Below are positions 1-64,000 of a DNA stretch of 64,000 nt, one piece after another. This stretch comes from an uncultured Gemmatimonadales bacterium (GTDB lineage Bacteria > Gemmatimonadota > Gemmatimonadetes > Gemmatimonadales > GWC2-71-9), in contig CAVQWA010000056.1 of the NCBI GenBank assembly GCA_963717315.1, positions 5,960 to 69,959 on the forward strand, in the 5' to 3' direction. How positions within the stretch are numbered: position 1 is the first letter of the stretch; every line of letters starts with the position of its first letter. The translations under genes and the position numbers were made by a program. The notes below the pieces were generated by a model. It saw only the letters and a program-made list of their open reading frames with translations. It was not told the DNA's origin and made no database searches.

Positions 1-2
1 AG

Positions 3-1151
3 TGCATCACCCTCTGCAACGAGATCCTGGCGGAGGACGAGGAGCGCGAGGTCTCGGAGAGCATCACCCGGGTCCCCTCCCCCAGCGAGATCAAGGCGGT
101 CCTCGACCAGTACGTGATCGGGCAGGAGCGCGCCAAGCGCACCCTGGCCGTCGCCGTCTACAACCACTTCAAGCGGGTCAACTCGGGGCCGCGCGACACC
201 GACGTCGAGCTGGAGAAGTCGAACATCCTGCTCCTCGGCCCGACCGGCGTCGGCAAGACCCTGCTGGCGCAGACCCTCGCCCGCATCCTCGACGTGCCGT
301 TCACCATCGCCGACGCCACCACGCTCACCGAGGCGGGGTACGTGGGCGAGGACGTGGAGAACATCCTCGTGCGGCTGCTCCAGGCCGGCGACTTCAACGT
401 CGCCGAGTGCGAGCGCGGCATCGTCTACATCGACGAGATCGACAAGATCGCCCGGAAGTCGGAGAACCCGAGCATCACGCGGGACGTGTCGGGCGAGGGG
501 GTGCAGCAGGCGCTGCTCAAGATCCTGGAGGGGACCATCGCCTCCGTGCCGCCGCAGGGCGGCCGGAAGCATCCCCAGCAGGAGTACATCCAGATCAACA
601 CCCGGGACATCCTGTTCGTCTGCGGCGGCGCCTTCGACGGGCTGGAGAAGATCATCGAGGCGCGGCAGGGCCGGCAGCGGATCGGCTTCGGGCAGGAGGA
701 GAAGAAGCCGCGCACCGGCCCGCCCCGCGGCGACGGCGCGTACGCCGACGTGGAGCCGGAGGACCTGCTCCGCTTCGGCCTGATCCCGGAGCTGGTCGGG
801 CGCCTGCCGGTGATGGTCTCCCTGGGCGCGCTGGACGAGGAGGCGCTGGTGCGCATCCTCACCGAGCCCAAGAACGCGCTCACCAAGCAGTACCAGCGGC
901 TCTTCGAGCTCGAGGACGTGGGGCTGACGTTCGACTCCGAGGCGCTCCGCGCGGTGGCGCACCACGCCATCTCCCGCGGCACCGGCGCCCGCGGGCTCCG
1001 CGCCATCCTCGAGACCATCATGACCGACCTGATGTTCGAGCTGCCCGACCGCGAGGACGTGCGCGAGGTCGTGATCACCAAGGAGAGCGTCACCGAGGGG
1101 CGCCCGCCCCTCGTGGTCACCGAGCGGGCCCGCACCAAGCGCGAAGCCTGA
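3..1151 (+). CDS. clpX: ATP-dependent Clp protease ATP-binding subunit ClpX (5' end outside window)
   Basis: Frame +3 is open from the window edge ([14 protein letters not shown]... precedes the listed 114..1151 ORF). Walker [26 protein letters not shown] and the sensor region are typical ClpX. Confidence 0.95.
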
Positions 1152-1180
1152 GCGCGTCCTCCCCGCTCGCCGCCCTCCCG

Positions 1181-1762
1181 GTGGAGTTCGCCGGGAGCTT
1201 CCCCGACCCGCTCGTCCGCCTCGATCCCGCCCTGCCCGAGGTCGCCTTCGTCGGGCGCTCGAACGTCGGCAAGTCGAGCCTGATCAACCGGGTCCTCGGC
1301 CGGAAAGGGCTGGCCCGGGTCAGCCAGACCCCGGGCAAGACCACGCTCCTCAACGTCTACCGGCTCCCGGCGTTCTACCTCGTGGACCTGCCGGGCTACG
1401 GCTTCGCCAAGGCGAGCAAGCCGGAGCGCGCCGCCTACCGGCTGCTGCTGGAGCGCTACCTGCGCGAGCGCGCGTCCCTGGCCGGGGTGGTCTGGCTGCT
1501 CGACATCCGGCACGACCCGAGCGCCGAGGACGCCGGGTTCGGCGAGCTCCTGGCCGCCACCGGCGTGCCCACGCTGCCGGTGCTCACCAAGGGGGACAAG
1601 CTGGCCCAGGGCGCCCGGACGAAGCGCGCCCGGGAGCTGGGCCGGGCCCTCGGTGCGGAGGCCGAGCCCCCGCTCGTCACCAGCAGCAGCACCGGCCTCG
1701 GGATCGCCGATCTCGGGGCATCCATTCTCGCCGCCGTCGCCGGCGGAGGACCGACCCCGTGA
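1181..1762 (+). CDS. engB: ribosome biogenesis GTP-binding protein EngB/YsxC
   Basis: C-terminal part of the 2..1762 frame. G1 [10 protein letters not shown]3 DLPGYG, G4 TKGDK. GTG at 1181 is the first plausible start after the clpX stop; the start is uncertain. Confidence 0.85.
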
Positions 1763-2406
1763 AGCGCACCCTCCCGCTGCTCGTCCTCGCCGCGCTCGCC
1801 GCCTGCGCGCCGGCCACCCGGGCCCAGACGCCGGACGATCGCGGGGACACCCTCCACGACGCCGCGCTGCCGCCGGTCGGGTTCGGGACCCTCTCCCAGA
1901 ACGACGTCTCGGTGCTCCTCCGCGACGACGAGATCGAGCTCCGCTTCCTCCCGCTCGACGAGCGGGTGATCCGGCTGCTCGCCCCCGACGCCTACCAGGC
2001 GCTCTCGGCCCTGGTGCGCCAGAACCAGCCCGCCATCGATTCCATCGCGAGCAGCCGCGGCCTGAGCTCGCCGGGCCTCGCGCTGGTGACCTTCTACGGC
2101 CGGGTGCCACGCGCGCGCTTCGACCCGCAGCTGGTGTCGCTGCAGGTCCGCGGCCACCAGATCTTCCCGCTCGGGACGGTGCCGATCGGCCCCGGTTTCT
2201 CCAACCGGGAGCTCGGGGTGCGCGGCCAGGCCCGCGCGATCTTCGTGTTCGAGGAGATCGTGCCGGTGATCGAGCCGTTCACCCTGGCCTACGGGACCCA
2301 GCAGTCCGCCGCGTGGGAGAGCCGCATCCAGCTCCTCTCCCGCGAACGGGGTCGGGCCGTCCGCCGGGCCCAGGCGGCGGACACGACGGGGAGCGGGGAG
2401 CAGTAG
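1759..2406 (+). CDS. hypothetical secreted protein or lipoprotein
   Basis: GTG start overlaps the engB stop (GTGA). N-terminus [18 protein letters not shown] has a signal peptide and a lipobox-like AAC. No family recognised. Confidence 0.7.
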
Positions 2407-2409
2407 CCG

Positions 2410-2438
2410 GAAGAAGGGAGAGGGGAGAGGGGAGAGGG
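2410..2438. repeat. (GGGGAGA)n heptamer array, about 4 units
   Basis: gaagaagggagaggggagaggggagaggg lies directly after the stop at 2406. It has four G-runs (G-quadruplex-type pattern). Confidence 0.9.
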
Positions 2439-2462
2439 CCGCCCCACCGCCCCGAGTCACCG

Positions 2463-2921
2463 TCACGCCGGGTTCATCCCGTTCCCCGCTCCCCGTTCCC
2501 CGTTCCCCTGCTTCACCACCACCTGGTGCACCCCCAGCCCCAGGGCGAACACCACTCCCGTCCCGACGTGGATCCACTGCGCCACCGCCAGGAGCGGTGC
2601 TGCGGTGACCACCTGGATCAGGTAGCCCGTGAGCACCATCGGCGCGGTGGCGAGCACCGTCGTCACCCCGCTCCGCCGGCCCCATCCCACCCCCGACCGC
2701 CAGTGCCGCCAGATGTGACGGGTGGCGATCATCCCGATCGCGAAGAGCAGCAGCGGCGACACCACGATGTGCGCCTTCAGCACCACGGGCTGGAGCGGAT
2801 GGTTGATGACCGCCCACGGCTCGGCCGGCTCGAGGCCGTACTTCAGCCAGAGGTAGGCCAGCCCGGTCGCCACGGTGAGCAGCGAGGTCGTCCACACCGC
2901 CCAGCGCTCGAACCGGCTCAC
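2463..2921 (-). CDS. His-rich four-helix integral membrane protein (possible cytochrome-b/DUF4405-like redox subunit)
   Basis: Four hydrophobic segments with conserved-looking His (INHPLQ, KAHIVV, TRHIWRHW, WIHVG, GVHQVV). GTG start overlaps the upstream stop by 4 bp. The C-terminal GNGERGAGNG tail is encoded by a heptamer repeat. Confidence 0.7.
   Translation of the reverse strand: MSRFERWAVWTTSLLTVATGLAYLWLKYGLEPAEPWAVINHPLQPVVLKAHIVVSPLLLFAIGMIATRHIWRHWRSGVGWGRRSGVTTVLATAPMVLTGYLIQVVTAAPLLAVAQWIHVGTGVVFALGLGVHQVVVKQGNGERGAGNGMNPA
2478..2508. repeat. (CCCGTTC)n heptamer array, about 4 units (complement GGGGAAC-type)
   Basis: ccgttccccgctccccgttccccgttcccc. Partly complementary to the 2410..2438 array. 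Overlaps the 3' end of CDS 2463..2921. Confidence 0.9.
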
Positions 2922-3556
2922 CGGGCGTCCTCCGGGAACAGCACCGCGTGGAGCGCGAGCGCCCGGCGCGTGGCCGCCGTCACCGCCTCGGCGGTGAGGG
3001 TGGCGCCGGCGAGCGGCGGCACCCCGCCCCGGAGCGACAGCCCCTCGAGCGGCCGCCCCGCCAGCAGCGCGAGCCAGCCGGCCGGCGGCCGGTAATCGGG
3101 CGGCTCGTCGAACCGGAGCACCTCCACCCGCCGCACCGTGCCGCCGGGCGCCACCACGACCATCAGCACCTCGGAGAGGGTCCGCACCCGGTGCGCGTCG
3201 AAGTATGCCGTGCCCACCCGGGCACCATCCTTCCTGGCCACGTAGTACGTCACCACCGAGGGGGGCGCCACCGTGCCGCGGCCGGCCCTGGCCTGCACCG
3301 CCCCGAGCTGCGCCGGCGTCAGGAAGGCCGTCTGCCGCTCCACCTCGGCCCCGGGAAAGGCGAGCCGCAGCGCCTCGTCCTGGGTGAGGCGCTCCTGGGC
3401 GACGGCCGGCGTGGCCACGAGGGCGAGCATCAGGACGGCAGGGACGGCAGGGACGGCGAGACGGCGGGACGGCGGGTTGCGCCCCCCTCCCCGTTCCCCT
3501 CTCCCCTCTCCCTTCTCCCGTCTCACGTCTCCCGTCCCACTAGAAGAGGTACCCAA
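2918..3556 (-). CDS. exported FMN-binding domain protein (predicted ApbE flavinylation substrate)
   Basis: FMN_bind-like core with an AGATLT motif matching the (S/T)GA(T/S) flavinylation site. Has a SRRLAVPAVPAVLMLALVATPAVA-QE signal-like segment. Start ambiguous: TTG 3556, GTG 3526 or ATG 3430. The first ~30 codons are repeat-encoded. Confidence 0.75.
   Translation of the reverse strand: MGTSSSGTGDVRREKGEGRGERGGGRNPPSRRLAVPAVPAVLMLALVATPAVAQERLTQDEALRLAFPGAEVERQTAFLTPAQLGAVQARAGRGTVAPPSVVTYYVARKDGARVGTAYFDAHRVRTLSEVLMVVVAPGGTVRRVEVLRFDEPPDYRPPAGWLALLAGRPLEGLSLRGGVPPLAGATLTAEAVTAATRRALALHAVLFPEDAR
3432..3540. repeat. composite repeat block: (GGGACGGC)-like units followed by ~8 CCNTCTC-type heptamers
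   Basis: ggacggcagggacggcagggacggcgagacggcgggacggcggg ... cccctccccgttcccctctcccctctcccttctcccgtctcacgtctcccgtccc. Begins right at the porin stop codon. Confidence 0.9.
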
Positions 3557-4829
3557 GGTTCACGCTGAGCTGGTTCACCCCCGTGTCCGCCTCGTTGGCG
3601 TGCCACTGGTAGTCGGCCTTGAGCGCCACCTGCGGGATCGGCTTCCACATCGCGCCGAGCGAGACGACGGACCGCTCGTTCGCCGGGTCCCGCGCGAAGC
3701 CGGCCGGCACCTCGCGCTGGGTGTCGAGCCGCTCGTAGCGCAGGTAGGGGACCAGTTGATGCGAGGTGCGGGCGAAGCGGAGGACGTCGAACCCGCCCTG
3801 GAGGTACCAGCCGAGCGCCTCCTCGCCCACCGACTCCGCGCCGGCGAGCCCGTTGAGCTCGTTCACCTCCGCGGCGTCGTCGAGCGTGCTTCGCGCCACG
3901 AGTCCCCGGAGCTCGAGGCCGCCCCGACGGTATTCGGCGTGGCCCTCGAGGATCGTCGTCCGGGCGTCCACGACCACCGCGGGGTCGGACGGTAGGGTCG
4001 CCGCCTGCCCCGAGTTGCCGGCATACGCCGAGGCACCCAGCAGCAGGCCGGGCACGCCGGTCCAGTCCACCCGGCCGACGATCCCGAAGTCCTCCGCCAG
4101 CGAGTGCGACCCGTTCTGCCGCCCGCCGCGCAGGCCCGACGCGGTGAACCCCGCGGCGTCGAAGCCGGCCATCAGGTAGGCGCGCCAGGTGAAGTCGCCG
4201 AGGGACCCGAAGGCCCCGAGGCCGTTCTCCCGCCAGGTGGAGGGGATGATCTGTCGCTCGGTCTCCGGGCGCGCCGTGCCGAGGAAGACCGGTGGCTCGT
4301 GCAGCTCGTTGAGGAAGCCCATCGGGGCGAGGAGGAGGCCGCCGCGGAACCCGAATGCCGGCGAGAGGCGGTAGTCGAGGTAGGCGAACTCGACCGAGAC
4401 CTCGCCGCCTTCCCCGGTGGAGGCGTGCTCGAACTCGACCTCGGAGTTGAAGAGCAGCTTGTCGTTGAACTTGTAGCCGAAGTAGACGATGGCCCGGAGG
4501 TAGTCGAGCTCATCGAGCCGCCCGGAAGGCGCACCGTCCTCCCGTTCCGCGCCGAAGTTCTGGTAGAGGGCCTCGCCGTACCCGCCGATCGAGACGCCCT
4601 GGCGCACCCGGTAGACCTTCGACGCGGCCGGGCCGAAGCCCTCGGAGCTCGTATCCGCCTCCGCCACGACGTCCTTGCCGAGCTGCAATTCCTCGAGCGT
4701 GCGGGTGATCGCCTCGATCTGCTCCCGGAGCTTCCGGATCTCGGCGCTGTCGGCCTGCTGGGCGGCCGCGGGTGCGGCGGTGGCGAAGAGGGCGAGCGCG
4801 GCCAGGGCCGCGCGGGCAGGTCGGGACAA
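3540..4829 (-). CDS. outer-membrane porin-like beta-barrel protein
   Basis: TTG at 4829 gives the signal peptide MSRPARAALAALALFATAAPAAAQQ. A coiled-coil EIRKLREQIEAITRTLEELQ is followed by alternating beta-strand-like sequence ending in ...NLGYLF. The 772-aa ORF upstream of this point is an artefact. Confidence 0.75.
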   Translation of the reverse strand: MSRPARAALAALALFATAAPAAAQQADSAEIRKLREQIEAITRTLEELQLGKDVVAEADTSSEGFGPAASKVYRVRQGVSIGGYGEALYQNFGAEREDGAPSGRLDELDYLRAIVYFGYKFNDKLLFNSEVEFEHASTGEGGEVSVEFAYLDYRLSPAFGFRGGLLLAPMGFLNELHEPPVFLGTARPETERQIIPSTWRENGLGAFGSLGDFTWRAYLMAGFDAAGFTASGLRGGRQNGSHSLAEDFGIVGRVDWTGVPGLLLGASAYAGNSGQAATLPSDPAVVVDARTTILEGHAEYRRGGLELRGLVARSTLDDAAEVNELNGLAGAESVGEEALGWYLQGGFDVLRFARTSHQLVPYLRYERLDTQREVPAGFARDPANERSVVSLGAMWKPIPQVALKADYQWHANEADTGVNQLSVNLGYLF

Positions 4830-4831
4830 GG

Positions 4832-5758
4832 TCAGTGTGCTCCGGAAGGGGTGAAGGGGGAATGCAGCGTGACGCGCCCGTCGAGGGCCGCGCTCCACCG
4901 CGCGCGCGGCGCGGGCCCGTCCTCGAGGACGAGGATGCCCACGTCGGGATGCGTGGCGGCCCAAGCCAGGGCTGCGTCGGGGCCGAGCACGAAGAGCGCG
5001 GTGGAGAGGACGTCCGCGGCGAACGGGTCGACCGCCACGACGGTGATGCTGCCCCACGCCGGCGCGGGCCGCCCGGTGCGGGGGTCGAGCAGGTGACCGA
5101 TCGCAGCGCCGTTCACGACGACGCGGCGCTCGGACTGGGACGAAGTGGCGGCCGACCCGGTGATCCCGGCGATCGTGGCTGCGGGGCGATGCCGTTCGGC
5201 GGGATGGGCCACGAGGACGTCGCGCGGCGCGCCGGTCACGGCCACCTGCCCGCCGAAGTCGAGCATCGCGCCGAGGCCGCGCGCCCGGAGCGCGGCGAGC
5301 GCCGTGCGCAGGGCGAGCCCCTTGCCGAAGCCGCCCGAATCGAGCCAGGTGCGGGCATCGAGCCGGCGGAGGCAGGGGCCGGGACCGAGCTGCACGAGGT
5401 GCCATCCGGTCGCGGCGCGGGCGGCCTCGAGCTCGGCGGCCGACGGAACCCGCCCGGCGCCGCGGAGGTCCCACGCGTCCACCAGCGCCCCGATCGCGGG
5501 GTCGAACGCCCCGCCGGTGCGTTCCACCCAGTAGCCGGCCTCCGAGAGCGCCTCCGTCAGGCGAGTGGTGATCGTGACGCATTCCCCCACGGGGGCACGA
5601 TTCGCCCGCGCGAGCTCGGCCTCGGCGCGCCAGGTGGAGAGCACGGGCTCCCACCCTTCGACGGCAGCGAGGGCTTCCTCCGAGGCTGCGGCGGCCGCGG
5701 CGTGCGGTGCCCCGATCTCGATCCGGAGGGTCGTGCCCATCACCGCGGCCTCCCGCAC
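4832..5758 (-). CDS. apbE: FAD:protein FMN transferase ApbE
   Basis: Full-length ApbE-family similarity (MGTTLRIEI..., FDPAIGALVDAW, DSGGFGKGLAL, SSQSERRVV.NG..IGHLLDPRTG). GTG 5758 or ATG 5740 start. Confidence 0.9.
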   Translation of the reverse strand: MREAAVMGTTLRIEIGAPHAAAAAASEEALAAVEGWEPVLSTWRAEAELARANRAPVGECVTITTRLTEALSEAGYWVERTGGAFDPAIGALVDAWDLRGAGRVPSAAELEAARAATGWHLVQLGPGPCLRRLDARTWLDSGGFGKGLALRTALAALRARGLGAMLDFGGQVAVTGAPRDVLVAHPAERHRPAATIAGITGSAATSSQSERRVVVNGAAIGHLLDPRTGRPAPAWGSITVVAVDPFAADVLSTALFVLGPDAALAWAATHPDVGILVLEDGPAPRARWSAALDGRVTLHSPFTPSGAH

Positions 5759-5854
5759 GAAGGGTGCGGCGGCCGACTGGAGGAGGGCGGCGATGAGCGG
5801 GGCGGCGAGCAGGGGCGAATGAGGGAACGGGACGAGGATAAGTGAGAGCTATTC

Positions 5855-5873
5855 TCAAATGAAAATGACTATC
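5855..5873. promoter_or_regulatory. Fur-box-like site in an AT-rich island of the divergent apbE / acyltransferase promoter region
   Basis: tcaaATGAaAATgAcTATC matches 13 of 19 positions of GATAATGATAATCATTATC and contains a direct AAATGA AAATGA repeat. It lies in the only strongly AT-rich stretch seen in the window. Confidence 0.4.
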
Positions 5874-5977
5874 ATCCCATTGCCAAGTACTTTATTCGTG
5901 ATTCCATCCGCCGTCAACCGCGGCGTTTGCCTCCTCGCCCCCGGGGGTCTAGACTCCGGCGCTCAGGAGGCCTTCCC

Positions 5978-6829
5978 ATGCCATTGATGCCGCTTCGCAC
6001 CCTCACCCTGCCCCAGCCCGCCGCCGGCGCCTACGAGGCCTGGTTGGCCGAACTGGACGCCCGCCTCGGCGAGCCGGCGGCGGACTGGAACGCCATCTGC
6101 CGCGACACCCTCTTCCGGCTCTGGTACCCGGCCGAGTCGGACTGGGCGGCGCTGGTGGAGGACCCGGCCCTGCCCCTCGCGTCGCGCGCGGCGCTCCTCG
6201 CCCTCGACCCGCGCCACGTCACCCTCGAGCCGGAGTACTACGCGGACGTGGACCCGGTGAAGTTCGCCCGGGTGAAGCCGCTCCTCTGGCTCTGGTACTC
6301 GTTCGACCGCTCCCCCCTCGGCGGCCAGCACGTGGACCTCGGCGTGCGCTTCCGGCGGATGCTGGCGCCGCGGATCTTCAAGTCCTGCGGCGAGCGCTTC
6401 AAGTGCTTCCAGCACGTCGAGTTCTCCTACGGGTACAACCTCGAGGTGGGCGACGGCGTGGTGGTGCACCGCCACGTGCTGCTCGACGACCGGGGCGGCA
6501 TCCGGCTGGGCAACCGGGTGAGCGTGGCCGACTACGCCAACGTCTACAGTCACACGCACAGCATCGTGGACCAGGTGGACGTCACCCTGGCGAGGACGGT
6601 GCTCGACGACGACGTGCGCGTCACCTACCACGCCACGGTGCTGGCGGGGGTCCACGTGGGGGTGAACGGGATGGTCGGGGCGGGCGCGCTCGCCACCAAG
6701 GACGTGCGGCCCTACCACCTGAACGTGGGCGTGCCGGCCAAGTCCATCCGCGTGAAGCCGAATGCCCCGACGGAACTGGCGCGCACCGTGCGGACCGGCG
6801 GCGACGACGACGAGGACGACGACCGCTGA
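5978..6829 (+). CDS. hexapeptide-repeat (left-handed beta-helix) acyltransferase
   Basis: AGGAGG at 5965..5970 precedes ATG 5978. Hexapeptide repeats LEVGDGVVVHRHVLLDDRGGIRLGNRVSVADYANV...VGVNGMVGAGA. Acidic tail GGDDDEDDDR. Confidence 0.8.
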   Translation: MPLMPLRTLTLPQPAAGAYEAWLAELDARLGEPAADWNAICRDTLFRLWYPAESDWAALVEDPALPLASRAALLALDPRHVTLEPEYYADVDPVKFARVKPLLWLWYSFDRSPLGGQHVDLGVRFRRMLAPRIFKSCGERFKCFQHVEFSYGYNLEVGDGVVVHRHVLLDDRGGIRLGNRVSVADYANVYSHTHSIVDQVDVTLARTVLDDDVRVTYHATVLAGVHVGVNGMVGAGALATKDVRPYHLNVGVPAKSIRVKPNAPTELARTVRTGGDDDEDDDR

Positions 6830-6846
6830 GCGGCCCGGTCGCGTGG

Positions 6847-8883
6847 GTGCTGGTGGCCGGCGCCACGCTGCTGGGCGCCGCCGCCCTCGGCCTCGGGGGG
6901 GCGTGGCGCCGCGAGCGTGCCGCCCGCCTGGCCGCGGAGGCGGACCGGGACCGGGCGGCGCGCGAGCTGGACCGGCGGCTGAACGAACTCTTCTCCCTCC
7001 GGGAGCTGGGCTACGCGCTCGCGGCCTCGCTCCAGCTCGACCGGCTGTCCCGCGAGGTGGTGCGTTACGCCACCCGCTTCCTCCGCGCCCGCGGCGCGAT
7101 GCTCCTCCTCACCGAACCGGACGCCCACGCCCTCCGCGTTGCCGCGGCCGAGGGGACGCTGCTGGCGCACGCCGGCCGCCTCCTGCCCGACGCCGACGAC
7201 ACCATCGTGCTCCGCGCCATCGGCGAGGAGCACCTCCAGGTGGCCGCCGCGTCCGCGGGCGAGCCGGTGCGGCTGGGCGGCGGGATCACGGTGCAGTCGG
7301 CGGCGGTGGTGCCGCTCCGGGCCCACGGGGTGATGATGGGCGCGCTGGTGGTGGTGGACCGGGAGGAAGGGCCCTTCACCCCCGAGGACCTCTGGCTCCT
7401 CTCCACCGTGGCGACCCAGGTGGCGGTGGTGGTGGCGAACAGCCGCTTCTTCGAGCTGATCCGGCAGGGGAAGGAGGCGTGGGAGTCCACCTTCGACGCG
7501 CTCACCGCGGGCGTGGCCATCCTCGACACCGCGGGCCGGGTGCGGCGCGCGAACCGCGCGCTGGGCCAGCTCGTCGGGCTGGGCGAGCCGGCGCTGGTGG
7601 GGCGGCCGCTCGTCGGGTTCCTCTTCGACGTGCCCGGCGCGGCCGGCGGCTTCCTGGAGGACGCGGTGGCGGGTCGGCGCGCCGATCCGCTGGTGACCCG
7701 CTCCGACCGGCTGGGCCGCCTGCTCCGGCTCAACGCCGCGCCGGTGCCCGAGGCCGCCGGCTCCGGGGCGGCGGTGGTGCTGGTCGAGGACGTGACGGCC
7801 CAGCGGCGGATCGAGGAGCAGCTCATCCAGGCCGACAAGATGGGCGCGGTGGGCCAGCTCGTCTCCGGCGTGGCGCACGAGCTCAACAACCCGCTCGCGA
7901 GCATCGCCGGGCTGGCCGAGCTCCTGCTCGAGCAGGCCCCCGCGGGGGACCGGAACCGCGAGCACCTGCGGGTGATCCACGAGCAGGCGGAGCGGGCGGG
8001 GCGGATCGTCCGGAACCTGCTGACCTTCGCCCGGACAGGCACGCCCGAGAAGGGCATCGTGGACCTGAACGACATCGGCCGCCGCTCCGCCCAGCTGCTC
8101 GCGTACGAATTCCGGCTGCGCGGCGTGACCTTCGAGGAGCGGCTCCACGCCGCGCCGGTCGAGGTCCGCGGCGACCCGCACGAGCTGCAGCAGGCGGTGC
8201 TCAACCTTCTCACCAACGCGAGCTGGGCGGTGAGCGCGGAAGGGGGGCACGCGGGCCCGCGGGTCGTGAGCCTCGAGACCGGCGCCGAGGCCGGGGAGGC
8301 GTGGCTCCGGGTGTCCGACTCCGGCCCGGGGGTGCCCGAGGACCACGTGACCGACCTCTTCACGCCGTTCTTCACCACGAAGCCGCCCGGCAAGGGCACC
8401 GGGCTCGGGCTGCCGATCAGCTACGGCATCGTGAAGTCGCACGGGGGCCGGCTGGGGTACGAACGCGCGCCGGGCGGGGGCGCGGCGTTCACCATGCGAC
8501 TGCCCGTGACGGGTGAGGCCAGCCTGCCGCGGGCGCCGGTGGTGCTGGTGGCCGACACCGACCCGTGGGCGCTCCGCACGGCAAGCGCCGTGCTCACCGC
8601 CGAGCACGCGCGGGTGGTGACCGCCGCCACCGCCGAGGCGGCCCTCGCCGCCGTCCGGCAGGAGCGGTTCGACCTGGTGGTGGCGGACGTCCGGCTCGCG
8701 CTCCCGTCCGGCGTCCGGTTCCTCGCGGTGCTCGCCGACCCGGCCCTCGCCCCGCGCGCGACCCTCGGCATCGGCGGACCGGCCGACGCCGTGCCCGCCG
8801 CCCCCACGCCCTTCGCGATGCTCGTCCGGCCGTTCAGCCCGCGCGAGCTGCGCGAGGCGGCGAGGAGGCTGATGGACGGCTGA
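6847..8883 (+). CDS. hybrid sensor histidine kinase (TM-GAF-PAS-HisKA-HATPase_c plus C-terminal receiver-like domain)
   Basis: H-box SGVAHELNNPL, N-box LLTNASWA, G-boxes DSGPGV and GKGTGLGL. C-terminal VLVADTD...DLVVADVRL...LVRPF receiver-like region. Start GTG 6847, or CTG 6826 overlapping the upstream stop. Confidence 0.85.
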   Translation: MLVAGATLLGAAALGLGGAWRRERAARLAAEADRDRAARELDRRLNELFSLRELGYALAASLQLDRLSREVVRYATRFLRARGAMLLLTEPDAHALRVAAAEGTLLAHAGRLLPDADDTIVLRAIGEEHLQVAAASAGEPVRLGGGITVQSAAVVPLRAHGVMMGALVVVDREEGPFTPEDLWLLSTVATQVAVVVANSRFFELIRQGKEAWESTFDALTAGVAILDTAGRVRRANRALGQLVGLGEPALVGRPLVGFLFDVPGAAGGFLEDAVAGRRADPLVTRSDRLGRLLRLNAAPVPEAAGSGAAVVLVEDVTAQRRIEEQLIQADKMGAVGQLVSGVAHELNNPLASIAGLAELLLEQAPAGDRNREHLRVIHEQAERAGRIVRNLLTFARTGTPEKGIVDLNDIGRRSAQLLAYEFRLRGVTFEERLHAAPVEVRGDPHELQQAVLNLLTNASWAVSAEGGHAGPRVVSLETGAEAGEAWLRVSDSGPGVPEDHVTDLFTPFFTTKPPGKGTGLGLPISYGIVKSHGGRLGYERAPGGGAAFTMRLPVTGEASLPRAPVVLVADTDPWALRTASAVLTAEHARVVTAATAEAALAAVRQERFDLVVADVRLALPSGVRFLAVLADPALAPRATLGIGGPADAVPAAPTPFAMLVRPFSPRELREAARRLMDG

Positions 8884-8939
8884 CGGGAAGGCGGGACGCC
8901 GGGAGGACGTGGAGTCACCCGTCTTCCCGTCCTTCCGTC
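8882..8939. repeat. imperfect GGGA-rich inverted repeat (hairpin) after the kinase stop
   Basis: gacgggaaggcgggacgccgggaggacg ... cccgtcttcccgtccttccgtc. The outer gacgg(g)aagg / ccttccgtc and inner cggga / tcccg segments pair. Confidence 0.6.
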
Positions 8940-9037
8940 ATCCAGTCTCTCCGCCTCTCCGCCCTCCCCCGTGACCCGGGCGTGACCGCCCCCCCGCGTC
9001 CCGCCACTCCGTGACCAGACCGTTGCAGGTACGTGGC

Positions 9038-9067
9038 CTCCCCGTCTCGCCCGCCGGGGAGCTTTTC
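9038..9067 (+). terminator. stem-loop with T-tract (terminator or leader attenuator upstream of the TonB-dependent receptor)
   Basis: ctccccg-tctcgcccgc-cggggag followed by cttttc. 7-bp stem, 10-nt loop, T4. Lies about 60 bp before ATG 9125. Confidence 0.35.
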
Positions 9068-9124
9068 GTGCGCGACCGGCACGACCCCGCGGCGGCCCGG
9101 ACGGCCGTCACACGAACGACTGCG

Positions 9125-11947
9125 ATGATGACGAACTTCCGGATCCAAGACGTGCCCCTCCGCGGGCTGGCCGCGGCGGCCGCTGCCCTCCTCCTGGCGC
9201 TCCCGGCCGCGGCGCAGGAGCCCGCCCCGCAGCGGGCCGCGACCACGCGCACGGGCCGGATCGTCGGCCGGGTGCTCGACGCGGCCACGGGCGGCCCGGT
9301 GGTCGGCGCGGTGGTCGAGGTCGTGGGCATCGTGGCGCCACCCCGCTCCACCTCGGGCGTGAACGGGCGGTACTCACTCGACGTCGTCCCGGTCGGGCCC
9401 ACCACCATCCGGGTACGGATGATCGGCTTCACGCCGAAGACGGTGACCGGCATCCTCGTCGCCGAGGGACGGGCGGTGGAGCAGGACCTGAGCCTGACCG
9501 CCCAGACGGTGGAGCTCGAGGAGGTGACCGTCACCGCCGCGGCGGAGCGGGGGACCGTGGCGCGCGCCCTCGACGAGCAGCGGACCGCACTCGGCGTCAC
9601 CAGCGCGATCACCGGCGAGCAGATCGCGCGGAGCCCCGACGGCGACGCCGCCGCCGCGGTCCAGCGGGTGAGCGGGGTGAGCGTCCAGGACGGGCGGTAC
9701 GTGGTGGTGCGCGGCCTCGGCGAGCGCTACACCCAGACCTCGCTCAACGGCGCCCGGCTCCCGAGCCCGGAGCCGGAGCGCAAGGTGGTGCCGCTCGACC
9801 TCTTCCCGGCGGGCCTCCTCCAGGCGATCCGGACCGCGAAGACGTTCACCCCCGACCTCCCGGGCGACTTTTCCGGCGCCCAGGTGGACATCCAGACCCG
9901 GGAGTTCCCGGCCCGGGGCCAGTTCACCTTCTCCGGGGGCACCGGGTACAACTCGGCGGCCACCGGGAGCAGCATCCTCGTCGCCCCCCGCGAGGCGGGC
10001 GACCTCCTCGCGCTCGGCGCGGGCGAGCGGTCCCTCCCCTCCCTCCTGCCGCGGTTCGGGAACTTCCAGGTCAGCGCGCCGACCCAGGAGGAGACCAACG
10101 CGATCGTCAACGACTTCCGGGACGTCTGGTCGCCGCGGCGGAACACGGGCGCGCCGAGCAGCTCGTTCGCGGCGTCGCTCGGCGGCACCGCCCCGGTCCT
10201 CGGCCAGCCGATCGGCCTCGTGGCCTCGGCCACCTACGGCCTCGCATGGGAGTCGCGCCAGGACCAGCGCCGGGCCCAGGCGATCCCCGGCTCCGAACCC
10301 GGCACCACGATGGAGAGCGACCACTTCAGCGGCAGATCCGGCACCGCGAGCGTGCTCTGGGGGGGGATCCTCAACCTGAGCACCTTCATCGGGACCGGCA
10401 CCCGGCTCGCGTTCAACAACACGCTCAACCGGAGCTCCGACAACGAGGCCCGCTTCGAGACCGGCTATTACGAGCAGTTCGCGCAGGACTTCCAGCTGGA
10501 GCGGCTCACCTACGTGGAACGGAGCATCCGGTCGAACCAGCTGATCGGCGAGCACCAGCTCGGTGACCGCCACCGGTTCGACTGGAGCCTCACGTCCGCG
10601 GGGGTGACCCGGGAAGAGCCGGACCGGTCGGAGGTCCTGTACACGCTCGACGCCACCGGCGCCGCCGCGCCCGCCTGGTTCAGCGCCTACACCGAGGGCG
10701 CGGTGCGGACGTTCGCCGCCCTCGACGAGTCGAGCCTCGAGGGCGCCGGCAACGTCCGGCTCCTCTTCGGCAGCCCGTCACAGCTCCACCAGCTCCGGGT
10801 CGGCGCCCTGTACCGTGCCACCGACCGGGATGCCGACAACAGCTCCTACGGCATCACCGCCAGCGCCCTCGCGACGGCGGACCGGGAGCTCGCGCCGGAG
10901 CAGATCTTCGACGGCCGCTTCGCCCAGCCGGGCGACGCCTTCTTCCGGATCGTCCCGCTGGGCGCGGGCGGCTCGTACACCGCCGAGGACCGGCTGGCCG
11001 CCGCCTACGCCATGGTGGACTACGCCCTCTCCAGCCGGCTCCGCTTCGTGGGCGGCGCCCGGGTGGAGCGGTCCGACGTCACCGTGGTGGCCGAGCCGAC
11101 CATCGGTGACGCGGTGACCGCCGACCCGTCGTACACCGACATCCTCCCGTCCGTGGCGCTCAACTACCAGCTCGCCGACAACCAGGTGCTCCGCCTCGCG
11201 GCCTCGCAGACCCTGGCCCGTCCGGAGTACCGCGAGCTGGCGAACGTGACCTACCGCGACGTGCTGGGCGGTGACGCGGTCCTTGGCAACGCCAACCTGG
11301 AGCGGACCCTGATCCAGAACGTCGACCTGCGCTGGGAGTGGTACCTCCAGCCGGGCGAGGTGATCAGCGTCGGGGTCTTCGCCAAGCACTTCGACAAGCC
11401 GATCGAGCGGGTCTACCTGGCGACCTCGGGCAGCCGGCTCATCTCGTTCCTCAACGCCGAGAGCGCCCGGAACCTGGGGATCGAGCTGGAGGTGCGGCGG
11501 GGCCTCGGATGGATCGCCGATCCCCTCGCCGGCTTCACCGCCTTCGGCAACGTCACGCTGATGGACAGCAACGTGGACTTCGGCCCGGGGTCGGGCGCCG
11601 AGATCGAGGACGACCGCGCCATGGTCGGGCAGTCGCCCTACGTGGTGAACCTGGGGCTCTCCTGGTCGGCGCCCGACGGGGGGCTGAGCGCCACGGCCCT
11701 CTACAACGTCCAGGGCCGCCGGGTCTCGAGCGCGGGCGAGTCCCCGCTCCCCAGCGTCTACGAGGAGGCGCGGAACGTCCTCGACCTCTCGCTCCGGGTG
11801 CCCATCGGCAACGGCGTCGCCCTCAAGGCCGACGCGCGGAACCTCCTCGACGACCCCTACGAGTTCACCCAGGGCTCGGTGGTGCGCGACACCTGGCGGG
11901 TGGGCCGCACCTTCGGCGTGGGGATCTCGTGGGGCGCCGGGCTCTGA
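9125..11947 (+). CDS. TonB-dependent receptor with N-terminal carboxypeptidase-regulatory-like domain
   Basis: ATG 9125 gives the signal MMTNFRIQDVPLRGLAAAAAALLLALPAAAQE. CarboxypepD_reg-like GRIVGRVLDAATGGPVVGAVVEV. Plug domain ITGEQIARSPDGDAAAAVQRVSGVSV. Long barrel. Confidence 0.9.
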   Translation: MMTNFRIQDVPLRGLAAAAAALLLALPAAAQEPAPQRAATTRTGRIVGRVLDAATGGPVVGAVVEVVGIVAPPRSTSGVNGRYSLDVVPVGPTTIRVRMIGFTPKTVTGILVAEGRAVEQDLSLTAQTVELEEVTVTAAAERGTVARALDEQRTALGVTSAITGEQIARSPDGDAAAAVQRVSGVSVQDGRYVVVRGLGERYTQTSLNGARLPSPEPERKVVPLDLFPAGLLQAIRTAKTFTPDLPGDFSGAQVDIQTREFPARGQFTFSGGTGYNSAATGSSILVAPREAGDLLALGAGERSLPSLLPRFGNFQVSAPTQEETNAIVNDFRDVWSPRRNTGAPSSSFAASLGGTAPVLGQPIGLVASATYGLAWESRQDQRRAQAIPGSEPGTTMESDHFSGRSGTASVLWGGILNLSTFIGTGTRLAFNNTLNRSSDNEARFETGYYEQFAQDFQLERLTYVERSIRSNQLIGEHQLGDRHRFDWSLTSAGVTREEPDRSEVLYTLDATGAAAPAWFSAYTEGAVRTFAALDESSLEGAGNVRLLFGSPSQLHQLRVGALYRATDRDADNSSYGITASALATADRELAPEQIFDGRFAQPGDAFFRIVPLGAGGSYTAEDRLAAAYAMVDYALSSRLRFVGGARVERSDVTVVAEPTIGDAVTADPSYTDILPSVALNYQLADNQVLRLAASQTLARPEYRELANVTYRDVLGGDAVLGNANLERTLIQNVDLRWEWYLQPGEVISVGVFAKHFDKPIERVYLATSGSRLISFLNAESARNLGIELEVRRGLGWIADPLAGFTAFGNVTLMDSNVDFGPGSGAEIEDDRAMVGQSPYVVNLGLSWSAPDGGLSATALYNVQGRRVSSAGESPLPSVYEEARNVLDLSLRVPIGNGVALKADARNLLDDPYEFTQGSVVRDTWRVGRTFGVGISWGAGL

Positions 11948-12078
11948 CCCGGGGCACGTGACCCGATCGTGACGGCGCCGAGGGCGCATCGCCATCCGGG
12001 CCCGGTAGACATTCCGCGCTCGGACGGCGCCCCGGCGACCGGCCTGAACCAACCTCGATCCGAAAGGACCCTCCCACA

Positions 12079-13797
12079 ATGAAGCTCGCTTCCCGTTCGT
12101 GGCTGGCCACCGCCCTGCTGGCGACGACGGTGCTGGCCGGCGCCTGCAGCGACGACGACGACGGCGGCACCGGCCCGAACACCCCGCCCGCGCCGGCCAA
12201 CGTCCAGGCGGCCGCGGTGACCGAGACCAGCGTCTCGCTGACCTGGGACGCCGTGGCCGGGGCCGACAGCTACGTGGTGCAGCGCGAGGTCGCGGCCGCG
12301 CCCGCGGTCCGCGGCACGGCGCTCAGCGTGAGCCTGGTCTTCGAGACCGTCGGCACCCCGGCGACCAACGCGTTCATCGACGAGACGGTGAGCGCCGGCA
12401 CGACCTACAACTACCGGGTCGCGGCCGTGGTGGACGGGACCCAGGGCACCTTCAGCACCCCGATCCAGGTGAGCACCGGCGCGGGCGCGAAGGTGGCAAT
12501 CGTGGACGAGGACATCACGGCCGACCGGACCTTCTTCTCCGACTCGACCTACATCCTCACCGGTTTCATCCACGTCGCCAACGGCGCCACGCTGACGATC
12601 CAGGCGGGCACCACCATCATCGGCGACTACGACATCGTGGGCTCCTCGCTCTTCGTCCTCCGGGGCTCGCGGATCGAGGCCAACGGCACCGCCGAGGCGC
12701 CGATCGTCTTCACCTCGGAGCGCGCCCCCGGGCAGCGCCTCGCCGGCGACTGGGGCGGTCTGATCATCGTGGGTGACGGGATCATCAACCGGACCGGCCC
12801 GATCATCCTCGAGGGCTCGGGCACCAACACCAACAACAACTACCCGGTGGACTACGCCGGCGGCACCAACAACGCCGACGACAGCGGCATCCTCCGGTAC
12901 GTGCGCATCGAGTTCGCCGGCTACGGGCCCCTCGAGGCCGCGGAGCTGAACGGGCTCACCCTGGCCGCGGTCGGGTCCGGCACCACCATCGAGTACATCC
13001 AGGTCCTGCGCGGCCTCGACGACTCCTACGAGTGGTTCGGCGGCGCCGTGGACGCGAAGTACCTCGTCTCCTACGAGTCGGGCGACGACCACTTCGACAT
13101 GTCGGAGGGCTACGTCGGCCGGGTCCAGTACGCCATCGCCTTCCAGTCCGAGGTGCCGACCCAGCGGCCCGGCGCGGGCAGCGCGTCCGGCGACCCGCAG
13201 TCGGTGGAGAACGACGGCTGTGGCGGCGGGGCAAGCTGCCCCCTGGGCCACGCCTCCACGCCGTTCAACCAGCCGATGCTCGCCAACTTCACCCTGGTCG
13301 GGCCGCCGGACGGCATCTTCACCGCGGGGAGCGGCGGCTACGGGATGGTGCTCCGCCGCGGCACGGCCGGGTTCTACGTGAACGGGCTCGTCGCCCGCTT
13401 CGAGAAGGCGGCCTACTCGCTCCGGGACACCGAGACGGCCAACCGCGTGGCGGACAGCAGCCTCATCCTGAGCCACGTGGTGGACGCCGAGGTCGGCGCC
13501 CAGTTCCATGCCGGCCAGACCGGCGGCACGTTCGACCCGGGCACCTACAGCCTGACCGCGTCCGCGCTCACCGCCGCGGCGAGCTTCCTCGCCCTCCCGG
13601 CCAACCCCGCGGCCCCGGGCGACTTCGACTGGACCCCGGCCGCGGCCTCGGAGGCGACCGCCGGCGGGATGAACCCCTTCACCGGGGACATCCTCACCAA
13701 GGCGGGCGCATTCGTGACCGCCACCGGCTACCGCGGCGCCGTGGATCCCGCGGGCCCGAAGTGGTGGCAGAACTGGACCAACTACCTCGACAACTGA
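12079..13797 (+). CDS. lipoprotein with fibronectin type III domain (receptor-associated surface protein)
   Basis: Lipobox LAGAC. FN3-like PANVQAAAVTETSVSLTWDAVAGADSYVVQ. Conserved-looking tail GYRGAVDPAGPKWWQNWTNY. Confidence 0.8.
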   Translation: MKLASRSWLATALLATTVLAGACSDDDDGGTGPNTPPAPANVQAAAVTETSVSLTWDAVAGADSYVVQREVAAAPAVRGTALSVSLVFETVGTPATNAFIDETVSAGTTYNYRVAAVVDGTQGTFSTPIQVSTGAGAKVAIVDEDITADRTFFSDSTYILTGFIHVANGATLTIQAGTTIIGDYDIVGSSLFVLRGSRIEANGTAEAPIVFTSERAPGQRLAGDWGGLIIVGDGIINRTGPIILEGSGTNTNNNYPVDYAGGTNNADDSGILRYVRIEFAGYGPLEAAELNGLTLAAVGSGTTIEYIQVLRGLDDSYEWFGGAVDAKYLVSYESGDDHFDMSEGYVGRVQYAIAFQSEVPTQRPGAGSASGDPQSVENDGCGGGASCPLGHASTPFNQPMLANFTLVGPPDGIFTAGSGGYGMVLRRGTAGFYVNGLVARFEKAAYSLRDTETANRVADSSLILSHVVDAEVGAQFHAGQTGGTFDPGTYSLTASALTAAASFLALPANPAAPGDFDWTPAAASEATAGGMNPFTGDILTKAGAFVTATGYRGAVDPAGPKWWQNWTNYLDN

Positions 13798-13820
13798 GCC
13801 GGGGTGACCCCTGAACGCGG

Positions 13821-13850
13821 ACGGCCGGCGCCCCTCGCGCCGGCCGTTTC
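13821..13850 (+). terminator. intrinsic terminator-like hairpin
   Basis: acggccggcgc-ccctc-gcgccggccgt (11-bp perfect stem, 5-nt loop) followed by ttt. Lies 24 bp after the stop at 13797. Confidence 0.6.
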
Positions 13851-13870
13851 GCTGGCCCACATTCCATCCC

Positions 13871-14476
13871 ATGCGCTTTCACTCCCTCGCCGCCCTCCTG
13901 CTCCTCGCCGCCTGCACCGCCGAGCCGCCGGCCCACCAGGCCGCCGAGCCGCCGGCGGGGCCGCGGCGGGTGGTCGACAGCATCTTCCCCATCGAGGAGG
14001 AGATCCGGCGCTTCCAGGCCACCCTCCCCGACACCGCCCGGGCCCTCGCCGGCGGCGAGGCGAGCCGCGACGCCCTGGTGCGCCGCTTCGTCCGGGCGCT
14101 CGAGGGCGGCGACTCCACCGCCTTCGCGCCGATGGCCGTGACCCGGGCCGAGTTCGGGTACCTCTACTTCCCGGAGTCCCGCTTCAGCCGGAAGCCCTAC
14201 CGGACCAAGCCCGGGCTCCTCTGGAGCCAGATCGAGAACGGCTCGAGCCGCGGGATCAACCGGGCCTACCTCCGCTTCGGCGGCCAGCCGCTCGGCTTCT
14301 CCGGCTACGACTGCCCCGCCGAGCCGGCGGCGGAGGGGGCGAACCGGGTCTGGGAGGGCTGCACCGTCACCATCCGCCCCGCCGGCAGCGACTCCGCCCG
14401 GAGCCTCCGCCTCTTCGGCTCCATTCTCGAGCGGGAGGGGAGCTGGAAGTTCCTGAGCTATTCGAACGACCTCTGA
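13871..14476 (+). CDS. hypothetical lipoprotein
   Basis: MRFHSLAALLLLAACTAEP signal with lipobox. High third-position GC. No family recognised. Confidence 0.7.
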   Translation: MRFHSLAALLLLAACTAEPPAHQAAEPPAGPRRVVDSIFPIEEEIRRFQATLPDTARALAGGEASRDALVRRFVRALEGGDSTAFAPMAVTRAEFGYLYFPESRFSRKPYRTKPGLLWSQIENGSSRGINRAYLRFGGQPLGFSGYDCPAEPAAEGANRVWEGCTVTIRPAGSDSARSLRLFGSILEREGSWKFLSYSNDL

Positions 14477-14489
14477 CGGACGGGACGGC

Positions 14490-15944
14490 CTAGTACCCCG
14501 CCTCGCTCGCCGCCTGCCACGGGTCCACCGTCACCTTCCCGCGGACCCGCGCGAGGGTCTCCTCCTTCGTGGGCGTGCCCCAGATATTGCCGCCGGCGGC
14601 GAGGCCGGTCGCGTCCACGTACCATTCCCGGGCCCGGAGGAAGACGTTGCCGGTCACCACGGCGCCGGCGGAGACGTCGTCCACGACGAGGCCCGTCCCC
14701 ACCCCGTCGAAGAGGTTCCCCCGCACCCGCGCCTGCGTGGTCCGCTCGAGCACCAGCCCGCGCTCGACATTCGCGAGCACGTTGTCGTCCACGGCGTACC
14801 CGCGGCTCTGCTCCGCGCCCGCGGTGGGCGCGAAGAGCCGGATGCCCACGCCGCCCCCGATGATCACGTTCGCCGCCAGCGCGTTGTCGCTCCCGTGCTC
14901 GACGGCGATGCCCGCGGTCCGCGAGCCGACCACGATGTTCCCCCGCACCACCGTGCCGGTCGAGTAGCCCAGCCAGAAGCCGTAGTCGCTCGAGTCGGCC
15001 CGGTTCTCGAGGAACGCATTCCCCCAGCTGAACGTGGACTCGAACGCGTTGTGCCGCGCGTGCGAGCCGTCGTTCCGGATGACGATGTTCCCCTGGGAGG
15101 GCCTCACCCGCGGCCGGTGGCCGCTCAGGAAGAAACCGTCGCCCGAATGGGAGAGGTCGTTCTCCGCGACGTAGTTCGAGTCGCTCTCCTCCCGGAGCAG
15201 GAGGGCGGCGGAGTCGCACCCGCGGCTCCAGGTGCCGAAGGCGCAGCGGATGTTGTGCGAGGCGCGGTTCCGCACGATGACGTTCCGCGCGCTGGCCCAG
15301 AGGTGGATGCCCCAGCCGGAGTTCCGGGAGACGTCGTTGTCCGCCAGGTAGCTCCCCCGGGTGCCGACGAGCCCGATGCCGTTCTGGGCCCCGTTGGCCT
15401 TGACCCCGGTGACGGTGACCCCGTCGGCCCACTTCACCAGCAGGCCGCCGCCGTAGGTCTCGAAACTGTCGGGCCGGAAGATGTCGAGCCAGTCGCGCTC
15501 GTCGTAGCGGTCGGCGGTGGAGAGCAGCCGCTGCCGCCGCGAGCCGCTCAGGTCGGCCCCGCTCACCCGGTGGCCGCGCCCGCCCTCGACCCGGATGCCG
15601 TAGCGGTACCCCGAGATCCTCCCGCCGGTGATGACGACGCTGTCCACCCCGCGGCTCACGACCCCGGTGCCGACGAACGCCTCCGGCAGGGTGTCGCCGC
15701 TCTCCAGGACCACGCCGGAGAGGTCGAGCGTGGTGCCCGACCCGACCACCACCAGCACCCCCTTCTCCTCCGGGTCACGGATCCGGTAGCGGCCGGGGCA
15801 GACCCGGACGTCGCCCTGGACGTGGGTCTCGGCGCGCGAGGGACGGATGCAGGTGGGCATCACCTGCGCGGCGGCGCGACCGACCGGCAGTAACGCGGCA
15901 GCGACGAGGACGACGGGGATCCAGCGCGAAACCCTGGGGACCAT
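14490..15944 (-). CDS. right-handed parallel beta-helix repeat protein (NosD/pectate-lyase-fold), secreted
   Basis: Signal MVPRVSRWIPVVLVAAALLPVGRAAAQ. Repeated ~22-aa beta-helix turns (GIRVEGGRGHRVSGADLSG, NGIGLVGTRGSYLADNDVSRNSGWGIHLW, and others). Confidence 0.85.
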   Translation of the reverse strand: MVPRVSRWIPVVLVAAALLPVGRAAAQVMPTCIRPSRAETHVQGDVRVCPGRYRIRDPEEKGVLVVVGSGTTLDLSGVVLESGDTLPEAFVGTGVVSRGVDSVVITGGRISGYRYGIRVEGGRGHRVSGADLSGSRRQRLLSTADRYDERDWLDIFRPDSFETYGGGLLVKWADGVTVTGVKANGAQNGIGLVGTRGSYLADNDVSRNSGWGIHLWASARNVIVRNRASHNIRCAFGTWSRGCDSAALLLREESDSNYVAENDLSHSGDGFFLSGHRPRVRPSQGNIVIRNDGSHARHNAFESTFSWGNAFLENRADSSDYGFWLGYSTGTVVRGNIVVGSRTAGIAVEHGSDNALAANVIIGGGVGIRLFAPTAGAEQSRGYAVDDNVLANVERGLVLERTTQARVRGNLFDGVGTGLVVDDVSAGAVVTGNVFLRAREWYVDATGLAAGGNIWGTPTKEETLARVRGKVTVDPWQAASEAGY

Positions 15945-15954
15945 TGACGGCTTT

Positions 15955-15989
15955 CTCGTGACTCGTGACTCGCGACTCGCGACTCCCCT
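15955..15989. repeat. (CTCGYGA)n heptamer array, 4 units plus 1 degenerate
   Basis: ctcgtga ctcgtga ctcgcga ctcgcga ctcccct. Fills the gap between the NUDIX stop and the beta-helix gene start. Reverse complement of the 52387 array unit. Confidence 0.9.
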
Positions 15990-16458
15990 ACCTCACCCGC
16001 AGCACATCCTCCACCGTCCCGGCATCGCCCGCCGCGAGGAGCCGCCCGGCGTCCTCCAGCGCGCGCGCGCTCCGCGGCCAGGTGCACCGGGCGCGCGCCG
16101 CCTCGAGCGGCAGCCACTCGGCGGCGTCGTGCTCGCGGGAGAGCCGCACCGGCGCGCCGGGCGCCACGAACGCCGCGAAGGCGGGCACCAATTGCACCGC
16201 GCCGCTTGCCTCCACCCAGAACGCATCCACCCGGCTCAGGTTGTACAGCCGCTCCGCGGGGAGGCCGGTTTCCTCCTCCAGTTCCCGCAGGGCGGCGTGG
16301 GCCGGGGAGGGATCACCGGCCTCGACGTGGCCGTGCACCGCCTCCCAGGAGCCGGGGCAGCGGCCGTGCGGGCCGCGGCGGAGCACCAGCGCCTCGAGCC
16401 CCGCGGGGCCCTGGCGGAGGGGGTAGAGGTCCACCAGCCCGGCCCGGACCCCGGTCAC
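15988..16458 (-). CDS. NUDIX hydrolase
   Basis: Nudix box GHVEAGDPSPAHAALRELEEETGL. GTG start overlaps the upstream ATPase stop (GTGA). Confidence 0.85.
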   Translation of the reverse strand: MTGVRAGLVDLYPLRQGPAGLEALVLRRGPHGRCPGSWEAVHGHVEAGDPSPAHAALRELEEETGLPAERLYNLSRVDAFWVEASGAVQLVPAFAAFVAPGAPVRLSREHDAAEWLPLEAARARCTWPRSARALEDAGRLLAAGDAGTVEDVLRVR

Positions 16459-18710
16459 GGGCGGCCGCGGCCAAGCACCGCCTCGAGCCGGGCGGAGAGA
16501 GCGCGCGCCCGGAACGGCTTGGTGAGGAAGTCGTCGGCGCCGAGCTCGAACACCCGTACCTCGTTGTCCTCGTCTCCCTTCGCGGTGAGCACCACCACCG
16601 GCGTCCTTGCGGTGGCGGGATGCGCCCGGAGGCGCTGGAGCACGTCGTACCCCGAGAGCCCCGGGAGGTTGAGGTCGAGCACGATGATGTCGGGCGCGCC
16701 CTTGTCGGCCTGGTCGAGCGCCTCGACGCCGTCCCGCGCCTCGCTCACGTCGAAGCCGTCGCGCTCGAGCAGGTCGCGCATCACCTTGCGCAGGGTGTCC
16801 TCGTCGTCCACCAGCAGCACGTGCACTCCGCGGCGCCCCTCGGCCACCGGCGGCGGCGGCGCCACCAGCTCCTCCTCCAGCAGGTCGAAGGCGGAGGAGA
16901 GGTCCACCTCGGCGGCTCGGCGGCTCGGCGGCTCGGCGGCTGGTGCCGATGGGGCGGCGGGAGGACGGGGCGGCGGGGTTGCGACCGCCCCGCCGATCGG
17001 CAGCGCATCCAGCCCCCCGTGCCCCGGCACGTCACACACCCGGAGCAGCTCGTCGATGGAGGTCTCGCCGGCGAGCACGTGGCGGAGGCCGCTCTCCCAC
17101 AGCGACTTCATCCCCTGCTGGCGGGCCAGCCGGCCGATCCGGTCGGCGGTGGCGCCCTCCCCGATCAGCTGCTCGAGGTCCTGCGTCATCGTGAGGATCT
17201 CGGTGATGCTGAAGCGGCCGCGGTACCCGGTCTGGGCGCACTCCGAGCAGCCGACGGCCTTGTAGATCTGGGCGCCGGCGGGCACGCGGTCCCGGGCCAG
17301 CTCCGGCACCAGGTCGCCGGGGGGCACCGGCAGCGCCTCCCGGCAGATGGGGCAGAGCCGGCGCATCAGCCGCTGGGCGACGATGCCCCGGAGCGCCGAG
17401 CCGAGCTTGTACGCCTCGATGCCCATGTCCACCAGGCGCGTCACCGCGTTGGGCGCGTCGTTGGTGTGCAGGGTCGAGAGCACCAGGTGGCCGGTGAGCG
17501 AGGCCTGCACGGCGATCTGTGCCGTCTCCCGGTCGCGGATCTCCCCCACCAGCACCACGTCGGGGTCCTGCCGCAGGATGGACCGGAGCGCCGAGGCGAA
17601 GGTCAGCCCCGCCTTCTCGTTCACCTGCACCTGCACGATGTTCTGGCCCAGCTTGTACTCGACCGGGTCTTCCACCGTGACGATGTTGACGCCCTCGCCC
17701 TGGATGAGCCGGATGGCGGAGTAGAGCGTGGTCGTCTTGCCCGAGCCGGTGGGCCCGGTCACCAGCACGATCCCCTCCTTGTGGTCGAGCAGCTTGGTGA
17801 TCTTCCGCCGCTCGTCGTCGTGGAGGCCGAGCGCCTCGAGGGCCAGCACCGTGGCCTTCGAGTTGAGGATCCGGATCACGACCTTCTCGCCCAGCGAGGC
17901 CGGCAGGGTCGACACCCGGAGGTCGATCTTCTCCTGGTTCACCTGCACCCGCGCCCGCCCGTCCTGGGGCCGCAGCCGGTCCGCGATGTCGAGCCCGCTC
18001 ATGATCTTCACCCGGGAGATCACCGGAAGCCCGGCGTTCCGCGGGATCCGCATCACCTGCCGCAACACGCCGTCGATCCGGTAGCGGACGACGACGCCGC
18101 CCTCGCTCGGCTCGATGTGGATGTCGCTCGCGCGGCTGGTGACGCCGTCGGCGAGCAGCATGTCCACCAGCCGGATGATGGGGCGGGCGCTGGCCTCGTC
18201 GGCCGAGACGTTGACGTCGTCCGGCTCGTCGGTGAGCTGCCGGACCATCGGCTCGTCCATCCCGCCGAGCAGCTTGGAGAGCACCTCCTCGGGGCGGTAG
18301 TGCTCGTCGATCTTCTCCCGGAGGCGCACCGGGGGCGCGAGCGCCATCCGCACGTCGCGGCCGGTGGCGAACGCGAGCTCCTTCTCGGCGTTGATGTCGA
18401 AGGGATTCGAGGTGGCCACCTCGAGCACGGCATCGGAGATCCGGAGCGGGAGCACGTGGTGCTTCCGGGCGAGCGCCTCCGGCACCGCAACCCGCGCCTC
18501 GAGCTCGGTGCTCGAGAGGTCGGCCACCGGCAGGCGGAAGCGCTGGGCCACCGCCTGCAGGATCTGCTGGTCGGTGAGCGCACGGCGCTGCACCAGCGCC
18601 TCCCAGAGGGAGAGGTTGGTGGTCGCCTGTTCCCGCTGGAGCCCGGCCATCATCTCCGGGGCCACCAGGGGCTCGACGGACGGGACCAGCCACTCGTCGG
18701 TGAAGGGCAT
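16455..18710 (-). CDS. GspE/PilB-family secretion ATPase fused to a C-terminal response-regulator receiver domain
   Basis: ATG 18710 (MPFTDEWLV). T2SSE_N-like N-domain. Walker A GPTGSGKTTT. Asp/His boxes. CPIC...CSEC zinc motif. Pro-rich linker. Then REC with DD (LLVDDED), D (IIVLDLNLPG), T (VLTAKG) and K (LTKPF). Confidence 0.9.
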   Translation of the reverse strand: MPFTDEWLVPSVEPLVAPEMMAGLQREQATTNLSLWEALVQRRALTDQQILQAVAQRFRLPVADLSSTELEARVAVPEALARKHHVLPLRISDAVLEVATSNPFDINAEKELAFATGRDVRMALAPPVRLREKIDEHYRPEEVLSKLLGGMDEPMVRQLTDEPDDVNVSADEASARPIIRLVDMLLADGVTSRASDIHIEPSEGGVVVRYRIDGVLRQVMRIPRNAGLPVISRVKIMSGLDIADRLRPQDGRARVQVNQEKIDLRVSTLPASLGEKVVIRILNSKATVLALEALGLHDDERRKITKLLDHKEGIVLVTGPTGSGKTTTLYSAIRLIQGEGVNIVTVEDPVEYKLGQNIVQVQVNEKAGLTFASALRSILRQDPDVVLVGEIRDRETAQIAVQASLTGHLVLSTLHTNDAPNAVTRLVDMGIEAYKLGSALRGIVAQRLMRRLCPICREALPVPPGDLVPELARDRVPAGAQIYKAVGCSECAQTGYRGRFSITEILTMTQDLEQLIGEGATADRIGRLARQQGMKSLWESGLRHVLAGETSIDELLRVCDVPGHGGLDALPIGGAVATPPPRPPAAPSAPAAEPPSRRAAEVDLSSAFDLLEEELVAPPPPVAEGRRGVHVLLVDDEDTLRKVMRDLLERDGFDVSEARDGVEALDQADKGAPDIIVLDLNLPGLSGYDVLQRLRAHPATARTPVVVLTAKGDEDNEVRVFELGADDFLTKPFRARALSARLEAVLGRGRP

Positions 18711-18741
18711 CGCGGTTCCGGGAGGCGGGGGAGGCGCTCCG

Positions 18742-18990
18742 CTAACTTGTGTCAATCCCGCAAGATAGAACCCACCGGCGGGGCCGGGTAGGGCTCGGGA
18801 ACGGCGCCCGACCCGACCCATCGCGCCCGCCCGCCCCGCTTGGCCGCGAACGCCCAGAGGCCCCCCTCCGGGCCAGCGCCAGCAGGCCTGACGGGATGCA
18901 GATTCGCGCGTCGCAGCGGAGGCTCGTGGCCACCAGGGCGAGGCTCACCATCGAGACCTCGAACTGGCCCGTCGCCGTCGTCACCGCCAT
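18742..18990 (-). CDS. small ORF or former C-terminal extension, in frame with and just downstream of the outer-membrane protein stop
   Basis: 38 of the first 40 third-codon positions are G/C, versus about 62% and 55% in the other two phases (hand count). Same frame as 19039..21078 and separated from it only by TGA plus 16 codons. No family recognised. Confidence 0.3.
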   Translation of the reverse strand: MAVTTATGQFEVSMVSLALVATSLRCDARICIPSGLLALARRGASGRSRPSGAGGRDGSGRAPFPSPTRPRRWVLSCGIDTS

Positions 18991-19038
18991 CCGGCACCCC
19001 CGCTCGGAGAGACCGGCACAATCCAGGCATCGGGCCGG

Positions 19039-21078
19039 TCACAGAATCCCCCACCACGCCCGGCTCACGTCCACCGTGACGCCCGCCTGCCCGGTGCGGA
19101 GCGCCACCCCCGCCTCGACCCGCAGGAGGCCCATCGGCCACTCCAGCGCGAGGCCGGCCACCGGGCGCACGCCGTCGGTCGGCATCCACGATACGCCGGC
19201 CAGCGCGCCGTCGGCCCATCCCGCCGACGCGAACGGCGCCACGGTGACGCCGCCGGTCCCGACCAGGCCGCCGAGGCGGATCTCCGGCGCGGGCACGGCG
19301 ACCCGCCACTCGAGGTGCGCCACCCCGCCGCGGCGGCCGCCGAAGGCCCGATAGTCCTCCCCCACCTGCGTCCCCCGGCCGCCGAACGCGACGCCGCGCC
19401 AGGCGGGGAGCTCGTCGCTGCCGGCGATCCCGTGCGCGCGGAGGACGAGCGCCCCCGGGCCCGCCGGCCACCGCGCCTCGAGGTCGAGCGCCGCGCGGAC
19501 CCAGTCGAGCCGCCCGGTCGAGGCCTCGAGCCACACCCGTCCCGCCACGTCCCGCCGCGCGAGCCCACCGGCCGCCCTCCGCTCGAGGCCGAGCGTGGCG
19601 GTGGCCGCGCTCCCCGCACCGAGCGGTGGATTCTCCCGGTACTCGCCGCTCGACGGCTCGGCCCGCACCGCGAGCGAGCGGGTGCGTCCCGCCGCGATCG
19701 CGAGCGTGAGCCTCTCGCGACCGCCGAGGGCGCGCGCCACGCCCGCCTCCACCGCCTCGTCCAGCAGCCAGTCGCCGAAGTCCTGCCCTCCCTCCTGCGC
19801 CAGGATGCTGTTGAGGAGGGGCGAGATCGGCCGCAGGTCTCCCGCGTCCCGCACGCTCCGCCGCGCCTCGGCGTGGAGCGTGGTGGCGCCGAGCCCGGCG
19901 TCGAGCCGGAGCGAGCCGGTGACCCGTCCGTCGGAGAACCCGTATGCCACCCGGGGCCGGAGGGCGAGCCGGCGGTCGCGCGAGCCGAAGGTCCAGCCGG
20001 CGCCCACCGTGAGGCCCTGCACCCGGGTCACCCGGGCCACCTCGCTCACCGAGCCGACGGCCGGCCGGCTGGCGGCGAGTCCGCTCAGCGCCTGCGCCCC
20101 CGCCAGCCGCTCGAGATCCCGCCGGAGTGCCGCGAGGTCCTCCCGCGTGACCGGCGCCGCCACGTCGGCAATGGCCTCGTCGAGTGGCCGCACCCACGCA
20201 CCCGCCGTGTCCGGCGCGGGCAGCCCGGCGATGGCGGGGCCGCGGAACAGCGAGTCGGCGAGCGGCGGGTTGAACGCGTAGTCGCCGATCTCCCAGCGCC
20301 CACGGATGATCCCGCGCGCCGGGAAGTCGAGCCACTCGCTCCGGCGGCGGATCTCGATCTCCTGCCGGAAGGGGAGCCACCAGCGCCCCTCCCAGCGGCC
20401 GTTCTCGAGCACCACCGCGATGTCCTCCACGTCGGCGTCGAGGTAGGCCGCCGGCGTGAAGCCGAAGCGGAACCGTACCACCTCCGCGGTGGCGGCATCG
20501 AGGAAGAGTTCGCCGATCACCGCGGGACGGGCGTGGTCCTTCGGGCGCACCGAGAGCACCCGGACGGCCACCTCGCCCCCGGGCCCCCGGATGGCGAGCG
20601 AGTCGGTGAGCGCGAAGTCGTAGACCCGGAGCCCGCCGGGGCTCAGCGGGTGGGGGACGCCGCGGACCTCCTCGCCGTCGCCGAGCCGGATCACCGGCCC
20701 GAAGTCGCCGGTGACGATGCCGAGGTGGTCGCGGTGGTAATGGACGCCGGTGGGGAGCCAGCGGCCGTCGCGCCAGGCGCGGATCACCTGCTTGTGGGGC
20801 CCCGGCGCGCGCCAGTACACTTCGACCGACAGCTCGTCCGCCTTCACGAGGCGGGGCGGGTCGGCGAGCCCCTCGCCCACCTGCGCCAGGAAGAAGACGA
20901 ACCCGTGCGCCACCGCCGTCCAGCTCCGCAGGGCGGAATCGCGCTCGGCGGCGGTGCGGCGGGCGGCGGCGCGCTCGGCCAGGGCGCGGGCGGCGGGCTC
21001 GTCCCTCCCCTGCGCCGCGGCCGGCGGGACGCCGGCGGCGAGAGCCAGCACGGAGAGGACGGCCAGGTGGCGCGACAT
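19039..21078 (-). CDS. hypothetical outer-membrane/surface-antigen-like protein
   Basis: ATG 21078 gives the signal MSRHLAVLSVLALAAGVPPAAAQ. The C-terminal half is rich in alternating beta-strand segments (GLALEWPMGLLRVEAGVAL). The competing ORFs 18752..21238(-) and 19315..21669(+) look like compositional artefacts. Confidence 0.75.
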   Translation of the reverse strand: MSRHLAVLSVLALAAGVPPAAAQGRDEPAARALAERAAARRTAAERDSALRSWTAVAHGFVFFLAQVGEGLADPPRLVKADELSVEVYWRAPGPHKQVIRAWRDGRWLPTGVHYHRDHLGIVTGDFGPVIRLGDGEEVRGVPHPLSPGGLRVYDFALTDSLAIRGPGGEVAVRVLSVRPKDHARPAVIGELFLDAATAEVVRFRFGFTPAAYLDADVEDIAVVLENGRWEGRWWLPFRQEIEIRRRSEWLDFPARGIIRGRWEIGDYAFNPPLADSLFRGPAIAGLPAPDTAGAWVRPLDEAIADVAAPVTREDLAALRRDLERLAGAQALSGLAASRPAVGSVSEVARVTRVQGLTVGAGWTFGSRDRRLALRPRVAYGFSDGRVTGSLRLDAGLGATTLHAEARRSVRDAGDLRPISPLLNSILAQEGGQDFGDWLLDEAVEAGVARALGGRERLTLAIAAGRTRSLAVRAEPSSGEYRENPPLGAGSAATATLGLERRAAGGLARRDVAGRVWLEASTGRLDWVRAALDLEARWPAGPGALVLRAHGIAGSDELPAWRGVAFGGRGTQVGEDYRAFGGRRGGVAHLEWRVAVPAPEIRLGGLVGTGGVTVAPFASAGWADGALAGVSWMPTDGVRPVAGLALEWPMGLLRVEAGVALRTGQAGVTVDVSRAWWGIL

Positions 21079-21669
21079 TCCCGGGCAATATCCGGAGGGC
21101 TGGCGGCCGCGGCAACGGCGCTCCTCGCGTGCGGGGGCGGCGGCGGGCCGGCAGGAGCCGCGGGCGGAGACGGCGCGGTGCCGGCGCCGGTCCCCACCGC
21201 CGTCGTGGCGGAGGACCGCCTCTTCGTCCTCGAGGCATTCGGCGCGCCGCCCGCCGACACCGTGGTCCGGTTCGACCGCGCCCTCCCCCGCGTGATCATC
21301 CTCCGCCACGCCCCGCCGGACAACAGCCCCTTCGCGGAGCTCCACTTCCCCGCCGGCTCCTTCGACGGCGCCGGCGAGGTGGAGGTGCGCGTCACCATCG
21401 AGCCGGGGGTGTACGGCCTCGGGTTCACCACCTCGGCCGACCTCCGCCCGGTGGCGCGGGTGACCTTCAAGTATCCGCTCCATTTCGCGGCTCCCTCGGG
21501 GGCGAGGGAGCGGTACGGGAGCGACGTGGCGTTCGAGCAGGCGCTCGTGGTCGGGCAGGCACTCCCCGAAGGACGCATGGCCCTCCTCCCCTCCAGCCGT
21601 CCCGCGGCCGACAACCTCGCCGCCATCATCCCCGGCACGGGCCGCTACCTGGTCGTGGCCCCGCGATGA
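21067..21669 (+). CDS. hypothetical lipoprotein
   Basis: GTG 21067 gives MARHSRAISGGLAAAATALLACGGGGG (lipobox LLAC). The stop overlaps the trpE start (ATGA). The start overlaps the divergent gene start by 12 bp, so the start is uncertain. Confidence 0.55.
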   Translation: MARHSRAISGGLAAAATALLACGGGGGPAGAAGGDGAVPAPVPTAVVAEDRLFVLEAFGAPPADTVVRFDRALPRVIILRHAPPDNSPFAELHFPAGSFDGAGEVEVRVTIEPGVYGLGFTTSADLRPVARVTFKYPLHFAAPSGARERYGSDVAFEQALVVGQALPEGRMALLPSSRPAADNLAAIIPGTGRYLVVAPR

Positions 21670-23099
21670 CCGCGCCCGCCGGCACGGAGCGGCGCCGCGT
21701 GCCGGTGGTCCGCGAGGTGGTGCTCGACGGCGACACCGCCGTGGGTGCCTTCGCGAAGCTGCACCGCGGCCCGTGGGGCTTCCTGCTCGAGTCGCTGGAG
21801 GGGGGCGAGCGGTGGGCGCGGTACAGCTTCCTCGGCACCGAGCCGCGCGAGGTGCTCCGCTACCGGGGCCGGAGCGTCGAGTCGTGGACCGCAGCCGGCG
21901 GCTGGCGGCCCGAAGCCGAGGACGTCGCCCCGCTCGAGCACCTCGGTGCCCGGCTCGCGGGCGCCACCGTGCGCGTGCCCGGCCTGCCGCGCTTCACCGG
22001 AGGCGCGGTCGGCTGGATCGGGTACGAGGTGGCGCGGACCCTCGAGCGGCTCCCCGAGGGCCCGCCGGACGACCGCGGGCTCCCCGACGCCGTGCTGATG
22101 CTCTGCGACACCGTGCTGGTGCTCGACAACCTGCGCCAGCGGGCGTACGTCGTGGCCACGGCGGCGCCGGACGACTCGGCGGACGCCGAGGCGAGGATCG
22201 AGGAGTGGCTGTCCCGGCTCGCCGCGCCGTCAGCGCTGGCGCCGCTCCCCATCGGCGGGCCCGCAGTACCGGCCGTCGCCGAGTCGGGCTACTCCGGCGC
22301 CCGGTTCGAGCGCGACGTGGAGCGGGTCCACGAGCACATCGCCGCCGGCGACGCCTTCCAGGTGGTGCTCTCCCGCCGGATGGACCTGCCGGCGCCGGAC
22401 GCGTTCCTCACCTACCGCTACCTCCGGGCGCTCAACCCTGCGCCCTACCTCCATTATCTCCGCTGCGACGACGTCGAGCTGGCCGGGTCCTCCCCCGAGG
22501 TCCTCGTGCGGGTGGAGGACCGGGAGGTGACGGTGCGCCCGATCGCGGGCACCCGGCCGCGCGGCGCCACGCCGGAGCAGGACGCGGCCCTCGAGGCAGA
22601 GCTCCGCGCCGACCCCAAGGAGCGGGCGGAGCACCTGATGCTGGTGGACCTCGGGCGGAACGACGTCGGGCGCGTGGCGGAATACGGGTCGGTGCGCGTG
22701 ACCGACCTGATGACGGTGGAGCGCTACTCCCACGTGATGCACCTGGTGAGCGAGGTGCGCGGCCGGCTCCGGCCGGGCCTCGACGCGCTCGACGCGCTCG
22801 CCGCGGCCTTCCCCGCCGGCACGGTGAGCGGGGCGCCCAAGGTGCGCGCGATGGAGATCATCGCCGGGCTCGAGCCGGTGCGCCGCGGGCCGTACGCCGG
22901 TGCGGTGGGTTACGCCGGCTGGGGCGCGGAGGCGCTCGACACCGCCATCGCGATCCGGACGGCGGTGTTCCGCGGCGGCCGCGCGTGGGTCCAGGCCGGC
23001 GCCGGCATCGTGGCGGACTCGGTGCCGGCGGCCGAGCTCCGCGAGACCGAGGCGAAGGCAGGCGCCGTGCTGGCGGCGCTGGGGCTCGCGGCCCGGTGA
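21666..23099 (+). CDS. trpE: anthranilate synthase component I
   Basis: MTAPAGTERRRVPVV... with family-wide similarity (LESLEGGERWARYSF, GAVGWIGYE, IAGTRPRG, MHLVSEV.G, FPAGTVSGAPKVRAMEII, RGPYAGAVGY). Confidence 0.93.
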   Translation: MTAPAGTERRRVPVVREVVLDGDTAVGAFAKLHRGPWGFLLESLEGGERWARYSFLGTEPREVLRYRGRSVESWTAAGGWRPEAEDVAPLEHLGARLAGATVRVPGLPRFTGGAVGWIGYEVARTLERLPEGPPDDRGLPDAVLMLCDTVLVLDNLRQRAYVVATAAPDDSADAEARIEEWLSRLAAPSALAPLPIGGPAVPAVAESGYSGARFERDVERVHEHIAAGDAFQVVLSRRMDLPAPDAFLTYRYLRALNPAPYLHYLRCDDVELAGSSPEVLVRVEDREVTVRPIAGTRPRGATPEQDAALEAELRADPKERAEHLMLVDLGRNDVGRVAEYGSVRVTDLMTVERYSHVMHLVSEVRGRLRPGLDALDALAAAFPAGTVSGAPKVRAMEIIAGLEPVRRGPYAGAVGYAGWGAEALDTAIAIRTAVFRGGRAWVQAGAGIVADSVPAAELRETEAKAGAVLAALGLAAR

Positions 23100-24592
23100 C
23101 CTGGCGGCTCGAGGCCATCGGCGGGGAGCAGGCCTGGGTCCTGCCCCGGGGTCGGCCCGCGGTTCTCGGCCGCGACCCGGAGTGCGACCTCGTGGTGCTC
23201 GACGCGACGATCTCGCGCCGCCACGCGCAGCTCACCTCGTACGAGGCGGGCGTGGAGGTGCGCGACCTCGGGAGCTCGAACGGCACGCTGCTCAACGGCG
23301 CCGGCGTCGAGGTGGCGCTGGCCGGCGACGGCGACACTCTCACCTTCGGCGGGGCCTCCTTCACGCTGCGCGCACCGGCCATACCGGGCGGACCCACGCC
23401 GGCGGGCGAGATGGTCCGGCACCTGCCCCTGGGTGACGCCGATGAGGCGCTGGCCGGCGCGGGTGAGGGCGAGCGGCTCGCGCGGCTGCTCGACGTGGCC
23501 CGCCGCTTCGCCGCCGAGCCCGACCTCGGCGCGCTGCTCGACACCATCGTCCGCGCCGCGCTCGAGCTCCTCGGCGCCGACCGGGTGGCGCTCCTCCTCG
23601 CCGAGGAGAAGAGCGGCGAGCTCATCCCCGCCGCGGCACGGAGCCGCACCGGGCCGCCGGGCGAGGTGCGGGTCCCGAAGACCATCGTCCGCGCCGCCAT
23701 CGAGGGCCGGGAGGCGCTGCAGACCGACAACGCGCCGGCGGACCCGCGCTTCCGCGGCGCGTCGGTCAAGCTGCTCAACGTGCGGAGCGCACTCGCCGCC
23801 CCGCTGCTGGGCGACACCGGACCTCTCGGCGTGCTCTACGCCGACCTGCTGGGCGACCGGAGCTTCACCGAGGAGGACCTCCAGCTCCTGGCCGCGTTCG
23901 CCGGCCTCGCCGCGGCCGCGCTCCGGAACGCCCGGGCGCAGCAGGCGCTCCGGCGCGGGGCGCTGCTCCGCTCCAACCTCGAGCGGTTCGTGGCGCCCGA
24001 CGTGGCCGCGGCCATCGCGAAGGCGCCCGGAGGCCTCGTGCCCGGCGGCGTCCGGCGGCACATCGTGGTCCTCTTCTGCGACATCCGCGGCTTCACCCGG
24101 CTGGCGGAGCAGATGCCGCCCGACACCCTCGCCGCCCTCCTCTCCGAATACTTCTCCGAGCTCGCGGACGTGGTGTTCGAGCACGGCGGCACGCTGGACA
24201 AGTTCATCGGCGACGCGGTGCTGGCGCTCTGGGGCGCGCCGGAACCGCAGGCCGACGCCGCCGACCGCGCGCTCACCGCCGCGCGCGGGATGCGCGACGC
24301 CGTGGCGGCGCTCGACCGGCGCTGGCGAGCGGAAGGCCGGCCCGCGATCGAGGTGGGAATCGGGATCAACGCCGGCGAGGCGTTCACCGGGGTGATCGGC
24401 AGCCCGCGCCGGCTGGAGTACACCGCGGTGGGCGACGTGGTGAACGTCGCGGCGCGGCTCTGCGACGTGGCGGGGCCCGGCGAGATCCTGGTGAGCGGGA
24501 GCCTCCTGATGGCGCTGGCGGTGCAGCGGCCCTCGGTGGAGCCGCGGCCCGGCGTGGCGGAGGGGCGGGAGGTGTACTCGCTGGTCGGGTAG
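23096..24592 (+). CDS. FHA-GAF-class III adenylate/guanylate cyclase
   Basis: GTG overlaps the trpE stop (GTGA). FHA: LGRDPECDLVVLDATISRRHAQL...GSSNGTLLNG. Central GAF-like region. Cyclase: VVLFCDIRGFTRLAE...KFIGDAVLALWGAP...TAVGDVVNVAARL. Confidence 0.9.
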   Translation: MTWRLEAIGGEQAWVLPRGRPAVLGRDPECDLVVLDATISRRHAQLTSYEAGVEVRDLGSSNGTLLNGAGVEVALAGDGDTLTFGGASFTLRAPAIPGGPTPAGEMVRHLPLGDADEALAGAGEGERLARLLDVARRFAAEPDLGALLDTIVRAALELLGADRVALLLAEEKSGELIPAAARSRTGPPGEVRVPKTIVRAAIEGREALQTDNAPADPRFRGASVKLLNVRSALAAPLLGDTGPLGVLYADLLGDRSFTEEDLQLLAAFAGLAAAALRNARAQQALRRGALLRSNLERFVAPDVAAAIAKAPGGLVPGGVRRHIVVLFCDIRGFTRLAEQMPPDTLAALLSEYFSELADVVFEHGGTLDKFIGDAVLALWGAPEPQADAADRALTAARGMRDAVAALDRRWRAEGRPAIEVGIGINAGEAFTGVIGSPRRLEYTAVGDVVNVAARLCDVAGPGEILVSGSLLMALAVQRPSVEPRPGVAEGREVYSLVG

Positions 24593-24657
24593 GCGGACAG
24601 TCGGGCAGTCGGACGGTCGCACAGCTTCACAACCGCCCGACTGTCCGACCGTCCGAC
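24592..24657. repeat. inverted octamer (GTCGGACR / YGTCCGAC) repeat hairpin between convergent genes
   Basis: ggcggacagtcgggcagtcggacggtcgcac ... ccgcccgactgtccgaccgtccgac. cggacagtcgggc pairs with gcccgactgtccg. Spans exactly from stop 24592 to stop 24657. Confidence 0.9.
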
Positions 24658-25226
24658 TACTCCCCGAACCGATACCCCTCCCCCGCCGCCGCCAGCAGGT
24701 CCAGCACCAGCCGCACCGGCAGCCCCATCACGCTGAAGAAGTCGCCCTCGATCCGCTCCACCAGCGCCGCGCCGTAGCCCTGGATGCCGTAGGCGCCCGC
24801 CTTGTCCATCGGCTCGCCGGTGGCGACGTAGGCCCGCAGGAACGCCTCGCCCGCCGGGCGGAAGGTCACCCCGGTCACGTCGGTGGCCACCCGCATCTCG
24901 CCGCCGGCCAGCAGCGCCACCGAGCTCACCACCTCGTGGGTCCGTCCCTGGAGCCGGAGCAGCATCCGCACCGCGTCCTCCGCGTCGGCCGGCTTCTCGA
25001 GGATCTCCCCGTCCCGCACCACGATGGTGTCGGCCCCGAGCACGAGGCGGCCGGGCACGCCCTGCGCCTTCTCCCGCGCGAGCCGGCGGGAATACTCCAG
25101 CGGCGTCTCCCGCGGCAGCGGCACCTCGGGCACCGCGTGCGGGTGCACCAGGACCGGATAGCCCAGCATCTCGAGCAGCTGCTTGCGGCGGGGCGAGGCG
25201 GAGGCGAGGACGATGGTGGGGAGCAT
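24657..25226 (-). CDS. maf: Maf-like nucleoside triphosphate pyrophosphatase (septum formation protein)
   Basis: LASASPRRKQLLE...GADTIV...DKAGAYGIQG, typical Maf. Confidence 0.9.
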   Translation of the reverse strand: MLPTIVLASASPRRKQLLEMLGYPVLVHPHAVPEVPLPRETPLEYSRRLAREKAQGVPGRLVLGADTIVVRDGEILEKPADAEDAVRMLLRLQGRTHEVVSSVALLAGGEMRVATDVTGVTFRPAGEAFLRAYVATGEPMDKAGAYGIQGYGAALVERIEGDFFSVMGLPVRLVLDLLAAAGEGYRFGE

Positions 25227-25334
25227 GGGGAGAGGGGAGAGGGGAGAGGAGAGAGGGGAGAGGGGAGAGGCAAGCCGTGAGCGGTGAGCGGGAGGGGTGC
25301 CTCCCCGACTGTCCGTCTGTCCGACTGTCCGCCT
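25227..25334. repeat. intergenic region built mainly of three repeat families
   Basis: (GGGGAGA)x6 at 25227..25268, (GTGAGCG)x2, the small palindrome gggagg-ggtg-cctccc, then (CCGACTGT)-type octamers x3.5 up to the dtd stop. Confidence 0.9.
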
Positions 25335-25770
25335 ACCGCTCCAGCAATAGCGTCACCGGCCCGTCGTTCACCAGCGCCACGTCCATCATCGCGCCGAAGC
25401 GGCCGGAGGCGACCTCGAGGCCCTGCGCGCGGAGTTGCACGAGGAAGCGCTCATAGAGCGGAGTCGCGGTTTCGGGGCGCGCGGCGTCGATGAACGAGGG
25501 CCGCCGGCCCTTCTCGGCGTTGCCGTAGAGGGTGAACTGGGAGACGACCAGCACCGCGCCGCTCACCTCGGCCAGGCCGAGGTTCATCTTCCCGTCGACG
25601 TCGGTGAAGAGGCGGAGGCCGGCCACCTTCTCGGCCATCCAGTCCACCTGCGCCGCGGTGTCGGTGTGGGTGAAGCCGGCGAGCAGGAGGAAGCCGCGGC
25701 CGATCCGGCCCACGACCTCCCCCTCGATGGTGACGCTGGCGCTCGAGACCCGCTGCAGGACGACGCGCAT
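25333..25770 (-). CDS. dtd: D-aminoacyl-tRNA deacylase
   Basis: [13 protein letters not shown]...GFLLLAG...SQFTLYG...KGRRPSF, typical Dtd. ATG 25770 preferred over the longer 25794 start. Confidence 0.92.
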
Positions 25771-25793
25771 CGGGCGGGAAGGTAATGCGTTCA

Positions 25794-25855
25794 CCGCAGA
25801 GGCGCAGAGACCGCAGAGGACGCTGTGCCTCTCTGCGCTCTCCGCGCCTCTGCGG
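25794..25855. repeat. inverted array of 9-bp CGCAGAGRN units (hairpin)
   Basis: ccgcagaggcgcagagaccgcagagg-acgctgtg-cctctctgcgctctccgcgcctctgcgg. The outer 12 bp are perfectly complementary. Confidence 0.85.
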
Positions 25856-25861
25856 AGAATC

Positions 25862-26344
25862 TCAAACCGTGCCGTAGAGCTCGCTCGCCCGTCGCTTCTG
25901 CTCCTCGAGCGGGACTTCTTCCTTCCGGGTGGCGATCCACCACCGGTGCCCGAAGGGGTCGGTGATCTTGCCGCCGCGGTCGCCGTGGAACTGGTCCGCC
26001 ACCGGGGCGTCGAGCCTCGCCCCCGCCTCGACCGCGCGCGCCACCACCGCGTCCGCGTCCTCGACGTAGAGGTGGAGCATCACCGGCGACCCTCCGATGG
26101 TGTCGGGGCTCCGGGCGCCGTAGTCGGGATACTCGTCGGAGAGCATCAGCGTGGCGTCGCCGAACCGGAGGTCGGCGTGCCCGATCCTCCCGTCCCGCTC
26201 GGCGAAACGGTCCTCCTCCACGGCACCGAAGACGTGCTGGTAGTAGGCGATGGCTGCGGCCCCGTCCCGGACGGTGAGGTAGGCGGAGAGCCGGGGGCGA
26301 TCGGTGGGGATGGGAGTGATGGGGGACGGCATCGGGACCTCCAC
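25862..26344 (-). CDS. VOC/glyoxalase-family protein (PhnB-like)
   Basis: [20 protein letters not shown]...[17 protein letters not shown]...[10 protein letters not shown]. Start GTG 26344 or ATG 26332. Confidence 0.85.
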
Positions 26345-26488
26345 GTGGGGCCGGCGCTCGGGTTCCCTGGCCGGCGGGGTTCGAGATGGGTGACCCGAAC
26401 ATATGCCGAAGCCAGGAAAACGCGCAAGAGCCGGCAGGCTGGATGGCGGGATGGCAGCTCCATCTCATCCGCCGACCCGCCGAGCCGC

Positions 26489-27310
26489 CTACCCGAACAG
26501 TCCGTTCACCTCGGGGAACCCCGGCGCTCCCTCCAACGCTGCATAGCTCCCCCGCCCGAGCAGCTCGGCCGCGGCCCGCTGGACCTGCCCCATTACCGCG
26601 AGCGCCAGCTTGGGCCCCACGCTCACCCGGGCGACGCCCAGCGCGTGGAGCGCCGGCACGTCGGGCGATCCCGGCCCCGCCATCACGTTGAGCGGCGCTC
26701 CCACTGCGCCGGCGAGGCGCCGGATGACCTCGGCGTCGCTCACCCCCGGCACGAAGATCCCGTCGGCGCCAGCCGCGACGTACGCGCGGGCGCGCCGGAT
26801 GGTCTCGTCGAACCGCCGTTCCTCGGCGACCGCCTGCCGCAGGTAGACGTCCACCCGCGCGTTGATGAAGAGCCCGGCCCCCCCGCCCGCGCGCGCCCCC
26901 GCGATCCGCGCCGCGTGCTCCTCCGGGGCGAGCAGCACGGCGCCATCCCGCCCCGGCGAGTCCTCCAGGTTGATTCCCACCGCACCCGCCGCGATCACCT
27001 GCCGGGCCGTCTCCGCGGCGTCGTCCGGCACCCCGCGTCCGTAGCCGCCCTCGACGTCCGCGGTCACCGGCACCTGCACCGCGCGGACGATCCGGCCCAC
27101 GGCGGCGACCATCTCGTCCCGGGTGAGCCCCTGCCCGTCGGGCCGCCCCAGCGACCAGGAGACCCCGCTGCTGGTCGTCGCGATGGCGCGGGCCCCCGCC
27201 GCCTCGATCGCGCGGGCACTCATCGCGTCCCACGCGTTCGGCAGGACGAGGATGCCCGACGCGGGGGAGTGGAGCCGGCGGAACTCGTCGAATCGTCCTG
27301 TAGCGCTCAT
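26489..27310 (-). CDS. isocitrate lyase/PEP mutase superfamily protein (2-methylisocitrate lyase-like)
   Basis: ATG 27310 (MSATGRFDEFRRLH). LVLPNAWDAMSARAIEAAGA...TADVEGGYG...GINLEDS. The upstream part of the 363-aa ORF is an artefact. Confidence 0.88.
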   Translation of the reverse strand: MSATGRFDEFRRLHSPASGILVLPNAWDAMSARAIEAAGARAIATTSSGVSWSLGRPDGQGLTRDEMVAAVGRIVRAVQVPVTADVEGGYGRGVPDDAAETARQVIAAGAVGINLEDSPGRDGAVLLAPEEHAARIAGARAGGGAGLFINARVDVYLRQAVAEERRFDETIRRARAYVAAGADGIFVPGVSDAEVIRRLAGAVGAPLNVMAGPGSPDVPALHALGVARVSVGPKLALAVMGQVQRAAAELLGRGSYAALEGAPGFPEVNGLFG

Positions 27311-27714
27311 CGGTTGATCTCCGCGGCGATGGCGTGCGCGAGGTCGCGGTGACGCCGCTCGATCCGGAGCACTGCCCGCCCCGCGAGCGCGCCCGGGAGG
27401 CCGTCGAAGACGTCCAGCCGCCGGCCCCGGAGGATGAAGCGCGGCCACCACCACCCGCCGGCGAGCCACGCTTCCGCCACCAGCTCGATGGGCACCTCGA
27501 GCACCTCGGCCGGCAACAAATCCACGCGGTCCACCGCGCCGCTCAGCGACAGCCCCTGGGTGCTCCTCGTCCCTTCCCACTCGAACGCCAGCTGCGTGAC
27601 CTCGTGGTGGAGCAGCCCCGTGATCTTCCAGCTGATCGAGCGCGCGCCGTCCAGGCCGAGCTTGTCGCGGCCGGGGACGGCGATGCTGAACGGAAGGGGT
27701 TCTATGGGGGGCAT
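27307..27714 (-). CDS. hypothetical protein
   Basis: ATG 27714 (MPPIEPLPF...). Its stop overlaps the downstream start (ATGA). No family recognised. Confidence 0.6.
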   Translation of the reverse strand: MPPIEPLPFSIAVPGRDKLGLDGARSISWKITGLLHHEVTQLAFEWEGTRSTQGLSLSGAVDRVDLLPAEVLEVPIELVAEAWLAGGWWWPRFILRGRRLDVFDGLPGALAGRAVLRIERRHRDLAHAIAAEINR

Positions 27715-27717
27715 GGG

Positions 27718-27787
27718 GTCGAAGGTCAAAGGTCGAAGGCCGAAGGGCGAAGGGCGAAGGCCGAAGGGCGAAGGGCGAGGGTCAGGC
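27718..27787. repeat. (GNCGAAG)n heptamer array, 9 units plus 1 degenerate
   Basis: gtcgaag gtcaaag gtcgaag gccgaag ggcgaag ggcgaag gccgaag ggcgaag ggcgagg gtcaggc. Fills the gap between the ogt stop and the next start. Confidence 0.92.
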
Positions 27788-28318
27788 GGGCAGTTCCCTC
27801 TCCCCTCTCCCCTCTCCCCTCTCCCCGAACAGGTCCAGCCTCTCGTGATCGAGCAGCCACCGCTTCCGCTCGATGCCGCCGCCGAAGCCGGTGAGCGACC
27901 CGTCGGCGCCGATCACCCGGTGGCAGGGCACGATGATCGGGAGGGGATTCCGGCCGTTCGCGGCGCCCACCGCGCGCACCGCATCCGGCGACCCGATCCG
28001 GCGCGCGAGCTCGGCATAACTGACCGTCTCCCCGAAGCGGAGTCGGCGGAGTCCCTCCCACACCCGGAGCTGGAACGCGGTGCCCGCCGGTGCGAGCGGC
28101 AGGTCGAAGGTGCGCAGGCTCCCGGCGAAGTACGCACCGAGCTGCTCGCGCGCCGCCGCCAGCACCAGCGATGCCTTCCCCGACCGCCCGCGGTCGCGAT
28201 CCCACCCGGCGCCGATCCGGCCCTCGTGCGGCGCGAACCAGACCGAGGTGAGCCCCCCGTCCTCGGCACTCGTGAGCAGCGGCCCGACCGGGCTCGGGAT
28301 CACGTCGTACACGATCAT
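27782..28318 (-). CDS. ogt: methylated-DNA--protein-cysteine methyltransferase
   Basis: ATG 28318 (MIVYDVIPSPVGPLL). Active site IIVPCHRVIG. The HTH region ETVSYAELARRIG. About 15 C-terminal residues are repeat-encoded. Confidence 0.9.
   Translation of the reverse strand: MIVYDVIPSPVGPLLTSAEDGGLTSVWFAPHEGRIGAGWDRDRGRSGKASLVLAAAREQLGAYFAGSLRTFDLPLAPAGTAFQLRVWEGLRRLRFGETVSYAELARRIGSPDAVRAVGAANGRNPLPIIVPCHRVIGADGSLTGFGGGIERKRWLLDHERLDLFGERGEGRGERELPA
27796..27826. repeat. (CCCTCTC)n heptamer array, about 4 units, inside the 3' end of the ogt ORF
   Basis: ccctctcccctctcccctctcccctctcccc. Encodes the GERGEGRGE tail of the ogt ORF. Confidence 0.92.
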
Positions 28319-28983
28319 CGCCCTGCTCCTCCCGCCGTGTCGCCCAGGCTCGCCCACAGCTGCTGCGCCGCGTAGGCCCGCCAGGTCCGCCAGCGCTCCG
28401 CCGCCCCGCGCAGTGCCGCCTCCGTGATCCCGCCCATCGCCTTCCGGAGCCCAAGGTCGCCGGCCGGGAAGGCGTCCCGCCAGCCGAGCGCAGGCATCGC
28501 GACGTACTCCGCCGTCCAGGCCCCGATGCCGGGGAGGGCGGTGAACCGACGAATGAACTCCTCCGGCTCCGGCACGGACCCGTCGCCCGCGAGTTCCGGA
28601 AGGTCGCCGTCCGCCACCGCACGGGCCAGTGATACCAGGCACGCCGCCCGCGCCCGCGGGATCCCGATGCTGGCGATCGCGGCCGGCCGGGCCGCCGCGA
28701 GCCGCTCCGGCACGACTGGCAGGTGGGTCAGCACCACGGGCACCGCCCCCTCCTCCTGGAGGATCGGCTCGCCCACCAGCCGCACCAGCCGCCCCGCGAT
28801 CGTATGCACCGAACGCCTTCCTTTCATCCCGGAGCATCGCCTCCGCATCCCGCGCACCACTTCCCGGTTCCTGCGATCGAAGCGCCGGGGATTCCCGCGC
28901 AAGATCCGGGGCGCGGGCGTGGCGGGCCGGACGTAACGTGGACCCCTGCGAACGGTCACACCATTACCCACGGACGAAACCAT
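28315..28983 (-). CDS. alkA: DNA-3-methyladenine glycosylase II family (AlkA-like, HhH-GPD)
   Basis: HhH-GPD region TIAGRLVRLVGEP...LPGIGAWTAEYVAM...RDAFPAGDLGLRK. The stop overlaps the ogt start (ATGA). ATG 28983 is proposed as the start; the N-terminus is divergent. Confidence 0.7.
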   Translation of the reverse strand: MVSSVGNGVTVRRGPRYVRPATPAPRILRGNPRRFDRRNREVVRGMRRRCSGMKGRRSVHTIAGRLVRLVGEPILQEEGAVPVVLTHLPVVPERLAAARPAAIASIGIPRARAACLVSLARAVADGDLPELAGDGSVPEPEEFIRRFTALPGIGAWTAEYVAMPALGWRDAFPAGDLGLRKAMGGITEAALRGAAERWRTWRAYAAQQLWASLGDTAGGAGR

Positions 28984-29860
28984 GCAGGCTGCCACGCACG
29001 CCGCCGCCCCCGCCATCACCCACCCCACCGGCCGCCACGTGGACGTCGGCGCAACCCGTCTTTGGATCGAGGAGGAGGGCCAGGGCGAACCGCTCCTCCT
29101 GCTCGCCGGCGGGCCGGCCAACTCGCACCTCACCTTTCACCCGTACTTCTCGGCGCTGGCCGACGCGTACCGGGTGATCTACGTGGACTACCGCGGCCGG
29201 GGACGGAGCGCGCCGGTGGCGACCCGCGAGAGGTCACCTTCGCAGGGGACGTCGCCGACATCGCCGCCCTTATCGACGCGCTCGACCATCCCGCGCTGGT
29301 GCGCCGCCTGGTGCTCGCCAACACCGTGCACAGCGCGGAGATGTGGCAGAAGAGCCACGAGAACACCAATCGCGAGCTCGAGCTCCAGCACCCCGGGGTG
29401 TGGGACGAGATCCTGGCGCTCCGGGCCGGGGGCGTCCGGTCCACCTACCCGCGGATGCAGAGGCTGTACGCCGTGCACTCGAGGCTGGTGCGCTTCTACA
29501 ACCCCGACAATGCCGTGAAGCTGCTGACCGAGCCGGGATCGCGGAACGCGGAGCTCTACCCGGTCTTCGCCGGCGACGACGTCGAGTTCTTCATCGGCGG
29601 CGAGGTGGCACGGCTCCCCGACTTCCGCCCGCGGCTCAGGGAGCTCGCGATGCCCACGCTCATCCTCGCCGGCCGCTCCGACCGCGCACTCTACCCGAAG
29701 TACCAGTACCAGTTCGCCCAGCGCCGCGCCGCAGGCGGAGTTCACCTGGATGGAGCGGAGCGGCACGTTCGCGCACATCGAGGAACCGGACGCCGTGATG
29801 GCGTTGCTCAGGCGGTTCCTGCGCGGAAGAACCTCGCCGCCATCCGGACCATCGTGTTGA
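28982..29860 (+). pseudogene. decayed alpha/beta-hydrolase gene (two frame changes, nucleophile segment missing)
   Basis: Frame 2 reads MQAATHAA...VIYVDYRGRGRSAPV. Frame 1 then reads DPREVTFAGDVADIAALIDALD-HPALVRRLVLANT...LILAGRSDRALYPKYQYQFAQR. Frame 2 then reads APQAEFTWMERSGTFAHIEEPDAVMALLRRFL. No GxSxG elbow between ALIDAL and VRRLVL. Confidence 0.6.
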
Positions 29861-30356
29861 CATTGCGGAAGGTGACCGGCACGCCCAGCCGGCGCTCGAG
29901 GAGGGCGTTGGCGATCCTGGATTGGCCCACGCCGGCACGTGGCATCCACCAGATCTCGCGGCCGTCCACCTCGAAGGCGTCGGCGGGCGACTCGAGCGCG
30001 GCGAGCGCCTTCCTCCCTGCCGGGGCGAGCGGCTCGTGCAGGAGCCCGACGTGGATCGAGTGGGCCGCGGCGCGCCGCTTCGCACCGAACGGCTCGTATG
30101 CCGCGATCGCCGTCACTTCGGCGCCGGTGCGGAGGAAGGTGGGCACCTCGTAGCCGAGCGCGCCCGCGAGCGCCCGCTCGAGCTTCGATTCGAGGGCGGC
30201 CGGCCGGGCGCGGGACGCGAACACCACGTTGCCGCTCGCGATGAAGGTCTCCACGCCCTCGAGGCCGAGCCCGGCGAAGAGGCGGCGGAACTCCGCCATC
30301 GGCACCACCCGGCCGCCGACGTTCACCGCGCGGAGGAAGGCGGCGTAGCGCGGCAT
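29808..30356 (-). CDS. DUF1697 domain-containing protein
   Basis: ATG 30356 (MPRYAAFLRAVNVGGRVVPMAEFRRLF...), the characteristic DUF1697 N-terminus. Confidence 0.85.
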   Translation of the reverse strand: MPRYAAFLRAVNVGGRVVPMAEFRRLFAGLGLEGVETFIASGNVVFASRARPAALESKLERALAGALGYEVPTFLRTGAEVTAIAAYEPFGAKRRAAAHSIHVGLLHEPLAPAGRKALAALESPADAFEVDGREIWWMPRAGVGQSRIANALLERRLGVPVTFRNVNTMVRMAARFFRAGTA

Positions 30357-30431
30357 CAGAACCGCGCGCGGTCGGCGGTCAAGAGGACATCCGCAAGCAC
30401 CATCCCACGCATCACGAACCACCTCCACCGT

Positions 30432-31100
30432 TCAGGCCGTTCCCGTTCCCCGTTCTCTGTTCCCTGTTCCCTGTTCCCCGCCTTGCCCCTCCCTCCGCCT
30501 CCGGCTCTTCTCCCGCGTCCCGCACGTCGCCATCTCGCACCAGCGGCGGAGCCCGTTCCGGCTCCGGTCCACGTACATCCAGCCGCAGTCCGGGCCGGCG
30601 CACGTCCGGATCCGGTCCGCCTCGTCCGACGCGAGGAGCTTCGCCGCCGACCAGACCGCGCCCCACACCGGGGACTCGAGCTTCGACTCGGCGTCCTGCC
30701 AGGCGAGCTCGAGGCCTTCCTTGCCGCGGGCGAGCCGGAGGTGGGGGAGCGCCTCCCCGAGAAGCCGGTTGAGCTCCGCCACGTCCGCCGCGGATGGGGC
30801 GCCGCGCACCCGGGCCGCCATCGCACGCCGGATCGCCTCCCGGGCCCCGTGGGCCAGCCGGAGTGCCGCCGACGCCTCCCGCGGCCGGGTCGCCGCGCGC
30901 GAACCCAGGGCTGCAGCCTCCCGGCGGGACGCCAGCCCGGCGCCCTGGGCCCACTCCACCAGCCGCGCATAGTCGCCCAGCCGATCGTCCACCAGGCCGT
31001 GCGGGGTCCAGTCCACGGTGTTCACCAGGTCGAGCGCGGGGTCCCCGCCGACGAAGCGGAGCGAGTGGCGGGCGGGACGGGGGGCGGCGGCGGTGGCCAT
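30432..31100 (-). CDS. CGNR zinc-finger (ABATE-domain) putative transcriptional regulator
   Basis: N-terminal LRFVGGDPALDLVNTV. C-terminal CAGPDCGWMYVDRSRNGLRRWCEMATCGTREKSRR zinc finger. The final ~19 residues are encoded by a heptamer array. Confidence 0.85.
   Translation of the reverse strand: MATAAAPRPARHSLRFVGGDPALDLVNTVDWTPHGLVDDRLGDYARLVEWAQGAGLASRREAAALGSRAATRPREASAALRLAHGAREAIRRAMAARVRGAPSAADVAELNRLLGEALPHLRLARGKEGLELAWQDAESKLESPVWGAVWSAAKLLASDEADRIRTCAGPDCGWMYVDRSRNGLRRWCEMATCGTREKSRRRREGQGGEQGTGNRERGTGTA
30437..30479. repeat. (CYGTTCC)n heptamer array, about 6 units
   Basis: ccgttc ccgttcc ccgttct ctgttcc ctgttcc ctgttcc cc. Begins 3 nt inside the CGNR stop region. Confidence 0.9.
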
Positions 31101-31129
31101 GCCCGCAATCTATCACCAGTATTCGGCCC

Positions 31130-31158
31130 TTGACAGGTGCAGGCCCGGGTTCTATCGT
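31130..31158 (+). promoter_or_regulatory. sigma70-type promoter for the ABM-like gene
   Basis: TTGACA (31130..31135), 17 bp, TATCGT (31153..31158). GGGAGG RBS at 31190..31195. ATG at 31204. Confidence 0.55.
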
Positions 31159-31188
31159 GCACCAGTATTATCGAACATACTGGTGCAC
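31157..31188. promoter_or_regulatory. perfect 12-bp inverted repeat operator candidate overlapping the -10/+1 region
   Basis: GTGCACCAGTAT-tatcgaac-ATACTGGTGCAC. A third half-site CACCAGTAT lies at 31114..31122, near the CGNR start codon. Confidence 0.55.
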
Positions 31189-31203
31189 CCGGGAGGCCCG
31201 ACG

Positions 31204-31533
31204 ATGATCGCCCGCATCTGGCAGGGAGCCACCGCCGCCAGGGACGGCGAGGAGTACGTGGAGTACCTGCGGCAGACCGGATTCAGCGAGTACGCCGCCA
31301 CCCCCGGCAACCGGGCGGTGCTCGGCCTCCGGCGCGTGAGGGACGGGCGCGCGGAGTTCCTGCTGCTCACGCTCTGGGAATCGGAGGAGGCCATCCGGCG
31401 CTTCGCCGGGCCCACGCCGGAGCAGGCCGTGTACTACCCCGAGGACGAGCGCTACCTGGTCGAGCGGGGGGAGATCGTGGACCACTGGGAGGTGGTCCAT
31501 CGCTTCGAGGCCGCCGAGCCCGCCGTCCGCTGA
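31204..31533 (+). CDS. small ABM/Dabb-fold (antibiotic biosynthesis monooxygenase-like) protein
   Basis: MIARIWQGATAARDGEEYVEYL...LLLTLWESEEAIRRFAG. The fold assignment is tentative. Confidence 0.7.
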   Translation: MIARIWQGATAARDGEEYVEYLRQTGFSEYAATPGNRAVLGLRRVRDGRAEFLLLTLWESEEAIRRFAGPTPEQAVYYPEDERYLVERGEIVDHWEVVHRFEAAEPAVR

Positions 31534-31547
31534 CCCCGCCGGGAGCG

Positions 31548-31574
31548 AAAAGGGGCGGCCACCCGCGCCGCCCC
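31548..31574 (-). terminator. intrinsic terminator (read on the minus strand), possibly bidirectional
   Basis: Plus strand aaaa-ggggcggc-cacccgc-gccgcccc. On the minus strand this is an 8-bp GC stem followed by TTTT. Sits between convergent stops at 31533 and 31610. Confidence 0.6.
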
Positions 31575-31577
31575 TGC

Positions 31578-31620
31578 CTTCTCCCCACTCCCCTCTCCCC
31601 TCTCCCCTCTCACTTCCCCC
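31578..31620. repeat. (CCYCTCC)-type heptamer array, about 6 units
   Basis: cttctcc ccactcc cctctcc cctctcc cctctca cttcccc. Overlaps the stop of CDS 31610..32191. Confidence 0.9.
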
Positions 31621-32191
31621 GCACCACCACGATCTCCCGCACCATCCCCATCTCCGCGTGCGCCCGCCGCGACACGGGATCGGGAATCAGGCAGGCCGCC
31701 ACGTAGCGGCCCGGCTCGAGGTCGAGGTCGAGGTGGACCTCCTGGCCGGGCCCCAGGCGCGACACGCCGCCGACCCGGGTGGAGGGGGCGTCCTCGTCCG
31801 CGAGGAACTCGGCGAACGAGACGCCCTCGCCCAGGCGGTGCAGCAGCAGGAGATGGTCCTGGCGCCCCTCGTTGGTCACCCGGATCCGGTGCACGCCCTC
31901 GTCGAGCGTGTCCGCACCCACGAAGGCGAAGTCCACGAGCTCGAGCGTCGCCGTCGCCTTCGGCCCCACGGAGCCGTTGCTGTCGGCGGTGGCCCGGAAC
32001 TCCCGCCACACGCCGTTGGTGACGTACCGGCGGTGGTTGGCGGCCCGCGACATGCTGGCCCAGACGTAGCGGCCCGGCTCGAGGTGGAGCACCAGGCTCG
32101 TCTCCTCGGCCGGCGACACGGGGCTCTCCGACCCGCCGCAGCCGAGCGTGAGCGCCCCCGCGAGGACCGCCGCGAGCGCCGGCGGCCTCAA
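31610..32191 (-). CDS. hypothetical lipoprotein
   Basis: TTG 32191 gives MRPPALAAVLAGALTLGCGG (lipobox). The start overlaps the upstream stop (TTGA). No family recognised with confidence. Confidence 0.65.
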   Translation of the reverse strand: MRPPALAAVLAGALTLGCGGSESPVSPAEETSLVLHLEPGRYVWASMSRAANHRRYVTNGVWREFRATADSNGSVGPKATATLELVDFAFVGADTLDEGVHRIRVTNEGRQDHLLLLHRLGEGVSFAEFLADEDAPSTRVGGVSRLGPGQEVHLDLDLEPGRYVAACLIPDPVSRRAHAEMGMVREIVVVRGK

Positions 32192-32403
32192 GCCTTCTTG
32201 CGCGCCCCGGCCGCGATCAGGCCGACGCCGGCCACCAGGGCCAGGATGCCGGTCCACTGGGGGAACCGCTCGGAGCCTTCGACTTCCGCCTTCACGTCAC
32301 CGATCTCGACCAGCGTCTCCGAGGTCTTCCGGGAGAACTGGCCGGTGAGGATCAGGCCGCCGAGGACGAGCAGCAGCACGCCGACGATGGTGAGGGCACG
32401 CAT
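32188..32403 (-). CDS. small two-helix membrane protein
   Basis: ATG 32403 is preceded by GGAGG. MRALTIVGVLLLVLGGLILTG...WTGILALVAGVGLIAAGARKKA. It is the tail of the artefactual 726-aa ORF. Confidence 0.6.
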   Translation of the reverse strand: MRALTIVGVLLLVLGGLILTGQFSRKTSETLVEIGDVKAEVEGSERFPQWTGILALVAGVGLIAAGARKKA

Positions 32404-32488
32404 GGGACCTCCGGGGGAATGGATGCCTGCCCCGCCAAGGTACTGTCCGGACCCCGGGGGGCGCGAGTGACACCCCTCACACGGCACC

Positions 32489-32514
32489 GGGGGCGGCCAT
32501 CCCGCGCCGCCCCC
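32489..32514 (-). terminator. GC hairpin downstream of glmS (no T-tract)
   Basis: gggggcggc-catcccgc-gccgccccc (9-bp perfect stem). Near-identical in design to the 31552..31574 hairpin. Confidence 0.45.
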
Positions 32515-32521
32515 GCAACCT

Positions 32522-32543
32522 GCCGTCCCGCCGTCCCGCCGTC

Positions 32544-32545
<2 letters not shown>
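32522..32545. repeat. (GCCGTCC)x3 heptamer array abutting the glmS stop
   Basis: gccgtcccgccgtcccgccgtcc, immediately before the stop codon complement at 32544..32546. Confidence 0.85.
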
Positions 32546-34370
<1,825 letters not shown>

Positions 34371-34386
34371 GGGTCCGGTATTCCCC

Positions 34387-35769
34387 TCAGCTCGGCGCGC
34401 CGAGCAGCGCGCGGGTCTCCTGGATCAGCGCCTCCGCCTCCCCGGCGGTGGGCGCCTCGGCGATGAGCCGGACGATCGGCTCCGTCCCCGAGGGACGGAG
34501 GTGCAGCCACCGGTCCGCCCAGCCGAGGCGGAGCCCGTCCCGTTCATCCACCTCGGCGTCCGGGTGCCGGGCCCGGAGCGCCGCAGAGGCCGCCCCCAGG
34601 TCGGACCGGGGCGCCTTGGCCTTCACGATGCAATACCGCGGGGCGGCCTGCACGAGCTCCGACACCCGCCGGCCGGTGCTGGCCAGGAGGGTCAGGAGCA
34701 GTGCCGCCGCCAGCGGGGCGTCCCGGCCGATGTGGAGGGCCGGGAGGATGACCCCGCCGTTCCCCTCGCCGCCGATGACGGCCCCCTCGTCCCGCATCAT
34801 CCGGGCCACGTTGGCCTCCCCGACGGGCGCCCGGAGGTACCGCGCCCCCGCCTCCCGGGCGGCGTCGGCGACGACGAGGGAGGTGGAGAGGTTGGCGACG
34901 ACGGTCGGACGGTCGGACTGTCCGACTGCCCGACTGCCCGACTGTCCCAGCACCGCCCTCACCGCGAACGCCAGCGTGTAGTCCTCCCCGATCGGCTGGC
35001 CGGTCTCGTCCACGATGGCCAGGCGGTCCACGTCGGGGTCCACGGCGATTCCCACGTCGGCGCCGGCCGCGCGCACGAGACGCCCGAGGTCGCCGAGATG
35101 TTCCGGGAGCGGTTCCGGCGGGCGGGGGAAGCGGCCGTCGGTCTCGAGGTTGATGCCTGCCACCCGGCAGCCGAGCCGCTCGAGCAGCGCCGGCATCGTC
35201 GTCCCGCCGGCGCCGCGGACGCAATCGAGCGCCACGGTGAAGTGCCTCGCGCGCACGGTGGCCGCATCCACCTCCGGCAGCGCGAGCACCAGGTCGAGGT
35301 GCCGGGCGATCGCTCCGGCGTCGTCCTCCAACGCGCCGATCCCGTCCCACCCCGCGCGGGCGGGCCCCTCCTCCGCCAGCGCGCGCACCCGGGCGCCCGC
35401 CTCCGCGTCGAGGAAGATCCCGTCCGGGCCCACGAACTTGAGCGCGTTCCACTCGATCGGGTTGTGGCTCGCGGTGAGGATGAGGCCCGCCCCGGCGTGG
35501 TGGTGCTCCACCGCGAGCTGTACCGTGGGCGTGGGGGCGACGCCCACGTCGATCACCCGCGCGCCCACCGACATCAGCCCCGCGGCCGCCGCGCGCGCGA
35601 ACATCGGGCCGCTGGTGCGCGCGTCCCGCCCCAGCACCACCGCCGGCCGGCCGTTCGCCGCGGCCCAGGCGCCGAGCGCGGCGGCATGCCGGGCCACCCG
35701 CTCCGGCGTCAGGTCGGTCCCGACCAGTCCCCGCATCCCGGAGACGCTGATCATCAGGGTGTCGGACAT
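34387..35769 (-). CDS. glmM: phosphoglucosamine/phosphohexose mutase (GlmM-type)
   Basis: ATG 35769 (MSDTLMISVSGMRG). Active-site TASHNPIEWNALK. Metal site DPDVDR. GGEGNGG. This is only the C-terminal third of the 1377-aa ORF in the track. Confidence 0.9.
   Translation of the reverse strand: MSDTLMISVSGMRGLVGTDLTPERVARHAAALGAWAAANGRPAVVLGRDARTSGPMFARAAAAGLMSVGARVIDVGVAPTPTVQLAVEHHHAGAGLILTASHNPIEWNALKFVGPDGIFLDAEAGARVRALAEEGPARAGWDGIGALEDDAGAIARHLDLVLALPEVDAATVRARHFTVALDCVRGAGGTTMPALLERLGCRVAGINLETDGRFPRPPEPLPEHLGDLGRLVRAAGADVGIAVDPDVDRLAIVDETGQPIGEDYTLAFAVRAVLGQSGSRAVGQSDRPTVVANLSTSLVVADAAREAGARYLRAPVGEANVARMMRDEGAVIGGEGNGGVILPALHIGRDAPLAAALLLTLLASTGRRVSELVQAAPRYCIVKAKAPRSDLGAASAALRARHPDAEVDERDGLRLGWADRWLHLRPSGTEPIVRLIAEAPTAGEAEALIQETRALLGAPS
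34899..34948. repeat. octamer palindrome embedded in frame inside glmM
   Basis: gacggtcggacggtcggac-t-gtccgactgcccgactgcccgactgtccc. Translated on the coding strand as ...GQSGSRAVGQSDRP... Confidence 0.9.
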
Positions 35770-35780
35770 CGCGCCGGCCG

Positions 35781-36851
35781 TCAGCTCGAGGAGGCGATCG
35801 GGAGGAGTGCGGGATCGGGAAAGGCGGCCTGGAAGGCGTCCACCACCACGGGATCGAACTGGGAGCCGGTGTGGCGGCGAAGCTCCTCCATCGCGTTGGC
35901 GGGCTCGCGCGCCTCGCGGTAGGCGCGGTTCGTGGTCATCGCGTCGAAGGCGTCCACCACGGCGACGATCCGGGCCTCGAGCGGGATCCGCTCGCCGGCG
36001 AGGCCGTCGGGGAACCCGCGCCCGTCGAGCCGCTCGTGGTGCGACCGGACGATCTGCATCACCGCGGTGCGGTCGCGGAGGAGTGGGGCCAGGATCCGCT
36101 CCCCGTCGGTGGTGTGGCGCTGGATCACCGCGAACTCCTCGTCGGTGAGCGGCCCCGGCTTGTGCAGGATGTGGTCCGCCGTGCCGATCTTGCCGATGTC
36201 GTGGAGCTCGCCGCCGAGCCTCACCTGCTCGAGCCGCTCGCCGGTGAGGCCGAGCCGGACCGCCGTGCCCACGGCATAGCGCGCCACCCGCTGCGAATGC
36301 CCCCGGGTGTAGCTGTCGCGCGCCTCGAGCAGGCGCACCGCGAGCTGGATCTGCTCGACGAAGAGCTCGCGGTTCCGCGCCGTCAGCTCCCGCACCCGCG
36401 ACTCGAGCTGGAGCTGGTAGTACCGGTTCTGGAGCCGGAGCTCGTGTTTCTCCAGCGCCTGGTTCACCCGCGCCCGGAGCTCGTCCACCAGCACCGGCTT
36501 GGACAGGTAGTCGATCGCGCCGTGCTGGAGGCAGTCCACCGCCGTCTGCACCTCCGCCAGGCCGGACAGCATGATCACGACCGTGTCGGGCCGCTTCTCG
36601 CGCAGCACCCGGAGGAGGGCGATCCCGTCCATCCCCGGCATCTGGATGTCGGAGATGACCAGCGGCACGTCGCCGAGCTGTTCCAGGAGCGCGAGCGCCT
36701 CCTCCCCGCCGGCCGCCTCGCGGCAGGCAATGCCGAGGCTCTCGACCATCCGCGTGACCGCCCGCCGGACCACCGGTTCGTCGTCCACCACCAGGCAGCG
36801 GATCGGGGAGCCCCCTCCGTCCGTCGAGGGGCCCGGAAAGGGCTGGGCCAT
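35781..36851 (-). CDS. response regulator with HD-GYP phosphodiesterase domain (RpfG-like)
   Basis: REC (LVVDDEP...VISDIQMPGMDG...YLSKP) followed by HD-GYP (GGELHDIGKIG...HHERLDGRGFPDG). Confidence 0.9.
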   Translation of the reverse strand: MAQPFPGPSTDGGGSPIRCLVVDDEPVVRRAVTRMVESLGIACREAAGGEEALALLEQLGDVPLVISDIQMPGMDGIALLRVLREKRPDTVVIMLSGLAEVQTAVDCLQHGAIDYLSKPVLVDELRARVNQALEKHELRLQNRYYQLQLESRVRELTARNRELFVEQIQLAVRLLEARDSYTRGHSQRVARYAVGTAVRLGLTGERLEQVRLGGELHDIGKIGTADHILHKPGPLTDEEFAVIQRHTTDGERILAPLLRDRTAVMQIVRSHHERLDGRGFPDGLAGERIPLEARIVAVVDAFDAMTTNRAYREAREPANAMEELRRHTGSQFDPVVVDAFQAAFPDPALLPIASSS

Positions 36852-36957
36852 GCCGTAAGTTAGCGGTCCACCGGAACCTGCGACAACGCCCCGCTTGCCG
36901 CCCGCCGGGGGCGGGGCCTACGTTTCGGTCCTCCCTTCCCCGGTCCGGCCGGTCCCG

Positions 36958-38130
36958 ATGACCCACGTTGAGCCCAGCGACATCGATCACGCCCTCGCCA
37001 CCCGGGCGGTGCACGCCGGCCAGGCGCCGGACCCCCTCTCCGGGGCGGTGATGACGCCGATCTACCAGACGAGCACCTACGTCCAGGAAGGGCTTGGCAG
37101 GAACAAGGGCTACGAGTACGGCCGCACCCGGAACCCCACCCGCGACGCGCTCGAGCGGAACATCGCGAGCCTCGAGGGGGGAGCGAACGGGTTCGCCTTC
37201 GCCTCCGGCCTCGCGGCCACCGACGCGGTGATGAAGCTGCTCAAGGCCGGCGACCACGTCGTCTGCGGGGAGAACGTGTACGGCGGCACCCACCGGCTGA
37301 TCGAGCGGATCTACGGCCCCCTCGGCATCCAGGTGACCTTCGCCGACCTGCGCGACGTGGCCAATGCCGAGCGCGCCATCACGCCCGCCACCCGGATGCT
37401 GTACGCCGAAACCCCCACCAACCCGATGATGGCGCTCTGCGACCTCTCGGCGGTGGGCGACCTGGCGCAGGCCCGCGGGCTCCTCTTCGTGGTGGACAAC
37501 ACCTTCGCGACTCCGGTCTTCCAGCGCCCCCTCTCGCTCGGCGCCGACGTGGTGCTTCACTCCACCACCAAGTACCTGAACGGCCATAGCGACATGGTGG
37601 GCGGGATGCTGGTGACGAGCCGCGACGACCTCGCCGAGCGGTTCGCGTTCATCCAGAACGCCTCGGGGGCGGTGCCGGGGCCGTTCGACTGCTGGCTGGC
37701 GCTCCGCGGCACCAAGACCCTCCCGCTCCGGATGAAGCAGCACGATGCCAACGGCCGCGCGGTCGCGGCGTGGCTCAAGGGGCGGAAGGAGGTCGTGAAG
37801 CTCTACTATCCCGGCCTCCCGGATCATCCGCAGCACGAGCTGGCGGCACGGCAGATGAGCGGCTTCGGCGGGATGATCTCGCTCGACCTGGGCGACGCCG
37901 AGCGGGCCCGCCGGTTCGTCGGCGCCACGAAGCTCTTCGCCCTTGCCGAGTCGCTCGGCGGGGTGGAGAGCCTGATCGGGCATCCGGCCTCGATGACCCA
38001 CGCCTCGGTGCCGAAGCCGATGCGGGAGGCGATGGGCCTCACCGACAGCCTGGTGCGGCTCTCGTGCGGGATCGAGGAGGTGGGGGACCTGGTTGCGGAC
38101 CTGGAGCAGGCGTTCGGGGCGAGTCGGTGA
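36958..38130 (+). CDS. cystathionine gamma-synthase/beta-lyase family PLP enzyme
   Basis: ATG 36958 (MTHVEPSD). TRAVHAG...IYQTSTY...HSTTKYLNGHSD (PLP lysine)...RLSCGIE. Confidence 0.92.
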   Translation: MTHVEPSDIDHALATRAVHAGQAPDPLSGAVMTPIYQTSTYVQEGLGRNKGYEYGRTRNPTRDALERNIASLEGGANGFAFASGLAATDAVMKLLKAGDHVVCGENVYGGTHRLIERIYGPLGIQVTFADLRDVANAERAITPATRMLYAETPTNPMMALCDLSAVGDLAQARGLLFVVDNTFATPVFQRPLSLGADVVLHSTTKYLNGHSDMVGGMLVTSRDDLAERFAFIQNASGAVPGPFDCWLALRGTKTLPLRMKQHDANGRAVAAWLKGRKEVVKLYYPGLPDHPQHELAARQMSGFGGMISLDLGDAERARRFVGATKLFALAESLGGVESLIGHPASMTHASVPKPMREAMGLTDSLVRLSCGIEEVGDLVADLEQAFGASR

Positions 38131-38205
38131 GTCGAACGGTCGGACAGGAACCGCCCGACCGCCGACTGTCCGACTGTCGGACTGTTCGACCGCCGTACTG
38201 TCGCA
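38122..38205. repeat. nested inverted octamer (GTCGGAC/GTCCGAC) repeats
   Basis: gtcgaacggtcggacagg...ccgactgtccgac-t-gtcggactgttcgac. Central perfect palindrome gtccgac-t-gtcggac. Starts within the stop region of the upstream gene. Confidence 0.88.
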
Positions 38206-38266
38206 ACTTGAAACACCCCGGGCGGCTCTACCGTAAGGGGGCCAGCCCTCACCCGGAGTCCCGGCC

Positions 38267-39286
38267 ATGACCACCATCCCCGCCCCCCGGCCCCGCGTCG
38301 CCTTCCCCGGCATCTCGGGCGTCTCGTGGGAGCATCCCGCCGACCGCGCGGCACTGCAGGCGCTGCGCTCCATGCCCGGCTTCGACGAGGCGGTCCGGAA
38401 GATCATCTCCTTCATCGGCGGGGAGCGGGGCGTCCGGCTCCTCTTCCAGGGGAACGCGGTGCGCGCAGGCGCCGACCAGTTCCCCCGGCTCCACGCCCTC
38501 CACGTCGAGAACGTCGCCACCTTCGACTGGCCCGAGATTCCCGAGCTCTACGTCTCCCAGACGCCGGTCTTCAACGCCGGCGCCTACGGGGTGGACCATC
38601 CCTTCATCGTGATCCACTCCGCCGCGCTCGAGCTCCTCACCGAGGACGAGCTCCGGGTGCTGCTGGCCCACGAGATGGGCCACGTGGTGAGCGGCCACGC
38701 CCTCTACCGCACCATCGCCGCGATCCTGCTGGCGGTGAGCTTCTCCGCGCTCCCGATCCTCGCCGGCATCGCGCTCCTCCCGATCCGGCTCGCGATCCTC
38801 GAGTGGAGCCGGAAGGCGGAGCTCTCGGCCGACCGCGCGGGGCTCCTCGGCAGCCAGGACGTGCGCGCCACCCAGTCGCTCTTCCTCAAGATGGCCGGCG
38901 GGGTGCACGAGGGTCAGCTCTCCGGCGAGCCGATGAACCTCGACCGGTTCATCGCCCAGGCGCACGAGTACGCCGCGAGCAGCGAGGGGCTCGACCTGCT
39001 CTACAAGATCCTCAACACCCTCGCGCTCTCCCACCCGATGCACACCATCCGCGCCGCGGAGCTGCAGCGCTGGGTGGCGAGCGGCGAGTACGAGCGGATC
39101 CTGCGGGGCGAGTACGTCCGCCGCGGGCACGAGCAGCAGGAGCGGCCGGTCGGGCCCGACCTGAAGGAGGCCGGCGCCTACTACGCGCAGGAGGCGCGGG
39201 AGGTGGCCGGGAAGGTGGCCGACGCCGCGAAGAGGGCGGCGGAGATGGCCCAGGAGGCCTTCCGGAAGGCGCAGCAGAAGGCGTGA
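38267..39286 (+). CDS. M48-family zinc metallopeptidase
   Basis: HEMGH motif (LLAHEMGHVVSGH). Downstream E (ELSADRAG). Hydrophobic segment between them. Confidence 0.88.
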   Translation: MTTIPAPRPRVAFPGISGVSWEHPADRAALQALRSMPGFDEAVRKIISFIGGERGVRLLFQGNAVRAGADQFPRLHALHVENVATFDWPEIPELYVSQTPVFNAGAYGVDHPFIVIHSAALELLTEDELRVLLAHEMGHVVSGHALYRTIAAILLAVSFSALPILAGIALLPIRLAILEWSRKAELSADRAGLLGSQDVRATQSLFLKMAGGVHEGQLSGEPMNLDRFIAQAHEYAASSEGLDLLYKILNTLALSHPMHTIRAAELQRWVASGEYERILRGEYVRRGHEQQERPVGPDLKEAGAYYAQEAREVAGKVADAAKRAAEMAQEAFRKAQQKA

Positions 39287-41490
39287 GGATCCTGGTCGTC
39301 GGCGGCGGCGGCCGCGAGCACGCGCTCTGCTGGGCGGCGCGCCGCGAGCATCCCGAGGCCGAGCTCTGGTGCGCGCCGGGGAACCCCGGCACCGCCGCCG
39401 TCGCGACCAACCTCCCCGTCGCGGCCGACGATCTCGGCGGGATCGTCGCGGCCGCGCGGGAGCACACCACCCACCTCGTCATCGTCGGCCCCGAGGCGCC
39501 GCTGGCACTGGGCCTCGCCGACCGGCTCCGCGCCGAGCGTTGCCCCGTGTTCGGGCCCTCCGCCGCCGCCGCGCGGCTCGAGGCCTCCAAGGCGTTCGCC
39601 AAGGAGGTGATGGCGCACGCCGGGGTGCCCACCGCCGCGAGCCGCACCTTCACCGACGGCACGGCGGCGCTGGCGTACGTGGCGGCGCACGCGGAGCCGC
39701 TCGTGGTGAAGGCGTCGGGCCTCGCCGCCGGGAAGGGCGCGATCGTCTGCGCCACGCGGGCCGAGGCCGAGGCTGCGGTGCGTGCGATGCTGGTGGAGGG
39801 AAAGTTCGGCGAGGCGGGGCGCACCGTGGTGGTGGAGGAGTTCCTCCGGGGCGAGGAGCTCTCGGTGCTCGCCATCACCGACGGGGAGGAGGTGGTGCTC
39901 CTCCCGCCGTCGCAGGACCACAAGCGGCTGGGCGAGGGCGACACCGGCCCGAACACCGGCGGGATGGGCGCCTACAGCCCCGTGGCCATCGCCACCCCCG
40001 CGCTCCTCGGCCGCGCCATCTCCACGGTGATCAAGCCCACGCTCGCGGCACTCCGCGACCTCGGCGCCCCGTTCAGCGGGCTCCTCTACGCCGGGCTGAT
40101 GGTGGAGGAGGACGGCACGATCAACGTGGTGGAGTTCAACTGCCGCTTCGGCGACCCCGAGGCGCAGGTGGTGCTGCCGCTGGTGCGGGAGGGGTTCACG
40201 GACTGCCTCCTCGCGGTGGCGGAGGGGAGGTCACCCACCCCGTTGAGGCTGAGCCGGGACGCCGCGGTCACCACCGTGCTCGCCGCGCGGGGCTATCCCG
40301 ACGCACCGGAAAAGGGTGCCGCCATCACCATCCCCACGGACCTCCCCGCCGGCGTGACCGTCTTCCACGCCGGCACCAATCGTGACGCCGACGGCACCCT
40401 CCGGGTGAATGGCGGCCGGGTCCTCAACGTCACCGCCGTGGCGCCGACGTTCGAGGCGGCGCAGTTCCTCAGCCGCGACGCCGCCGACCGCATCGCGTTC
40501 GAGGGGAAGACCTGGCGGCGGGACGTGGGGTGGCGGGAGGCCGAGCGGCGGACGGGCGGGAAGGCGGCGGGAGCGGCGGGTTGCGCCCTCCTGCAACTCG
40601 CCGTCCCGCCCTCCCGCCGCCTATTCTTCCCCCGTGCCCGAGCTCCCCGAAGTCGAGACCATCGTCCGCGACATCCGGCCCCGCCTGGTGGGCCGGACCA
40701 TCACGCGGGCTTCCCTCTCCCACGACGACGTCCTCCGCGGGGTCACGAAGCGGAGGCTCCTCGCCGCCCTCGCGGGCGCGCGGATCGTGGCGGTCGAGCG
40801 CCGGGCCAAGCACGCCGTCCTCACCCTGCTCCCCTCTCCCCTCTCCCCTCTCCCCTCTCCCCGACTCGTCATCCAGCCCGGCATGTCCGGCTCCCTCATC
40901 GTCCACGACGCGCCCCTCCGGCGGGCCCAGGCCGCGTACGCCGTCCTCCGCGCCCCGCTCGACGACGGCGCCGAGCTGGTCTACCGCGACGTGCGCCGGC
41001 TCGGCACCCTGCTCCTCCTCGACACCGGGGGCTGGGCCGCGTACGACGCCGCCATCGGGCCGGAGCCGCTGGCCCCCGACTGGACGCCGGAGGCTCTCCT
41101 TCGCACCTTGAAAGGAAGTCGGCAGGCGGTGAAGAAGGTGCTGATGGACCAGCGGAAGGTCGCGGGAGTGGGGAACATCTACGCCAACGAGGCGCTCTGG
41201 GCCGCACGGGTGGACCCGTCCCGCCCCGCCTGCCGGGTCACCCCCGCGGAGGCGGAGGCGCTGCACGGCCACGTGCGCCGGATCCTCGCCGCCGCCATCC
41301 ACTCCAAGGGCACCACGCTCCGCGACTATCGCACCGGCACCGGCGGGCGGGGCAGCTTCCAGCTCGAGCTCTTCGTCTACGGGCGGGAGGGAGAGCCCTG
41401 CCGCGCCTGCGGCACGCGGCTCGCCGGCACCCACGCCATCGACGCGCGCATCACCGTCTTCTGCCACCGCTGCCAGGCCTGAACGAGTGA
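39283..41490 (+). CDS. purD: phosphoribosylamine--glycine ligase PurD; homology ends near 40560 but the frame has no stop until 41490
   Basis: GTG overlaps the M48 stop (GTGA). MRILVVGGGGREHALCW...full ATP-grasp...FEGKTWRRDVGWREAER matches the usual PurD C-terminus. The frame then runs through a hairpin repeat and across mutM out of frame. Confidence 0.85.
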   Translation: MRILVVGGGGREHALCWAARREHPEAELWCAPGNPGTAAVATNLPVAADDLGGIVAAAREHTTHLVIVGPEAPLALGLADRLRAERCPVFGPSAAAARLEASKAFAKEVMAHAGVPTAASRTFTDGTAALAYVAAHAEPLVVKASGLAAGKGAIVCATRAEAEAAVRAMLVEGKFGEAGRTVVVEEFLRGEELSVLAITDGEEVVLLPPSQDHKRLGEGDTGPNTGGMGAYSPVAIATPALLGRAISTVIKPTLAALRDLGAPFSGLLYAGLMVEEDGTINVVEFNCRFGDPEAQVVLPLVREGFTDCLLAVAEGRSPTPLRLSRDAAVTTVLAARGYPDAPEKGAAITIPTDLPAGVTVFHAGTNRDADGTLRVNGGRVLNVTAVAPTFEAAQFLSRDAADRIAFEGKTWRRDVGWREAERRTGGKAAGAAGCALLQLAVPPSRRLFFPRARAPRSRDHRPRHPAPPGGPDHHAGFPLPRRRPPRGHEAEAPRRPRGRADRGGRAPGQARRPHPAPLSPLPSPLSPTRHPARHVRLPHRPRRAPPAGPGRVRRPPRPARRRRRAGLPRRAPARHPAPPRHRGLGRVRRRHRAGAAGPRLDAGGSPSHLERKSAGGEEGADGPAEGRGSGEHLRQRGALGRTGGPVPPRLPGHPRGGGGAARPRAPDPRRRHPLQGHHAPRLSHRHRRAGQLPARALRLRAGGRALPRLRHAARRHPRHRRAHHRLLPPLPGLNE
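40563..40621. repeat. GC-rich inverted repeat at the expected purD end
   Basis: ggcggcgggag (40563..40573) is the exact reverse complement of ctcccgccgcc (40611..40621). Flanked by GGGA/GGCG-type short repeats. Confidence 0.75.
40634..41482 (+). CDS. mutM: formamidopyrimidine-DNA glycosylase
   Basis: GTG 40634 gives (M)PELPEVETIVRDI. RRAKH...GMSGSL. H2TH KVLMDQRKVAGVGNIYANEALW. C-terminal zinc finger CRACGTRL...FCHRCQ. Confidence 0.88.
   Translation: MPELPEVETIVRDIRPRLVGRTITRASLSHDDVLRGVTKRRLLAALAGARIVAVERRAKHAVLTLLPSPLSPLPSPRLVIQPGMSGSLIVHDAPLRRAQAAYAVLRAPLDDGAELVYRDVRRLGTLLLLDTGGWAAYDAAIGPEPLAPDWTPEALLRTLKGSRQAVKKVLMDQRKVAGVGNIYANEALWAARVDPSRPACRVTPAEAEALHGHVRRILAAAIHSKGTTLRDYRTGTGGRGSFQLELFVYGREGEPCRACGTRLAGTHAIDARITVFCHRCQA
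40831..40862. repeat. (CCCCTCT)x4 heptamer array embedded in frame inside mutM
   Basis: cccctctcccctctcccctctcccctctcccc. Encodes LPSPLSPLPSP between RRAKHAVLTL and RLVIQPGMSGSL. Confidence 0.9.
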
Positions 41491-42566
41491 CCGCGGTCCT
41501 CCCCTTCGCCGCCGCCGACCACGAGGTGCTGCTCGAGCGGGTGAAGCGGCTGGCGGAGAACCGGCCGGGGACCTATCGCATGACCGACGAGGCGGGCCGG
41601 CTGCTCTACGTCGGCAAGGCCAAGCGGCTCCGCACCCGGCTCCTCACCTATTTCCGCGCCGCTCCCGAGGACAAGGCCGCCCGGATCCTCCAGGCGGCGC
41701 GGAACGTCGCCTGGGAATACGCGCCGAGCGAGTTCGCCGCGGGGCTCGCCGAGCTGCGGCTCATCCGCCGCCACCGGCCGCCGTACAACGTGCAGTACAA
41801 CCGGAACCGGCGGCTCGCCTTCGTCCGGGTCACCGCGGAGGCCGCCCCGCGGGTCCTCGTGGCGGCGGCGCCGGGCGAGAGCGGCCGGAGCTACGGGCCG
41901 TTCGCCGCGCCCTCGCGCGTGACCGAGGCGGTGCGGGTGCTCGGCGACCTGCTCGGCCTCCGGGACTGCGGCGCGAAGATGCCGGTGGTCTTCGCCGCGC
42001 AGGAGGACCTCTTCACGGCGCCGGCGCTGGCCGCCTGTCCCCGGCACGCCTTCGGCACCTGCGCCGGGCCGTGCGCCGGGCTGGTGGCGCAGGCCGCATA
42101 CGCGGCGCGGGTCGAGGCGGCCGCCGCCTTCCTCGAGGGCCGCGCCGTCCGGCCGATCGACCGCGCGGTGGCCGAGATGGCCCGCGCCGCCGGCCAGGAG
42201 GAATTCGAACTCGCGCTGAGGTGGCGCGAGCGCTACGAGGCGCTCGAGTGGCTGCTCGCCACGGTGGCCCGCGCGCGCGCCGCGCGGGACCTCCTCACGT
42301 TCGTCTACCGCGACACCGGGGCCCACGGCGACGACCGGGCCTACCTCGTCCGCGGCGGCGAGGTGCGCGCCGCCTTCCCCTGGCCCGGCACCCCGATCGA
42401 GGCGGAGGCGTTCCGCGCCGTCGTCCGGGAGGAGCTCGCCCGGCCGATGGACCCGACCGGCCCGCTCCCCCTCGACCGGGCGGACGAGATCCTGCTGGTG
42501 ATGAGCTGGTTCCGCCGGCACCCGGAGGCCCTTCGCCGGACAACGCCGCTCGCGGAATGGACCTAG
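41487..42566 (+). CDS. UvrC-like GIY-YIG nuclease domain protein (Cho-like)
   Basis: GIY-YIG module GTYRMTDEAGRLLYVGKAKRLRTRLLTYF...EFAAGLAELRLIRRHRPPYN. Shorter than full UvrC. Confidence 0.8.
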   Translation: MTAVLPFAAADHEVLLERVKRLAENRPGTYRMTDEAGRLLYVGKAKRLRTRLLTYFRAAPEDKAARILQAARNVAWEYAPSEFAAGLAELRLIRRHRPPYNVQYNRNRRLAFVRVTAEAAPRVLVAAAPGESGRSYGPFAAPSRVTEAVRVLGDLLGLRDCGAKMPVVFAAQEDLFTAPALAACPRHAFGTCAGPCAGLVAQAAYAARVEAAAAFLEGRAVRPIDRAVAEMARAAGQEEFELALRWRERYEALEWLLATVARARAARDLLTFVYRDTGAHGDDRAYLVRGGEVRAAFPWPGTPIEAEAFRAVVREELARPMDPTGPLPLDRADEILLVMSWFRRHPEALRRTTPLAEWT

Positions 42567-42586
42567 AGAGGGGAGAGGGGAGAGGG
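42567..42586. repeat. (GGGGAGA)x~2.7 directly after the stop at 42566
   Basis: agaggggagaggggagaggg. Confidence 0.85.
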
Positions 42587-42604
42587 CCCCCCCACCACAC
42601 CCCC

Positions 42605-42775
42605 CCGACTCTCCGACTGTCCGACCGTCCGACCGTCCGACCGTCCGACTGTCCGACCGTCCGACCGTCCGACCGTCCGACCGTCCGACTGTCCGACCGT
42701 CCGACCGTCCGACCGTCCGACCGTCCGACCGTCCGACTGTCCGACCGTCCGACCGTCCGACTGTCCGACTCCGAC
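42605..42775. repeat. 21-unit phased octamer array (CCGACYGT) plus one truncated unit
   Basis: CCGAC recurs every 8 bp from 42605 to 42765 (21 units). The spacer alternates CGT/TGT. A final out-of-phase CCGAC lies at 42771. Confidence 0.95.
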
Positions 42776-42859
42776 CCTGAAACTTCCCCCGTCACCCGGC
42801 CGTGAGCCCCCCGTCGCCTCCTTCGAGGTGCCGATGCGCCGCTCGCCCTGCTGGCCGCC

Positions 42860-43306
42860 GTGGCGGCCGCCATTCACGCCGCCCCCGCCGCCGCGCAGTC
42901 CGCGCCGGCCGCGCGGGACGACCCGCTCAACGTCGGCCGGAAGGGCGTGCAGTGGGTCCACGATCAACCGCTCGACAGCCTGTGGAATCGCATCGACGAG
43001 CGGATGCAGGGCGCGCTGGGGTCGAAGGACGGGCTGCAGCAGCAGATCGACCGGATCGGCATCACCTTCGGGGCCGAGGTCGAGGTGGTCGAGGAAACGG
43101 TGGGCGCGAAGGACGGGAACCTGGTCCAGGCCCGCGAGGTCAAGTTCGAGGACGGACGGCTGAGCCGCCTCACTCCTCCCCCGCCGGCAGCAGCGGCATC
43201 AGCCGCCCGCGGGGGGGGATGCCCGGCTCGAGCTCGAGAATGCCGACGGAGGGCGGGAGCCCATCCTTCGTCTTCCTGCCCGCCGCCCCGGGGTTCATCA
43301 CGGTGA
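42860..43306 (+). CDS. hypothetical small (possibly secreted) protein
   Basis: Coding-like codon usage through ...DDPLNVGRKGVQWVHDQPLDSLWNRIDERMQGALGSKDGLQQQIDRIGITFGAEVEVVEE... An upstream in-frame RRLLRGADAPLALLAAVAAAIHAAPAAAQ looks like a signal peptide but has no canonical start. The 3' third overlaps the convergent gene and is probably not real. Confidence 0.4.
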   Translation: MAAAIHAAPAAAQSAPAARDDPLNVGRKGVQWVHDQPLDSLWNRIDERMQGALGSKDGLQQQIDRIGITFGAEVEVVEETVGAKDGNLVQAREVKFEDGRLSRLTPPPPAAAASAARGGGCPARARECRRRAGAHPSSSCPPPRGSSR

Positions 43307-43664
43307 CCGTCAGGTCCACCGTGGTGAGCACGGGGCGGTGCGTGTGCCCGTAGAGCAGGATCTCCGCGTCGGGAAACTCCGCGTGCAGGACCTCGGCGGA
43401 TGGCACCCCGAACTGGTCGCCGTGGGTGACCACGATCCGGAAGCCGTCGAGCTCGAGCTCCGCCACCTTCGGGCAGCGCTGCCGGATGTCGAATCCGTCG
43501 GTGTTGCCGTACACCGCCGTCACCGGCGCGATCGCCTCCAGCTCCGTCAGCAGCTCGAGCGGCCCGATGTCGCCTGCGTGGAGGATGTGATCCACCTCGG
43601 CGAACGCCTCGAAGACCTCGGGGCGGAGGAGGGAGTGGGTGTCGGAGATGACGCCGAGTCTCAC
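43170..43664 (-). CDS. YfcE/MJ0936-family metallophosphoesterase
   Basis: GTG 43664 overlaps the ubiX stop. ISDTHS...HAGDIG...GNTD...THGD...GHTH metal-ligand motifs. Confidence 0.88.
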   Translation of the reverse strand: MRLGVISDTHSLLRPEVFEAFAEVDHILHAGDIGPLELLTELEAIAPVTAVYGNTDGFDIRQRCPKVAELELDGFRIVVTHGDQFGVPSAEVLHAEFPDAEILLYGHTHRPVLTTVDLTVTVMNPGAAGRKTKDGLPPSVGILELEPGIPPRGRLMPLLPAGEE

Positions 43665-44242
43665 CCCTCCCACCGCTTCCCCACCCCGGCCTCGATCCCG
43701 AACTGGTCGAGGATGCGCTGCACCACGAAGTCCACCAGCTCGCCGACCTGTTCCGGGCGATGGTAGAAGCCGGGGGCGGCGGGCAGGATCGTGGCGCCCG
43801 CCTCCGCCGCCGCCACGAGGTTCCGGAGGTGCACCAGCGAGAGCGGCGTCTCCCGCGGCACCAGCACCAGCCTGCGGCCCTCCTTGAGCGTCACGTCGGC
43901 GGCGCGCTCCACCAGCGAGCGGCTGGTGGCGTGGGCCACCGCCGCCACGGTGCCCATCGAGCAGGGACAGATCACCATCCCGCGGGTGCGCTGCGAGCCC
44001 GAGGCGGGGAGCGCACCGCGGTCTCCGTCGGGGAAGAGCGTGACGCTCGACCAGTCGCCGGTGGCGGCCTCGAGCGCTTCGAGCGACTCGATGCCGCACT
44101 CGTCGCGGAGCAGCCGCTGCCCGTGGCCCGAGACGATGAGCCAGGTCGGCACCTCGTGCCGCACGAGGACCTCGAGGAGCCGCACGGCGTATGGCGCGCC
44201 GGAGGCGCCGGTGACGGCGAGGACGAGCGGGAACCGGCTCAC
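43661..44242 (-). CDS. ubiX: flavin prenyltransferase UbiX family
   Basis: LAVTGASGAPYAVRLLE...MVICPCSMGTVAAVA...RRLVLVPRETPL...PGFYHRP. Confidence 0.92.
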   Translation of the reverse strand: MSRFPLVLAVTGASGAPYAVRLLEVLVRHEVPTWLIVSGHGQRLLRDECGIESLEALEAATGDWSSVTLFPDGDRGALPASGSQRTRGMVICPCSMGTVAAVAHATSRSLVERAADVTLKEGRRLVLVPRETPLSLVHLRNLVAAAEAGATILPAAPGFYHRPEQVGELVDFVVQRILDQFGIEAGVGKRWEG

Positions 44243-44305
44243 CGGCCCCTCTTGTTGGGTGTCGGGGAATGCACGGGGTGCCTCGGCGGAACGGGCGGGG
44301 GCACA

Positions 44306-44366
44306 GTCGGTGCCCGGTGCCCGGTGCCCGGTGCCCAGGGGGTGCCCCGTTTCCGGTGCCCCGTGG
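44306..44366. repeat. (GGTGCCC)x4 heptamer array with degenerate continuation
   Basis: gtcggtgcccggtgcccggtgcccggtgccc then agggggtgccccgtttccggtgcccc. Lies in the 229-bp ubiA-ubiX spacer. Confidence 0.85.
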
Positions 44367-44471
44367 GCTCGGGCGGCTGCGCACCCCGCTTCGAACCCTT
44401 CCCCCCTCGCACACTTGGCACTGGGCTCTTGGCACCCCCTTGCCCCTCGTCACCTGCCACCTGGCACTCTG

Positions 44472-45374
44472 TCATATCAGCCTATCCACCAGCGCAAAGA
44501 CGAACACCGTGCCCGAGAGAATCGCGTTCATGTTGAAGAACGCCGCGCCGAGCTTGGAGAGGTCGTCGGGCCGGACGAGCCGGTGCTCGTACGCCAGCAC
44601 CCCGGCAGCCACGACCACGCCGACGTGGTACACCGCCCCGAATCCCACCCTCCAGCCGAAGAGCGCCAGCGCCGGGATCGTGACGCCGTGAAGCAGCTTC
44701 GCCACCAGCATCGCGCGCGGAACGCCGAGCCGGACCACCGCGCTCCGGAGTCCCTGCGACCGGTCGAACTGCTCGTCCGGCAGGGCGTAGAAGATGTCGA
44801 ATCCCGCCACCCACGTCGCCACCGCGACGGTGATCGAGGCGAGCACCCACCACGGGTCGCTCCACCGGCCGGTCACCGCCAGCCAGCCCCCCACCGGCGC
44901 GATGGCGAGGCTCATCCCGAGCCAGAGGTGGGGCCAGTGCGTGAAGCGCTTGGCCAGCGCATAGAGCGCCACCCAGCCGAGCGCCAGGGGGGCGAGGAGC
45001 CGCGTGATCGGGTTGATCGCCGCGGCGGCGGCCAGGAAGACCGCCGCGGCCACCACCACCGAGGCCCAGGCCTGGGACAGGGTGAGGTGCCCCTGGGGGA
45101 GCGGCCGGCCCCGGTTCCGCGGGTTCGCCGAATCGAACCGGATGTCGGCGATCATGTTGAGGCCGAGCGCCACCCAGCGGGCAGCCGAGAAGGCCACGAC
45201 CACCAGCAGCACCAGGCGCCAGCCGACCGGTGCCTGGAGCGAGGCGGCCACGACGCCCAGCAGTGCGAACGGCAGGGCGAAGAGCGTGTGGGGGAACTTG
45301 ACGAAGTTCAGGTACCGCACGGCCAGGGAGCGGCCGGCGATGACCTGTCCGTCGGGAGGGGCGGTGGCGGTCAC
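44472..45374 (-). CDS. ubiA: UbiA-family aromatic polyprenyltransferase
   Basis: Multi-TM protein with RWVALGLNMIADIRFD and DIFYALPDEQFD Asp-rich motifs. Confidence 0.9.
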   Translation of the reverse strand: MTATAPPDGQVIAGRSLAVRYLNFVKFPHTLFALPFALLGVVAASLQAPVGWRLVLLVVVAFSAARWVALGLNMIADIRFDSANPRNRGRPLPQGHLTLSQAWASVVVAAAVFLAAAAAINPITRLLAPLALGWVALYALAKRFTHWPHLWLGMSLAIAPVGGWLAVTGRWSDPWWVLASITVAVATWVAGFDIFYALPDEQFDRSQGLRSAVVRLGVPRAMLVAKLLHGVTIPALALFGWRVGFGAVYHVGVVVAAGVLAYEHRLVRPDDLSKLGAAFFNMNAILSGTVFVFALVDRLI

Positions 45375-45489
45375 GGGGGAAAAGTAGCCCGCCGGGAGCG
45401 GGGGGAAGGCGCGGCCTTCACGCCGGTTTCATTCCTTTTCGGGACGGAACGGGTAGGTTGGGGGGACACCCAACCCGGAGCCGCCCCCG

Positions 45490-46017
45490 ATGGCCGACCG
45501 CGATCACATCGTCGCCGCGATCCGTGCGAGCGGGAACTTCCAGTCCGAGGTGCGCTACATCGCGCGCGGGGGCTATGTCGTGGCCGATTCACCCCGGCTC
45601 TTCAAGCACCTCGAGAACGGCCTGGTCCGCGTCGTCTTCCCCACCACCGCCACGGAGATGAATGACGGCACCGTCGTGGCGATGGTCTGCCTCTGGGACT
45701 CGAACGAGGGGTACAACATCTACGCGCACACCATCTGCGCCGGCGGCGGGGTGAACATCCTGCTCCGGACGATGGACCACCCGATGCCGCAGGCCCTGCC
45801 CCAGCCGCTGCCCGAGGGGCCCCGCGCCATCCGGAAGTTCGTGGCCTGGAAGGAAGCCTCCTGGGTGAAGTTCCTGAACGACGAGCTCGCGGTCGGCAAC
45901 GCCCGCGCCTCGCGGCTCTGGATCGCGTGCTTCTGGAAGGCGCTGGACCGGATGTTCGGCGGCGGGAACCTGCTGGGCTTCGATCCCGAGGCGGAGATGC
46001 GGGCGGCGGAAGGCTGA
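45490..46017 (+). CDS. hypothetical protein
   Basis: ATG preceded by ggag. Coding-like composition. No family recognised. Opposite strand to the surrounding quinone genes. Confidence 0.65.
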   Translation: MADRDHIVAAIRASGNFQSEVRYIARGGYVVADSPRLFKHLENGLVRVVFPTTATEMNDGTVVAMVCLWDSNEGYNIYAHTICAGGGVNILLRTMDHPMPQALPQPLPEGPRAIRKFVAWKEASWVKFLNDELAVGNARASRLWIACFWKALDRMFGGGNLLGFDPEAEMRAAEG

Positions 46018-46086
46018 GGGGGGAGGGGAGAGGGGAGAGGGGGAGCGGCCCTCTCCCCTCTCCCCTCTCCCCTCTCCCCTCTCCCC
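46016..46086. repeat. G-arm/C-arm (GGGGAGA/TCTCCCC) hairpin between convergent stops
   Basis: 46016..46041 pairs with 46049..46074. Hand count: 25 Watson-Crick pairs plus one G-T, 7-nt loop. The C-arm extends to 46086. Confidence 0.95.
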
Positions 46087-46088
46087 GC

Positions 46089-47879
46089 CTACCACCTCCC
46101 CCGGGCCCGCCGCTCCAGCCGGTCCCCGAAGTACTCCCCCCACCGCCGCTCGACCAGTTTCTGGACCTCGTCCGGGACCGTCACCGGCGGGGGGTAGCCT
46201 TCCTTCCAGGTGGCGTCGATCCCGATCCGGCCGCGGTAGACCGGCCGCGCGCCGACGAACGACCGCTCCTGGAAGATCATGTCGCGCGCCGGGTCGAACC
46301 GGGTGAAGATCCCCCAGATGGTGCTGGTGTCGTCGGCCAGGTCCACGTCCCCGCTCACCGCCACGACGAACCGCACCGGGCCCAGGCCATCCCACTGCAC
46401 CAGCCGCTCCAGCACCTCGCGCGGGTCCTGCTCCACCTCGACCACCAGCCACCCCTCGATCAGCGCGTGCCGCCGGATCCGGCGGTCGAAGGCCGACGGG
46501 TCGTTCACCTCGTCCGGCGGGGGCGCAGTGGTGATCGCCTCGCCGGTGGCGTCGAGCACCAGCTTCGAGCCCACGTGGAGCCGGAACGAGGTGTAGTCGA
46601 GGGTGTCGAGCGGCGCGATCGGCAGGAGCAGCATCCGCTCCTCCGGCTCGAACCGGTGCCACAGCTCGCGAAGCACCGCGCGCAAGCTCCGCACCGGCAC
46701 CTCCTCGCGGACCATCACCGCCACCTTGGTGAGCGAGAGCTGGCCGGTGCCAAGGAGGTTGAACGCGGTCTTGAGGACCTCCCCGGGGTGCCGTTCGCGG
46801 AGCGACACCGCGAGAAGGTTGTGGAACACCGCGTCGTCGAAGGCGAAGAGGTCGGTGATGTTCGGGTTCACCACCTTGATGAGCGGCCCGATGATCTCCC
46901 CCGCCGCGATCCCGACCCACTTGTCCTCCTGCGGCGGCTTCCCCACCACCGCCGCGGGAATGACCGGGAGCCGGCGCCGCGTCACCGCCTTCACGTGGAA
47001 CACCGGGAACAGCTCGGCCTCGGAGTAGTGCCCGAAGTGGTCGCCGAAGGGGCCCTCGAGCCGGCGCTCGTGCGGCGGCACCACGCCCTCGAGGATCATC
47101 TCCGCGTTGGCGGGCACGAGAAGTCTCGTGGCGCGGCCGGGCGCCAGGCGGGTGGCCTTGCCGCGCACGTAGCCGGCGAAGGCCAGCTCGTCGAAGTCCT
47201 CCGGCAGCGGGAAGATGGCGGAGAGCATCGTGACCGGGTCGCCGCCCAGCACCACCGCCGCCTCGAGCGGCTCGTTCCGCCTCTCCGCCTCGAAGTGGTG
47301 CCCCCGTCCCCCCTTCATCGACTGCCAGTGCATCCCGGTGGTGGCGGCATCGAACACCTGCAGCCGGTAGAGCCCGAAGTTCCGCCGCCCCGTGCCGGGC
47401 GCCTCGGTGAGGGTCGGCCCCCAGGTGATGAACGGCCCGCCGTCCCGCGGCCAGGCGTGCAGGTTCGGCATCCGGTCGAGGGCGGGCGCCTCCACGACCT
47501 CCTGCGCCACGCCGCCCGACACCCGGCGCGGCGGCATGTGCCGGGCCCGGAGGAGCTGCGACCGCGCGCCCCAGAACGCCTTGAGCGTGGGCGGGTTGAG
47601 CCGCTGGATCAGCCCGAGCAGCTCCTCGCCGATCGCCTGCGGATGGCGGCCGAGCGCCAGCTCGATCCGGCGATGCGACCCGAACAGGTTGAGCACCGCC
47701 GGGAAGTCGGCGCCCCTCACCCGCTCGAAGAGCAGCGCCGGCCCGTCCTGGCGGATCACCCGCTGGACGATCTCCGCCATCTCGAGGTACGGGTCCACCT
47801 CCGCGGTGACGCGGAGCAGCTCGCCCTCGCGCTCGAGGGCGGCGATGAAGGACTGGAGATCGGCGAACGGGTAGGTCAT
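46089..47879 (-). CDS. ubiD: UbiD-family (prFMN-dependent) decarboxylase
   Basis: ATG 47879 (MTYPFADLQSFIAALEREGELLRV). Full-length UbiD similarity (NLFGS, GPFITWG, GMHWQ.MKGG, and others). Confidence 0.92.
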   Translation of the reverse strand: MTYPFADLQSFIAALEREGELLRVTAEVDPYLEMAEIVQRVIRQDGPALLFERVRGADFPAVLNLFGSHRRIELALGRHPQAIGEELLGLIQRLNPPTLKAFWGARSQLLRARHMPPRRVSGGVAQEVVEAPALDRMPNLHAWPRDGGPFITWGPTLTEAPGTGRRNFGLYRLQVFDAATTGMHWQSMKGGRGHHFEAERRNEPLEAAVVLGGDPVTMLSAIFPLPEDFDELAFAGYVRGKATRLAPGRATRLLVPANAEMILEGVVPPHERRLEGPFGDHFGHYSEAELFPVFHVKAVTRRRLPVIPAAVVGKPPQEDKWVGIAAGEIIGPLIKVVNPNITDLFAFDDAVFHNLLAVSLRERHPGEVLKTAFNLLGTGQLSLTKVAVMVREEVPVRSLRAVLRELWHRFEPEERMLLLPIAPLDTLDYTSFRLHVGSKLVLDATGEAITTAPPPDEVNDPSAFDRRIRRHALIEGWLVVEVEQDPREVLERLVQWDGLGPVRFVVAVSGDVDLADDTSTIWGIFTRFDPARDMIFQERSFVGARPVYRGRIGIDATWKEGYPPPVTVPDEVQKLVERRWGEYFGDRLERRARGRW

Positions 47880-47884
47880 GCGAC

Positions 47885-47996
47885 AGGGGAGAGGGGAGAA
47901 GGGAGAGGGGAGACGGGAGATGGGGGGGAGGGCATCACGCGCTTGCGCCCACGGTGCGCGTGCCGACCTCTCCCCTCTCCCCTCTCCCCTCTCCCC
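47885..47996. repeat. split G-arm (x6) / C-arm (x4) heptamer inverted repeat between ubiE and ubiD
   Basis: aggggagaggggagaagggagaggggagacgggagatggggggg ...37 nt... cctctcccctctcccctctcccctctcccc. The C-arm lies inside the ubiE ORF tail. Confidence 0.9.
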
Positions 47997-48717
47997 GCTC
48001 CGCGACGTGCAGCGCCGTCGCCCCACCGAGCAGGAGCTCGTGCTCCGCGGCCCGGAAGCCGCACTGCCGGAGCAGGTCGTCCAGCGCCGCGGGCTCGGGG
48101 AAGTGACGGGCCGACTCTGGAAGCCAGGAGTAGGCGTCCGTATGTTTCGAGAAGAACCGGCCCACGCGCGGCAGCACGCGCTCGAAGTAGAGATTGTAGA
48201 GCCCGCGAAGCGGCTGGCGCGGGGGATGGCAGGTGTCCAGCAGGACGAGCCGCGCGCCCGGCTTGAGCACCCGCGCCACCTCGCGCAGCCCGGCCTCGAG
48301 GTCCATCAGGTTCCGGAGCCCCCACCCCACCATCGCGCCGTCGAAGGTGGCGTCGGGAAACGGCAGCTGGAGCGCGTCGGCGGTCACCGGCTGCAGTCCC
48401 GGCGCCTTGCCGCGCCCGAGCCGGAGCATCGGCAGGACGAAGTCGGCGGCGGTGATCTTCCCGCGGAACCCGGGCTGACGGGCCAGGGCGGCCGAGAAAT
48501 CGAGCGTGCCGGCGCAGAGGTCGAGGTAGTGACCGTCGGGACGGCGCTCCCATCCGAGCCGCCGCACCGCCACCTTCCGCCAGTGAATGTCCAGGCGGAA
48601 GCTGATGATGCGGTTGAGGCGGTCGTAGCTCGGGGCGATGGCGGTGAACATCCCCCGCACATAGGCCCGCTTCTCCGCTCCGCCCGCAACGGGCAACTGT
48701 CCACCGGAGGCCGACAT
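47935..48717 (-). CDS. ubiE: demethylmenaquinone/ubiquinone C-methyltransferase (UbiE/MenG)
   Basis: FTAIAPSYDRLNRIISF...YLDLCAGT SAM motif...LRNLMD. The final AERGEGRGERGEVGTRTVGASA is repeat-derived. Confidence 0.9.
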   Translation of the reverse strand: MSASGGQLPVAGGAEKRAYVRGMFTAIAPSYDRLNRIISFRLDIHWRKVAVRRLGWERRPDGHYLDLCAGTLDFSAALARQPGFRGKITAADFVLPMLRLGRGKAPGLQPVTADALQLPFPDATFDGAMVGWGLRNLMDLEAGLREVARVLKPGARLVLLDTCHPPRQPLRGLYNLYFERVLPRVGRFFSKHTDAYSWLPESARHFPEPAALDDLLRQCGFRAAEHELLLGGATALHVAERGEGRGERGEVGTRTVGASA

Positions 48718-48770
48718 AGGCGCGGAATGTAGTCCCCGGCGCGGCGCGGCGGCAAGCGAGCTCGGCAGGC

Positions 48771-49376
48771 ATGGCTGATGCCCGTGCCGAGTATCCGGCG
48801 CTTTCCGACCAGGAGATCGTCACCCGCGCCCGCGAGGGGCGCGAGCCGGCGTACCGCGAACTCATCCGCCGGTACGAGCGGCCGGTGTTCTCGCTCATCT
48901 TCCGGATGGTGCGGGACCGCGAGCTCGCCGAGGATCTCACCCAGGAGACGTTCATCAAGGCGCTCAACGCCGTCGAGAGTTACCGCCCCGAGTTCAAGTT
49001 CTCGTCCTGGATCTTCAAGATCGCGAACAACGCCGCGATCGATCACCTGCGCCGCCGCGAGCTCCAGACCCTCTCCCTCGAGGGGGCTCCCAACGCCGTC
49101 ACGCCCGAGGCCATCGAGGCCACGGCACTCCAGCTCCGCGACCGGCTGGAGAGCCCGCTCGACGAGCTCGAGGCCCGCGAACTCGGCGGCCAGATCGAGT
49201 CGGCCATCGCCCGACTCCGTCCCGAGTATCGCAGCTGCATCCTGCTCCGCCACGTGGAGGGCCGGGCGTACGAGGAAATCGCCGAGATCCTGGACCTCCC
49301 CCTCGGCACGGTGAAGACCTACATACACAGGGCCCGCAACGAGTTACGGGCCTCGCTCGCGCATCTCCGCGAGTGA
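48771..49376 (+). CDS. ECF-type RNA polymerase sigma factor
   Basis: Region 2 YRELIRRYERPVFSLIFRMVRDRELAEDLTQETFIKA...FKFSSWIFKIANNAAIDHLRRR. Region 4 LDLPLGTVKTYIHRAR. Confidence 0.92.
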   Translation: MADARAEYPALSDQEIVTRAREGREPAYRELIRRYERPVFSLIFRMVRDRELAEDLTQETFIKALNAVESYRPEFKFSSWIFKIANNAAIDHLRRRELQTLSLEGAPNAVTPEAIEATALQLRDRLESPLDELEARELGGQIESAIARLRPEYRSCILLRHVEGRAYEEIAEILDLPLGTVKTYIHRARNELRASLAHLRE

Positions 49377-49413
49377 AACCTTCGCTCGGGACCGACCGTA
49401 GGAGGCCTCGAAC

Positions 49414-49998
49414 ATGAGCGACGTGCCCCTCACCCACCTGTCTGCCGACGACCTCGACGCCTGGATCGAGGGCCGCCTCGGGTCCGCCCGGGCCGGGCAC
49501 CTCCGCCACTGCGCGGAATGCCGGGACCTGGTCGAGCGCGAGCGTGCCCTGGTGGAACTCCTTGGAGCCCTCCCCCGCCTGGCCCCCGCGGCCGGGCTCG
49601 AGGACCGGGTCATGGCCCGCGTCCGGGTGCCCCAGCCCGCCGCGGCGGCGGTGGCCCACCGCCCCGCCGTCGCGCCGTCCCGCCGTCGCACCGCCGGGGC
49701 GGCGGTGCTTCTCGGCATGGCCGCGAGCATCGCGTGGAGCCTCGGCAACCGCGCGCTGCTGGACAGCTGGGGCACCTGGCTCCTGGGCGAGTCCAGCCAG
49801 CTCCTCTGGGTGAGCGTGCAGGCCGTCGCGTCGAACCTCCTCGAACAGCCCTGGTCCCGGGAAGTCCGGAGCTTCATTGCCGCTCCGGGCCGGCTCCTGC
49901 CGGTCCTGGGCGCGGCCTCCCTGGTCTACGCAAGCGGCCTCCTGGCGCTCCGGCGCCTGATGGCGCTGCCGACCGCCGGGGTGGCCCATGCGCGCTAG
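49414..49998 (+). CDS. anti-sigma factor (zf-HC2 type, membrane-anchored)
   Basis: AGGAGG RBS. HLRHCAECRDLV zinc motif. Later hydrophobic segments. Confidence 0.8.
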   Translation: MSDVPLTHLSADDLDAWIEGRLGSARAGHLRHCAECRDLVERERALVELLGALPRLAPAAGLEDRVMARVRVPQPAAAAVAHRPAVAPSRRRTAGAAVLLGMAASIAWSLGNRALLDSWGTWLLGESSQLLWVSVQAVASNLLEQPWSREVRSFIAAPGRLLPVLGAASLVYASGLLALRRLMALPTAGVAHAR

Positions 49999-51544
49999 CC
50001 ACCTCACCTCGGTCATCCTCGCCATCGTCGCGCTCGCCGGTCAGGCGGGCGTTGCGGCGGGGTCGCCCGATCCCCTGCGCGAAGCGGTGAACGCGGTGCG
50101 CGACCGGATCGAGGGCCGGCGCACCGCGACGGCCGCCCGGCACTTCGTCTCGCTCGAGCCGGGACTGGCGGCACTCCTCCTCGAGTTCCGCGACGCTCCC
50201 GCCCTCGAGGTGGCCCTCGAATCCGGCCACGTCTGGGTGGACGGGCGGGACGTCGGGACGTACGAGCCGAGCGGCGGGCTCGAGGCGAGCTGGCGCGGCT
50301 TCCTCTCCGAGGCCAATCATCTCGACGTGGTGGAGACGGTCCGCCGGCTGCACCGGTGGGAACCGACCGACGAGCGGGACGGGGGAGCGGTCCGCGCGGT
50401 CCGGCGCCGGGCCCAGGCGGTCCAGGCCCCGGCCGCCCCCCCGCCGGAGCCGACCCCCGTGCCCACGGCCCAGCCCGGCGGGCCCACGATCGACCTCTCC
50501 ACCCTCTCCGACCGACTCGCCCTCGAGGACCGGCTCCGCGCCCTGCTGCGTGACGCGCCGGCCGGCGAGCTCCGCCTCACGGTGACCGGCGGGGAGGCCC
50601 GGCTGGGCGACTTCTCGGTCGGCTCCACCGAGGTCCACCAGGGCCACCTCCTGGTGCTCCGGGGCACCGCCGACATCTACGGCCGGATGGTCGGCAACCT
50701 CGTCACCGTGGATGGCGACGTGGTGCTCCACCGCGGGGCCGTGGTCGAGGGCGACGTGCTCGCGATCGGCGGGCGGGTGCGGGACGGCGGCGGGACCGTG
50801 AGCGGGGAGATCGCCAGCCTCGCCGCGGCCGCCGCGCCGGCGGCCGCGGTGGCTCCCGCCGAGGCGGGCGTGGCGGCTCGGACGTTCTTCCGCCTGGTCG
50901 GCCTGGCGGGCGTCTTCCTCACCCTGGCCATCCTCGGCTTCGCCCTCGTCCTCTTCGGCCGTCCCCAGCTCGAAACCGTCTCCGACACCGTCAACCACTC
51001 CTTTGGCCGCGCCTTCGTGACCGGCCTGGTGGCGCAGGCGATGGTCGTCCCGACGTTCGGGATGCTGGTGGTGGGGCTCGCGCTCAGCATCGTGGGGGTG
51101 CTCCTGATCCCCTTCGTGGTGGTCGCCTATGCGCTCCTCGTGGTGGTGGGCCTGCTGGGCGGGCTGCTGGCGGTGGCGCACGCGATGGGGGAGACGTACA
51201 CGCGGCGGCGGATGGCCGCCGGCGCCGACATCGGCTCGCCGAACAGCTACCGCTACCTTCTCGTCGGGCTCGCGGGCGCCTGCGCGGTGTGGGCCACGTG
51301 GGTGGCGGTCGGATGGGTGCCGGTGGCGGGCGACCTCGTCCGCGCCGCGGCGATCCTCTGCACCTGGCTCCTCGGCACCGCCGGCTTCGGCGCGATGCTG
51401 CTCTCCCGTGCGGGGCTCCGGGAGAACTTCGCCGGCCGGATCATCCCGGCCGAGGCGCTCACCGACGAGTACCTCTGGGCCACGCCGCAGTTCGGCGTCC
51501 CGGCGGTGAAGCGGCCGGTGCCGCGCCGGACGCGCGACGAATGA
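49988..51544 (+). CDS. membrane protein with bactofilin-like beta-helical segment
   Basis: Signal/anchor MRASHLTSVILAIVALAGQAGVAAG. Repetitive GDVVLHRGAVVEGDVLAIGGRVRDGGGTVSGEI. C-terminal multi-TM region. Confidence 0.7.
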   Translation: MRASHLTSVILAIVALAGQAGVAAGSPDPLREAVNAVRDRIEGRRTATAARHFVSLEPGLAALLLEFRDAPALEVALESGHVWVDGRDVGTYEPSGGLEASWRGFLSEANHLDVVETVRRLHRWEPTDERDGGAVRAVRRRAQAVQAPAAPPPEPTPVPTAQPGGPTIDLSTLSDRLALEDRLRALLRDAPAGELRLTVTGGEARLGDFSVGSTEVHQGHLLVLRGTADIYGRMVGNLVTVDGDVVLHRGAVVEGDVLAIGGRVRDGGGTVSGEIASLAAAAAPAAAVAPAEAGVAARTFFRLVGLAGVFLTLAILGFALVLFGRPQLETVSDTVNHSFGRAFVTGLVAQAMVVPTFGMLVVGLALSIVGVLLIPFVVVAYALLVVVGLLGGLLAVAHAMGETYTRRRMAAGADIGSPNSYRYLLVGLAGACAVWATWVAVGWVPVAGDLVRAAAILCTWLLGTAGFGAMLLSRAGLRENFAGRIIPAEALTDEYLWATPQFGVPAVKRPVPRRTRDE

Positions 51545-51607
51545 GGCTCCCCGCGCTGGCCGCCCTCGCCCTGGCGCTGGTCTGCGCCGGCAGCGGGGGC
51601 GCAGACG

Positions 51608-52387
51608 ATGCGCTCGATGACCGTGGCCCGCCAGCAGCACGGCGAGACCCGGCTCCGCGCCGCCATCGGGTTCGGCGCCGGCGACGTCTCGATCCAGCCC
51701 GCCCCGGAGGGCACCCTCTACGCCGCGGACCTCACCTGGGACGCGGAGCGCTTCGCGCCCCGCACCCGCTACGATGCCGCCGCGGCGCACCTCTCCATCG
51801 CGCTCGAGCCCATCGGCGGCGGGGGGGTGCGCGTCGCCTCCACCCGCCACCTGGCGCAGCGGGCCGTGATCACGCTCTCCCCGACCGCCGAGCTCGACCT
51901 CGACGCCACGCTCGGCGCGGCGGACGCCACCCTCGAGCTGGGCGGGCTCCGCCTGGCGGAGCTCCGGGTCCGCACCGACGCGACGCGCGCCACGGTCCGG
52001 TTCAGCCGCCCGAATCCCGGGGCGTGCAGCCGGGCCGATTTCCGGGGCGGCGCCGCCGAGCTGGAGATTTCGCACCTGGGCGACGCCGGCTGCCGGGTGG
52101 TGCAGGTCGAGGGCGGCGTGGGCACCGTCACGCTCGACCTCGGCGGGGCGTGGCCCGCGGAGGCGAAGCTGGATGTCTCCGTCACCCTCGGCAGCGTCCG
52201 CCTCCGGGTGCCGCGGGACCTCGGCGTCAGGCTCACCCTGGAGCGATTCGTCGCGAGCTTCCAGCCCGCGGGGTTCGTCCAGGAGGGTGGCGCCTGGGTC
52301 ACCGAAGGCTACGCCTCGGCGGCCCGAAAGCTCGAGCTCCGCGTGGCCGCCACCGTCGGCGGCGTGCAGGTGGAGCGGGTGGAGTAG
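51608..52387 (+). CDS. toastrack/DUF2154-like beta-rich protein (possible frameshift from ATG 51541)
   Basis: Repeating LELGG..., VEGGVGTVTLDLGG, VTLGSVRLRVPRDLGV pattern. A signal peptide MRLPALAALALALVCAGSGGA is encoded from ATG 51541 in another frame and overlaps the upstream stop (ATGA). Confidence 0.7.
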   Translation: MRSMTVARQQHGETRLRAAIGFGAGDVSIQPAPEGTLYAADLTWDAERFAPRTRYDAAAAHLSIALEPIGGGGVRVASTRHLAQRAVITLSPTAELDLDATLGAADATLELGGLRLAELRVRTDATRATVRFSRPNPGACSRADFRGGAAELEISHLGDAGCRVVQVEGGVGTVTLDLGGAWPAEAKLDVSVTLGSVRLRVPRDLGVRLTLERFVASFQPAGFVQEGGAWVTEGYASAARKLELRVAATVGGVQVERVE

Positions 52388-52477
52388 TCGCGAGTCACGA
52401 GTCGCGAGACGCGAGTCGCGAGTCGCGAGACGCGAGTCACGAGTCGCGAGTCGCGAGTCGCGAGTCGCGAGTCACAC
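52387..52477. repeat. (GTCGCGA)n heptamer array, 12 units plus 1 degenerate
   Basis: Units gtcgcga/gtcacga/gacgcga, in phase from the last base of the stop codon at 52387. Confidence 0.95.
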
Positions 52478-52523
52478 CTCCCGCTCCCCGTTCCCCGTTC
52501 CCCGTCCGTGTTCCCCGTTCCCT
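52478..52523. repeat. (TCCCCGT)n heptamer array, about 6 units, contiguous with the previous array
   Basis: ctcccgc tccccgt tccccgt tccccgt ccgtgt tccccgt tccctcg. Confidence 0.9.
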
Positions 52524-52590
52524 CGCGGACACCTTCATCCGCGAGATGACCGCGGTGACCCGCGCGCCGGACGGGACTTCGTGACGGCAG

Positions 52591-52620
52591 GGCGGGGCCG
52601 CTCAGGTGGGCGGCCCCGCC
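52591..52620 (-). terminator. GC hairpin
   Basis: ggcggggccgc-tcaggtgg-gcggccccgcc (11-bp perfect stem). Confidence 0.4.
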
Positions 52621-52725
52621 TTCGCCTTCCCCGCCGCCGCTCCCCGCGCGCCGGCACCACCGCCCCGGCGTCGCGCACCGCAGCCGCCTCGATCGCGGCC
52701 ACTTCCGTGGCCTCCATCCGGCAGT

Positions 52726-52759
52726 CCCCTCCCCCTTCTCCCCTCTCCCCTCTCCCCTC
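52726..52759. repeat. (CCCCTCT)-type heptamer array, about 4.5 units
   Basis: cccctcccccttctcccctctcccctctcccctc. Confidence 0.88.
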
Positions 52760-53026
52760 GAGCGCCGCCCCCAGCAGCTCATCCAGGACCTGGCCGTCGT
52801 TCCCCTCCAACTCCTCCTTCCACCCCGGCCGGAACCGGTCGAGCAGGAACGCGATCGCCGGCCCCACGGCGTAGAAGCGGTCGCGCACGCCGGTTGCGGG
52901 CCACTCCGCCTCGGGGATCGTCACCGTGGTGCCGCCCGGGGCCCGGAGCTGGATGTAGGTGGCGAGCCCCTCGTTCAGCTCGCTCGCGCGCTCGGGGCGA
53001 CCGCGGCAGCCGCAAGCCGGCGCATC

Positions 53027-54625
53027 TCAGGCACCCCGAAGCTGCGCATCGGCTTCCCGTCCGATCCGCACCACGATGTCCGGCAGCGCCTCGACGTCCC
53101 GGAGCGTCGTCCGGAAGTTCACGATGCAGGCCCGGAGCGCGTAGCGGCCGTCCACCACGGCATTGGAGACGAAGGCCTCGCCGCCCCGCTGGAGCCGGTC
53201 GAGGATCGCCTTGTTGAGCCGGTCCAGGTACTCCCCGTGACTCGCCGAGTCGGCCCGCAGGTCGGCCGGGACGTAGCGGAAGGTCGAGATGCTGAGCCGG
53301 CAGGTGAGCGGCTCCAGCTCCGGGCGCTCCGCCACCGCGCGGTGGAGCGCCTGCGCGAGGGCGATGTCCTCGCGGATCAGCCGCACGATGCCGTCGCGGC
53401 CCGCCTGGCGGAGCCCGAGCCAGACCTTGAGCGCGCGGAACCCGCGGCTGTTCTGCGGACCGAGGGAGAGGAAGTTCACCGGTGGGTCGTCCGGGTCGCC
53501 GGCGAAGTTGTAGTAGACCGGGTCGAAGCTGAAGGTGCGGCTGAGCGAGTCCGGGTCGCGGACCAGCACGCACCCCGCCTCGAGCGGGGCGTAGAGCCAC
53601 TTGTGCGGGTCGAGGGCGATCGAATCGGCCTCGCCGAGCGCCCGGAATTCGGGATCGGATTCCGGGAGCGCCGCGGCCGGACCGCCGTAGGCCCCGTCCA
53701 CGTGGAACCAGAGGCCGTGGGCGCGGCAGGTTCGCGCGATGGCCCGGAGCGGATCCACCGTCCCGGTGCCCACGGTCCCCGCGGTCCCGACCGCGGCGAT
53801 CGGGTGGACGCCCGCGGCGCGATCGGCCACGATCGCGGCCTCGAGCGCGTCCACCCGCATCCGCCCCTCGCGGTCCAGCGGGATCCAGCGGATCGCGCTG
53901 GTCCCGATGCCCATCAGGTCGGCGGCCTTCTGCACCCAGGTATGGGTCTCGGTCGAGGCGTAGACCGCGAGCGGGGGGCCGCCGAGCACCCCGTCGGTCC
54001 GGACGTCGCCCGGGGCCTTCGCCTGCCGTGCGGCGAGGAGCCCGACGATGTTCGCCATGTTGCCCCCGCTCACCAGGAGCCCGCCCGCGCCCGCGGGGCA
54101 CCCCACCAGCTCGGCGATCCAGCGGACCGCCTGCAGCTCGATCTCCGTGGCCATCGGGGAGAGGATCGAGGCGCCCACGTTCGGGTTGACCGAGGCGGCG
54201 AGCAGGTCTCCCAGCATCCCGAGCGGCGCGGCCGAGCCGGTGACATACCCCCAGAACCGCGGATGCCCGTTGTGGAGCGAGTGGGAGAAGAGCAGGTCGG
54301 TGGCCTCGGCGAGCAATTCGGCTGGTGCGGTCCCGATGACCGGCAAGCCGTTGCCGCCCAGGGCGGCGCGCACCGCGCGCGGCGGTTCCCCGGGGGTGAC
54401 GGGTCCGTCCGGCATCGTCCCCAGCATCGTGGCGATCCGGTCCACCAGCTCGTGGCCGAGCCGGCGGAACTCGTCGGGCCCGATGTCGAGCGCGGGGTTG
54501 GGGGCGAGACGGGGCGGCTCGGCGGCTCGGCGGCCCGGCGGCCCGGCGGGGATGTCAGCGGGCCTGGCGGGAGCGGGGTCCGGGGTCATGCCCGGGATGC
54601 GCGTCGGGACGCCGGAATCCGACAT
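53027..54625 (-). CDS. group II pyridoxal-dependent decarboxylase (aromatic-amino-acid decarboxylase family)
   Basis: ATG 54625 (MSDSGVPTRIPG). HPRFWGYV, SGGNMANIVGL, DGAYGG, and PLP-lysine motif DPHKWLYAP. Pro/Ala-rich ~50-aa N-terminal extension. Confidence 0.92.
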   Translation of the reverse strand: MSDSGVPTRIPGMTPDPAPARPADIPAGPPGRRAAEPPRLAPNPALDIGPDEFRRLGHELVDRIATMLGTMPDGPVTPGEPPRAVRAALGGNGLPVIGTAPAELLAEATDLLFSHSLHNGHPRFWGYVTGSAAPLGMLGDLLAASVNPNVGASILSPMATEIELQAVRWIAELVGCPAGAGGLLVSGGNMANIVGLLAARQAKAPGDVRTDGVLGGPPLAVYASTETHTWVQKAADLMGIGTSAIRWIPLDREGRMRVDALEAAIVADRAAGVHPIAAVGTAGTVGTGTVDPLRAIARTCRAHGLWFHVDGAYGGPAAALPESDPEFRALGEADSIALDPHKWLYAPLEAGCVLVRDPDSLSRTFSFDPVYYNFAGDPDDPPVNFLSLGPQNSRGFRALKVWLGLRQAGRDGIVRLIREDIALAQALHRAVAERPELEPLTCRLSISTFRYVPADLRADSASHGEYLDRLNKAILDRLQRGGEAFVSNAVVDGRYALRACIVNFRTTLRDVEALPDIVVRIGREADAQLRGA

Positions 54626-55074
54626 CACGGCGCCCCGAAGCCGCGGGCCATTGCGGTGGCGGCCAGGACGATCGCCACCACCAGGAAGGCCTGCGCCCGG
54701 CTGGTGGCGGCGATCGCCGTTGCCCCAGCGGCATCCGGCAGGCCGCCGCGGGCCACCTGCCGCCGCCAGCGCGTGAAGGTCACGATCGGCCGGATCTCCA
54801 TCACGAGGATGAGCACGAAGAGGCCCAGCTTCGTCCAGAAGAGGTGGCTGGAGAGGTAGTAGCCGGTGGCCTTTTCCAGCCCCGCGAGGAGGCGCCAGAG
54901 GCCGGTCACCAGCCAGATCAGCGCCGCGACTCCCCACCAGGCGTCGGCCGCGAGGACCCGCCGGACCGCGGGCGCGTCGACCGGACCGGAGAGCGCGGAG
55001 GCCCGCGCCCAGACCGCGCCCAGGCCCACGCCGAGGCCGAGGAGGTGGAGCGAGGCGAGGACGAGCCGGATCAT
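54625..55074 (-). CDS. DUF2214-like integral membrane protein
   Basis: Four hydrophobic helices. The stop overlaps the decarboxylase start. The start abuts the upstream stop with no gap. Confidence 0.8.
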   Translation of the reverse strand: MIRLVLASLHLLGLGVGLGAVWARASALSGPVDAPAVRRVLAADAWWGVAALIWLVTGLWRLLAGLEKATGYYLSSHLFWTKLGLFVLILVMEIRPIVTFTRWRRQVARGGLPDAAGATAIAATSRAQAFLVVAIVLAATAMARGFGAP

Positions 55075-55308
55075 TCAGGCGTGGTCGGCCACCGCGGTGA
55101 CCCCCGCCTTCCGCGCGCAGTTGGCGCAGCAGAAGAAGGTGCCGTTCGCCTCGATGCCGTGGCCGATGATCCTGCAGCCGCAGTGGTCGCAGAAGGGCGC
55201 CAGCTTGTGGATCGCGCACTCGAAGCTGTCGAAGGTGTGGGTCGCACCGGCCGTCACCACCTCGAACGAGAGGTGGTAGTCGTTCCCGCAGGTTTCGCAG
55301 CGAGCCAT
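55075..55308 (-). CDS. small Cys/His-rich putative metal-binding protein
   Basis: 77 aa: CETCGN...FDSFECAIH...CDHCGCRIIGHG...FFCCANCA, with 10 Cys and several His. Confidence 0.8.
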   Translation of the reverse strand: MARCETCGNDYHLSFEVVTAGATHTFDSFECAIHKLAPFCDHCGCRIIGHGIEANGTFFCCANCARKAGVTAVADHA

Positions 55309-55401
55309 GGGAGCCCCCTTGGTGGGCGGGCGGCCGAGCGCCGCCCCACCACCAGTCTGGGCCCCGGGGCCGGGTTCCGGAAGTGACGGGGAGCACGGGC
55401 C

Positions 55402-55445
55402 GGCAGTCGGACAGTCGGGCCGTCGGACAGTCCGACCGTCCGTCT
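55402..55445. repeat. octamer palindrome (GTCGGAC-a-GTCCGAC core)
   Basis: ggcagtcggacagtcgggccgtcggacagtccgaccgtccgtc, ending at the stop of CDS 55444..56196. Confidence 0.9.
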
Positions 55446-56196
55446 ACCCGAGCACCGCCCGCACCGTCCCGCCGAGCCCCACGCCGATTCGCCGCGCCGC
55501 CGAGCCGCCGCGCACGGCGATCTCCACCGTGCCGCCGGAGCCGAGGTACGCCACCAGGCCGCCGTTCGGCACGTCGGCGAAGGTGCGCCGGAGCGGGCCC
55601 GCCGCCGAATCCTCGACGTGGAACGTGGTGGTGCGGCCCAGCAGGTCGGGGGTGAGGTCGGTGACCAGGTTGCCGAAACGGTCCACGTGCACCACGGTGC
55701 CGAGCAGCGTCTTGCCGTCGTAGCGGCGCTCGGGCGCGGGGAGCAGGAAGGGCGGCGAACCGGGCGGCGGGCCGAGCGAGGCGAGCGCGGCGCCGTTGGC
55801 AAGCGCCGCAGCCGCGGGGGCGAACACGTCGCGGCCGTGGAAGGTGGCCGACGCCTCGGCGGGCGGCGCCAGCTCCACCACCGCGGCGCCCTCGAGCACC
55901 GGCGTGAGCGCGCCGTTGTCGGGGCCGACGAAGCGGTGCCCCTCGAGCTCGGCGGCCAGCGCCGCGCGTCGCGTGCCGACCCCGGGGTCCACCACCACGA
56001 GGTGCACCGTGCCGGCCGGGAACCGGCGCCACGCGCGGCCGAGCAGGTAGGCGGCGGTGCGGACCGCCCCCGGCGTCACCTCGTGGCTCACGTCCACCAG
56101 CGTCGCGTCCGGCGCGGCGCTCAGCAGCACGCCCCGGACCTCCGCCACGTAGGAGTCGGCGGTACCGAAGTCGGTGAGGAGGGTGATCACGGTCAT
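55444..56196 (-). CDS. SAM hydroxide adenosyltransferase family protein (DUF62)
   Basis: ITLLTDFGTADSYVAEVRGV...VVDPGVGT...GPDNG...HGRDVFAP, typical of the family. Confidence 0.9.
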   Translation of the reverse strand: MTVITLLTDFGTADSYVAEVRGVLLSAAPDATLVDVSHEVTPGAVRTAAYLLGRAWRRFPAGTVHLVVVDPGVGTRRAALAAELEGHRFVGPDNGALTPVLEGAAVVELAPPAEASATFHGRDVFAPAAAALANGAALASLGPPPGSPPFLLPAPERRYDGKTLLGTVVHVDRFGNLVTDLTPDLLGRTTTFHVEDSAAGPLRRTFADVPNGGLVAYLGSGGTVEIAVRGGSAARRIGVGLGGTVRAVLG

Positions 56197-56280
56197 CGGG
56201 ACGGGGAACGGGGAGAGGGGAGAGGGGAGAGGGGAGCGGGGAGGGGGCCCTCTCCCCTCTCCCCTCTCCCCTCTCCCCCC
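56197..56280. repeat. G-arm/C-arm heptamer hairpin filling the whole intergenic gap
   Basis: 56210..56236 pairs with 56252..56278 (27 pairs by hand count). Three further GC pairs follow after one mismatch. Spans exactly from start codon 56196 to stop codon 56281. Confidence 0.95.
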
Positions 56281-57408
56281 TCACCCGCTCACCACCGGCA
56301 GCGTCGTCTCCAGCCCCGCCACCTCCTCCACCACCCGCTGGGCGATGTCGCGGAGGGCGGTGGCCGCCGGGCTCCCCGGCTGGGAGAGGACGATCGGGCG
56401 GCCGAGGTCGGCGTCGTCAGGGAGGCCGGGCTGGAGCGGGATCTTGCCGAGGAGCGGGATGCCAAGCTCCTCCGCCAGCCGCTGGCCGCCGCCGGTGAGG
56501 AAGATGTCGGAGTGCTGGCCGCAGTGGGTGCAGGTGAAGCCGCTCATGTTCTCCACCACGCCGGCCACGGGCACGCCGACCTTCTCGAACATCTTCGCCC
56601 CGCGGAGCGCGTCGCCGATCGCCACCACCTGCGGCGTCGTCACGATGATCGCGGCCGTGACCTTCGTGGTCTGCGCCAGCGAGAGCTGCGCGTCGCCGGT
56701 GCCGGGAGGCATGTCCACGATCAGGTAGTCGAGTTCGCCCCACGCGACGTCGTGCAGGAACTGGTGGATCACCTTCATGATGATCGGCCCGCGCCAGATG
56801 ACCGGCGCGTCGCGCTCGAGCAGGAACCCGAGCGACATCAGCTTCACCCCGTACGCCTCCAGCGGGACGATCCGGTTGCCGTCCCGCATCGGACGCTCGA
56901 AGACGCCCATCATCCTCGGCACGTTGGGGCCGTAGACGTCGGCGTCCATCATCCCCACCCGGTGCCCCGCCTCCGCGAGCGCCACCGCCAGGTTCACCGC
57001 CACCGTGGACTTCCCCACCCCGCCCTTCCCCGACGACACCGCGATGATCCGCCCGAGGTGCGGCAGCTCCATCCCCGCCGGAGCCGTCCCGGCCGCTCCA
57101 GCGGTCGCAGGCGCCCCCGCCCCCGCCCCCGCCCCCGGCGGCCCGTGCGTCGCCGGCGCCGGGCCCGCGGGATCGGTCACCCGGATCCGCGCCGGCGGCT
57201 CGACGCCCGTCACCCCCTCCACCGCCTTCCGCACCTGGCGCACCAGCGTCGCCGGGTCATCGCGGCCGAGGAGGAAGGTGAAGGAGACCTCGCCGGCGTC
57301 GGACACCGACAGGTCGCGCACCAGGCCGGCCGTGAGGACGTCGCCCTTCGCGGGATGCGCCACGCCGCGGAGCGCGGCGAGGACGCGGGAGTGGAGCGTA
57401 TCGGTCAT
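56281..57408 (-). CDS. apbC: Mrp/ApbC-family Fe-S cluster carrier ATPase
   Basis: ATG 57408 (MTDTLHSRVLAAL). N-terminal DUF59-like domain. Gly/Ala/Pro linker. Deviant Walker A SGKGGVGKST. CTHCG motif. Confidence 0.92.
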   Translation of the reverse strand: MTDTLHSRVLAALRGVAHPAKGDVLTAGLVRDLSVSDAGEVSFTFLLGRDDPATLVRQVRKAVEGVTGVEPPARIRVTDPAGPAPATHGPPGAGAGAGAPATAGAAGTAPAGMELPHLGRIIAVSSGKGGVGKSTVAVNLAVALAEAGHRVGMMDADVYGPNVPRMMGVFERPMRDGNRIVPLEAYGVKLMSLGFLLERDAPVIWRGPIIMKVIHQFLHDVAWGELDYLIVDMPPGTGDAQLSLAQTTKVTAAIIVTTPQVVAIGDALRGAKMFEKVGVPVAGVVENMSGFTCTHCGQHSDIFLTGGGQRLAEELGIPLLGKIPLQPGLPDDADLGRPIVLSQPGSPAATALRDIAQRVVEEVAGLETTLPVVSG

Positions 57409-57409
57409 C

Positions 57410-57655
57410 TCAGATCGCCTCGACGGTCCGCACCTCCGGCACCGCCTGCCGGAGCCGGGACTCGATGCCGTGCTTGAGCGTGAGCGTGCTGGCGGCGCAG
57501 CCGTGGCAGGTGCCGCCCATCCGCAGCAGGAGGATGCCGTCGGCGGCGTCGAAGTCCACCACCTCGACGTGCCCGCGGTGCGAGTTGATGTAGGGGCGGA
57601 TCGTGTCGAGCGTGTGCTCGATGCGGGCCAGGATCTCTTCGGTGGGGCTGGACAT
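57410..57655 (-). CDS. NifU-like (Nfu C-terminal domain) Fe-S assembly protein
   Basis: ATG 57655 (MSSPTEEILARIEHTLDTIRPYINSHRGHVEVV...GTCHGCAAS). Confidence 0.88.
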   Translation of the reverse strand: MSSPTEEILARIEHTLDTIRPYINSHRGHVEVVDFDAADGILLLRMGGTCHGCAASTLTLKHGIESRLRQAVPEVRTVEAI

Positions 57656-57679
57656 CTCAATTCCTGGCAATATGGTCGG

Positions 57680-57708
57680 ATTATCGCCGGGCCGGGAGCC
57701 GGGGTCAA
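57680..57708 (-). promoter_or_regulatory. sigma70-type promoter for nfu-apbC
   Basis: Minus strand TTGACC (57708..57703), 17 bp, GATAAT (57685..57680). The ATG lies 25 nt downstream of the -10 hexamer. The -35 overlaps the nrnA stop codon. Confidence 0.5.
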
Positions 57709-58730
57709 CCGGCAACCGCCCCGTCGACCAGCCAGGCCCGCGCCTCGGCCAGCAGGCTGTCCTGCACCTCGGCCAGCTTCCCCTCGAACGAGACGCCCGC
57801 TGCCTTGGTGTGGCCGCCGCCGCCGTACCGCCGGGCGAAGCTCGCCACGTCCACCTCCCCCACCGAGCGGAGGCTCACCTTGATCCGGCCCCCGGAGATC
57901 TCGCGGAAGAGGAGCGCCAGCCGCACGCCGGCGATGCTCCGCGCGTGCTCGATGACGCCGTCGAGGTCGTCGGCCGACACGCCGTGGCGGTCGAGCGCGC
58001 CGGGCGGGACGGTGAGCCAGGCGAGCCCCGCCTCCGGCTCCACCACCAGCGTGTCGAGCGCCTCCGCCAGCAGCCGCACGCGGCCCTCGGGGGCGTTGGC
58101 GTAGACGTCGAGGTAGATCCGCTCGGGGTCGATGCCGGTCTCGAGCAGCTCCGCCGCGATCCGGAGGGTACGCGGGTGGGTGTTGCTGAAGCGGAACCCG
58201 CCGGTGTCGGTGAGGATCGCCACGTAGAGCGCGCGGGCCGCGTCGCGGGTGAGCGGCCAGCCGTTGGCCTGCGCCAGCTCCCAGACCAGCTCCCCGGTGG
58301 CGGCGGCAGTGGGGTCCACGTACCGCGTGCCGGGCGGGAGGTCGCCGCCGCTCACGTGGTGGTCCACGCAGAGCACCGGCACGCCGCGGTCCCGCACCAC
58401 GTCGCCCAGCATCCCGAGCCGGCCGAGGTCGGAGATGTCGAGCACGATCACGGCCTCGGCCCGGCGGATCTCCTTCACCGCCTCCGCGCTCCGGTCCGTG
58501 CCGTCGAGGCCGTCGAGGAGGAACCGGAACCGGGGCGGCGTCGGGTTCGGGTTCGCCACGGTCACCGTGAACCCCGCCCCGCGGAGCAGGTGGGCGAGCC
58601 CGGCCTCGCTGCCGAGCCCGTCGCCATCCGGGTTCACGTGGGTGGTGAGGCAGACGCGGGCGCCGGCCGGCAGGCCGGCGGCGAACTCGCGGGCGGCGGC
58701 GGTCTTCGCCGCCGAGAGGGTGAGCGGCAT
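57705..58730 (-). CDS. nrnA: DHH-family phosphoesterase NrnA (oligoribonuclease/pAp phosphatase)
   Basis: THVNPDGDGLGS, DHH (VDHH), TDTGGF, GGGGHTKAAG motifs. Confidence 0.88.
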   Translation of the reverse strand: MPLTLSAAKTAAAREFAAGLPAGARVCLTTHVNPDGDGLGSEAGLAHLLRGAGFTVTVANPNPTPPRFRFLLDGLDGTDRSAEAVKEIRRAEAVIVLDISDLGRLGMLGDVVRDRGVPVLCVDHHVSGGDLPPGTRYVDPTAAATGELVWELAQANGWPLTRDAARALYVAILTDTGGFRFSNTHPRTLRIAAELLETGIDPERIYLDVYANAPEGRVRLLAEALDTLVVEPEAGLAWLTVPPGALDRHGVSADDLDGVIEHARSIAGVRLALLFREISGGRIKVSLRSVGEVDVASFARRYGGGGHTKAAGVSFEGKLAEVQDSLLAEARAWLVDGAVAG

Positions 58731-58751
58731 GGCGCCAAAGATAAGCGGCGG

Positions 58752-60669
<1,918 letters not shown>

Positions 60670-60686
60670 CCCGGCGTGCTCCTTTC

Positions 60687-60771
60687 GGGGGAGAGGGGAG
60701 AGGGGAGAGGGCCGAGCGGCCGTCGCGCGTCTCCCGTCTCCCCTCTCCCCTCTCCCCTCTCCCCTCTCCCC
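60687..60771. repeat. G-arm/C-arm heptamer inverted repeat
   Basis: 60688..60711 pairs with 60741..60764 (24 Watson-Crick pairs by hand count), with a 29-nt loop. The C-arm ends at the stop of CDS 60771..61859. Confidence 0.93.
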
Positions 60772-61859
60772 TACTCGACCACTTCGGCGAGCTCGACGAC
60801 GGGATTGGGCAGCCACCGCGTGCTCGCCGCGCGCAGGATGACGCGCCCCGTGAACTCGGAGAGCGGCGCCATCCCCTTGAACCGTGCCGCCTGCGGCGGG
60901 GAGACGATCACGTACACGTACCCCGGCTCCGGCAGCGGGCCGCGGGCGAGGAGGTACTCCCGACCCTCCGGCAGCTCGGGGCGGAGCGCGTCGGCGGTCT
61001 GCACCGCCACCAGCTGCAGGCGCCACTCGATGAGCTGCCCGGTGTAGCGGTCCGGCTGTGCCCGCACCTCCGAGGTGGAGACGCCGCGGAGCGCGCCGCC
61101 CGGCGCCGGCCGCGCGTCGCCCGCCGGGAGCCAGCCCTCGATCCGCACCTTCACCCACTCGCCGGAACGCGCGATGACCTCGCCCTCCGCCCCGTCGGCC
61201 AGCGTGGCGATCCCCGCGCCGCCCGGCTCCGCGGCGAGGAGCGCGTTGGTGGCGGTGGCGACGCGGTCGCTCGACGGGGCGACGGGGCCCGCAGGCGGCG
61301 CGGCGGCTCCGCCGCCTGGCGGCGGGACGGAGGGTTGCGGGGACGGCGCGCGGACGGCGTCCCCCGACGCGCCGTCCCGCCGCCCCGCCGTCCGCTCCGC
61401 GAACGCCGACCGGAGCGCCCACCCCTCCCGCCGCACCCGGACCCATCGCCCCTGCGTCGTGCGCCGGTCGAGCAGCGCGCCCCGCGAGAGCTTCGCCACC
61501 ATCGCCCCGTTCGGCGCGGCGCGGAGGTTCTCCCCGCCGTCGGCGCTCACCACCAGGTCGAAGCCGTCGCGCGTGGTGCGCGCCACGCTCGGCGCGTAGA
61601 TCCAGCCGTCGAGCGTCACCTCCACCCAGCCGCCCCGGGTGCGCCCGGTGGGCACCCGCGCGCCGGGCTGGAGCATCCCGAGCTGCGTCCCGCCGGGCTC
61701 CTTCCGGAACGCGGTGGCGCGCCGCACCGCCTGCGCATCCTGCGCGGCGAGCGGGCCCGCGAGGAGCGCGAGCGCCGCGGCGATCGAGGCTGTCAGGCGG
61801 GAGGGGACCGGGATAGATTGCGGCTCCAGTCTCACGATCCCGAATCGTAGGAGCCGCAC
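60771..61859 (-). CDS. secreted protein with bacterial SH3-like repeats
   Basis: Signal ...LTASIAAALALLAGPLAAQ. Repeated GGWVEVTLDGWI / GRWVRVRREGWA / GEWVKVRIEGWL SH3b-like motifs. Start GTG 61859, or more likely GTG 61832. Confidence 0.8.
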   Translation of the reverse strand: MRLLRFGIVRLEPQSIPVPSRLTASIAAALALLAGPLAAQDAQAVRRATAFRKEPGGTQLGMLQPGARVPTGRTRGGWVEVTLDGWIYAPSVARTTRDGFDLVVSADGGENLRAAPNGAMVAKLSRGALLDRRTTQGRWVRVRREGWALRSAFAERTAGRRDGASGDAVRAPSPQPSVPPPGGGAAAPPAGPVAPSSDRVATATNALLAAEPGGAGIATLADGAEGEVIARSGEWVKVRIEGWLPAGDARPAPGGALRGVSTSEVRAQPDRYTGQLIEWRLQLVAVQTADALRPELPEGREYLLARGPLPEPGYVYVIVSPPQAARFKGMAPLSEFTGRVILRAASTRWLPNPVVELAEVVE

Positions 61860-61865
61860 ACGGGC

Positions 61866-63413
61866 ATGTCAAACCGCGAGCGAGGGGTGGTCCTCGTCGT
61901 CCTCGACGGCTGGGGCCACCGCGCCGAGCGCGAGGGCAACGCCATCGAGCTCGCCCGCACGCCGGTCTGGCACCGGCTCTGGGAACGGGCCCCGCGGACG
62001 CTCCTCGCCGCCAGCGGCCGCGCCGTGGGGCTCCCCGAGGGGCAGATGGGCAACTCCGAGGTGGGCCACCTGAATCTCGGCGCCGGCCGCGTGGTGCCGC
62101 AGGACCTCGTGCGCATCTCCGACAGCTTCGCCGACGGGAGCTTCTGGCAGCTCGCGCCGGTGCAGGCCCTCGCCGGGGGGGTCAGGCGCCGCGGCGCCAC
62201 CCTGCACCTCGCCGGGCTCCTCGGCCCGGGCGGGGTGCACGCCATCGACGCGCACCTGCGCGCCGCGCTGGAGTTCGCCCGCCGGTTCGACCTGCCGCGC
62301 CTCGCCGTCCACGGCTTCCTCGACGGCCGCGACTCCCCGCCCACCTCCGGGCTCGACGTCGTCCGCCGGCTGCAGGAGGACCTGGCCCGGATCACCGACG
62401 GCCGCGGCGTCATCGCCACGCTCACCGGCCGCTACTTCGCGATGGACCGCGACCGCCGCTGGGAGCGGACGAAGCTCGCCTACGATGCGCTGGTCCACGG
62501 CGCGGGCCACGCCGAGTCCGACCCGGTCGAGGCGGTGCGGCACGCGTACGAGCGGGGCGAGACCGACGAGTTCATCCGCCCGGTCGTGCTGCAGCGGGAG
62601 GGCGCCCCCGCCGCGCTCCTCCGCGACGGCGACGGGCTCTTCTGCTTCAACTACCGCAGTGACCGGATGCGGCAGATCCTCCGGGCGCTCGCCGTCGAGG
62701 GGTTCGACGACTTCGACGTCGCGGGCCGTCCCCGGCTCGACGTCGTGACGATGACGCAGTACGACCGCACCTTCCCCTTCCCCGCCGCCTTCCCGCCGAT
62801 GACGCTGGCGAAGATCGTCGCCGAGGTGCTGGCCGACCACGGGCGCACCCAGCTCCGCACCGCGGAGACCGAGAAGTACCCGCACGTGACCTACTTCTTC
62901 AACGGCGGCCACGAGCCGCCGTATCCGGGCGAGGAGCGGCGCCTGGTGCCGAGCCCCAAGGTCGCGACCTACGACCTGCAGCCGGAGATGAGCGCCGCGG
63001 GCGTCACCGACGTCCTCTGTGCCGGCATCGAGGCCCGGGAGCACGACTTCATCCTCGCCAACTACGCCAACGCCGACATGGTCGGGCACACCGGCGTCGT
63101 CCCCGCGATCATCCACGCGGTGGAGACGGTGGACCAGTGCCTCGGCCGGGTGCTCGCGAGCGCCGGGCGCGCCGGCGCCGCCCTCATCGTCACCGCCGAT
63201 CACGGAAACTGCGAAGTGATGATCGACCCCGGGACCGGCGGCCCCCACACCGCCCACACCACGAACCCGGTGCCGCTGGTCCTCGCCGGCGCCGCGCCGG
63301 CCACCCTCCGGAGCGGCGGTGCCCTCTGCGACGTCGGCCCCACGCTCCTCCGGATGATGGGGCTCGAGCCGCCGCCCGAGATGACCGGCCGCGACCTGCG
63401 GGAGGGTGCCTGA
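61866..63413 (+). CDS. gpmI: 2,3-bisphosphoglycerate-independent phosphoglycerate mutase
   Basis: VVLVVLDGWG...GNSEVGH...ANYANADMVGHTG...TADHGN, full length. Confidence 0.96.
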   Translation: MSNRERGVVLVVLDGWGHRAEREGNAIELARTPVWHRLWERAPRTLLAASGRAVGLPEGQMGNSEVGHLNLGAGRVVPQDLVRISDSFADGSFWQLAPVQALAGGVRRRGATLHLAGLLGPGGVHAIDAHLRAALEFARRFDLPRLAVHGFLDGRDSPPTSGLDVVRRLQEDLARITDGRGVIATLTGRYFAMDRDRRWERTKLAYDALVHGAGHAESDPVEAVRHAYERGETDEFIRPVVLQREGAPAALLRDGDGLFCFNYRSDRMRQILRALAVEGFDDFDVAGRPRLDVVTMTQYDRTFPFPAAFPPMTLAKIVAEVLADHGRTQLRTAETEKYPHVTYFFNGGHEPPYPGEERRLVPSPKVATYDLQPEMSAAGVTDVLCAGIEAREHDFILANYANADMVGHTGVVPAIIHAVETVDQCLGRVLASAGRAGAALIVTADHGNCEVMIDPGTGGPHTAHTTNPVPLVLAGAAPATLRSGGALCDVGPTLLRMMGLEPPPEMTGRDLREGA

Positions 63414-64000
63414 TGCGCACGGCGATCCTCGCGGTCGCCGGCCTCCTCGCCGCGGCGCCCGCCGCCGCGCAGGTCGGGAGCCTCCCCGGGAAGTCGCCGT
63501 ACCGCGACATCCGCTTCGGCCACGGGATCTCTTTCACCGTGGCGCAGTGGGCCGGCGACGGCGGCGAGGTGGGGGTCGGGCCCGGCGACGGCACCACCTT
63601 CGGGCTGCGCTACGACCTCCGGGTCAGCCAGCCGGTGTCGCTCTCGGTCGGCGTCGCCCGCGGCGACTTCGACCGGGTGGTGCTCGACCCCACGGCGCTC
63701 CCCGAGGACCGCGAGGCCGTGCCGGTCACCGGGTCCCTGAGCCTGATCGACCTCGGCCTCCAGTTCACCCTCACCGGCGCCAAGACCTGGCACGGCCTCG
63801 CCCCCTACATCGGCGCGGCGGCCGGCATCGCGCTCGGGGGGGACGTGGACGATGCGAGCGGCTACGAGTTCGGCAACAAGGTCACCTTCGCGCCGCTCAT
63901 CGGCACCCGGTTCTTCGCCGGCGACAACTTCTTCGCCCGGCTGGAGCTCAGGGGCACCTTCTGGAAGCTCTCCTATCCCACCTCGTTCCTCACCTCGCCC
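63413..64000 (+). CDS. hypothetical outer-membrane beta-barrel-like protein (3' end outside window)
   Basis: ATG 63413 overlaps the gpmI stop (TGATG). Signal MRTAILAVAGLLAAAPAAAQ. Alternating beta-strand pattern. The frame is open to the window edge. Confidence 0.6.
   Translation, partial: MRTAILAVAGLLAAAPAAAQVGSLPGKSPYRDIRFGHGISFTVAQWAGDGGEVGVGPGDGTTFGLRYDLRVSQPVSLSVGVARGDFDRVVLDPTALPEDREAVPVTGSLSLIDLGLQFTLTGAKTWHGLAPYIGAAAGIALGGDVDDASGYEFGNKVTFAPLIGTRFFAGDNFFARLELRGTFWKLSYPTSFLTSP

What the first reader, a model, noticed from the sequence alone, without database searches (positions are those of the whole stretch)
34899..34948. Octamer palindrome inserted in frame inside the essential glmM-type mutase gene
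The intergenic-type element gacggtcggacggtcggac-t-gtccgactgcccgactgcccgactgtccc sits inside the CDS. It translates as about 14 extra residues (QSGSRAVGQSDR) just before the conserved VVANLSTS segment. The reading frame stays intact on both sides. This resembles the in-frame palindromic-element insertions known from Rickettsia (RPEs), but here with a tandem-octamer element.
Basis: partly seen in the sequence, partly recalled or inferred. Interest (0 to 1): 0.7.

Follow-up and report, generated by a model that had tools for sequence, protein, structure and literature searches.

The report
Translated octamer-repeat hairpin in GlmM
A small DNA hairpin made of 8-base repeats, of a kind that normally sits just behind genes in this soil bacterium, lies in frame inside a cell-wall-precursor enzyme gene. 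It is read as a floppy surface loop. The loop length changes in 8-amino-acid steps between relatives, and the two hairpin arms change sequence together.

Summary
A period-8 tandem array (34899-34947, 6.1 copies) that switches orientation at 34919 lies in frame in a 460-aa archaeal-type phosphoglucosamine mutase gene (34387-35769, minus strand) of a Gemmatimonadales genome. It uses the same octamer as five intergenic arrays in the window.

It is not a recent RPE-like insertion. Every member of the surrounding clade (86-94% identical proteins, more than 10 independent assemblies) has an octamer hairpin in this loop, usually longer. Loop lengths of 15, 23, 31 and 39 residues show steps of three octamers; the window allele is the shortest.

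Unit sequences differ between relatives and both arms changed together: 14 of 34 stem pairs carry double changes, matched by 0 of 500 shuffles. Derived units are shared with intergenic arrays of the same genome.

Across 79 other species this loop carries 7-9-nt arrays about 8 times more densely than intergenic DNA and about 500 times more densely than other coding DNA.

The model places the insert in a low-confidence helix-to-strand loop of domain III, with all catalytic motifs intact.

Best reading: a tolerated, translated, slippage-prone quasi-palindrome that evolves in concert with the genome's array family. A role as an mRNA hairpin is not excluded. This is a new variant of known kinds.

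The parts
34387..35769 (-). Host gene: archaeal-type phosphoglucosamine mutase (GlmM), 460 aa, with four PGM/PMM domains. Catalytic motifs are intact: TASHNP 99, DPDVDR 244, GGEGNGG 333, RPSGTEP 425.
34899..34947 (-). The tandem-octamer quasi-palindrome itself: 6.1 units of 8 nt, covering codons 275-291 (GQSGSRAVGQSDRPTVV).
34920..34947 (-). 5' arm on the sense strand, G-rich: GGACAGTC GGGCAGTC GGGCAGTC GGAC. It encodes GQSGSRAVG(Q).
34899..34918 (-). 3' arm on the sense strand, C-rich: GTCCGACC GTCCGACC GTCG. It encodes SDRPTVV. Its last unit coincides with the native P-T-V-V codons. The centre of symmetry is base 34919.
32544..34370 (-). glmS (glutamine-fructose-6-phosphate aminotransferase, 608 aa). 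It starts 16 nt after the glmM stop, so the two genes are presumably in one operon.
32520..32543 (-). One-armed octamer array (GACGGCGG x3 on the sense strand) directly after the glmS stop codon. Unit and copy number differ in every relative examined.
32489..32514 (-). Conserved G+C-rich stem-loop (GGGGGCGGC..GCCGCCCCC) after the glmS array. It is a presumed transcript 3'-end hairpin.
35781..36851 (-). Upstream gene of the same strand block: response regulator with an HD domain (356 aa), ending 11 nt before glmM. Pfam domains are taken from the orthologous loci.
38131..38202 (.). Intergenic hairpin copy of the same octamer family, starting right after the stop of the Cys/Met-metabolism PLP enzyme gene (36895-38130). 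The orthologous spacer in relatives holds hairpins with other units.
24584..24658 (.). Intergenic hairpin copy of the same family between two convergent genes. It overlaps both stop codons.
25305..25331 (.). Intergenic one-armed copy (CCGACTGT x3.4) directly behind the stop of gene 25333-25770 (minus strand).
42612..42769 (.). Largest copy of the family: about 20 one-directional units (TCCGACCG) in a gene-free gap.
55400..55440 (.). Intergenic hairpin copy directly behind the stop of gene 55444-56196 (minus strand).

Best explanation
The element is a translated, slippage-prone tandem-octamer quasi-palindrome. It belongs to a Gemmatimonadales-wide class of 7-8-nt arrays, with a G-rich arm first and a C-rich arm second, that normally sit immediately behind stop codons. 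One such array became resident in the helix-to-strand surface loop at the start of domain III of GlmM in the ancestor of this clade. The enzyme tolerates any loop of 7 to 39 residues there.

Shown:
- The array is present in all clade members.
- The allele series moves in three-octamer (24-nt, 8-aa) steps.
- The unit sequence turns over with paired changes in both arms.
- Derived units are shared with intergenic arrays of the same genome.
- An in-frame stop is avoided in a unit that contains TAA.

Inferred:
- Replication slippage adds and removes octamers. Only net changes divisible by three survive, because any other change frameshifts the enzyme.
- Intra-strand template switching between the arms (quasi-palindrome correction), together with exchange with other arrays of the genome, copies new unit variants across arms and loci. 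This produces compensatory changes without requiring selection on structure.
- The encoded Gly/Ser/Arg/Pro-rich peptide is a disordered, functionally neutral loop on the face away from the catalytic loops.

Because 8 is coprime to 3, each unit is read in all three frames in turn, so only stop-free units can expand.
For: Identity and frame.

Family: the same 15-mer occurs at five intergenic loci that abut stop codons. In 748 kb of Gemmatimonadales DNA, 71 of 101 arrays are intergenic although only about 21% of the DNA is.

Ancestry: the clade is monophyletic and every member has an octamer hairpin in this loop.

Step series: loops of 15, 23, 31 and 39 residues, plus one of 27 with a 4-nt partial unit.

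Co-change of arms: five diverged orthologs align almost without gaps. Of 34 pairs, 14 carry changes on both sides. None of 500 shuffles reaches this, and slid registers give 5 or fewer.

Strand symmetry: sense and antisense strands fold about equally well and the pairs are mostly Watson-Crick, as expected for DNA-level complementarity.

Within-genome sharing of derived units: CCAGCCAT in the L007 genome, GACGGATG in the L008-like genome, GTCGGRCA in the window and L003.

The same turnover occurs at orthologous intergenic sites.

A hairpin is not required: 8 of 79 other species have one-armed arrays in the loop.

Translation constraint: in L165/L169 the unit TAACCGCC reads TAT exactly where TAA would be in frame.

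Tolerance: pLDDT is below 50 at residues 278-284, between helix 263-277 and strand 289-293, and the fold matches solved mutases at TM 0.85. The catalytic motifs are intact.

The template-switch mechanism is established elsewhere (PMC7202029 and PMC8604942).
Against: The loop is a stronger hot spot than permissiveness predicts: 2.34 arrays per kb against 0.31 per kb in intergenic DNA. Diverged clade members keep a near-constant length of 90-93 nt and balanced arms. Either fact could reflect selection for the hairpin. Slippage and template switching were not observed directly. Neutrality of the peptide is untested. What moves units between loci is unknown.
Confidence: 0.55

Rival explanations
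1. The hairpin is a selected cis-acting RNA structure inside the RR-glmM-glmS operon. Candidate roles are a ribosome pause that lets domains I-II fold, a translation-dependent attenuator, or an mRNA processing or stability site that tunes glmS expression. The peptide would be a by-product.
For: Significant covariation in the stem. Length (90-93 nt) and arm balance are conserved in diverged clade members while the sequence turns over. Octamer hairpins with at least nine different units are found in this same loop in separate lineages. Array density in the loop is about 8 times the intergenic density. The genes are packed 11-16 nt apart, leaving no intergenic room for a regulatory hairpin. Intergenic members of the family sit where terminator or 3'-end hairpins are expected.
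Against: Most species (modal 12-residue loop, mean z about 0) have no structure here, and 8 have one-armed arrays that cannot form a hairpin. In the window and its nearest relatives the arms are unbalanced (4 against 1.6 units in the window), and the hairpin shrinks to about -25 kcal/mol. There is no sense-strand bias in stability or in G-U pairs. Rfam finds no family and the scan finds no terminator consensus.
Confidence: 0.17
2. The loop is a preferred target of a mobile or copy-pasted hairpin element (REP/RAYT-like or MITE-like). It is repeatedly re-inserted or overwritten, so each genome's glmM carries that genome's current element.
For: The unit is shared between the glmM insert and intergenic copies of the same genome but differs between genomes. 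An orthologous intergenic site even changes period, from octamer to heptamer in L001. Many independent lineages are hit at one loop. The native flanks resemble family units in some species: CCGACCGT for P-T-V and GACGG for D-G.
Against: There are no terminal inverted repeats or target-site duplications apart from the array itself, and no fixed element length. Clade alleles align position by position without gaps, as expected for descent in place. In the L006 genome the glmM unit diverged while the flanking array kept the ancestral unit. No transposase was identified, although the search was not exhaustive.
Confidence: 0.2
3. The repeat-coded peptide itself is selected, for example as a flexible linker, an interaction site or a modification site on GlmM.
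For: The loop is expanded in many lineages, always with hydrophilic, disorder-prone residues (G, S, R, D, P, T, K).
Against: The peptide sequence is not conserved even among proteins 86-94% identical, whereas DNA periodicity and arm complementarity are. Lengths range from 7 to 39 residues. The composition follows directly from G-rich and C-rich units read in all three frames.
Confidence: 0.06
4. The feature is an assembly or sequencing artefact, or a pseudogene.
For: Repeats can be collapsed or expanded in short-read MAG assemblies, so the exact copy number in any single contig is uncertain.
Against: The same architecture occurs in more than 10 independent assemblies from four sources. The arrays are mostly shorter than a read. 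The frame is always intact, GC3 is 0.95, the catalytic motifs are intact, and the family score is above the curated cutoff.
Confidence: 0.02

Closest known systems
Rickettsia palindromic elements (RPEs)
   Same: A palindromic repeat normally associated with non-coding DNA is found in frame inside housekeeping genes. It is translated as an extra segment that is compatible with the protein fold (PMC10969869).
   Different: RPEs are elements of about 100-150 bp with full-length consensus families and a conserved peptide, dispersed by insertion in Rickettsia. Here the element is a 45-117-nt array of 8-nt units with variable copy number, no full-length consensus and unit turnover, and it evolves in place in Gemmatimonadales.
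G-rich heptamer simple sequence repeats of Xanthomonas and Nostoc (GGGNATC type; Rehm et al. 2015)
   Same: Both are abundant 7-8-nt tandem arrays that are over-represented in non-coding DNA, lie within about 50 bp of stop codons on the sense strand, vary in unit number, and are sometimes tandemly inverted (PMC4692102).
   Different: [quoted passage not shown] The taxon and the units differ, and G-quadruplex formation was not tested here.
Tandem repeats of Borg elements that create disordered regions in proteins (Schoelmerich et al. 2023)
   Same: Both are pervasive, fast-evolving tandem repeats found between and within genes. The genic ones add intrinsically disordered segments and avoid stop codons (PMC9879509).
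   Different: All genic Borg repeats have unit lengths divisible by three and are direct repeats. Here the unit is 8 nt (7 nt in some relatives), so the frame is kept only by three-unit steps and each unit is read in three frames. The array is also an inverted pair.
Quasi-palindrome template-switch mutagenesis
   Same: Imperfect inverted repeats are corrected arm against arm during DNA synthesis. This gives multi-nucleotide, apparently compensatory changes, including in coding DNA (PMC7202029, PMC8604942).
   Different: It is known from reporter assays and yeast phylogenies at simple inverted repeats. Its action on tandem-repeat arms here is inferred, not observed.
REP/BIME elements with RAYT transposases
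   Same: Both are short G+C-rich extragenic palindromes placed at gene ends. Some REP superfamilies carry a CGTC head (PMC3733652 abstract), and CGTC is part of the GACGG/CCGTC core here.
   Different: REPs are single imperfect palindromes of 20-40 nt, not arrays of 8-nt units, and they are extragenic. No RAYT gene was looked for here.
Phase-variable intragenic simple sequence repeats (contingency loci)
   Same: Both are slippage-prone short repeats inside a reading frame whose unit length is not a multiple of three.
   Different: Contingency loci switch genes on and off by frameshifting. Here only frame-preserving alleles are seen, in a core metabolic gene (my knowledge for the comparison; allele series).

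Membership tests
Rickettsia palindromic elements (RPE) | Element of about 100-150 bp belonging to one of the RPE consensus families, in Rickettsia | tested here: not met
   The element is 49 nt of 8-nt units, the organism is Gemmatimonadales, and copies share only the unit. Definition from PMC10969869.
Rickettsia palindromic elements (RPE) | In-frame location in a protein-coding gene, translated as a fold-compatible insert | tested here: met
   The frame is intact. Codons 275-291 lie between helix 263-277 and strand 289-293, with pLDDT below 50 at 278-284.
MITE | Terminal inverted repeats distinct from the body, and a target-site duplication | tested here: inconclusive
   No flanking direct repeat is visible beyond the array's own units in eight aligned alleles. 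A repeat-built element could mask a short duplication.
REP/BIME with RAYT | Single 20-40-nt imperfect palindrome with a conserved GTAG or CGTC head | tested here: inconclusive
   The core hairpin is 15+15 nt and the units contain CGTC/GACG, but the arms are tandem octamers of variable number.
REP/BIME with RAYT | Cognate RAYT (Y1 transposase) gene in the genome | not tested
   Only 64 kb is available, and the window proteins were not scanned for PF01797.
Short-unit (7-9 nt) simple sequence repeats / VNTR | Head-to-tail copies of one short unit | tested here: met
   Tandem Repeats Finder reports period 8, 6.1 copies, 87% matches.
Short-unit (7-9 nt) simple sequence repeats / VNTR | Copy number varies among close relatives | tested here: met
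   Loops of 45, 69, 81, 93 and 117 nt among proteins at least 90% identical.
Short-unit (7-9 nt) simple sequence repeats / VNTR | Family concentrated in non-coding DNA next to stop codons (as for the Xanthomonas/Nostoc heptamers) | tested here: met
   71 of 101 arrays are intergenic against about 21% intergenic DNA. The window copies abut stop codons.
Short-unit (7-9 nt) simple sequence repeats / VNTR | G-quadruplex formation by the G-rich strand | not tested
   Only two of the four sense-strand units in the window have a GGG run.
Borg-type amino-acid tandem repeats | Genic repeat unit length divisible by three | tested here: not met
   The unit is 8 nt, or 7 nt in L041, L049 and L055. Definition from PMC9879509.
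Archaeal-type phosphoglucosamine mutase (TIGR03990) / alpha-D-phosphohexomutase superfamily (host gene) | Family score above the curated cutoff, and four PGM/PMM domains | tested here: met
   488.2 bits against a cutoff of 439. PF02878, PF02879, PF02880 and PF00408 all match. TM 0.85 to 9du5 and 1wqa.
Archaeal-type phosphoglucosamine mutase (TIGR03990) / alpha-D-phosphohexomutase superfamily (host gene) | Catalytic phosphoserine, metal, sugar and phosphate loops | tested here: met
   TASHNP 99, DPDVDR 244, GGEGNGG 333, RPSGTEP 425.
Archaeal-type phosphoglucosamine mutase (TIGR03990) / alpha-D-phosphohexomutase superfamily (host gene) | GlcN-6-P to GlcN-1-P activity and essentiality | not testable with these tools
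   Inferred from the equivalog model and adjacency to glmS.

The most novel reading that the evidence does not exclude
Gemmatimonadales may maintain a genome-wide system of G-first/C-second short-unit repeat hairpins whose unit sequence is rewritten in concert across loci by an active, still unknown process. The copy inside glmM would then be a selected intragenic RNA or DNA structure that couples glmM translation to expression of the glmM-glmS operon, which would explain why this one loop is hit or retained far more often than intergenic DNA.
Probability: 0.15. Interest if true: 0.85.

Novelty: new variant of a known kind. Interest (0 to 1): 0.62.

Why it matters
The element shows that a repeat whose unit is not a multiple of three can live for a long time inside a core enzyme gene. 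The reading frame acts as a sieve that passes only three-unit steps and stop-free units.

It gives a natural example of strong stem covariation inside a coding sequence that may arise from DNA-level arm-to-arm copying rather than from selection on RNA. That is a caution for covariation-based discovery of RNA structures.

It exposes an undescribed, abundant class of repeat hairpins behind the stop codons of Gemmatimonadales genes. Their units are genome-specific yet shared between loci, which raises the question of how the sequence moves.

The allele series is also a ready-made strain marker for an abundant, poorly cultured soil phylum.

Tried and rejected
- Rfam scan of the whole window found no family, so no glmS ribozyme or other known RNA explains the hairpin.
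- The sigma-70 promoter and intrinsic-terminator consensus scan of 32000-39000 found nothing at the element.
- A sense-strand bias in stability or G-U pairs would have pointed to mRNA-level selection. None was found: 9 of 16 hairpins are slightly more stable on the sense strand and the differences are small.
- The metagenome scan with the protein was meant to harvest more close alleles.
- The seed hypothesis holds that the native flanks GACGG and CCGACCGT nucleate the array. Those strings occur in only 14 and 12 of 85 modal loops, so the idea is suggestive but not sufficient.
- Shared 11-mers between the loop and the 4-kb flanks in other species were mostly absent because the flanks are too short. 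Only L019, L003 and the window gave hits.
- Literature searches for a description of such arrays in Gemmatimonadota found nothing specific.
- G-quadruplex reading: G3 runs are not conserved across clade alleles, so it was not pursued.
- An RPE/MITE-style discrete insertion was rejected because the alleles align position by position and vary by unit number.
Full report
**1. The observation**

- Tandem Repeats Finder reports 34899-34947 as a period-8 array with 6.1 copies, 87% matches and score 56.
- The repeat finder reports inverted arms 34904-34918 and 34920-34934, 15 nt long and 87% complementary, separated by one base.

On the plus strand the array reads (GACGGTCG)2 GAC-T-GTCCGACT GCCCGACT GCCCGACT GTCC. 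It is a tandem array that switches from GTCGGAC-type to GTCCGAC-type units at base 34919.

It lies in an intact minus-strand ORF, 34387-35769, 460 aa, GC3 0.95. It occupies codons 275-291, GQSGSRAVGQSDRPTVV, and VVANLSTS follows.

It is far from chance:
- The 15-mer with up to 3 mismatches occurs 71 times against 14.6 expected, and no shuffle reaches 71.
- The window holds 39 period-7/8 arrays of score 40 or more, against 0.2 in dinucleotide shuffles.

**2. The host gene**

- The protein scores 488 bits on TIGR03990 (archaeal-type phosphoglucosamine mutase; cutoff 439). It stays below the cutoffs of bacterial glmM and the PMM/PGM equivalogs.
- It has all four PGM/PMM Pfam domains.
- It matches Thermococcus and Pyrococcus mutases at E about 1e-85.
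- The model superposes on those structures at TM 0.85.
- The four catalytic loops are intact.
- glmS starts 16 nt downstream, and a response-regulator/HD gene ends 11 nt upstream (domains from orthologous loci).
- Named homologs are Gemmatimonadales.
- Against 1wqa and 9du5 the alignment opens an 8-residue gap exactly at the array.
- In the AlphaFold model the array lies between helix 263-277 and strand 289-293, with pLDDT below 50 at 278-284.
- A helix-to-strand connection of an alpha/beta domain lies on the side opposite the catalytic strand ends. This last point is inference from general fold topology, not from measured coordinates.

**3. The element belongs to the window's intergenic family**

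The same octamer, including the exact 15-mer GTCGGACGGTCGGAC, forms arrays at 24584-24658, 25305-25331, 38131-38202, 42612-42769 (about 20 units) and 55400-55440. With a GC3-based gene map, all five are intergenic. Four abut or overlap stop codons. The glmM copy is the only mid-gene copy of this family.

**4. It is not a recent insertion**

I fetched the DNA of the closest homologs (86-94% identical proteins, from JGI, ENA, NCBI and Logan assemblies). Gene order is conserved. Every one of them has a tandem-octamer hairpin in exactly this loop. In a neighbour-joining tree built with the loop removed, they form one clade on a long branch.

Loop lengths after the conserved Leu:

| Residues | Nucleotides | Alleles |
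|---|---|---|
| 15 | 45 | window |
| 23 | 69 | P0003 |
| 27 | 81 | P0005 (carries a 4-nt partial unit) |
| 30-31 | 90-93 | P0002, P0121, P0004, P0006, P0129, P0007, P0008 |
| 39 | 117 | P0123 |

The nucleotide lengths 45, 69, 93 and 117 correspond to 5.6, 8.6, 11.6 and 14.6 octamers. That is a series in steps of exactly three units, the only step of an 8-nt unit that keeps the frame. The window allele is the shortest, so it is a contraction, not a fresh insertion.

**5. Unit turnover with both arms changing together**

The octamers differ between clade members:

| Source | Sense-strand 5' arm | 3' arm |
|---|---|---|
| window, L001, L003, L004 | GGRCAGTC | GTCCGACC |
| L005 | GGRCAGGC | GCCCGRCC |
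| L006 | GGGAAGAC | TTCCCGTC |
| L007 | GGCTGGAT | ATCCAGCC |
| L008 | GGGTCGAC | GTCCATCC |

- Each allele folds into a long hairpin. MFE is about -46 to -68 kcal/mol for the longer alleles and -24.5 for the window.
- The five 90-93-nt alleles align essentially without gaps.
- RNAalifold predicts 34 pairs, 14 of which carry changes on both sides.
- In the pair count, 82.9% of cells are paired against 73.3% after shuffling.
- None of 500 shuffles reaches the observed number of double changes or the covariation score. Sliding the 3' partner by 1-3 columns gives at most 5 such pairs.
- Sense and antisense strands fold about equally well, and the pairs are mostly Watson-Crick. The complementarity therefore carries no mark of mRNA-specific selection.

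**6. Concerted evolution with other loci of the same genome**

- In the L007 genome the derived unit CCAGCCAT of the glmM insert recurs in the spacer between the M48 peptidase and Cys/Met-PLP genes 3 kb away. The match is 30 nt with 2 mismatches.
- In the L008-like genome the right arm CCGTCCAT is the complement of the GACGGATG x8 array behind glmS, and it resembles CCGTCTAT x4 behind the PLP gene.
- The window and L003 have GTCGGRCA at both places.
- A loop-by-flank matrix of shared 10-mers is strongly diagonal for L007 (22 in its own flanks, at most 3 in others) and for L008 (52 in its own flanks, at most 14 in others).
- In contrast, the L006 genome kept GTCGGACA behind glmS while its glmM unit diverged.
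- The orthologous intergenic sites turn over too. The array between the glmS stop and a conserved G+C-rich stem-loop has a different unit and copy number in each relative.
- The PLP-gene spacer holds octamer hairpins in the window, L003 and L090 but a heptamer hairpin (GGTGAGC/GCTTACC) in L001.

**7. The loop is a hot spot across the order**

In 79 other species genomes the loop is modally 12 residues, at minimum 7, and shows no structure (mean z about 0). With one fixed Tandem Repeats Finder criterion the counts are:

| DNA class | Arrays (period 7-9) | Length | Density |
|---|---|---|---|
| glmM loop | 8 (10% of species) | 3.4 kb | 2.34 per kb |
| Intergenic | 44 | 143 kb | 0.31 per kb |
| All other mid-gene coding DNA | 2 (both in the glmM of L082) | 478 kb | 0.004 per kb |

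- Some of the loop arrays are one-armed: L017, L020, L034, L041, L049, L055.
- Others are hairpins with yet other units: L051; L067 (GGCCGTCN); L143 (GGCGGACA/CCGTCCGN); L165 and L169 (GGCGGTTA/TAACCGCC); L166 (TTGGAAGG/CCTTCCAA).
- L048 and L025 hold a perfect 26-bp palindrome.
- These lineages are scattered on the tree.
- In L165 and L169 the unit contains TAA, and exactly in the one unit where TAA would fall in frame it reads TAT. This is direct evidence that translation filters the array.

**8. Mechanism**

What is shown:
- residence since the clade ancestor;
- three-unit steps;
- paired arm changes;
- unit sharing within genomes;
- stop avoidance;
- a disordered, tolerated loop.

What I infer:
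- Slippage generates unit gains and losses, and the frame passes only net multiples of three.
- Arm-to-arm template switching at quasi-palindromes copies new variants across arms. This process is documented in E. coli and in yeast coding DNA (PMC7202029, PMC8604942). Together with some form of exchange between arrays, it also copies variants across loci, so that 'compensatory' changes need no selection.
- Because 8 and 3 are coprime, every unit is read in all three frames over three units. One octamer therefore specifies an 8-residue peptide period (GQSDSRAV / RPSDRPTV), and only stop-free units can expand.

What this model does not explain is the excess of arrays in this loop over intergenic DNA, nor the conserved length of about 90 nt with balanced arms in the older clade members. 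That keeps a selected RNA or DNA hairpin, or a targeted copy-paste process, alive as rivals.

**9. Comparison with known systems**

- The consequence resembles RPEs (in-frame, fold-compatible palindromic inserts; PMC10969869). The defining features are not met: about 100-150 bp, consensus families, Rickettsia.
- The family as a whole resembles the G-rich heptamer repeats of Xanthomonas and Nostoc. Those are also concentrated within 50 bp of stop codons on the sense strand, are variable in number and are sometimes tandemly inverted (PMC4692102). However, they are reported as under-represented in genes.
- Borg tandem repeats also create disordered protein segments, but all genic Borg units are divisible by three (PMC9879509).
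- I found no description of these arrays in Gemmatimonadota.
- I therefore rate the finding a new variant of known kinds. It is a short-unit repeat hairpin with a unit not divisible by three, fixed inside a core enzyme gene, with three-unit stepping, arm covariation and concerted evolution with intergenic copies.

**10. Limits**

- All relatives are metagenome assemblies, and copy numbers in single contigs could be slightly wrong.
- The covariation test rests on five sequences.
- The gene map is a GC3 heuristic.
- Surface exposure is inferred from secondary structure and low confidence, not from coordinates.
- Essentiality and neutrality are untested.

Noticed in passing
window, whole (e.g. 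2412-2508, 3433-3536, 27720-27826, 46016-46086, 47885-48001, 52386-52522, 56210-56282): Adjacent array pairs always have the G-rich array 5' and the C-rich array 3' (13 of 13 across the window and related loci, never the reverse). This polarity is strand-symmetric, so every gene is followed on its own sense strand by a G-rich array first. Several pairs are not even complementary, for example GGACGGCG then CCCCTCT, and AGTCGCG x12.6 then CCCGTTC.
   Followed up: partly
window 2478-2508, 27796-27826, 30437-30480, 47967-48001: Heptamer arrays run into the 3' ends of predicted ORFs and give repeat-coded C-terminal tails (QGNGERGAGNG, GERGEGRGERE, GGEQGTGNRERGTGTA, AERGEGRGERGEV). Arrays behind genes may have overwritten the original stop codons.
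   Followed up: no
window 13917-13954, 16908-16941, 54513-54549: A third octamer family (CCGCCGAG / CTCGGCGG) lies inside three different predicted ORFs and encodes AAEPP-type segments in all three. These may be further in-frame arrays. Homologs were not checked.
   Followed up: no
window 42612-42769: About 20 one-directional GTCCGACC units (158 nt, 94% matches) lie in a roughly 600-nt gap without a predicted gene, preceded by GAGAGGG x3 at 42566-42586. This is the largest array of the window.
   Followed up: no
window 32489-32543; L003 6259-6330; L089 3492-3516; L091 4843-4873; L092 5679-5745: Directly after the glmS stop codon every relative has a one-armed octamer array of skeleton GNCGGNNN, followed by a conserved G+C-rich stem-loop. 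The arrays are GACGGCGG x3, GACGGAAA/GACGGCAA x8, GACGGCAG x3, GTCGGACA x4 and GACGGATG x8. Unit and copy number differ at this orthologous site.
   Followed up: partly
L082 1521-1554, 2249-2272, 2571-2598: One species carries heptamer arrays in three different loops of its glmM (near residues 38, 281 and 388). P0101 has TSAVGQLAGSAP, an octamer-type peptide, inserted in the residue-38 loop. So glmM has more than one array-accepting loop.
   Followed up: no
L048 3395-3457, L025 4820-4888: The same GlmM loop holds a near-perfect 26-bp palindrome (CCCCTCCCCCTGGCCCCCTCCCCAC-GAA-GTGGGGAGGGGGCC..., MFE -66 to -68 kcal/mol, z -8 to -10) with the opposite polarity (C-rich arm first). It is translated as PLPLAPSPRSGEGAGGRG.
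   Followed up: partly
L165 and L169, glmM loop: An octamer hairpin with unit GGCGGTTA/TAACCGCC. In the single unit where TAA would be read in frame the sequence is TAT, at the cost of a stem mismatch.
   Followed up: partly
L017 7690-8070: A higher-order repeat of about 122 nt is built from two CT-rich heptamer arrays (CTCTTCA and CTTCTTA/CTTCTCA) with conserved spacers. It is repeated about three times in an intergenic region.
   Followed up: no
window 40824-40862: CCCTCTC x5.4 lies inside predicted ORF 40634-41482 (TLLPSPLSPLPSPR). This is either another in-frame array or a mis-called start. The stretch 39287-40633 has no predicted gene.
   Followed up: no
L019 3895-3952 and 4832-4861: The 9-nt unit (AAGGCGGGG) of the glmM-loop array in this species also forms an array about 900 nt upstream, just before the glmM start. 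This is another case of unit sharing within one genome.
   Followed up: no

Follow-up and report, generated by a model that had tools for sequence, protein, structure and literature searches.

How can a tandem repeat with a seven-base unit lie in frame within a conserved DNA-repair gene, and what would keep it there? The question is raised by the mutM (fpg) gene in a 64,000-nucleotide stretch of contig CAVQWA010000056.1 from an uncultured Gemmatimonadales bacterium (hereafter, the window). Non-triplet repeats in conserved genes are usually read as pseudogene scars or phase-variation switches, and the mutM case fits neither: the array stays in frame through a whole clade, while the unit and even the period have been replaced, and in some genomes the unit matches their own intergenic repeats. 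We think it likely that the array is a passenger in a permissive loop, with its frame kept by selection on mutM and its unit changing in concert with a genome-wide repeat family. The gene and its array are laid out as follows:

40634..41482, + strand: the fpg/mutM gene, 282 codons and a stop codon, beginning at GTG (from ORF and translation, NCBIfam, Pfam and AF2/Foldseek)
40824..40862, + strand: the TRF heptamer array in full, with degenerate CCCTGCT first, then the four perfect units, then the incomplete CCCC
40831..40858, + strand: the four perfect CCCCTCT units, read from the sequence (three overlapping exact dimers)
40829..40861, + strand: loop codons 66-76, LPSPLSPLPSP, replacing the 3-residue GER turn of the 274-aa orthologues

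The first-pass annotation named the gene as mutM/Fpg and described four CCCCTCT units at 40831-40862 encoding LPSPLSPLPSP in the mutM frame. Both descriptions hold: the sequence and the ORF agree on the array, the product exceeds both NCBIfam equivalog cut-offs (PRK01103 (NF002211), 250.5 bits, cut-off 212; TIGR00577, 244.5 bits, cut-off 203.3), and its predicted fold is like that of solved MutM structures. The translation around the array reads RRAKHAVLTL-LPSPLSPLPSP-RLVIQPGMSGSL, and a UvrC-like gene begins 4 bases past the stop codon. Pfam domains found in the product are Fapy_DNA_glyco and H2TH; the Pfam zinc-finger model does not reach E 0.001, but the zinc-finger cysteines are nevertheless present. 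Using Foldseek with the AF2 model (mean pLDDT 82.9), we obtained MutM-DNA complexes as the top matches (1R2Y, E 5e-26, TM 0.74). Residues P2, E3, K59 (the Lys of the RRAK motif), M84 (the intercalating Met) and C256, C259, C277 and C280 (the C-terminal CxxC...CxxC zinc finger) are all retained; they are invariant or nearly invariant across 59 orthologues, and every residue invariant among these 59 is also found in the window protein. As had been claimed, then, the reading frame is kept and the catalytic N-terminus, the H2TH domain and the zinc finger are intact. This confirms an intact Fpg gene, and we infer from the sequence that its product stays active.

TRF reports the array at 40824-40862 with period 7, 5.4 copies, 96% matches and a score of 69. 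The four perfect units are followed by the partial unit CCCC up to 40862 (context of 40830-40865, t...gac), and the template strand across 40831-40858 is (AGAGGGG)4. The suggestion that E. coli Fpg has a three-residue turn at this point was borne out by alignment to PDB 1K82, in which an 8-residue gap coincides exactly with the insert. Neither E. coli nor Geobacillus Fpg has the array residues in the alignment of solved Fpg sequences; the same turn takes 3-4 residues in solved Fpg structures and most orthologues, and in the 274-aa orthologues of the same order the loop is LDLGERRLVVQPGM. The AF2 model shows coil at residues 67-76, flanked by strands 60-66 and 77-81, with pLDDT ~92-94 for residue blocks 61-80 (loop included). 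The coil is at the end of the Met84-bearing strand away from that residue, and would be expected to stand more than 20 Å from bound DNA. The ortholog alignment and structural mapping proposed by the first-pass annotation therefore place the residues as extra relative to E. coli, Geobacillus and the 274-aa orthologues, and as coil between strands. For a broader background we used 80 diverse bacterial Fpg from a whole-protein contig search dominated by the MPELPEVE motif (among the matches listed, mostly distant Fpg, the best 66% identical). In 68 of the 80, 16-17 residues span K59 to M84; in nine from unrelated lineages this stretch is 20-31 residues long and non-repetitive, again among the matches listed. 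According to the model and these comparisons, the insert occupies a beta-hairpin turn at the protein surface, which appears to be a permissive site for extra residues.

Several other accounts of the insert were tried and set aside. An intein or mobile-element insertion was rejected (the insert has just 8 extra residues, and terminal repeats are absent), as was programmed ribosomal frameshifting at the array, which has neither a slippery-site pattern nor a downstream structure. An Rfam search of the whole window gave zero matches.

The repeat itself is common in the window. Allowing one mismatch, the dimer CCCCTCTCCCCTCT has 49 matches there vs 0.12 in shuffled sequence, and TRF finds 40 arrays with period 7-9 in the 64 kb, 15 of them of the CCCCTCT family. 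By TRF and a coding-frame test, the mutM array is the sole in-gene member of these 15, which agrees with its earlier description as an intergenic-type repeat living inside a gene; no coding frame spans 32 of the 38 window arrays of period 7 or 8. A second in-gene repeat, also claimed earlier, is found as an octamer array within a glmM-like gene (34899-34947). Runs of CCCCTCT occur at 11 places in the window besides mutM and at none in ~93 kb from twelve relatives' loci. Three intergenic sites carry the unit in both orientations:

46016..46086, no strand assigned: inverted pair, GAGGGGA x3.9 then CCCTCTC x5.4, a potential hairpin between two convergent genes
56210..56282, no strand assigned: inverted pair, GGGGAGA x5.4 / CCCTCTC x5.0, directly 3' of a stop codon and ahead of the next start
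60688..60772, no strand assigned: inverted pair of the CCCCTCT-family unit, found by TRF and the dimer search

The CCCCTCT repeat is a genome-wide family, far above chance, in this soil bacterium. The mutM array lacks an inverted partner within 120 bases and is a one-armed solo member of a 7-9-base tandem family whose arrays are usually intergenic and often stand as inverted hairpin pairs after genes.

The same loop was then compared among relatives. We were able to identify 38 Gemmatimonadales Fpg orthologues with a hypervariable insert of 4-20 residues at the same turn. With the loop masked, neighbour-joining places all 38 insert-bearing orthologues inside one clade of 39 tips; one ancestral insertion is probably behind all of them, judging from this sequence tree. 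Array density is 0.34-0.63 per kb in insert-bearing genomes vs 0-0.22 per kb in short-loop genomes. This clade-wide spread lies beyond what could be seen from the window alone. A metagenome scan with the DNA pattern AAGCAYGC-N{42,72}-CARCCNGGNATG, which was too loose, gave 120 matches, all by chance and none of them Fpg.

Wherever a relative's DNA could be read, the loop insert again consists of short tandem repeats, of a unit other than CCCCTCT. The unit is ACCGCTC in L204 (x4.6) and in L201, L203 and L205 (x4.3-4.4), CCCGCTC in L208, L209 and L210, an octamer in L202 (CCTGCCGT, x4.1) and L206 (CTACCCGC, x7.2), and a nonamer in L207 (CTTCGCGCC, x6). The loop peptides of these relatives are unlike the Pro-Ser one (e.g. 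PPAHRSPLTAHR and PCRPAALPSC) and are translated 7-, 8- or 9-base arrays. A Pro-Ser loop conserved in relatives whose DNA lacks the periodicity, which would have spoken against the repeat as the source of the loop, was thus not seen. Copy number is ~4.3-4.6, in frame, in the window and in 7 of 7 close relatives with heptamer arrays whose DNA was read. All close relatives retain about four units in frame, with mutM flanks 84-94% identical in DNA. The two nearest 90% clusters have 11 full-length members, all with the 283-residue protein (in P0126 the gene call adds 21 residues at the N-terminus). Among the closest relatives the loop is 11-12 residues long, and in every loop P, S, R, A, L and T are abundant. 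Elsewhere in the clade there are in-frame copy differences of three units: P0013 (280 aa) vs P0137 (289 aa), which belong to one 90% cluster, and P0090 and P0018 (283 aa) vs P0022 (291 aa). The unit numbers that keep the mutM heptamer in frame are 1, 4 or 7, and every allele that was read is in frame.

Comparison of the array with its flanks suggests how fast the unit changes. Between the window and L201, L202, L205 and L210, DNA identity in the mutM flanks is 90.5-93.8% although the units differ, and a period-7 array (window) and a period-8 array (L202) fill the same 33-base loop. By these sequence comparisons, the loop unit appears to change far more quickly than the gene around it. Three relatives have, besides mutM, an intergenic array built of their own loop unit or a near copy. 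Among the relatives' loci compared, ACCCGCCT arrays occur at 3 sites besides mutM, exclusively in L206, and CGCTCAC at one site besides mutM, exclusively in L204; in L207 a near copy of the loop nonamer, TTTCGCGCC, lies just upstream of mutM. A second site, identified by its common right flank TACCACCTCCC, carries GAGGGGA/CCCTCTC in the window (46016..46086) and CGGTGAG/CCGCTCA in L204. The exchange of units here is identical to that seen in mutM and extends to both arms of the hairpin. L203 shows a mismatch, having ACCGCTC in mutM and GCGGGGA in the hairpin after the orthologous 175-aa gene, and no second copy of the loop unit was found in the loci examined from L201, L202 and L208. This within-genome matching was judged on few loci (1-21 kb per relative).

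The passenger reading would account for most of these observations as follows; the change between period 7 and period 8 in the same loop (window and L202) counts against it. The array would have lodged in the inter-strand turn of Fpg in the ancestor of one repeat-rich Gemmatimonadales clade. Because this turn would accommodate added residues, the enzyme would remain functional, and purifying selection on mutM would eliminate variants with lengths that are not multiples of three. The loop peptide, having no role of its own, would be whatever the current DNA unit spells over three successive frames. The unit would most likely be replaced when dispersed arrays exchange sequence, by ectopic gene conversion or by template switching, with local slippage contributing. 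Four units changing together at constant copy number would be awkward for pure slippage, and gene conversion is invoked for this reason as the presumed mechanism. A bolder form of this proposal, tentative and in our view rather doubtful, is that the within-genome likeness of 7-9-base arrays is upheld by active genome-wide copying that overwrites the mutM array too, with ectopic conversion or some activity dedicated to writing repeats acting beyond local slippage. Sister genomes would then differ in unit, even in period, at the same codon position, and rewrites may pass via frameshifted, mutM-off (mutator) intermediates; tandem repeats would be a continuing source of fast-evolving loops, with the mutM array showing the rate.

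Among the alternatives, the array could be a contingency locus, in which slippage by one or two heptamers turns mutM off and more slippage restores it, giving subpopulations with more G:C to T:A mutation. We consider this improbable. E. coli survives the loss of mutM, so off states could be tolerated, and with a non-triplet unit, arrays of 2, 3, 5 or 6 units give nonsense products without the H2TH domain and zinc finger. The earlier prediction that a change of one unit would frameshift the gene was reproduced by computation; such alleles were not found in nature, either among the alleles read or in the protein search, where the predicted 5-unit and 3-unit frameshift products, compared with 5.8 billion proteins, gave ordinary N-terminal matches and nothing more. 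The three-unit in-frame differences (P0013/P0137; P0090, P0018/P0022) count toward a switch, whereas the tract is short, the window and its seven heptamer-bearing close relatives hold a uniform ~4.3-4.6 units, and all 11 full-length cluster mates have the 283-residue protein. Two 199-aa Fpg calls, on inspection, proved to be cut off by the contig edge and to have the array in frame. P0150 and P0145 were tried as frameshift alleles of the array and rejected, the former with its frameshift near the C-terminus and the latter from an indel-ridden contig and of the short-loop type. On/off switching of a repair gene by repeats is on record for Salmonella mutL, where switching of 6-bp repeats was observed experimentally (PMC2955026). 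Like mutL, mutM has a short tandem repeat in a DNA-repair gene, where a copy change would alter repair capacity (PMC2955026); unlike in mutL, one- or two-unit changes are frameshifts here, and an off allele was not found. Of the marks of a phase-variable locus, the mutM array has the non-triplet unit within an ORF but not copy differences that include out-of-frame alleles among close relatives. A mutator switch is possible in principle, and neither the alleles read nor the protein search supports it; were it right, the mutL repeat switches would have a counterpart in base-excision repair.

It is also conceivable, though quite improbable, that selection favoured the Pro/Ser-rich segment for docking or as a spacer within Fpg, the DNA periodicity being incidental. 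The steady 11-12 residues in the closest relatives and the constant P, S, R, A, L, T-rich composition would suit such a role, and the high pLDDT at the loop might hint at some structure. Against it, there is no sequence conservation between orthologues with mutM flanks 90.5-93.8% identical in DNA, the peptides are exact translations of tandem units, some of which are also intergenic in the same genome, and the insert varies from 4 to 20 residues across the clade.

Of similarly low probability is a cis-acting role: folded as a G-quadruplex, the G-rich template strand, (GGGGAGA)4GGGG, would influence mutM transcription or serve as a mark for recombination. The template strand of the mutM array does carry a canonical G-quadruplex motif, and for Xanthomonas and Nostoc, G-rich heptamers that favour four units and form G4 in vitro have been described (PMC4692102). 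At the same site in close relatives, however, the template-strand units, GTGAGCG and ACGGCAGG, lack G-tracts, so the G4 potential is not conserved, and the absence of an inverted partner within 120 bases also counts against a cis element. The G-tract motif that marks heptameric simple sequence repeats is present on the window template strand and missing from the relatives' units. Finally, an assembly artefact is hardly credible. On this account, the joining of contigs by a metagenome assembler, through a repeat shared genome-wide, would have added the array or altered its length. Assemblies do break at the array (L205 begins inside it, and four independent gene calls start at the Met after the loop), but assemblies made independently, from different samples and pipelines, agree in placing an in-frame array at this codon between collinear flanks, and the 39-base array is shorter than one sequencing read.

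Known repeats offer partial parallels to the passenger array that we propose. Heptameric simple sequence repeats are over-represented in bacteria (Mrazek et al. 2007), and include the GGGNATC / GGGGA(C/T)T repeats of Xanthomonas and Nostoc (Rehm et al. 2015, PMC4692102). Like those, the repeats in the window run head to tail in 7-base units, each with a single G-tract (or C-tract), and are scattered genome-wide, with a strong non-coding bias near gene ends, some inverted pairs, and about four units common (PMC4692102). Unlike those, the unit here is GGGGAGA, the host belongs to Gemmatimonadales, octamer and nonamer families are found alongside, and one array is in frame within a conserved enzyme. 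The difference in unit between orthologous sites of sister genomes seen here was not found by a term search of Rehm et al. 2015 covering the text other than its section comparing two Xanthomonas. In the part of PMC3477136 consulted, E. coli tolA has intragenic tandem repeats that vary between strains, with copy variants in frame, and is thus like mutM in having a variable repeat with in-frame copy-number differences inside a conserved gene (PMC3477136). On that account any copy number keeps the frame in tolA, whereas with the 7- or 8-base units of mutM only every third copy number is viable, and in mutM the unit sequence itself is replaced between relatives. Rickettsia palindromic elements (RPE) occur as in-frame insertions within coding genes (Ogata et al. 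2000, following the summary in PMC10969869). In that summary they resemble our case as a dispersed, otherwise intergenic family with in-frame members in unrelated housekeeping genes, at positions compatible with fold and function (PMC10969869). RPEs as summarised there are palindromic mobile elements of ~150 bp (about 100-150 bp) with a conserved peptide, whereas the mutM array is tandem, ~30-60 bp long in the clade (39 bases in the window), and without a conserved peptide, terminal inverted repeats or signs of transposition. The mutM array works like an RPE insertion and is not a member of the RPE family.

For the STRR and TAACTGA repeats, we know of no report of in-frame inserts with the unit exchanged between orthologues. 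These repeats, STRR heptamers in heterocystous cyanobacteria and TAACTGA direct repeats in Beggiatoaceae, are abundant, intergenic and lineage-specific (PMC4679880). They are like the present family as abundant lineage-specific intergenic heptamer direct repeats, with units that differ from those of the mutM family and are AT-richer (PMC4679880).

If the passenger reading is right, the mutM array would be a natural marker for gauging homogenisation of dispersed bacterial microsatellites, and a clear example of repeat DNA generating new loop sequence without loss of function. It would also call for caution in annotation and assembly, since contigs break at the array and gene callers consequently start Fpg at Met84.

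The array lies inside mutM (fpg), and both the sequence and the ORF translation bear out the first-pass annotation, which had described four CCCCTCT units encoding LPSPLSPLPSP in frame. The features concerned are the following.

40634-41482, plus strand, mutM, a 282-codon ORF starting with GTG
40831-40858, plus strand, perfect CCCCTCT x4, then CCCC to 40862 (sequence reading)
40824-40862, the array as called by TRF, 5.4 copies with 96% matches
41487-42566, 4 bases 3' of mutM, UvrC-like gene (359 aa, GIY-YIG domain)

The ORF reads ...RRAKHAVLTL LPSPLSPLPSP RLVIQPGMSGSL... across the array. The CCCCTCT dimer (one mismatch allowed) occurs 49 times in the window (G+C ~73%) as compared to 0.12 times in shuffled sequence, and 15 of the 40 arrays of period 7-9 that TRF finds in the 64 kb have this unit, so the unit is not local to mutM.

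The product scores above two NCBIfam equivalog cut-offs for Fpg/MutM, contains the Pfam N-terminal and H2TH domains, and keeps P2, E3, K59, M84 and the four zinc-finger cysteines (invariant or nearly so in 59 orthologues); as had been proposed, the catalytic N-terminus, H2TH and zinc finger thus appear intact at the sequence level. Its predicted fold resembles solved MutM-DNA complexes. Among the matches listed, the closest genome-level match for mutM is a Gemmatimonadales MAG, and the gene order purD, mutM, UvrC-like is conserved in all relatives with sufficient flank. The 359-aa GIY-YIG protein, whose orthologues also have a UvrC_M domain, looks like a short UvrC-like nuclease.

In alignments with E. 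coli Fpg (1K82) and Geobacillus MutM (1L1T, 1R2Y), the solved sequences are gapped by 8 residues exactly at the insert, which confirms it as extra relative to the E. coli protein. Residues 67-76 are modelled as coil between strands 60-66 and 77-81. The gap and the model indicate that the insert forms a beta-hairpin turn, from which the second strand runs on to the intercalating Met84; judged from known structures, this turn would point away from the DNA. Among the matches listed, the K59-M84 segment has 16-17 residues in 68 of 80 diverse bacterial Fpg proteins and 20-31 non-repetitive residues in nine unrelated lineages, and such lengths indicate that the turn accepts insertions.

Most Gemmatimonadales Fpg orthologues have 274 aa and the loop LDLGERRLVVQPGM, while 38 carry 4-20 extra residues of hypervariable sequence at the turn. 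In a loop-masked neighbour-joining tree all 38 fall in one clade of 39 tips (the orthologue P0039, with a separate small insert, lies elsewhere). The loop peptides have periods of 7, 8 or 3 residues, as expected from three heptamers, three octamers or one nonamer, and the DNA of the relatives' loci (L201-L210) confirms the tandem arrays behind them.

Arrays at the mutM turn in relatives' loci, with DNA identity of the mutM flanks to the window
L204: 87-89%; ACCGCTC x4.6
L201, L203, L205: 84-93%; ACCGCTC x4.3-4.4
L210: 93.8%; CCCGCTC x3, then ACCGCTC x1
L208, L209: 84-88% (L208); CCCGCTC, one CCCGTTC unit
L202: 90.5-93.1%; octamer CCTGCCGT x4.1
L206: 74-75%; octamer CTACCCGC x7.2
L207: 75-78%; nonamer CTTCGCGCC x6.0

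Read in register, every close relative shows four full units and a partial one of five bases, and its units differ from CCCTCTC of the window by 1-2 bases, with the identical change in each unit. We looked for a Pro-Ser loop conserved in relatives without heptamer DNA, and found the reverse: the peptide varies and the DNA periodicity is conserved.

The unit at mutM is often matched elsewhere in the same genome. The window has exact CCCCTCT runs at 11 further places, and ~93 kb of relatives' loci has none; ACCCGCCT arrays occupy three intergenic sites in L206 only; ACCGCTC has one further site, in L204 only; and in L207 a sequence close to the loop nonamer, TTTCGCGCC, lies directly upstream of mutM. 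At a UbiD-adjacent site whose right flank (TACCACCTCCC) is common to both, GAGGGGA/CCCTCTC in the window corresponds to CGGTGAG/CCGCTCA in L204, a swap that matches the one at mutM and here extends to both hairpin arms. L203 is an exception, with ACCGCTC in mutM but GCGGGGA in the hairpin after an orthologous 175-aa gene, and no second copy of the loop unit was found in the short loci L201, L202 and L208. Arrays of period 7-9 have a density of 0.34-0.63/kb in insert-bearing genomes and 0-0.22/kb in the short-loop genomes L211 (20.8 kb), L001 and L002, i.e. three- to sixfold fewer per kb, and richness in repeats seems to be a clade trait. The data point to units that turn over in concert, genome by genome, and at a pace well above that of point substitution in the mutM flanks. 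The most likely mechanism would combine slippage with ectopic conversion from one array to another. We regard concerted turnover across the clade as more interesting than the array itself; in the open-access literature we found no description of orthologous in-gene arrays that exchange their unit, and even their period, between sister genomes.

In principle the array could act as an on/off switch, since a one-unit change would, as suggested earlier, frameshift mutM: by computation the frame survives with 1, 4 or 7 units only, and 2, 3, 5 or 6 units give nonsense products. In this small sample of close relatives a switch is unsupported. Unit counts of ~4.3-4.6 are shared by the window and all seven close relatives whose array is heptameric, the 283-residue protein is carried by 11/11 full-length proteins in the two nearest 90% clusters (for one of them, P0126, the gene call adds 21 residues at the N-terminus), and no out-of-frame allele was seen among the relatives and proteins examined. 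The predicted frameshift products gave only ordinary N-terminal matches against 5.8 billion proteins. Both 199-aa gene calls that we checked are cut short by a contig edge and keep the array in frame, indicating that assemblies break at the array. Breaks at or near it are seen in L205 (1-30), P0112, P0122, P0123 and P0139, after which gene callers start Fpg at Met84 and report 199-aa products without the catalytic N-terminus; these are an annotation pitfall and no sign of real truncation. Among more distant clade members, in-frame three-unit differences do exist (nine residues between P0013 and P0137, eight between P0090 or P0018 and P0022), so slippage occurs on evolutionary time.

A quadruplex role draws on a canonical G-quadruplex motif on the template strand of the window array, but the relatives' units at this site lack G-tracts and the potential is therefore not conserved. 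A protein-level function of the loop fits poorly with a loop sequence that shows no conservation at all. An assembly artefact is ruled out by the agreement of independent assemblies.

Most likely the array is a tolerated passenger of a genome-wide repeat family, its frame kept by selection on mutM, and the initial interpretation of an intergenic-type repeat inside a conserved gene stands as a whole. According to PMC4692102, heptameric repeats in Xanthomonas and Nostoc are over-represented, with a non-coding bias, inverted arrangements and a four-unit preference; PMC10969869 describes Rickettsia palindromic elements as dispersed repeats in frame in housekeeping genes, at fold-tolerated positions. 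mutL is a repair gene switched by repeats (PMC2955026). The mutM array combines features of all three; it is a member neither of the Rickettsia family nor of the phase-variable class.

Other arrays were identified in the window and in relatives.

34899-34947, in minus-strand gene 34387-35769, octamer CGACTGTC x6.1 in frame, encoding GQSGSRAVGQSDRPT
16908-16941, minus strand, perfect octamer CTCGGCGG x4.2, spanned by a coding frame
13917-13954, 20947-20998 and 49665-49693, three weaker arrays in coding frames
46016-46086, 47885-48001, 56210-56282 and 60688-60772, inverted pairs (GGGGAGA)n...(CCCTCTC)n
L204 19398-19482, inverted-pair heptamer array
42566-42769, directly past the UvrC-like gene, longest window array, TCCGACCG x19.8 (158 bases) after GAGAGGG x3
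52386-52522, AGTCGCG x12.6, then directly CCCGTTC x6.3
purD-mutM spacers: L204 9868-9993, CGGACAGT/GACTGCCC; L203 650-727, CTACCCGT; L206 9927-9990, ACCCGCCT; L201 46-89, TCCCGTCT; L202 30-83, CTGTCCGA

The array at 34899-34947 is a second in-gene case. Its host protein is a GlmM-like phosphoglucosamine mutase, and the loop that it encodes there is variable: in L204 the array is longer (+10 aa), and in L206 and L211 the loop is non-repetitive. The array at 16908-16941 encodes a Pro/Ala-rich stretch in a protein of ~830 aa. Rfam found no family at gathering score over the whole 64-kb window. Heptamer arrays often form inverted pairs, directly 3' of stop codons or between convergent genes, and would fold as long hairpins without a T-tract; at the site with the common right flank in L204 the arms' unit differs and complementarity is kept, so that the hairpin co-varies. 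In all relatives the purD-mutM spacer has an array, whose unit differs from one relative to the next; in the window (40503-40632) it has only a degenerate inverted repeat. Two heptamer families abut in the single intergenic region at 52386-52522. At the end of the UvrC-like gene, L204 is without an array and its next gene begins 4 bases past the stop.

What the first reader, a model, noticed from the sequence alone, without database searches (positions are those of the whole stretch)
40540..41490. purD has no stop codon at its expected end; the frame runs ~930 bp further, across a hairpin and all of mutM
PurD homology ends at ...RRDVGWREAER (about 40555). No stop occurs in any forward frame over the next ~80 nt. 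The purD frame stays open to 41490, as the supplied 38326..41490 ORF confirms. The expected end is occupied by a GC inverted repeat: 40563..40573 is the exact reverse complement of 40611..40621. Either a repeat insertion erased the stop, or there is a sequence error. The first case would leave ribosomes to read into mutM out of frame or rely on structure-induced rescue.
Basis: seen in the sequence. Interest (0 to 1): 0.6.

Follow-up and report, generated by a model that had tools for sequence, protein, structure and literature searches.

The report
purD stop lost in repeat hairpin
In this soil bacterium (Gemmatimonadales) the purine gene purD has no stop codon because its end lies in a fast-changing repeat hairpin that supplies the stop in all relatives; the long read-on across mutM is what chance predicts in such GC-rich DNA, so this is a one-off stop loss or a small sequence error.

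Summary
purD (GTG 39283) loses homology at about 40548-40554, and its frame stays open to TGA 41488-41490. No forward frame has a stop between 40407 and 41108. The inverted repeat 40563-73 / 40611-21 is exact and sits in a stable hairpin.

The purD-mutM spacer holds one copy of a window-wide family of hairpins. Their arms are tandem 7- or 8-nt units, and they sit at gene 3' ends. In the six closest relatives that keep mutM downstream, the same spacer carries a different version of this hairpin. In each, the purD stop lies inside the hairpin at a different place, giving tails of 7-22 aa. All 111 Gemmatimonadota purD ends I surveyed stop 3-35 codons after the GWRE motif. The window runs 313 codons.

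The window's copy is short and poor in A and T, and it has no stop triplet. The run across mutM is expected: in that frame stops occur at 0.0016 per codon, so P(no stop across mutM) = 0.64. The extension has no coding signal, and mutM is intact.

Most likely this is a real, lineage-private stop loss (about 0.6). A consensus error in the hairpin loop is the main rival (about 0.3). Neither can be settled without reads. The repeat family resembles the heptamer repeats of Xanthomonas and Nostoc. Interest is modest.

The parts
39283..40554 (+). purD (phosphoribosylamine-glycine ligase), the part with homology: GTG start overlapping the stop of the upstream M48 peptidase gene; ends ...RRDVGWREAERR
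   Evidence: Pfam GARS_N/A/C cover residues 1-418. 94-96% identical to the PurD proteins P0001, P0123, P0126 and P0127. The coding-potential segment is 39289-40569.
40555..41490 (+). Run-on of the purD frame (about 311 codons, Arg/Pro-rich) through the hairpin and all of mutM, ending at TGA 41488-41490, which overlaps the GTG start (41487) of the next gene
   Evidence: No stop in this frame. Codon log-odds for the tail are -328.6 over 306 codons, so it is non-coding. No protein in 5.8 billion sequences matches the extension.
40552..40626 (+). Degenerate repeat hairpin filling the purD-mutM spacer. The left arm is G-rich and free of T (about 40552-40580). The loop holds a mini-hairpin (40580-40598). 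The right arm is C-rich (about 40600-40626). The exact 11-bp inverted repeat is 40563-73 / 40611-21.
   Evidence: fold at -63.9 kcal/mol, z = -4.2. TRF finds a period-9 array at 40543-80 and a period-8 array at 40599-618. The orthologous spacers of relatives are clearer octamer-repeat hairpins.
40582..40596 (+). Loop codons TGC (40582-84) and CAA (40594-96) in the purD frame. Each is one substitution from a stop (TGA, TAA). These are the most likely sites of the stop loss, or of a base error.
   Evidence: Read directly from the sequence. In relatives L082, L084 and L086 the stop lies at the equivalent top of the hairpin.
40634..41482 (+). mutM/fpg (formamidopyrimidine-DNA glycosylase), intact. 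This is the real coding frame of the stretch.
   Evidence: Pfam Fapy_DNA_glyco and H2TH. 85-90% identical to the MutM of four relatives along its full length. Coding potential +120. The exact 282-aa protein is in the public collection, from a 100,082-bp contig.
40824..40862 (+). Heptamer array (CCCTCTC x 5.4) inside mutM, encoding the variable loop LLPSPLSPLPSP. It uses the same unit as the intergenic hairpins.
   Evidence: The alignment with relatives shows a loop of similar length and different sequence. An independent Logan contig breaks exactly here.
38267..39286 (+). M48 peptidase gene, whose stop overlaps the purD start (operon context)
   Evidence: The order M48-purD-mutM-uvrC-like is conserved in L082.
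41487..42566 (+). uvrC-like gene, 4 nt after the mutM stop. Its GTG overlaps the TGA that finally ends the purD frame.
   Evidence: GIY-YIG, weak hit, and UvrC_M.

Best explanation
The purD-mutM spacer is one copy of a family of 3'-end hairpins built from tandem 7- or 8-nt units. The family is common in this window and in its close relatives. The elements start at or on stop codons, and they change quickly in unit sequence and copy number. Both arms change together, so the hairpin is kept.

In the close relatives, the natural purD stop is a TGA or TAG that belongs to the element. It lies in a repeat-unit variant such as GACTGACC or GGATAGAC, or in the loop. PurD therefore ends in a short, hypervariable tail encoded by the repeat. 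A 7- or 8-nt period is not a multiple of 3, so a unit that holds a stop triplet brings it into frame within a few units. The repeat can thus supply the stop.

In this lineage the copy has become short, degenerate and poor in A and T, and its left arm has no T at all. The last stop was lost, most simply by one substitution in the loop (TGA to TGC at 40582-84, or TAA to CAA at 40594-96).

The genome is 74% GC, and the purD frame puts the wobble position of mutM codons first in each triplet. A stop is therefore expected only about every 640 codons, and the frame runs on by chance to TGA 41488.

Shown: the anatomy, the comparison with relatives and the chance statistics.

Inferred: the four genes are packed so tightly (overlap of 4 nt, hairpin, gap of 4 nt) that there is no room for a promoter, so they are probably co-transcribed. 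Ribosomes then probably read through and make PurD with a roughly 311-residue junk tail. That product is likely unstable. Read-through also removes any termination-coupled start of mutM. The allele is probably neutral to mildly harmful and recent, not an adaptation.
For: - All 111 related purD genes stop 3-35 codons after GWRE. The window is the only exception.
- Relatives 88-96% identical in PurD have seven or more different tails: AQRLGG, AQRRGGG, AARRADG, AERRTERREVGTTGSR, AGRRGGGQADRRTGGRNPPTA, AGRRTVGQSDGRTVGQRGGGVV and others.
- At the DNA level their spacers are octamer-repeat hairpins with different units. The stop lies in the left arm, the loop or the right arm. All of them fold, with z from -2.8 to -9.7.
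- The window's arms differ from every relative but stay complementary: 11 bp exact, a bulge, then 6 bp.
- 21 of 62 genes in the window have their stop inside, or at most 12 nt before, a 7/8-nt array.
- The arrays occupy 5 of 5 convergent, 20 of 28 co-directional and 0 of 6 divergent spacers of at least 20 nt. Fisher p = 0.0009.
- A second orthologous spacer (38130-38258) also carries different repeat units in L085 than in the window and L082, with the stop in the first unit.
- The neighbouring genes are intact and match relatives in length: 339, 282-287 and 359 aa. The region therefore shows no general sequence damage.
- An independent assembly of run ERR12036780 matches the window at 40853-42593 with 0 mismatches.
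Against: - No independent sequence covers the junction itself. The Logan contig starts at 40853, and no protein with the extension exists in the collection.
- PurD is needed for de novo purine synthesis, and no relative tolerates the loss. This lowers the prior for a real, fixed stop loss.
- The contig appears to come from a metagenome, judging by its sources and its MAG relatives. Several hairpin alleles of this locus co-occur in a related sample (L081 and L086, both from GCA_046128585.1), so consensus problems in this hypervariable spot are conceivable.
- Co-transcription and read-through translation are inferred, not observed.
Confidence: 0.6

Rival explanations
1. Consensus or assembly artefact. 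The real genome has a stop in the hairpin. The assembly either carries a single wrong base in the loop (for example TGA read as TGC at 40584, or TAA read as CAA at 40594), or it collapsed or mixed repeat units from co-existing strains. purD would then be normal, with a tail of about 10-20 aa.
For: - The window is the only one of 112 purD ends without a stop.
- The window's spacer is 16-49 nt shorter than in relatives: 106 nt against 122-155 nt from the GW codon to the mutM GTG.
- Short-read graphs do break at these repeats. Both ends of the Logan contig lie in heptamer arrays.
- Different alleles of this hairpin co-occur in one metagenome.
- Four purD-frame codons in the spacer are one substitution from a stop (sequence).
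Against: - An indel cannot restore a stop, because all three frames are open for at least 475 nt.
- The two arms are mutually complementary and unlike any relative, so most of the allele is genuine.
- The units here are degenerate and contain no exact repeat long enough to cause collapse (71% matches).
- The flanking genes are intact, and 1,741 nt nearby are confirmed with 0 mismatches.
- The only badly damaged gene in the window, the alpha/beta hydrolase, has multiple lesions typical of real decay rather than scattered errors.
Confidence: 0.3
2. Functional non-stop design. The hairpin defines the 3' end of the purD mRNA, by termination or by exonuclease trimming back to the stem. Ribosomes then run to the end of a stop-less message and are rescued by tmRNA or an alternative factor. 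This would make PurD output depend on trans-translation, or it would unfold the hairpin to switch on mutM.
For: - The hairpin family sits at gene 3' ends and is absent from divergent spacers, as expected for transcript-end or stabiliser elements.
- The window's hairpin is followed by TATTCTTC, with 5 T in 8 nt.
- From my own knowledge, not retrieved here: REP hairpins close to stop codons in E. coli cause stalling and tmRNA tagging (Liang, Rudd and Deutscher 2015).
- STRR hairpins have been suggested to act in transcript stability or translational coupling (PMC2670836).
Against: - No relative shares the stop-less state, so it is not a conserved design.
- The terminator scan finds nothing in 39000-42000. 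In relatives the tail after the stem is CTACCCTT, which is not T-rich.
- mutM starts 8-12 nt after the stem with no room for a promoter, so an efficient transcript end here would silence mutM and the uvrC-like gene.
- Tagging would destroy a needed enzyme.
Confidence: 0.07
3. The extension is a real, selected part of PurD, or a gene overlapping mutM in another frame.
For: The frame is open for 311 codons and ends exactly on the GTGA junction of the next gene.
Against: - The codon log-odds are strongly negative, -328.6.
- The composition is what reading a GC-rich gene out of frame gives.
- There is no homologue among 5.8 billion proteins, and no relative has the extension.
- Openness of this frame is expected by chance, P = 0.64.
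Confidence: 0.02

Closest known systems
Heptameric G-rich simple-sequence repeats of Xanthomonas and Nostoc (GGGAATC / GGGGAYT; Rehm et al. 2015, PMC4692102) and the cyanobacterial STRR heptamer hairpins (described in PMC2670836)
   Same: - Tandem units of 7 nt (here 7 or 8), often G-rich on one arm and C-rich on the other.
- Spread over the sequence, mostly non-coding.
- Lying within 0-50 bp of, or overlapping, stop codons.
- Common between aligned ORFs and rare between divergent ORFs.
- Inverted pairs can form stem-loops.
- Length and sequence vary between close relatives at the same spacer.
- Function unknown; transcript stability or translational coupling has been suggested.
(compared)
   Different: - A different phylum (Gemmatimonadota).
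- Many unit types in one window (GGGGAGA, GGACAGTC, CGAAGGG, AGTCGCG, GAACGGG...), not one dominant unit.
- Octamers are as common as heptamers.
- Nearly all copies are arranged as long hairpins.
- In the sections I read, those papers report no case where such a repeat removed a gene's stop.
- G-quadruplex formation was not tested here.
REP/BIME elements of enterobacteria (own knowledge; not retrieved here)
   Same: Intergenic, transcribed, imperfect palindromes inside operons and after genes. They stabilise upstream mRNA. When very close to a stop codon they can interfere with termination and trigger tmRNA action.
   Different: - REPs share a conserved consensus of about 35 nt and are linked to RAYT transposases.
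- The elements here have no shared consensus, are built from tandem short units, and differ at orthologous sites.
- No transposase was seen.
Stop-loss (non-stop) mutations and ribosome rescue by tmRNA-SmpB (reviews PMC3985003 and PMC3949413 were listed but not read)
   Same: A gene whose stop is gone, with translation continuing into downstream sequence or to the mRNA end.
   Different: Here there is no evidence yet on the mRNA end or on tagging. The downstream sequence is another intact gene read out of frame, and the next stop is 313 codons after the GWRE motif only because of GC content.
Rho-independent terminators
   Same: A GC-rich stem-loop just after a coding region.
   Different: The stems are far longer (up to 50 pairs, with a mismatch every 7-8 nt). 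There is no consistent T-tract. Downstream genes start a few nt after the stem.

Membership tests
PurD (GARS, phosphoribosylamine-glycine ligase) | N, ATP-grasp (A) and C domains in order, full length | tested here: met
   Pfam GARS_N residues 1-100, GARS_A 101-294 and GARS_C 328-418, all over their full profile length. 94-96% identity to annotated ligases.
PurD (GARS, phosphoribosylamine-glycine ligase) | Ends a few residues after the C domain (tail of 3-35 aa after the GWRE motif in this phylum) | tested here: not met
   The tail is 313 aa here, against 3-35 aa (median 7) in 111 relatives.
MutM/Fpg | N-terminal Met-Pro-Glu-Leu-Pro-Glu-Val (catalytic Pro after Met removal), an H2TH domain and a C-terminal zinc finger | tested here: met
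   GTG 40634 gives M-PELPEVE. Pfam Fapy_DNA_glyco and H2TH match. The C-terminal CRACG...FCHRCQ is invariant in 5 sequences.
Heptamer/octamer tandem-repeat hairpins at gene 3' ends (STRR-like; Rehm et al. class) | Tandem units of 7-8 nt, at least 3 copies | tested here: inconclusive
   The family is clear elsewhere in the window (37 arrays). In the relatives' purD-mutM spacers it is also clear, with octamers in 4-9 copies per arm. The window's own copy is degenerate: period 9 x 4.1 at 71% matches, and period 8 x 2.5.
Heptamer/octamer tandem-repeat hairpins at gene 3' ends (STRR-like; Rehm et al. class) | Two arrays in inverted orientation that form a stem-loop | tested here: met
   window z = -4.2, relatives z from -2.8 to -9.7.
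Heptamer/octamer tandem-repeat hairpins at gene 3' ends (STRR-like; Rehm et al. class) | Placed at or within 50 nt of stop codons, between aligned or convergent genes and not between divergent genes | tested here: met
   21 of 62 stops lie in, or at most 12 nt before, an array. Arrays are in 25 of 33 spacers with a gene 3' end against 0 of 6 divergent spacers, p = 0.0009.
Heptamer/octamer tandem-repeat hairpins at gene 3' ends (STRR-like; Rehm et al. class) | Length and sequence vary between close relatives at the same spacer | tested here: met
   purD-mutM spacer; the spacer upstream of the M48 gene.
REP/BIME | A shared consensus palindrome repeated across the genome | tested here: not met
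   Units differ from site to site and between orthologous sites. No common consensus was found.
Rho-independent terminator | A short GC stem, a loop of 3-8 nt, then a T-tract | tested here: not met
   The scan of 39000-42000 found 0 sites. The tail is TATTCTTC here and CTACCCTT in relatives. The scan cannot handle bulged long stems, so weak termination is not excluded.
Natural tmRNA substrate (non-stop mRNA) | An mRNA 3' end inside the open frame, with an SsrA-tagged product | not testable with these tools
   This needs 3'-end mapping and tag capture. No tmRNA gene lies in the window, which says nothing either way.
Programmed frameshift or readthrough | A slippery site or leaky stop leading to a defined, conserved second product | tested here: not met
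   There is no stop to read through. No stop occurs in any frame for at least 475 nt. The extension is not conserved.

The most novel reading that the evidence does not exclude
Gemmatimonadales carry a dense class of 3'-end hairpins built from tandem 7-8-nt units that, as far as my searches found, has not been described for this phylum. The hairpins overlie stop codons, supply the stop from their own units, keep rewriting the last 5-25 residues of many proteins, and occasionally delete a gene's stop or its 3' end. The stop-less purD would be a naturally occurring failure of this system. It is tolerated because read-through still yields active enzyme, and it may lower MutM output and so raise the mutation rate.
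Probability: 0.25. Interest if true: 0.55.

Novelty: new member of a known kind. Interest (0 to 1): 0.3.

Why it matters
For annotation, a stop-less purD makes gene callers drop the gene. MutM, the M48 peptidase and the uvrC-like protein of this contig are in the public protein collection, but PurD is not. The genome would therefore be scored, wrongly, as lacking a step of purine synthesis.

For biology, the case shows how fast-evolving repeat hairpins that sit on stop codons can reshape protein C-termini, and now and then remove a stop. In a very GC-rich genome there is no back-up stop for hundreds of codons.

If the allele is real, it is a natural test of how a bacterium copes with a 300-residue junk tail on a housekeeping enzyme, and with ribosomes crossing the start of a DNA-repair gene out of frame.

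If it is an error, it marks these hairpins as weak spots of metagenome assemblies.

Tried and rejected
- Exact look-ups of the window's 735-aa PurD read-through (V- and M-start) and of MutM found nothing on record. P0132, the 100%-identical GspE-REC protein from the source contig, could not be located either. I therefore never obtained the source contig's own gene calls or a second copy of the junction.
- A gapped DNA pattern anchored on GWRE and the mutM start found 0 matches in the metagenome contigs. The follow-up protein-anchored scan brought only one close relative, L087.
- My first coding-signal scan, using GC3 runs, was too noisy. I replaced it with a codon log-odds segment scan.
- MFE folding of every gene end was not discriminating, because everything folds at 74% GC. 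I replaced it with tandem-array positions.
- I suspected a second stop loss fusing a GspE ATPase to a receiver domain across repeats at 16908-16978. This is rejected: the roughly 750-aa fusion is conserved across Gemmatimonadales.
- I considered that the alpha/beta-hydrolase frameshifts signal a generally error-prone assembly. This is rejected: the gene has two shifts plus a deleted active-site segment, which indicates a real pseudogene, and about 60 other genes are intact.
- Rfam gave no hit. There are no tRNA or tmRNA genes and no terminator or promoter matches.
- I looked for strand asymmetry of the hairpins, sense against antisense folding energy. There is no consistent trend.
- Literature searches found no description of these repeats in Gemmatimonadota and no directly usable paper on stop loss at high GC.
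Full report
**1. The observation**

The window is 73.6% GC.
- purD begins at GTG 39283, overlapping the stop of an M48 peptidase gene. It carries complete GARS_N, GARS_A and GARS_C domains over residues 1-418.
- The conserved end ...DVGWREAER finishes at 40548.
- From there the frame has no stop until TGA 41488-41490. The other two forward frames are open as well: their first stops after 40406 are at 41109 and at 41480, the latter being the mutM stop.
- 40563-40573 is the exact reverse complement of 40611-40621.
- The region folds far better than shuffled sequence: -69.3 kcal/mol, z = -3.8, 0 of 200 shuffles. A second fold gave z = -4.2.
- mutM starts at GTG 40634 (M-PELPEVE) and ends at 41482, wholly inside the purD run-on in another frame.

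**2. What is and is not beyond chance**

I trained a codon log-odds scan on the window's own genes. It places the end of the purD coding signal at 40569 and scores the remaining 306 codons at -328.6. In about 60 other genes the signal ends 0-12 codons before the stop. The extension is therefore not coding sequence.

The purD frame is the +2 frame of mutM. The wobble base of each mutM codon, about 95% G or C, stands first in each purD-frame triplet.
- Across 32 genes of the window this frame has 22 stops in 14,069 codons.
- The mean open run is 640 codons, and P(no stop across mutM) = 0.64.
- The 85-nt spacer is 78% GC. By composition alone it would lack a stop in one frame with P = 0.78, and in all three frames with P = 0.47.

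Once the proper stop is missing, the 930-nt run-on needs no further explanation.

**3. Relatives**

The closest genomes are Gemmatimonadales MAGs. Across 111 Gemmatimonadota purD 3' ends from two collections, the tail after the D[IV]GWRE motif is 3-35 residues, with a median of 7. The window has 313 and is the only outlier.

A protein search found much closer relatives, 88-96% identical. All are 425-441 aa long.

Their tails all differ:
- ...REAQRLGG
- ...REAQRRGGG
- ...REAARRADG
- ...REAERRTERREVGTTGSR
- ...REAGRRGGGQADRRTGGRNPPTA
- ...REAGRRTVGQSDGRTVGQRGGGVV

The order purD-mutM is kept in L081-L084 and L086, and the full M48-purD-mutM-uvrC-like order is seen in L082. L085 has a different gene downstream of purD.

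**4. The element**

I aligned the spacers.

| Locus | Left-arm units | Right-arm units |
|---|---|---|
| L082 | (GGACAGTC) x 5 | (GACTGCCC) x 9 |
| L081 | GGACAGGC | CCGACCGC |
| L083 | GGATAGAC / GGGTGGAC | CCGTCTAC |
| L084 | a 16-nt unit | not resolved into units |

- All these spacers fold into long stems with a mismatch every eighth position: -59 to -98 kcal/mol, z from -2.8 to -9.7.
- The purD stop lies inside the element each time, at a different place. It is a TAG in a left-arm unit (L083), a TAG at the top of the left arm (L084), and a TGA at the start of the right arm (L082, L086, L081).
- The arms differ between relatives but match within each relative, so the two arms change together.
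- The window's copy is 106 nt from the GW codon to the mutM GTG, against 122-155 nt in relatives. It is degenerate (GGACGGGC GGGAAGGC GGCGGGAG CGGCGGG ...) and has no T in the left arm.
- In the purD frame the codons AAG (40561), GGA (40570), TGC (40582) and CAA (40594) are each one substitution from a stop. TGC and CAA lie in the loop, where L082, L084 and L086 have their stops.

**5. A window-wide family**

- The window holds 37 merged arrays of period 7 or 8 with at least 3 copies, or 0.58 per kb. Most are paired as hairpins, for example (GGGGAGA)n/(TCTCCCC)n at 46016-86, 47885-48001, 56203-85 and 60688-772.
- In 21 of 62 genes the stop lies inside, or at most 12 nt before, an array.
- Several ORFs run 12-34 codons into arrays before they stop.
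- Arrays occupy 5 of 5 convergent and 20 of 28 co-directional spacers of at least 20 nt, but 0 of 6 divergent ones. Fisher p = 0.0009.
- The spacer before the M48 gene carries different units in L085 than in the window and L082, and the upstream gene's TGA lies in the first unit.

These are therefore elements of gene 3' ends that evolve quickly and commonly provide the stop. A 7- or 8-nt period is not a multiple of three, so a stop triplet in one unit comes into frame within a few units.

**6. Real or artefact**

For a genuine allele:
- The two arms are complementary to each other while differing from all relatives. Random errors would not produce this.
- The neighbouring genes are intact and of the expected lengths.
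- An independent Logan assembly of run ERR12036780 matches the window at 40853-42593 without a mismatch.
- A frameshift error cannot be the cause, because no frame has a nearby stop.

Against a genuine allele:
- Nothing independent covers the junction. The Logan contig stops at the heptamer array inside mutM.
- The locus is hypervariable, and two alleles co-occur in one related metagenome.
- One wrong base in the loop would be enough to remove a stop.
- PurD is a needed enzyme, and no relative lacks the stop.

I put a real stop loss at about 0.6 and an error at about 0.3.

The source's gene caller apparently kept mutM and dropped purD. The exact MutM, M48 and uvrC-like proteins of a 100,082-bp contig are in the public collection, but no PurD from it is, and no protein carries the extension.

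**7. Likely consequences (inferred)**

M48 and purD overlap by 4 nt. The hairpin ends 8-12 nt before the mutM start, and mutM is followed after 4 nt by the uvrC-like gene. There is no room for promoters, so the four genes are probably one transcript and the hairpin is not an efficient terminator. No terminator-like site was found, and the relatives lack a T-tract.

Ribosomes would then read on and make PurD with a roughly 311-residue Arg/Pro-rich tail, ending at the GTGA junction of the next gene. In relatives, ribosomes stop inside the hairpin 40-100 nt before mutM, which could open the stem and help mutM to start. That coupling would be lost here.

The alternative is a transcript end at the hairpin with rescue by tmRNA. 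It is possible but less likely, and I could not test it.

**8. Comparison with what is known**

The family matches the heptameric G-rich repeats described in Xanthomonas and Nostoc. Those lie within 0-50 bp of, or overlapping, stop codons. They are common between aligned ORFs and rare between divergent ones, are transcribed, and vary between close relatives at the same spacer. Inverted pairs can form stem-loops, and their function is unknown (PMC4692102).

It also matches the cyanobacterial STRR hairpins of 7-bp repeats between genes, which have been suggested to act in transcript stability or translational coupling (PMC2670836).

It differs in four ways: the phylum, the many unit types, the frequent octamers, and the near-universal hairpin arrangement. 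It is not REP/BIME, because there is no shared consensus. Two searches found no description of such repeats in Gemmatimonadota.

The stop loss itself is an ordinary kind of event, made conspicuous by GC content.

**9. Verdict**

- The run-on is not a gene, not recoding and not a designed feature.
- It is a lineage-private stop-less allele, or a point error, in a hypervariable repeat hairpin that normally carries the purD stop.
- Interest is about 0.3. The repeat family is the more interesting by-product.

Noticed in passing
window, e.g. 2412-2508, 3433-3536, 24584-24658, 25227-25331, 27720-27826, 42566-42769, 46016-46086, 47885-48001, 52386-52522, 56198-56293, 60688-60772: A dense family of hairpins whose arms are tandem 7- or 8-nt units (GGGGAGA/TCTCCCC, GGACAGTC/GACTGTCC, CGAAGGG, AGTCGCG, GAACGGG...). 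There are 37 arrays in 64 kb. They lie at gene 3' ends (25 of 33 spacers) and never in divergent spacers (0 of 6). They often overlap stop codons.
   Followed up: partly
window 40824-40862: The heptamer array (CCCTCTC x 5.4) lies inside mutM and encodes the loop LLPSPLSPLPSP. Relatives have PPAHRSPLTAH there. A change of copy number other than by 3 units would shift the mutM frame, so phase variation of a repair gene is conceivable. The independent Logan contig breaks exactly here.
   Followed up: partly
window 34899-34947 (- strand gene 34387-35793) and 52725-52759: Octamer (CGACTGTC x 6.1) and heptamer arrays lie inside coding regions. The first is in a phosphoglucosamine-mutase-like gene and gives ...GQSGSRAVGQSDRPTV... 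So the repeats also enter proteins internally.
   Followed up: no
window 28982-29800 (+): An alpha/beta-hydrolase pseudogene. It has two frame changes (near 29230 and 29725), and the segment that should hold the nucleophile motif between ...IDALD and HPALVRRLVLANT... is missing.
   Followed up: partly
window 42860-43306 (+) and 42566-42800: A small gene matches its L082 homologue (73% identity) only to residue 97. The last 44 residues of the homologue have no counterpart in any frame. The ORF runs 50 codons into the antisense of the convergent neighbour, which makes a second gene with a lost native 3' end. The methyltransferase gene that follows the uvrC-like gene in L082 is absent here. In its place is a 158-nt octamer array (x 19.8).
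   Followed up: partly
window 16455-18821 (-): A GspE/PilB-type ATPase is fused to a response-regulator receiver domain through a Pro/Ala-rich linker that is encoded by repeats (16908-16978). The fusion, about 750 aa, is conserved across Gemmatimonadales.
   Followed up: yes
window 40554-40580 (+): The left arm of the purD-mutM hairpin has four GGG tracts with loops of 1, 8 and 6 nt (GGGCGGGAAGGCGGCGGGAGCGGCGGG). This is a borderline G-quadruplex motif on the mRNA strand, like the G4-forming heptamer repeats of Xanthomonas and Nostoc.
   Followed up: no
source records: The exact M48, MutM (282 aa) and uvrC-like proteins of a 100,082-bp contig are in the public protein collection, but no PurD from it is. 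The gene caller evidently could not keep both purD and mutM and dropped purD.
   Followed up: partly
L081 and L086 (both from GCA_046128585.1); L085 4220-4600: Two different alleles of the purD-mutM hairpin co-occur in one metagenome assembly. In L085 purD (95% identical) is followed by a different gene instead of mutM, so the locus is also rearranged in some strains.
   Followed up: no
L053, L075, L038, L041, L044, L062 (Anaerolineae and cyanobacterial loci fetched with purD): These unrelated loci also show period-7/8 arrays at 0.3-1 per kb. For the cyanobacteria this fits the known STRR repeats. It suggests that such arrays recur in several phyla.
   Followed up: no
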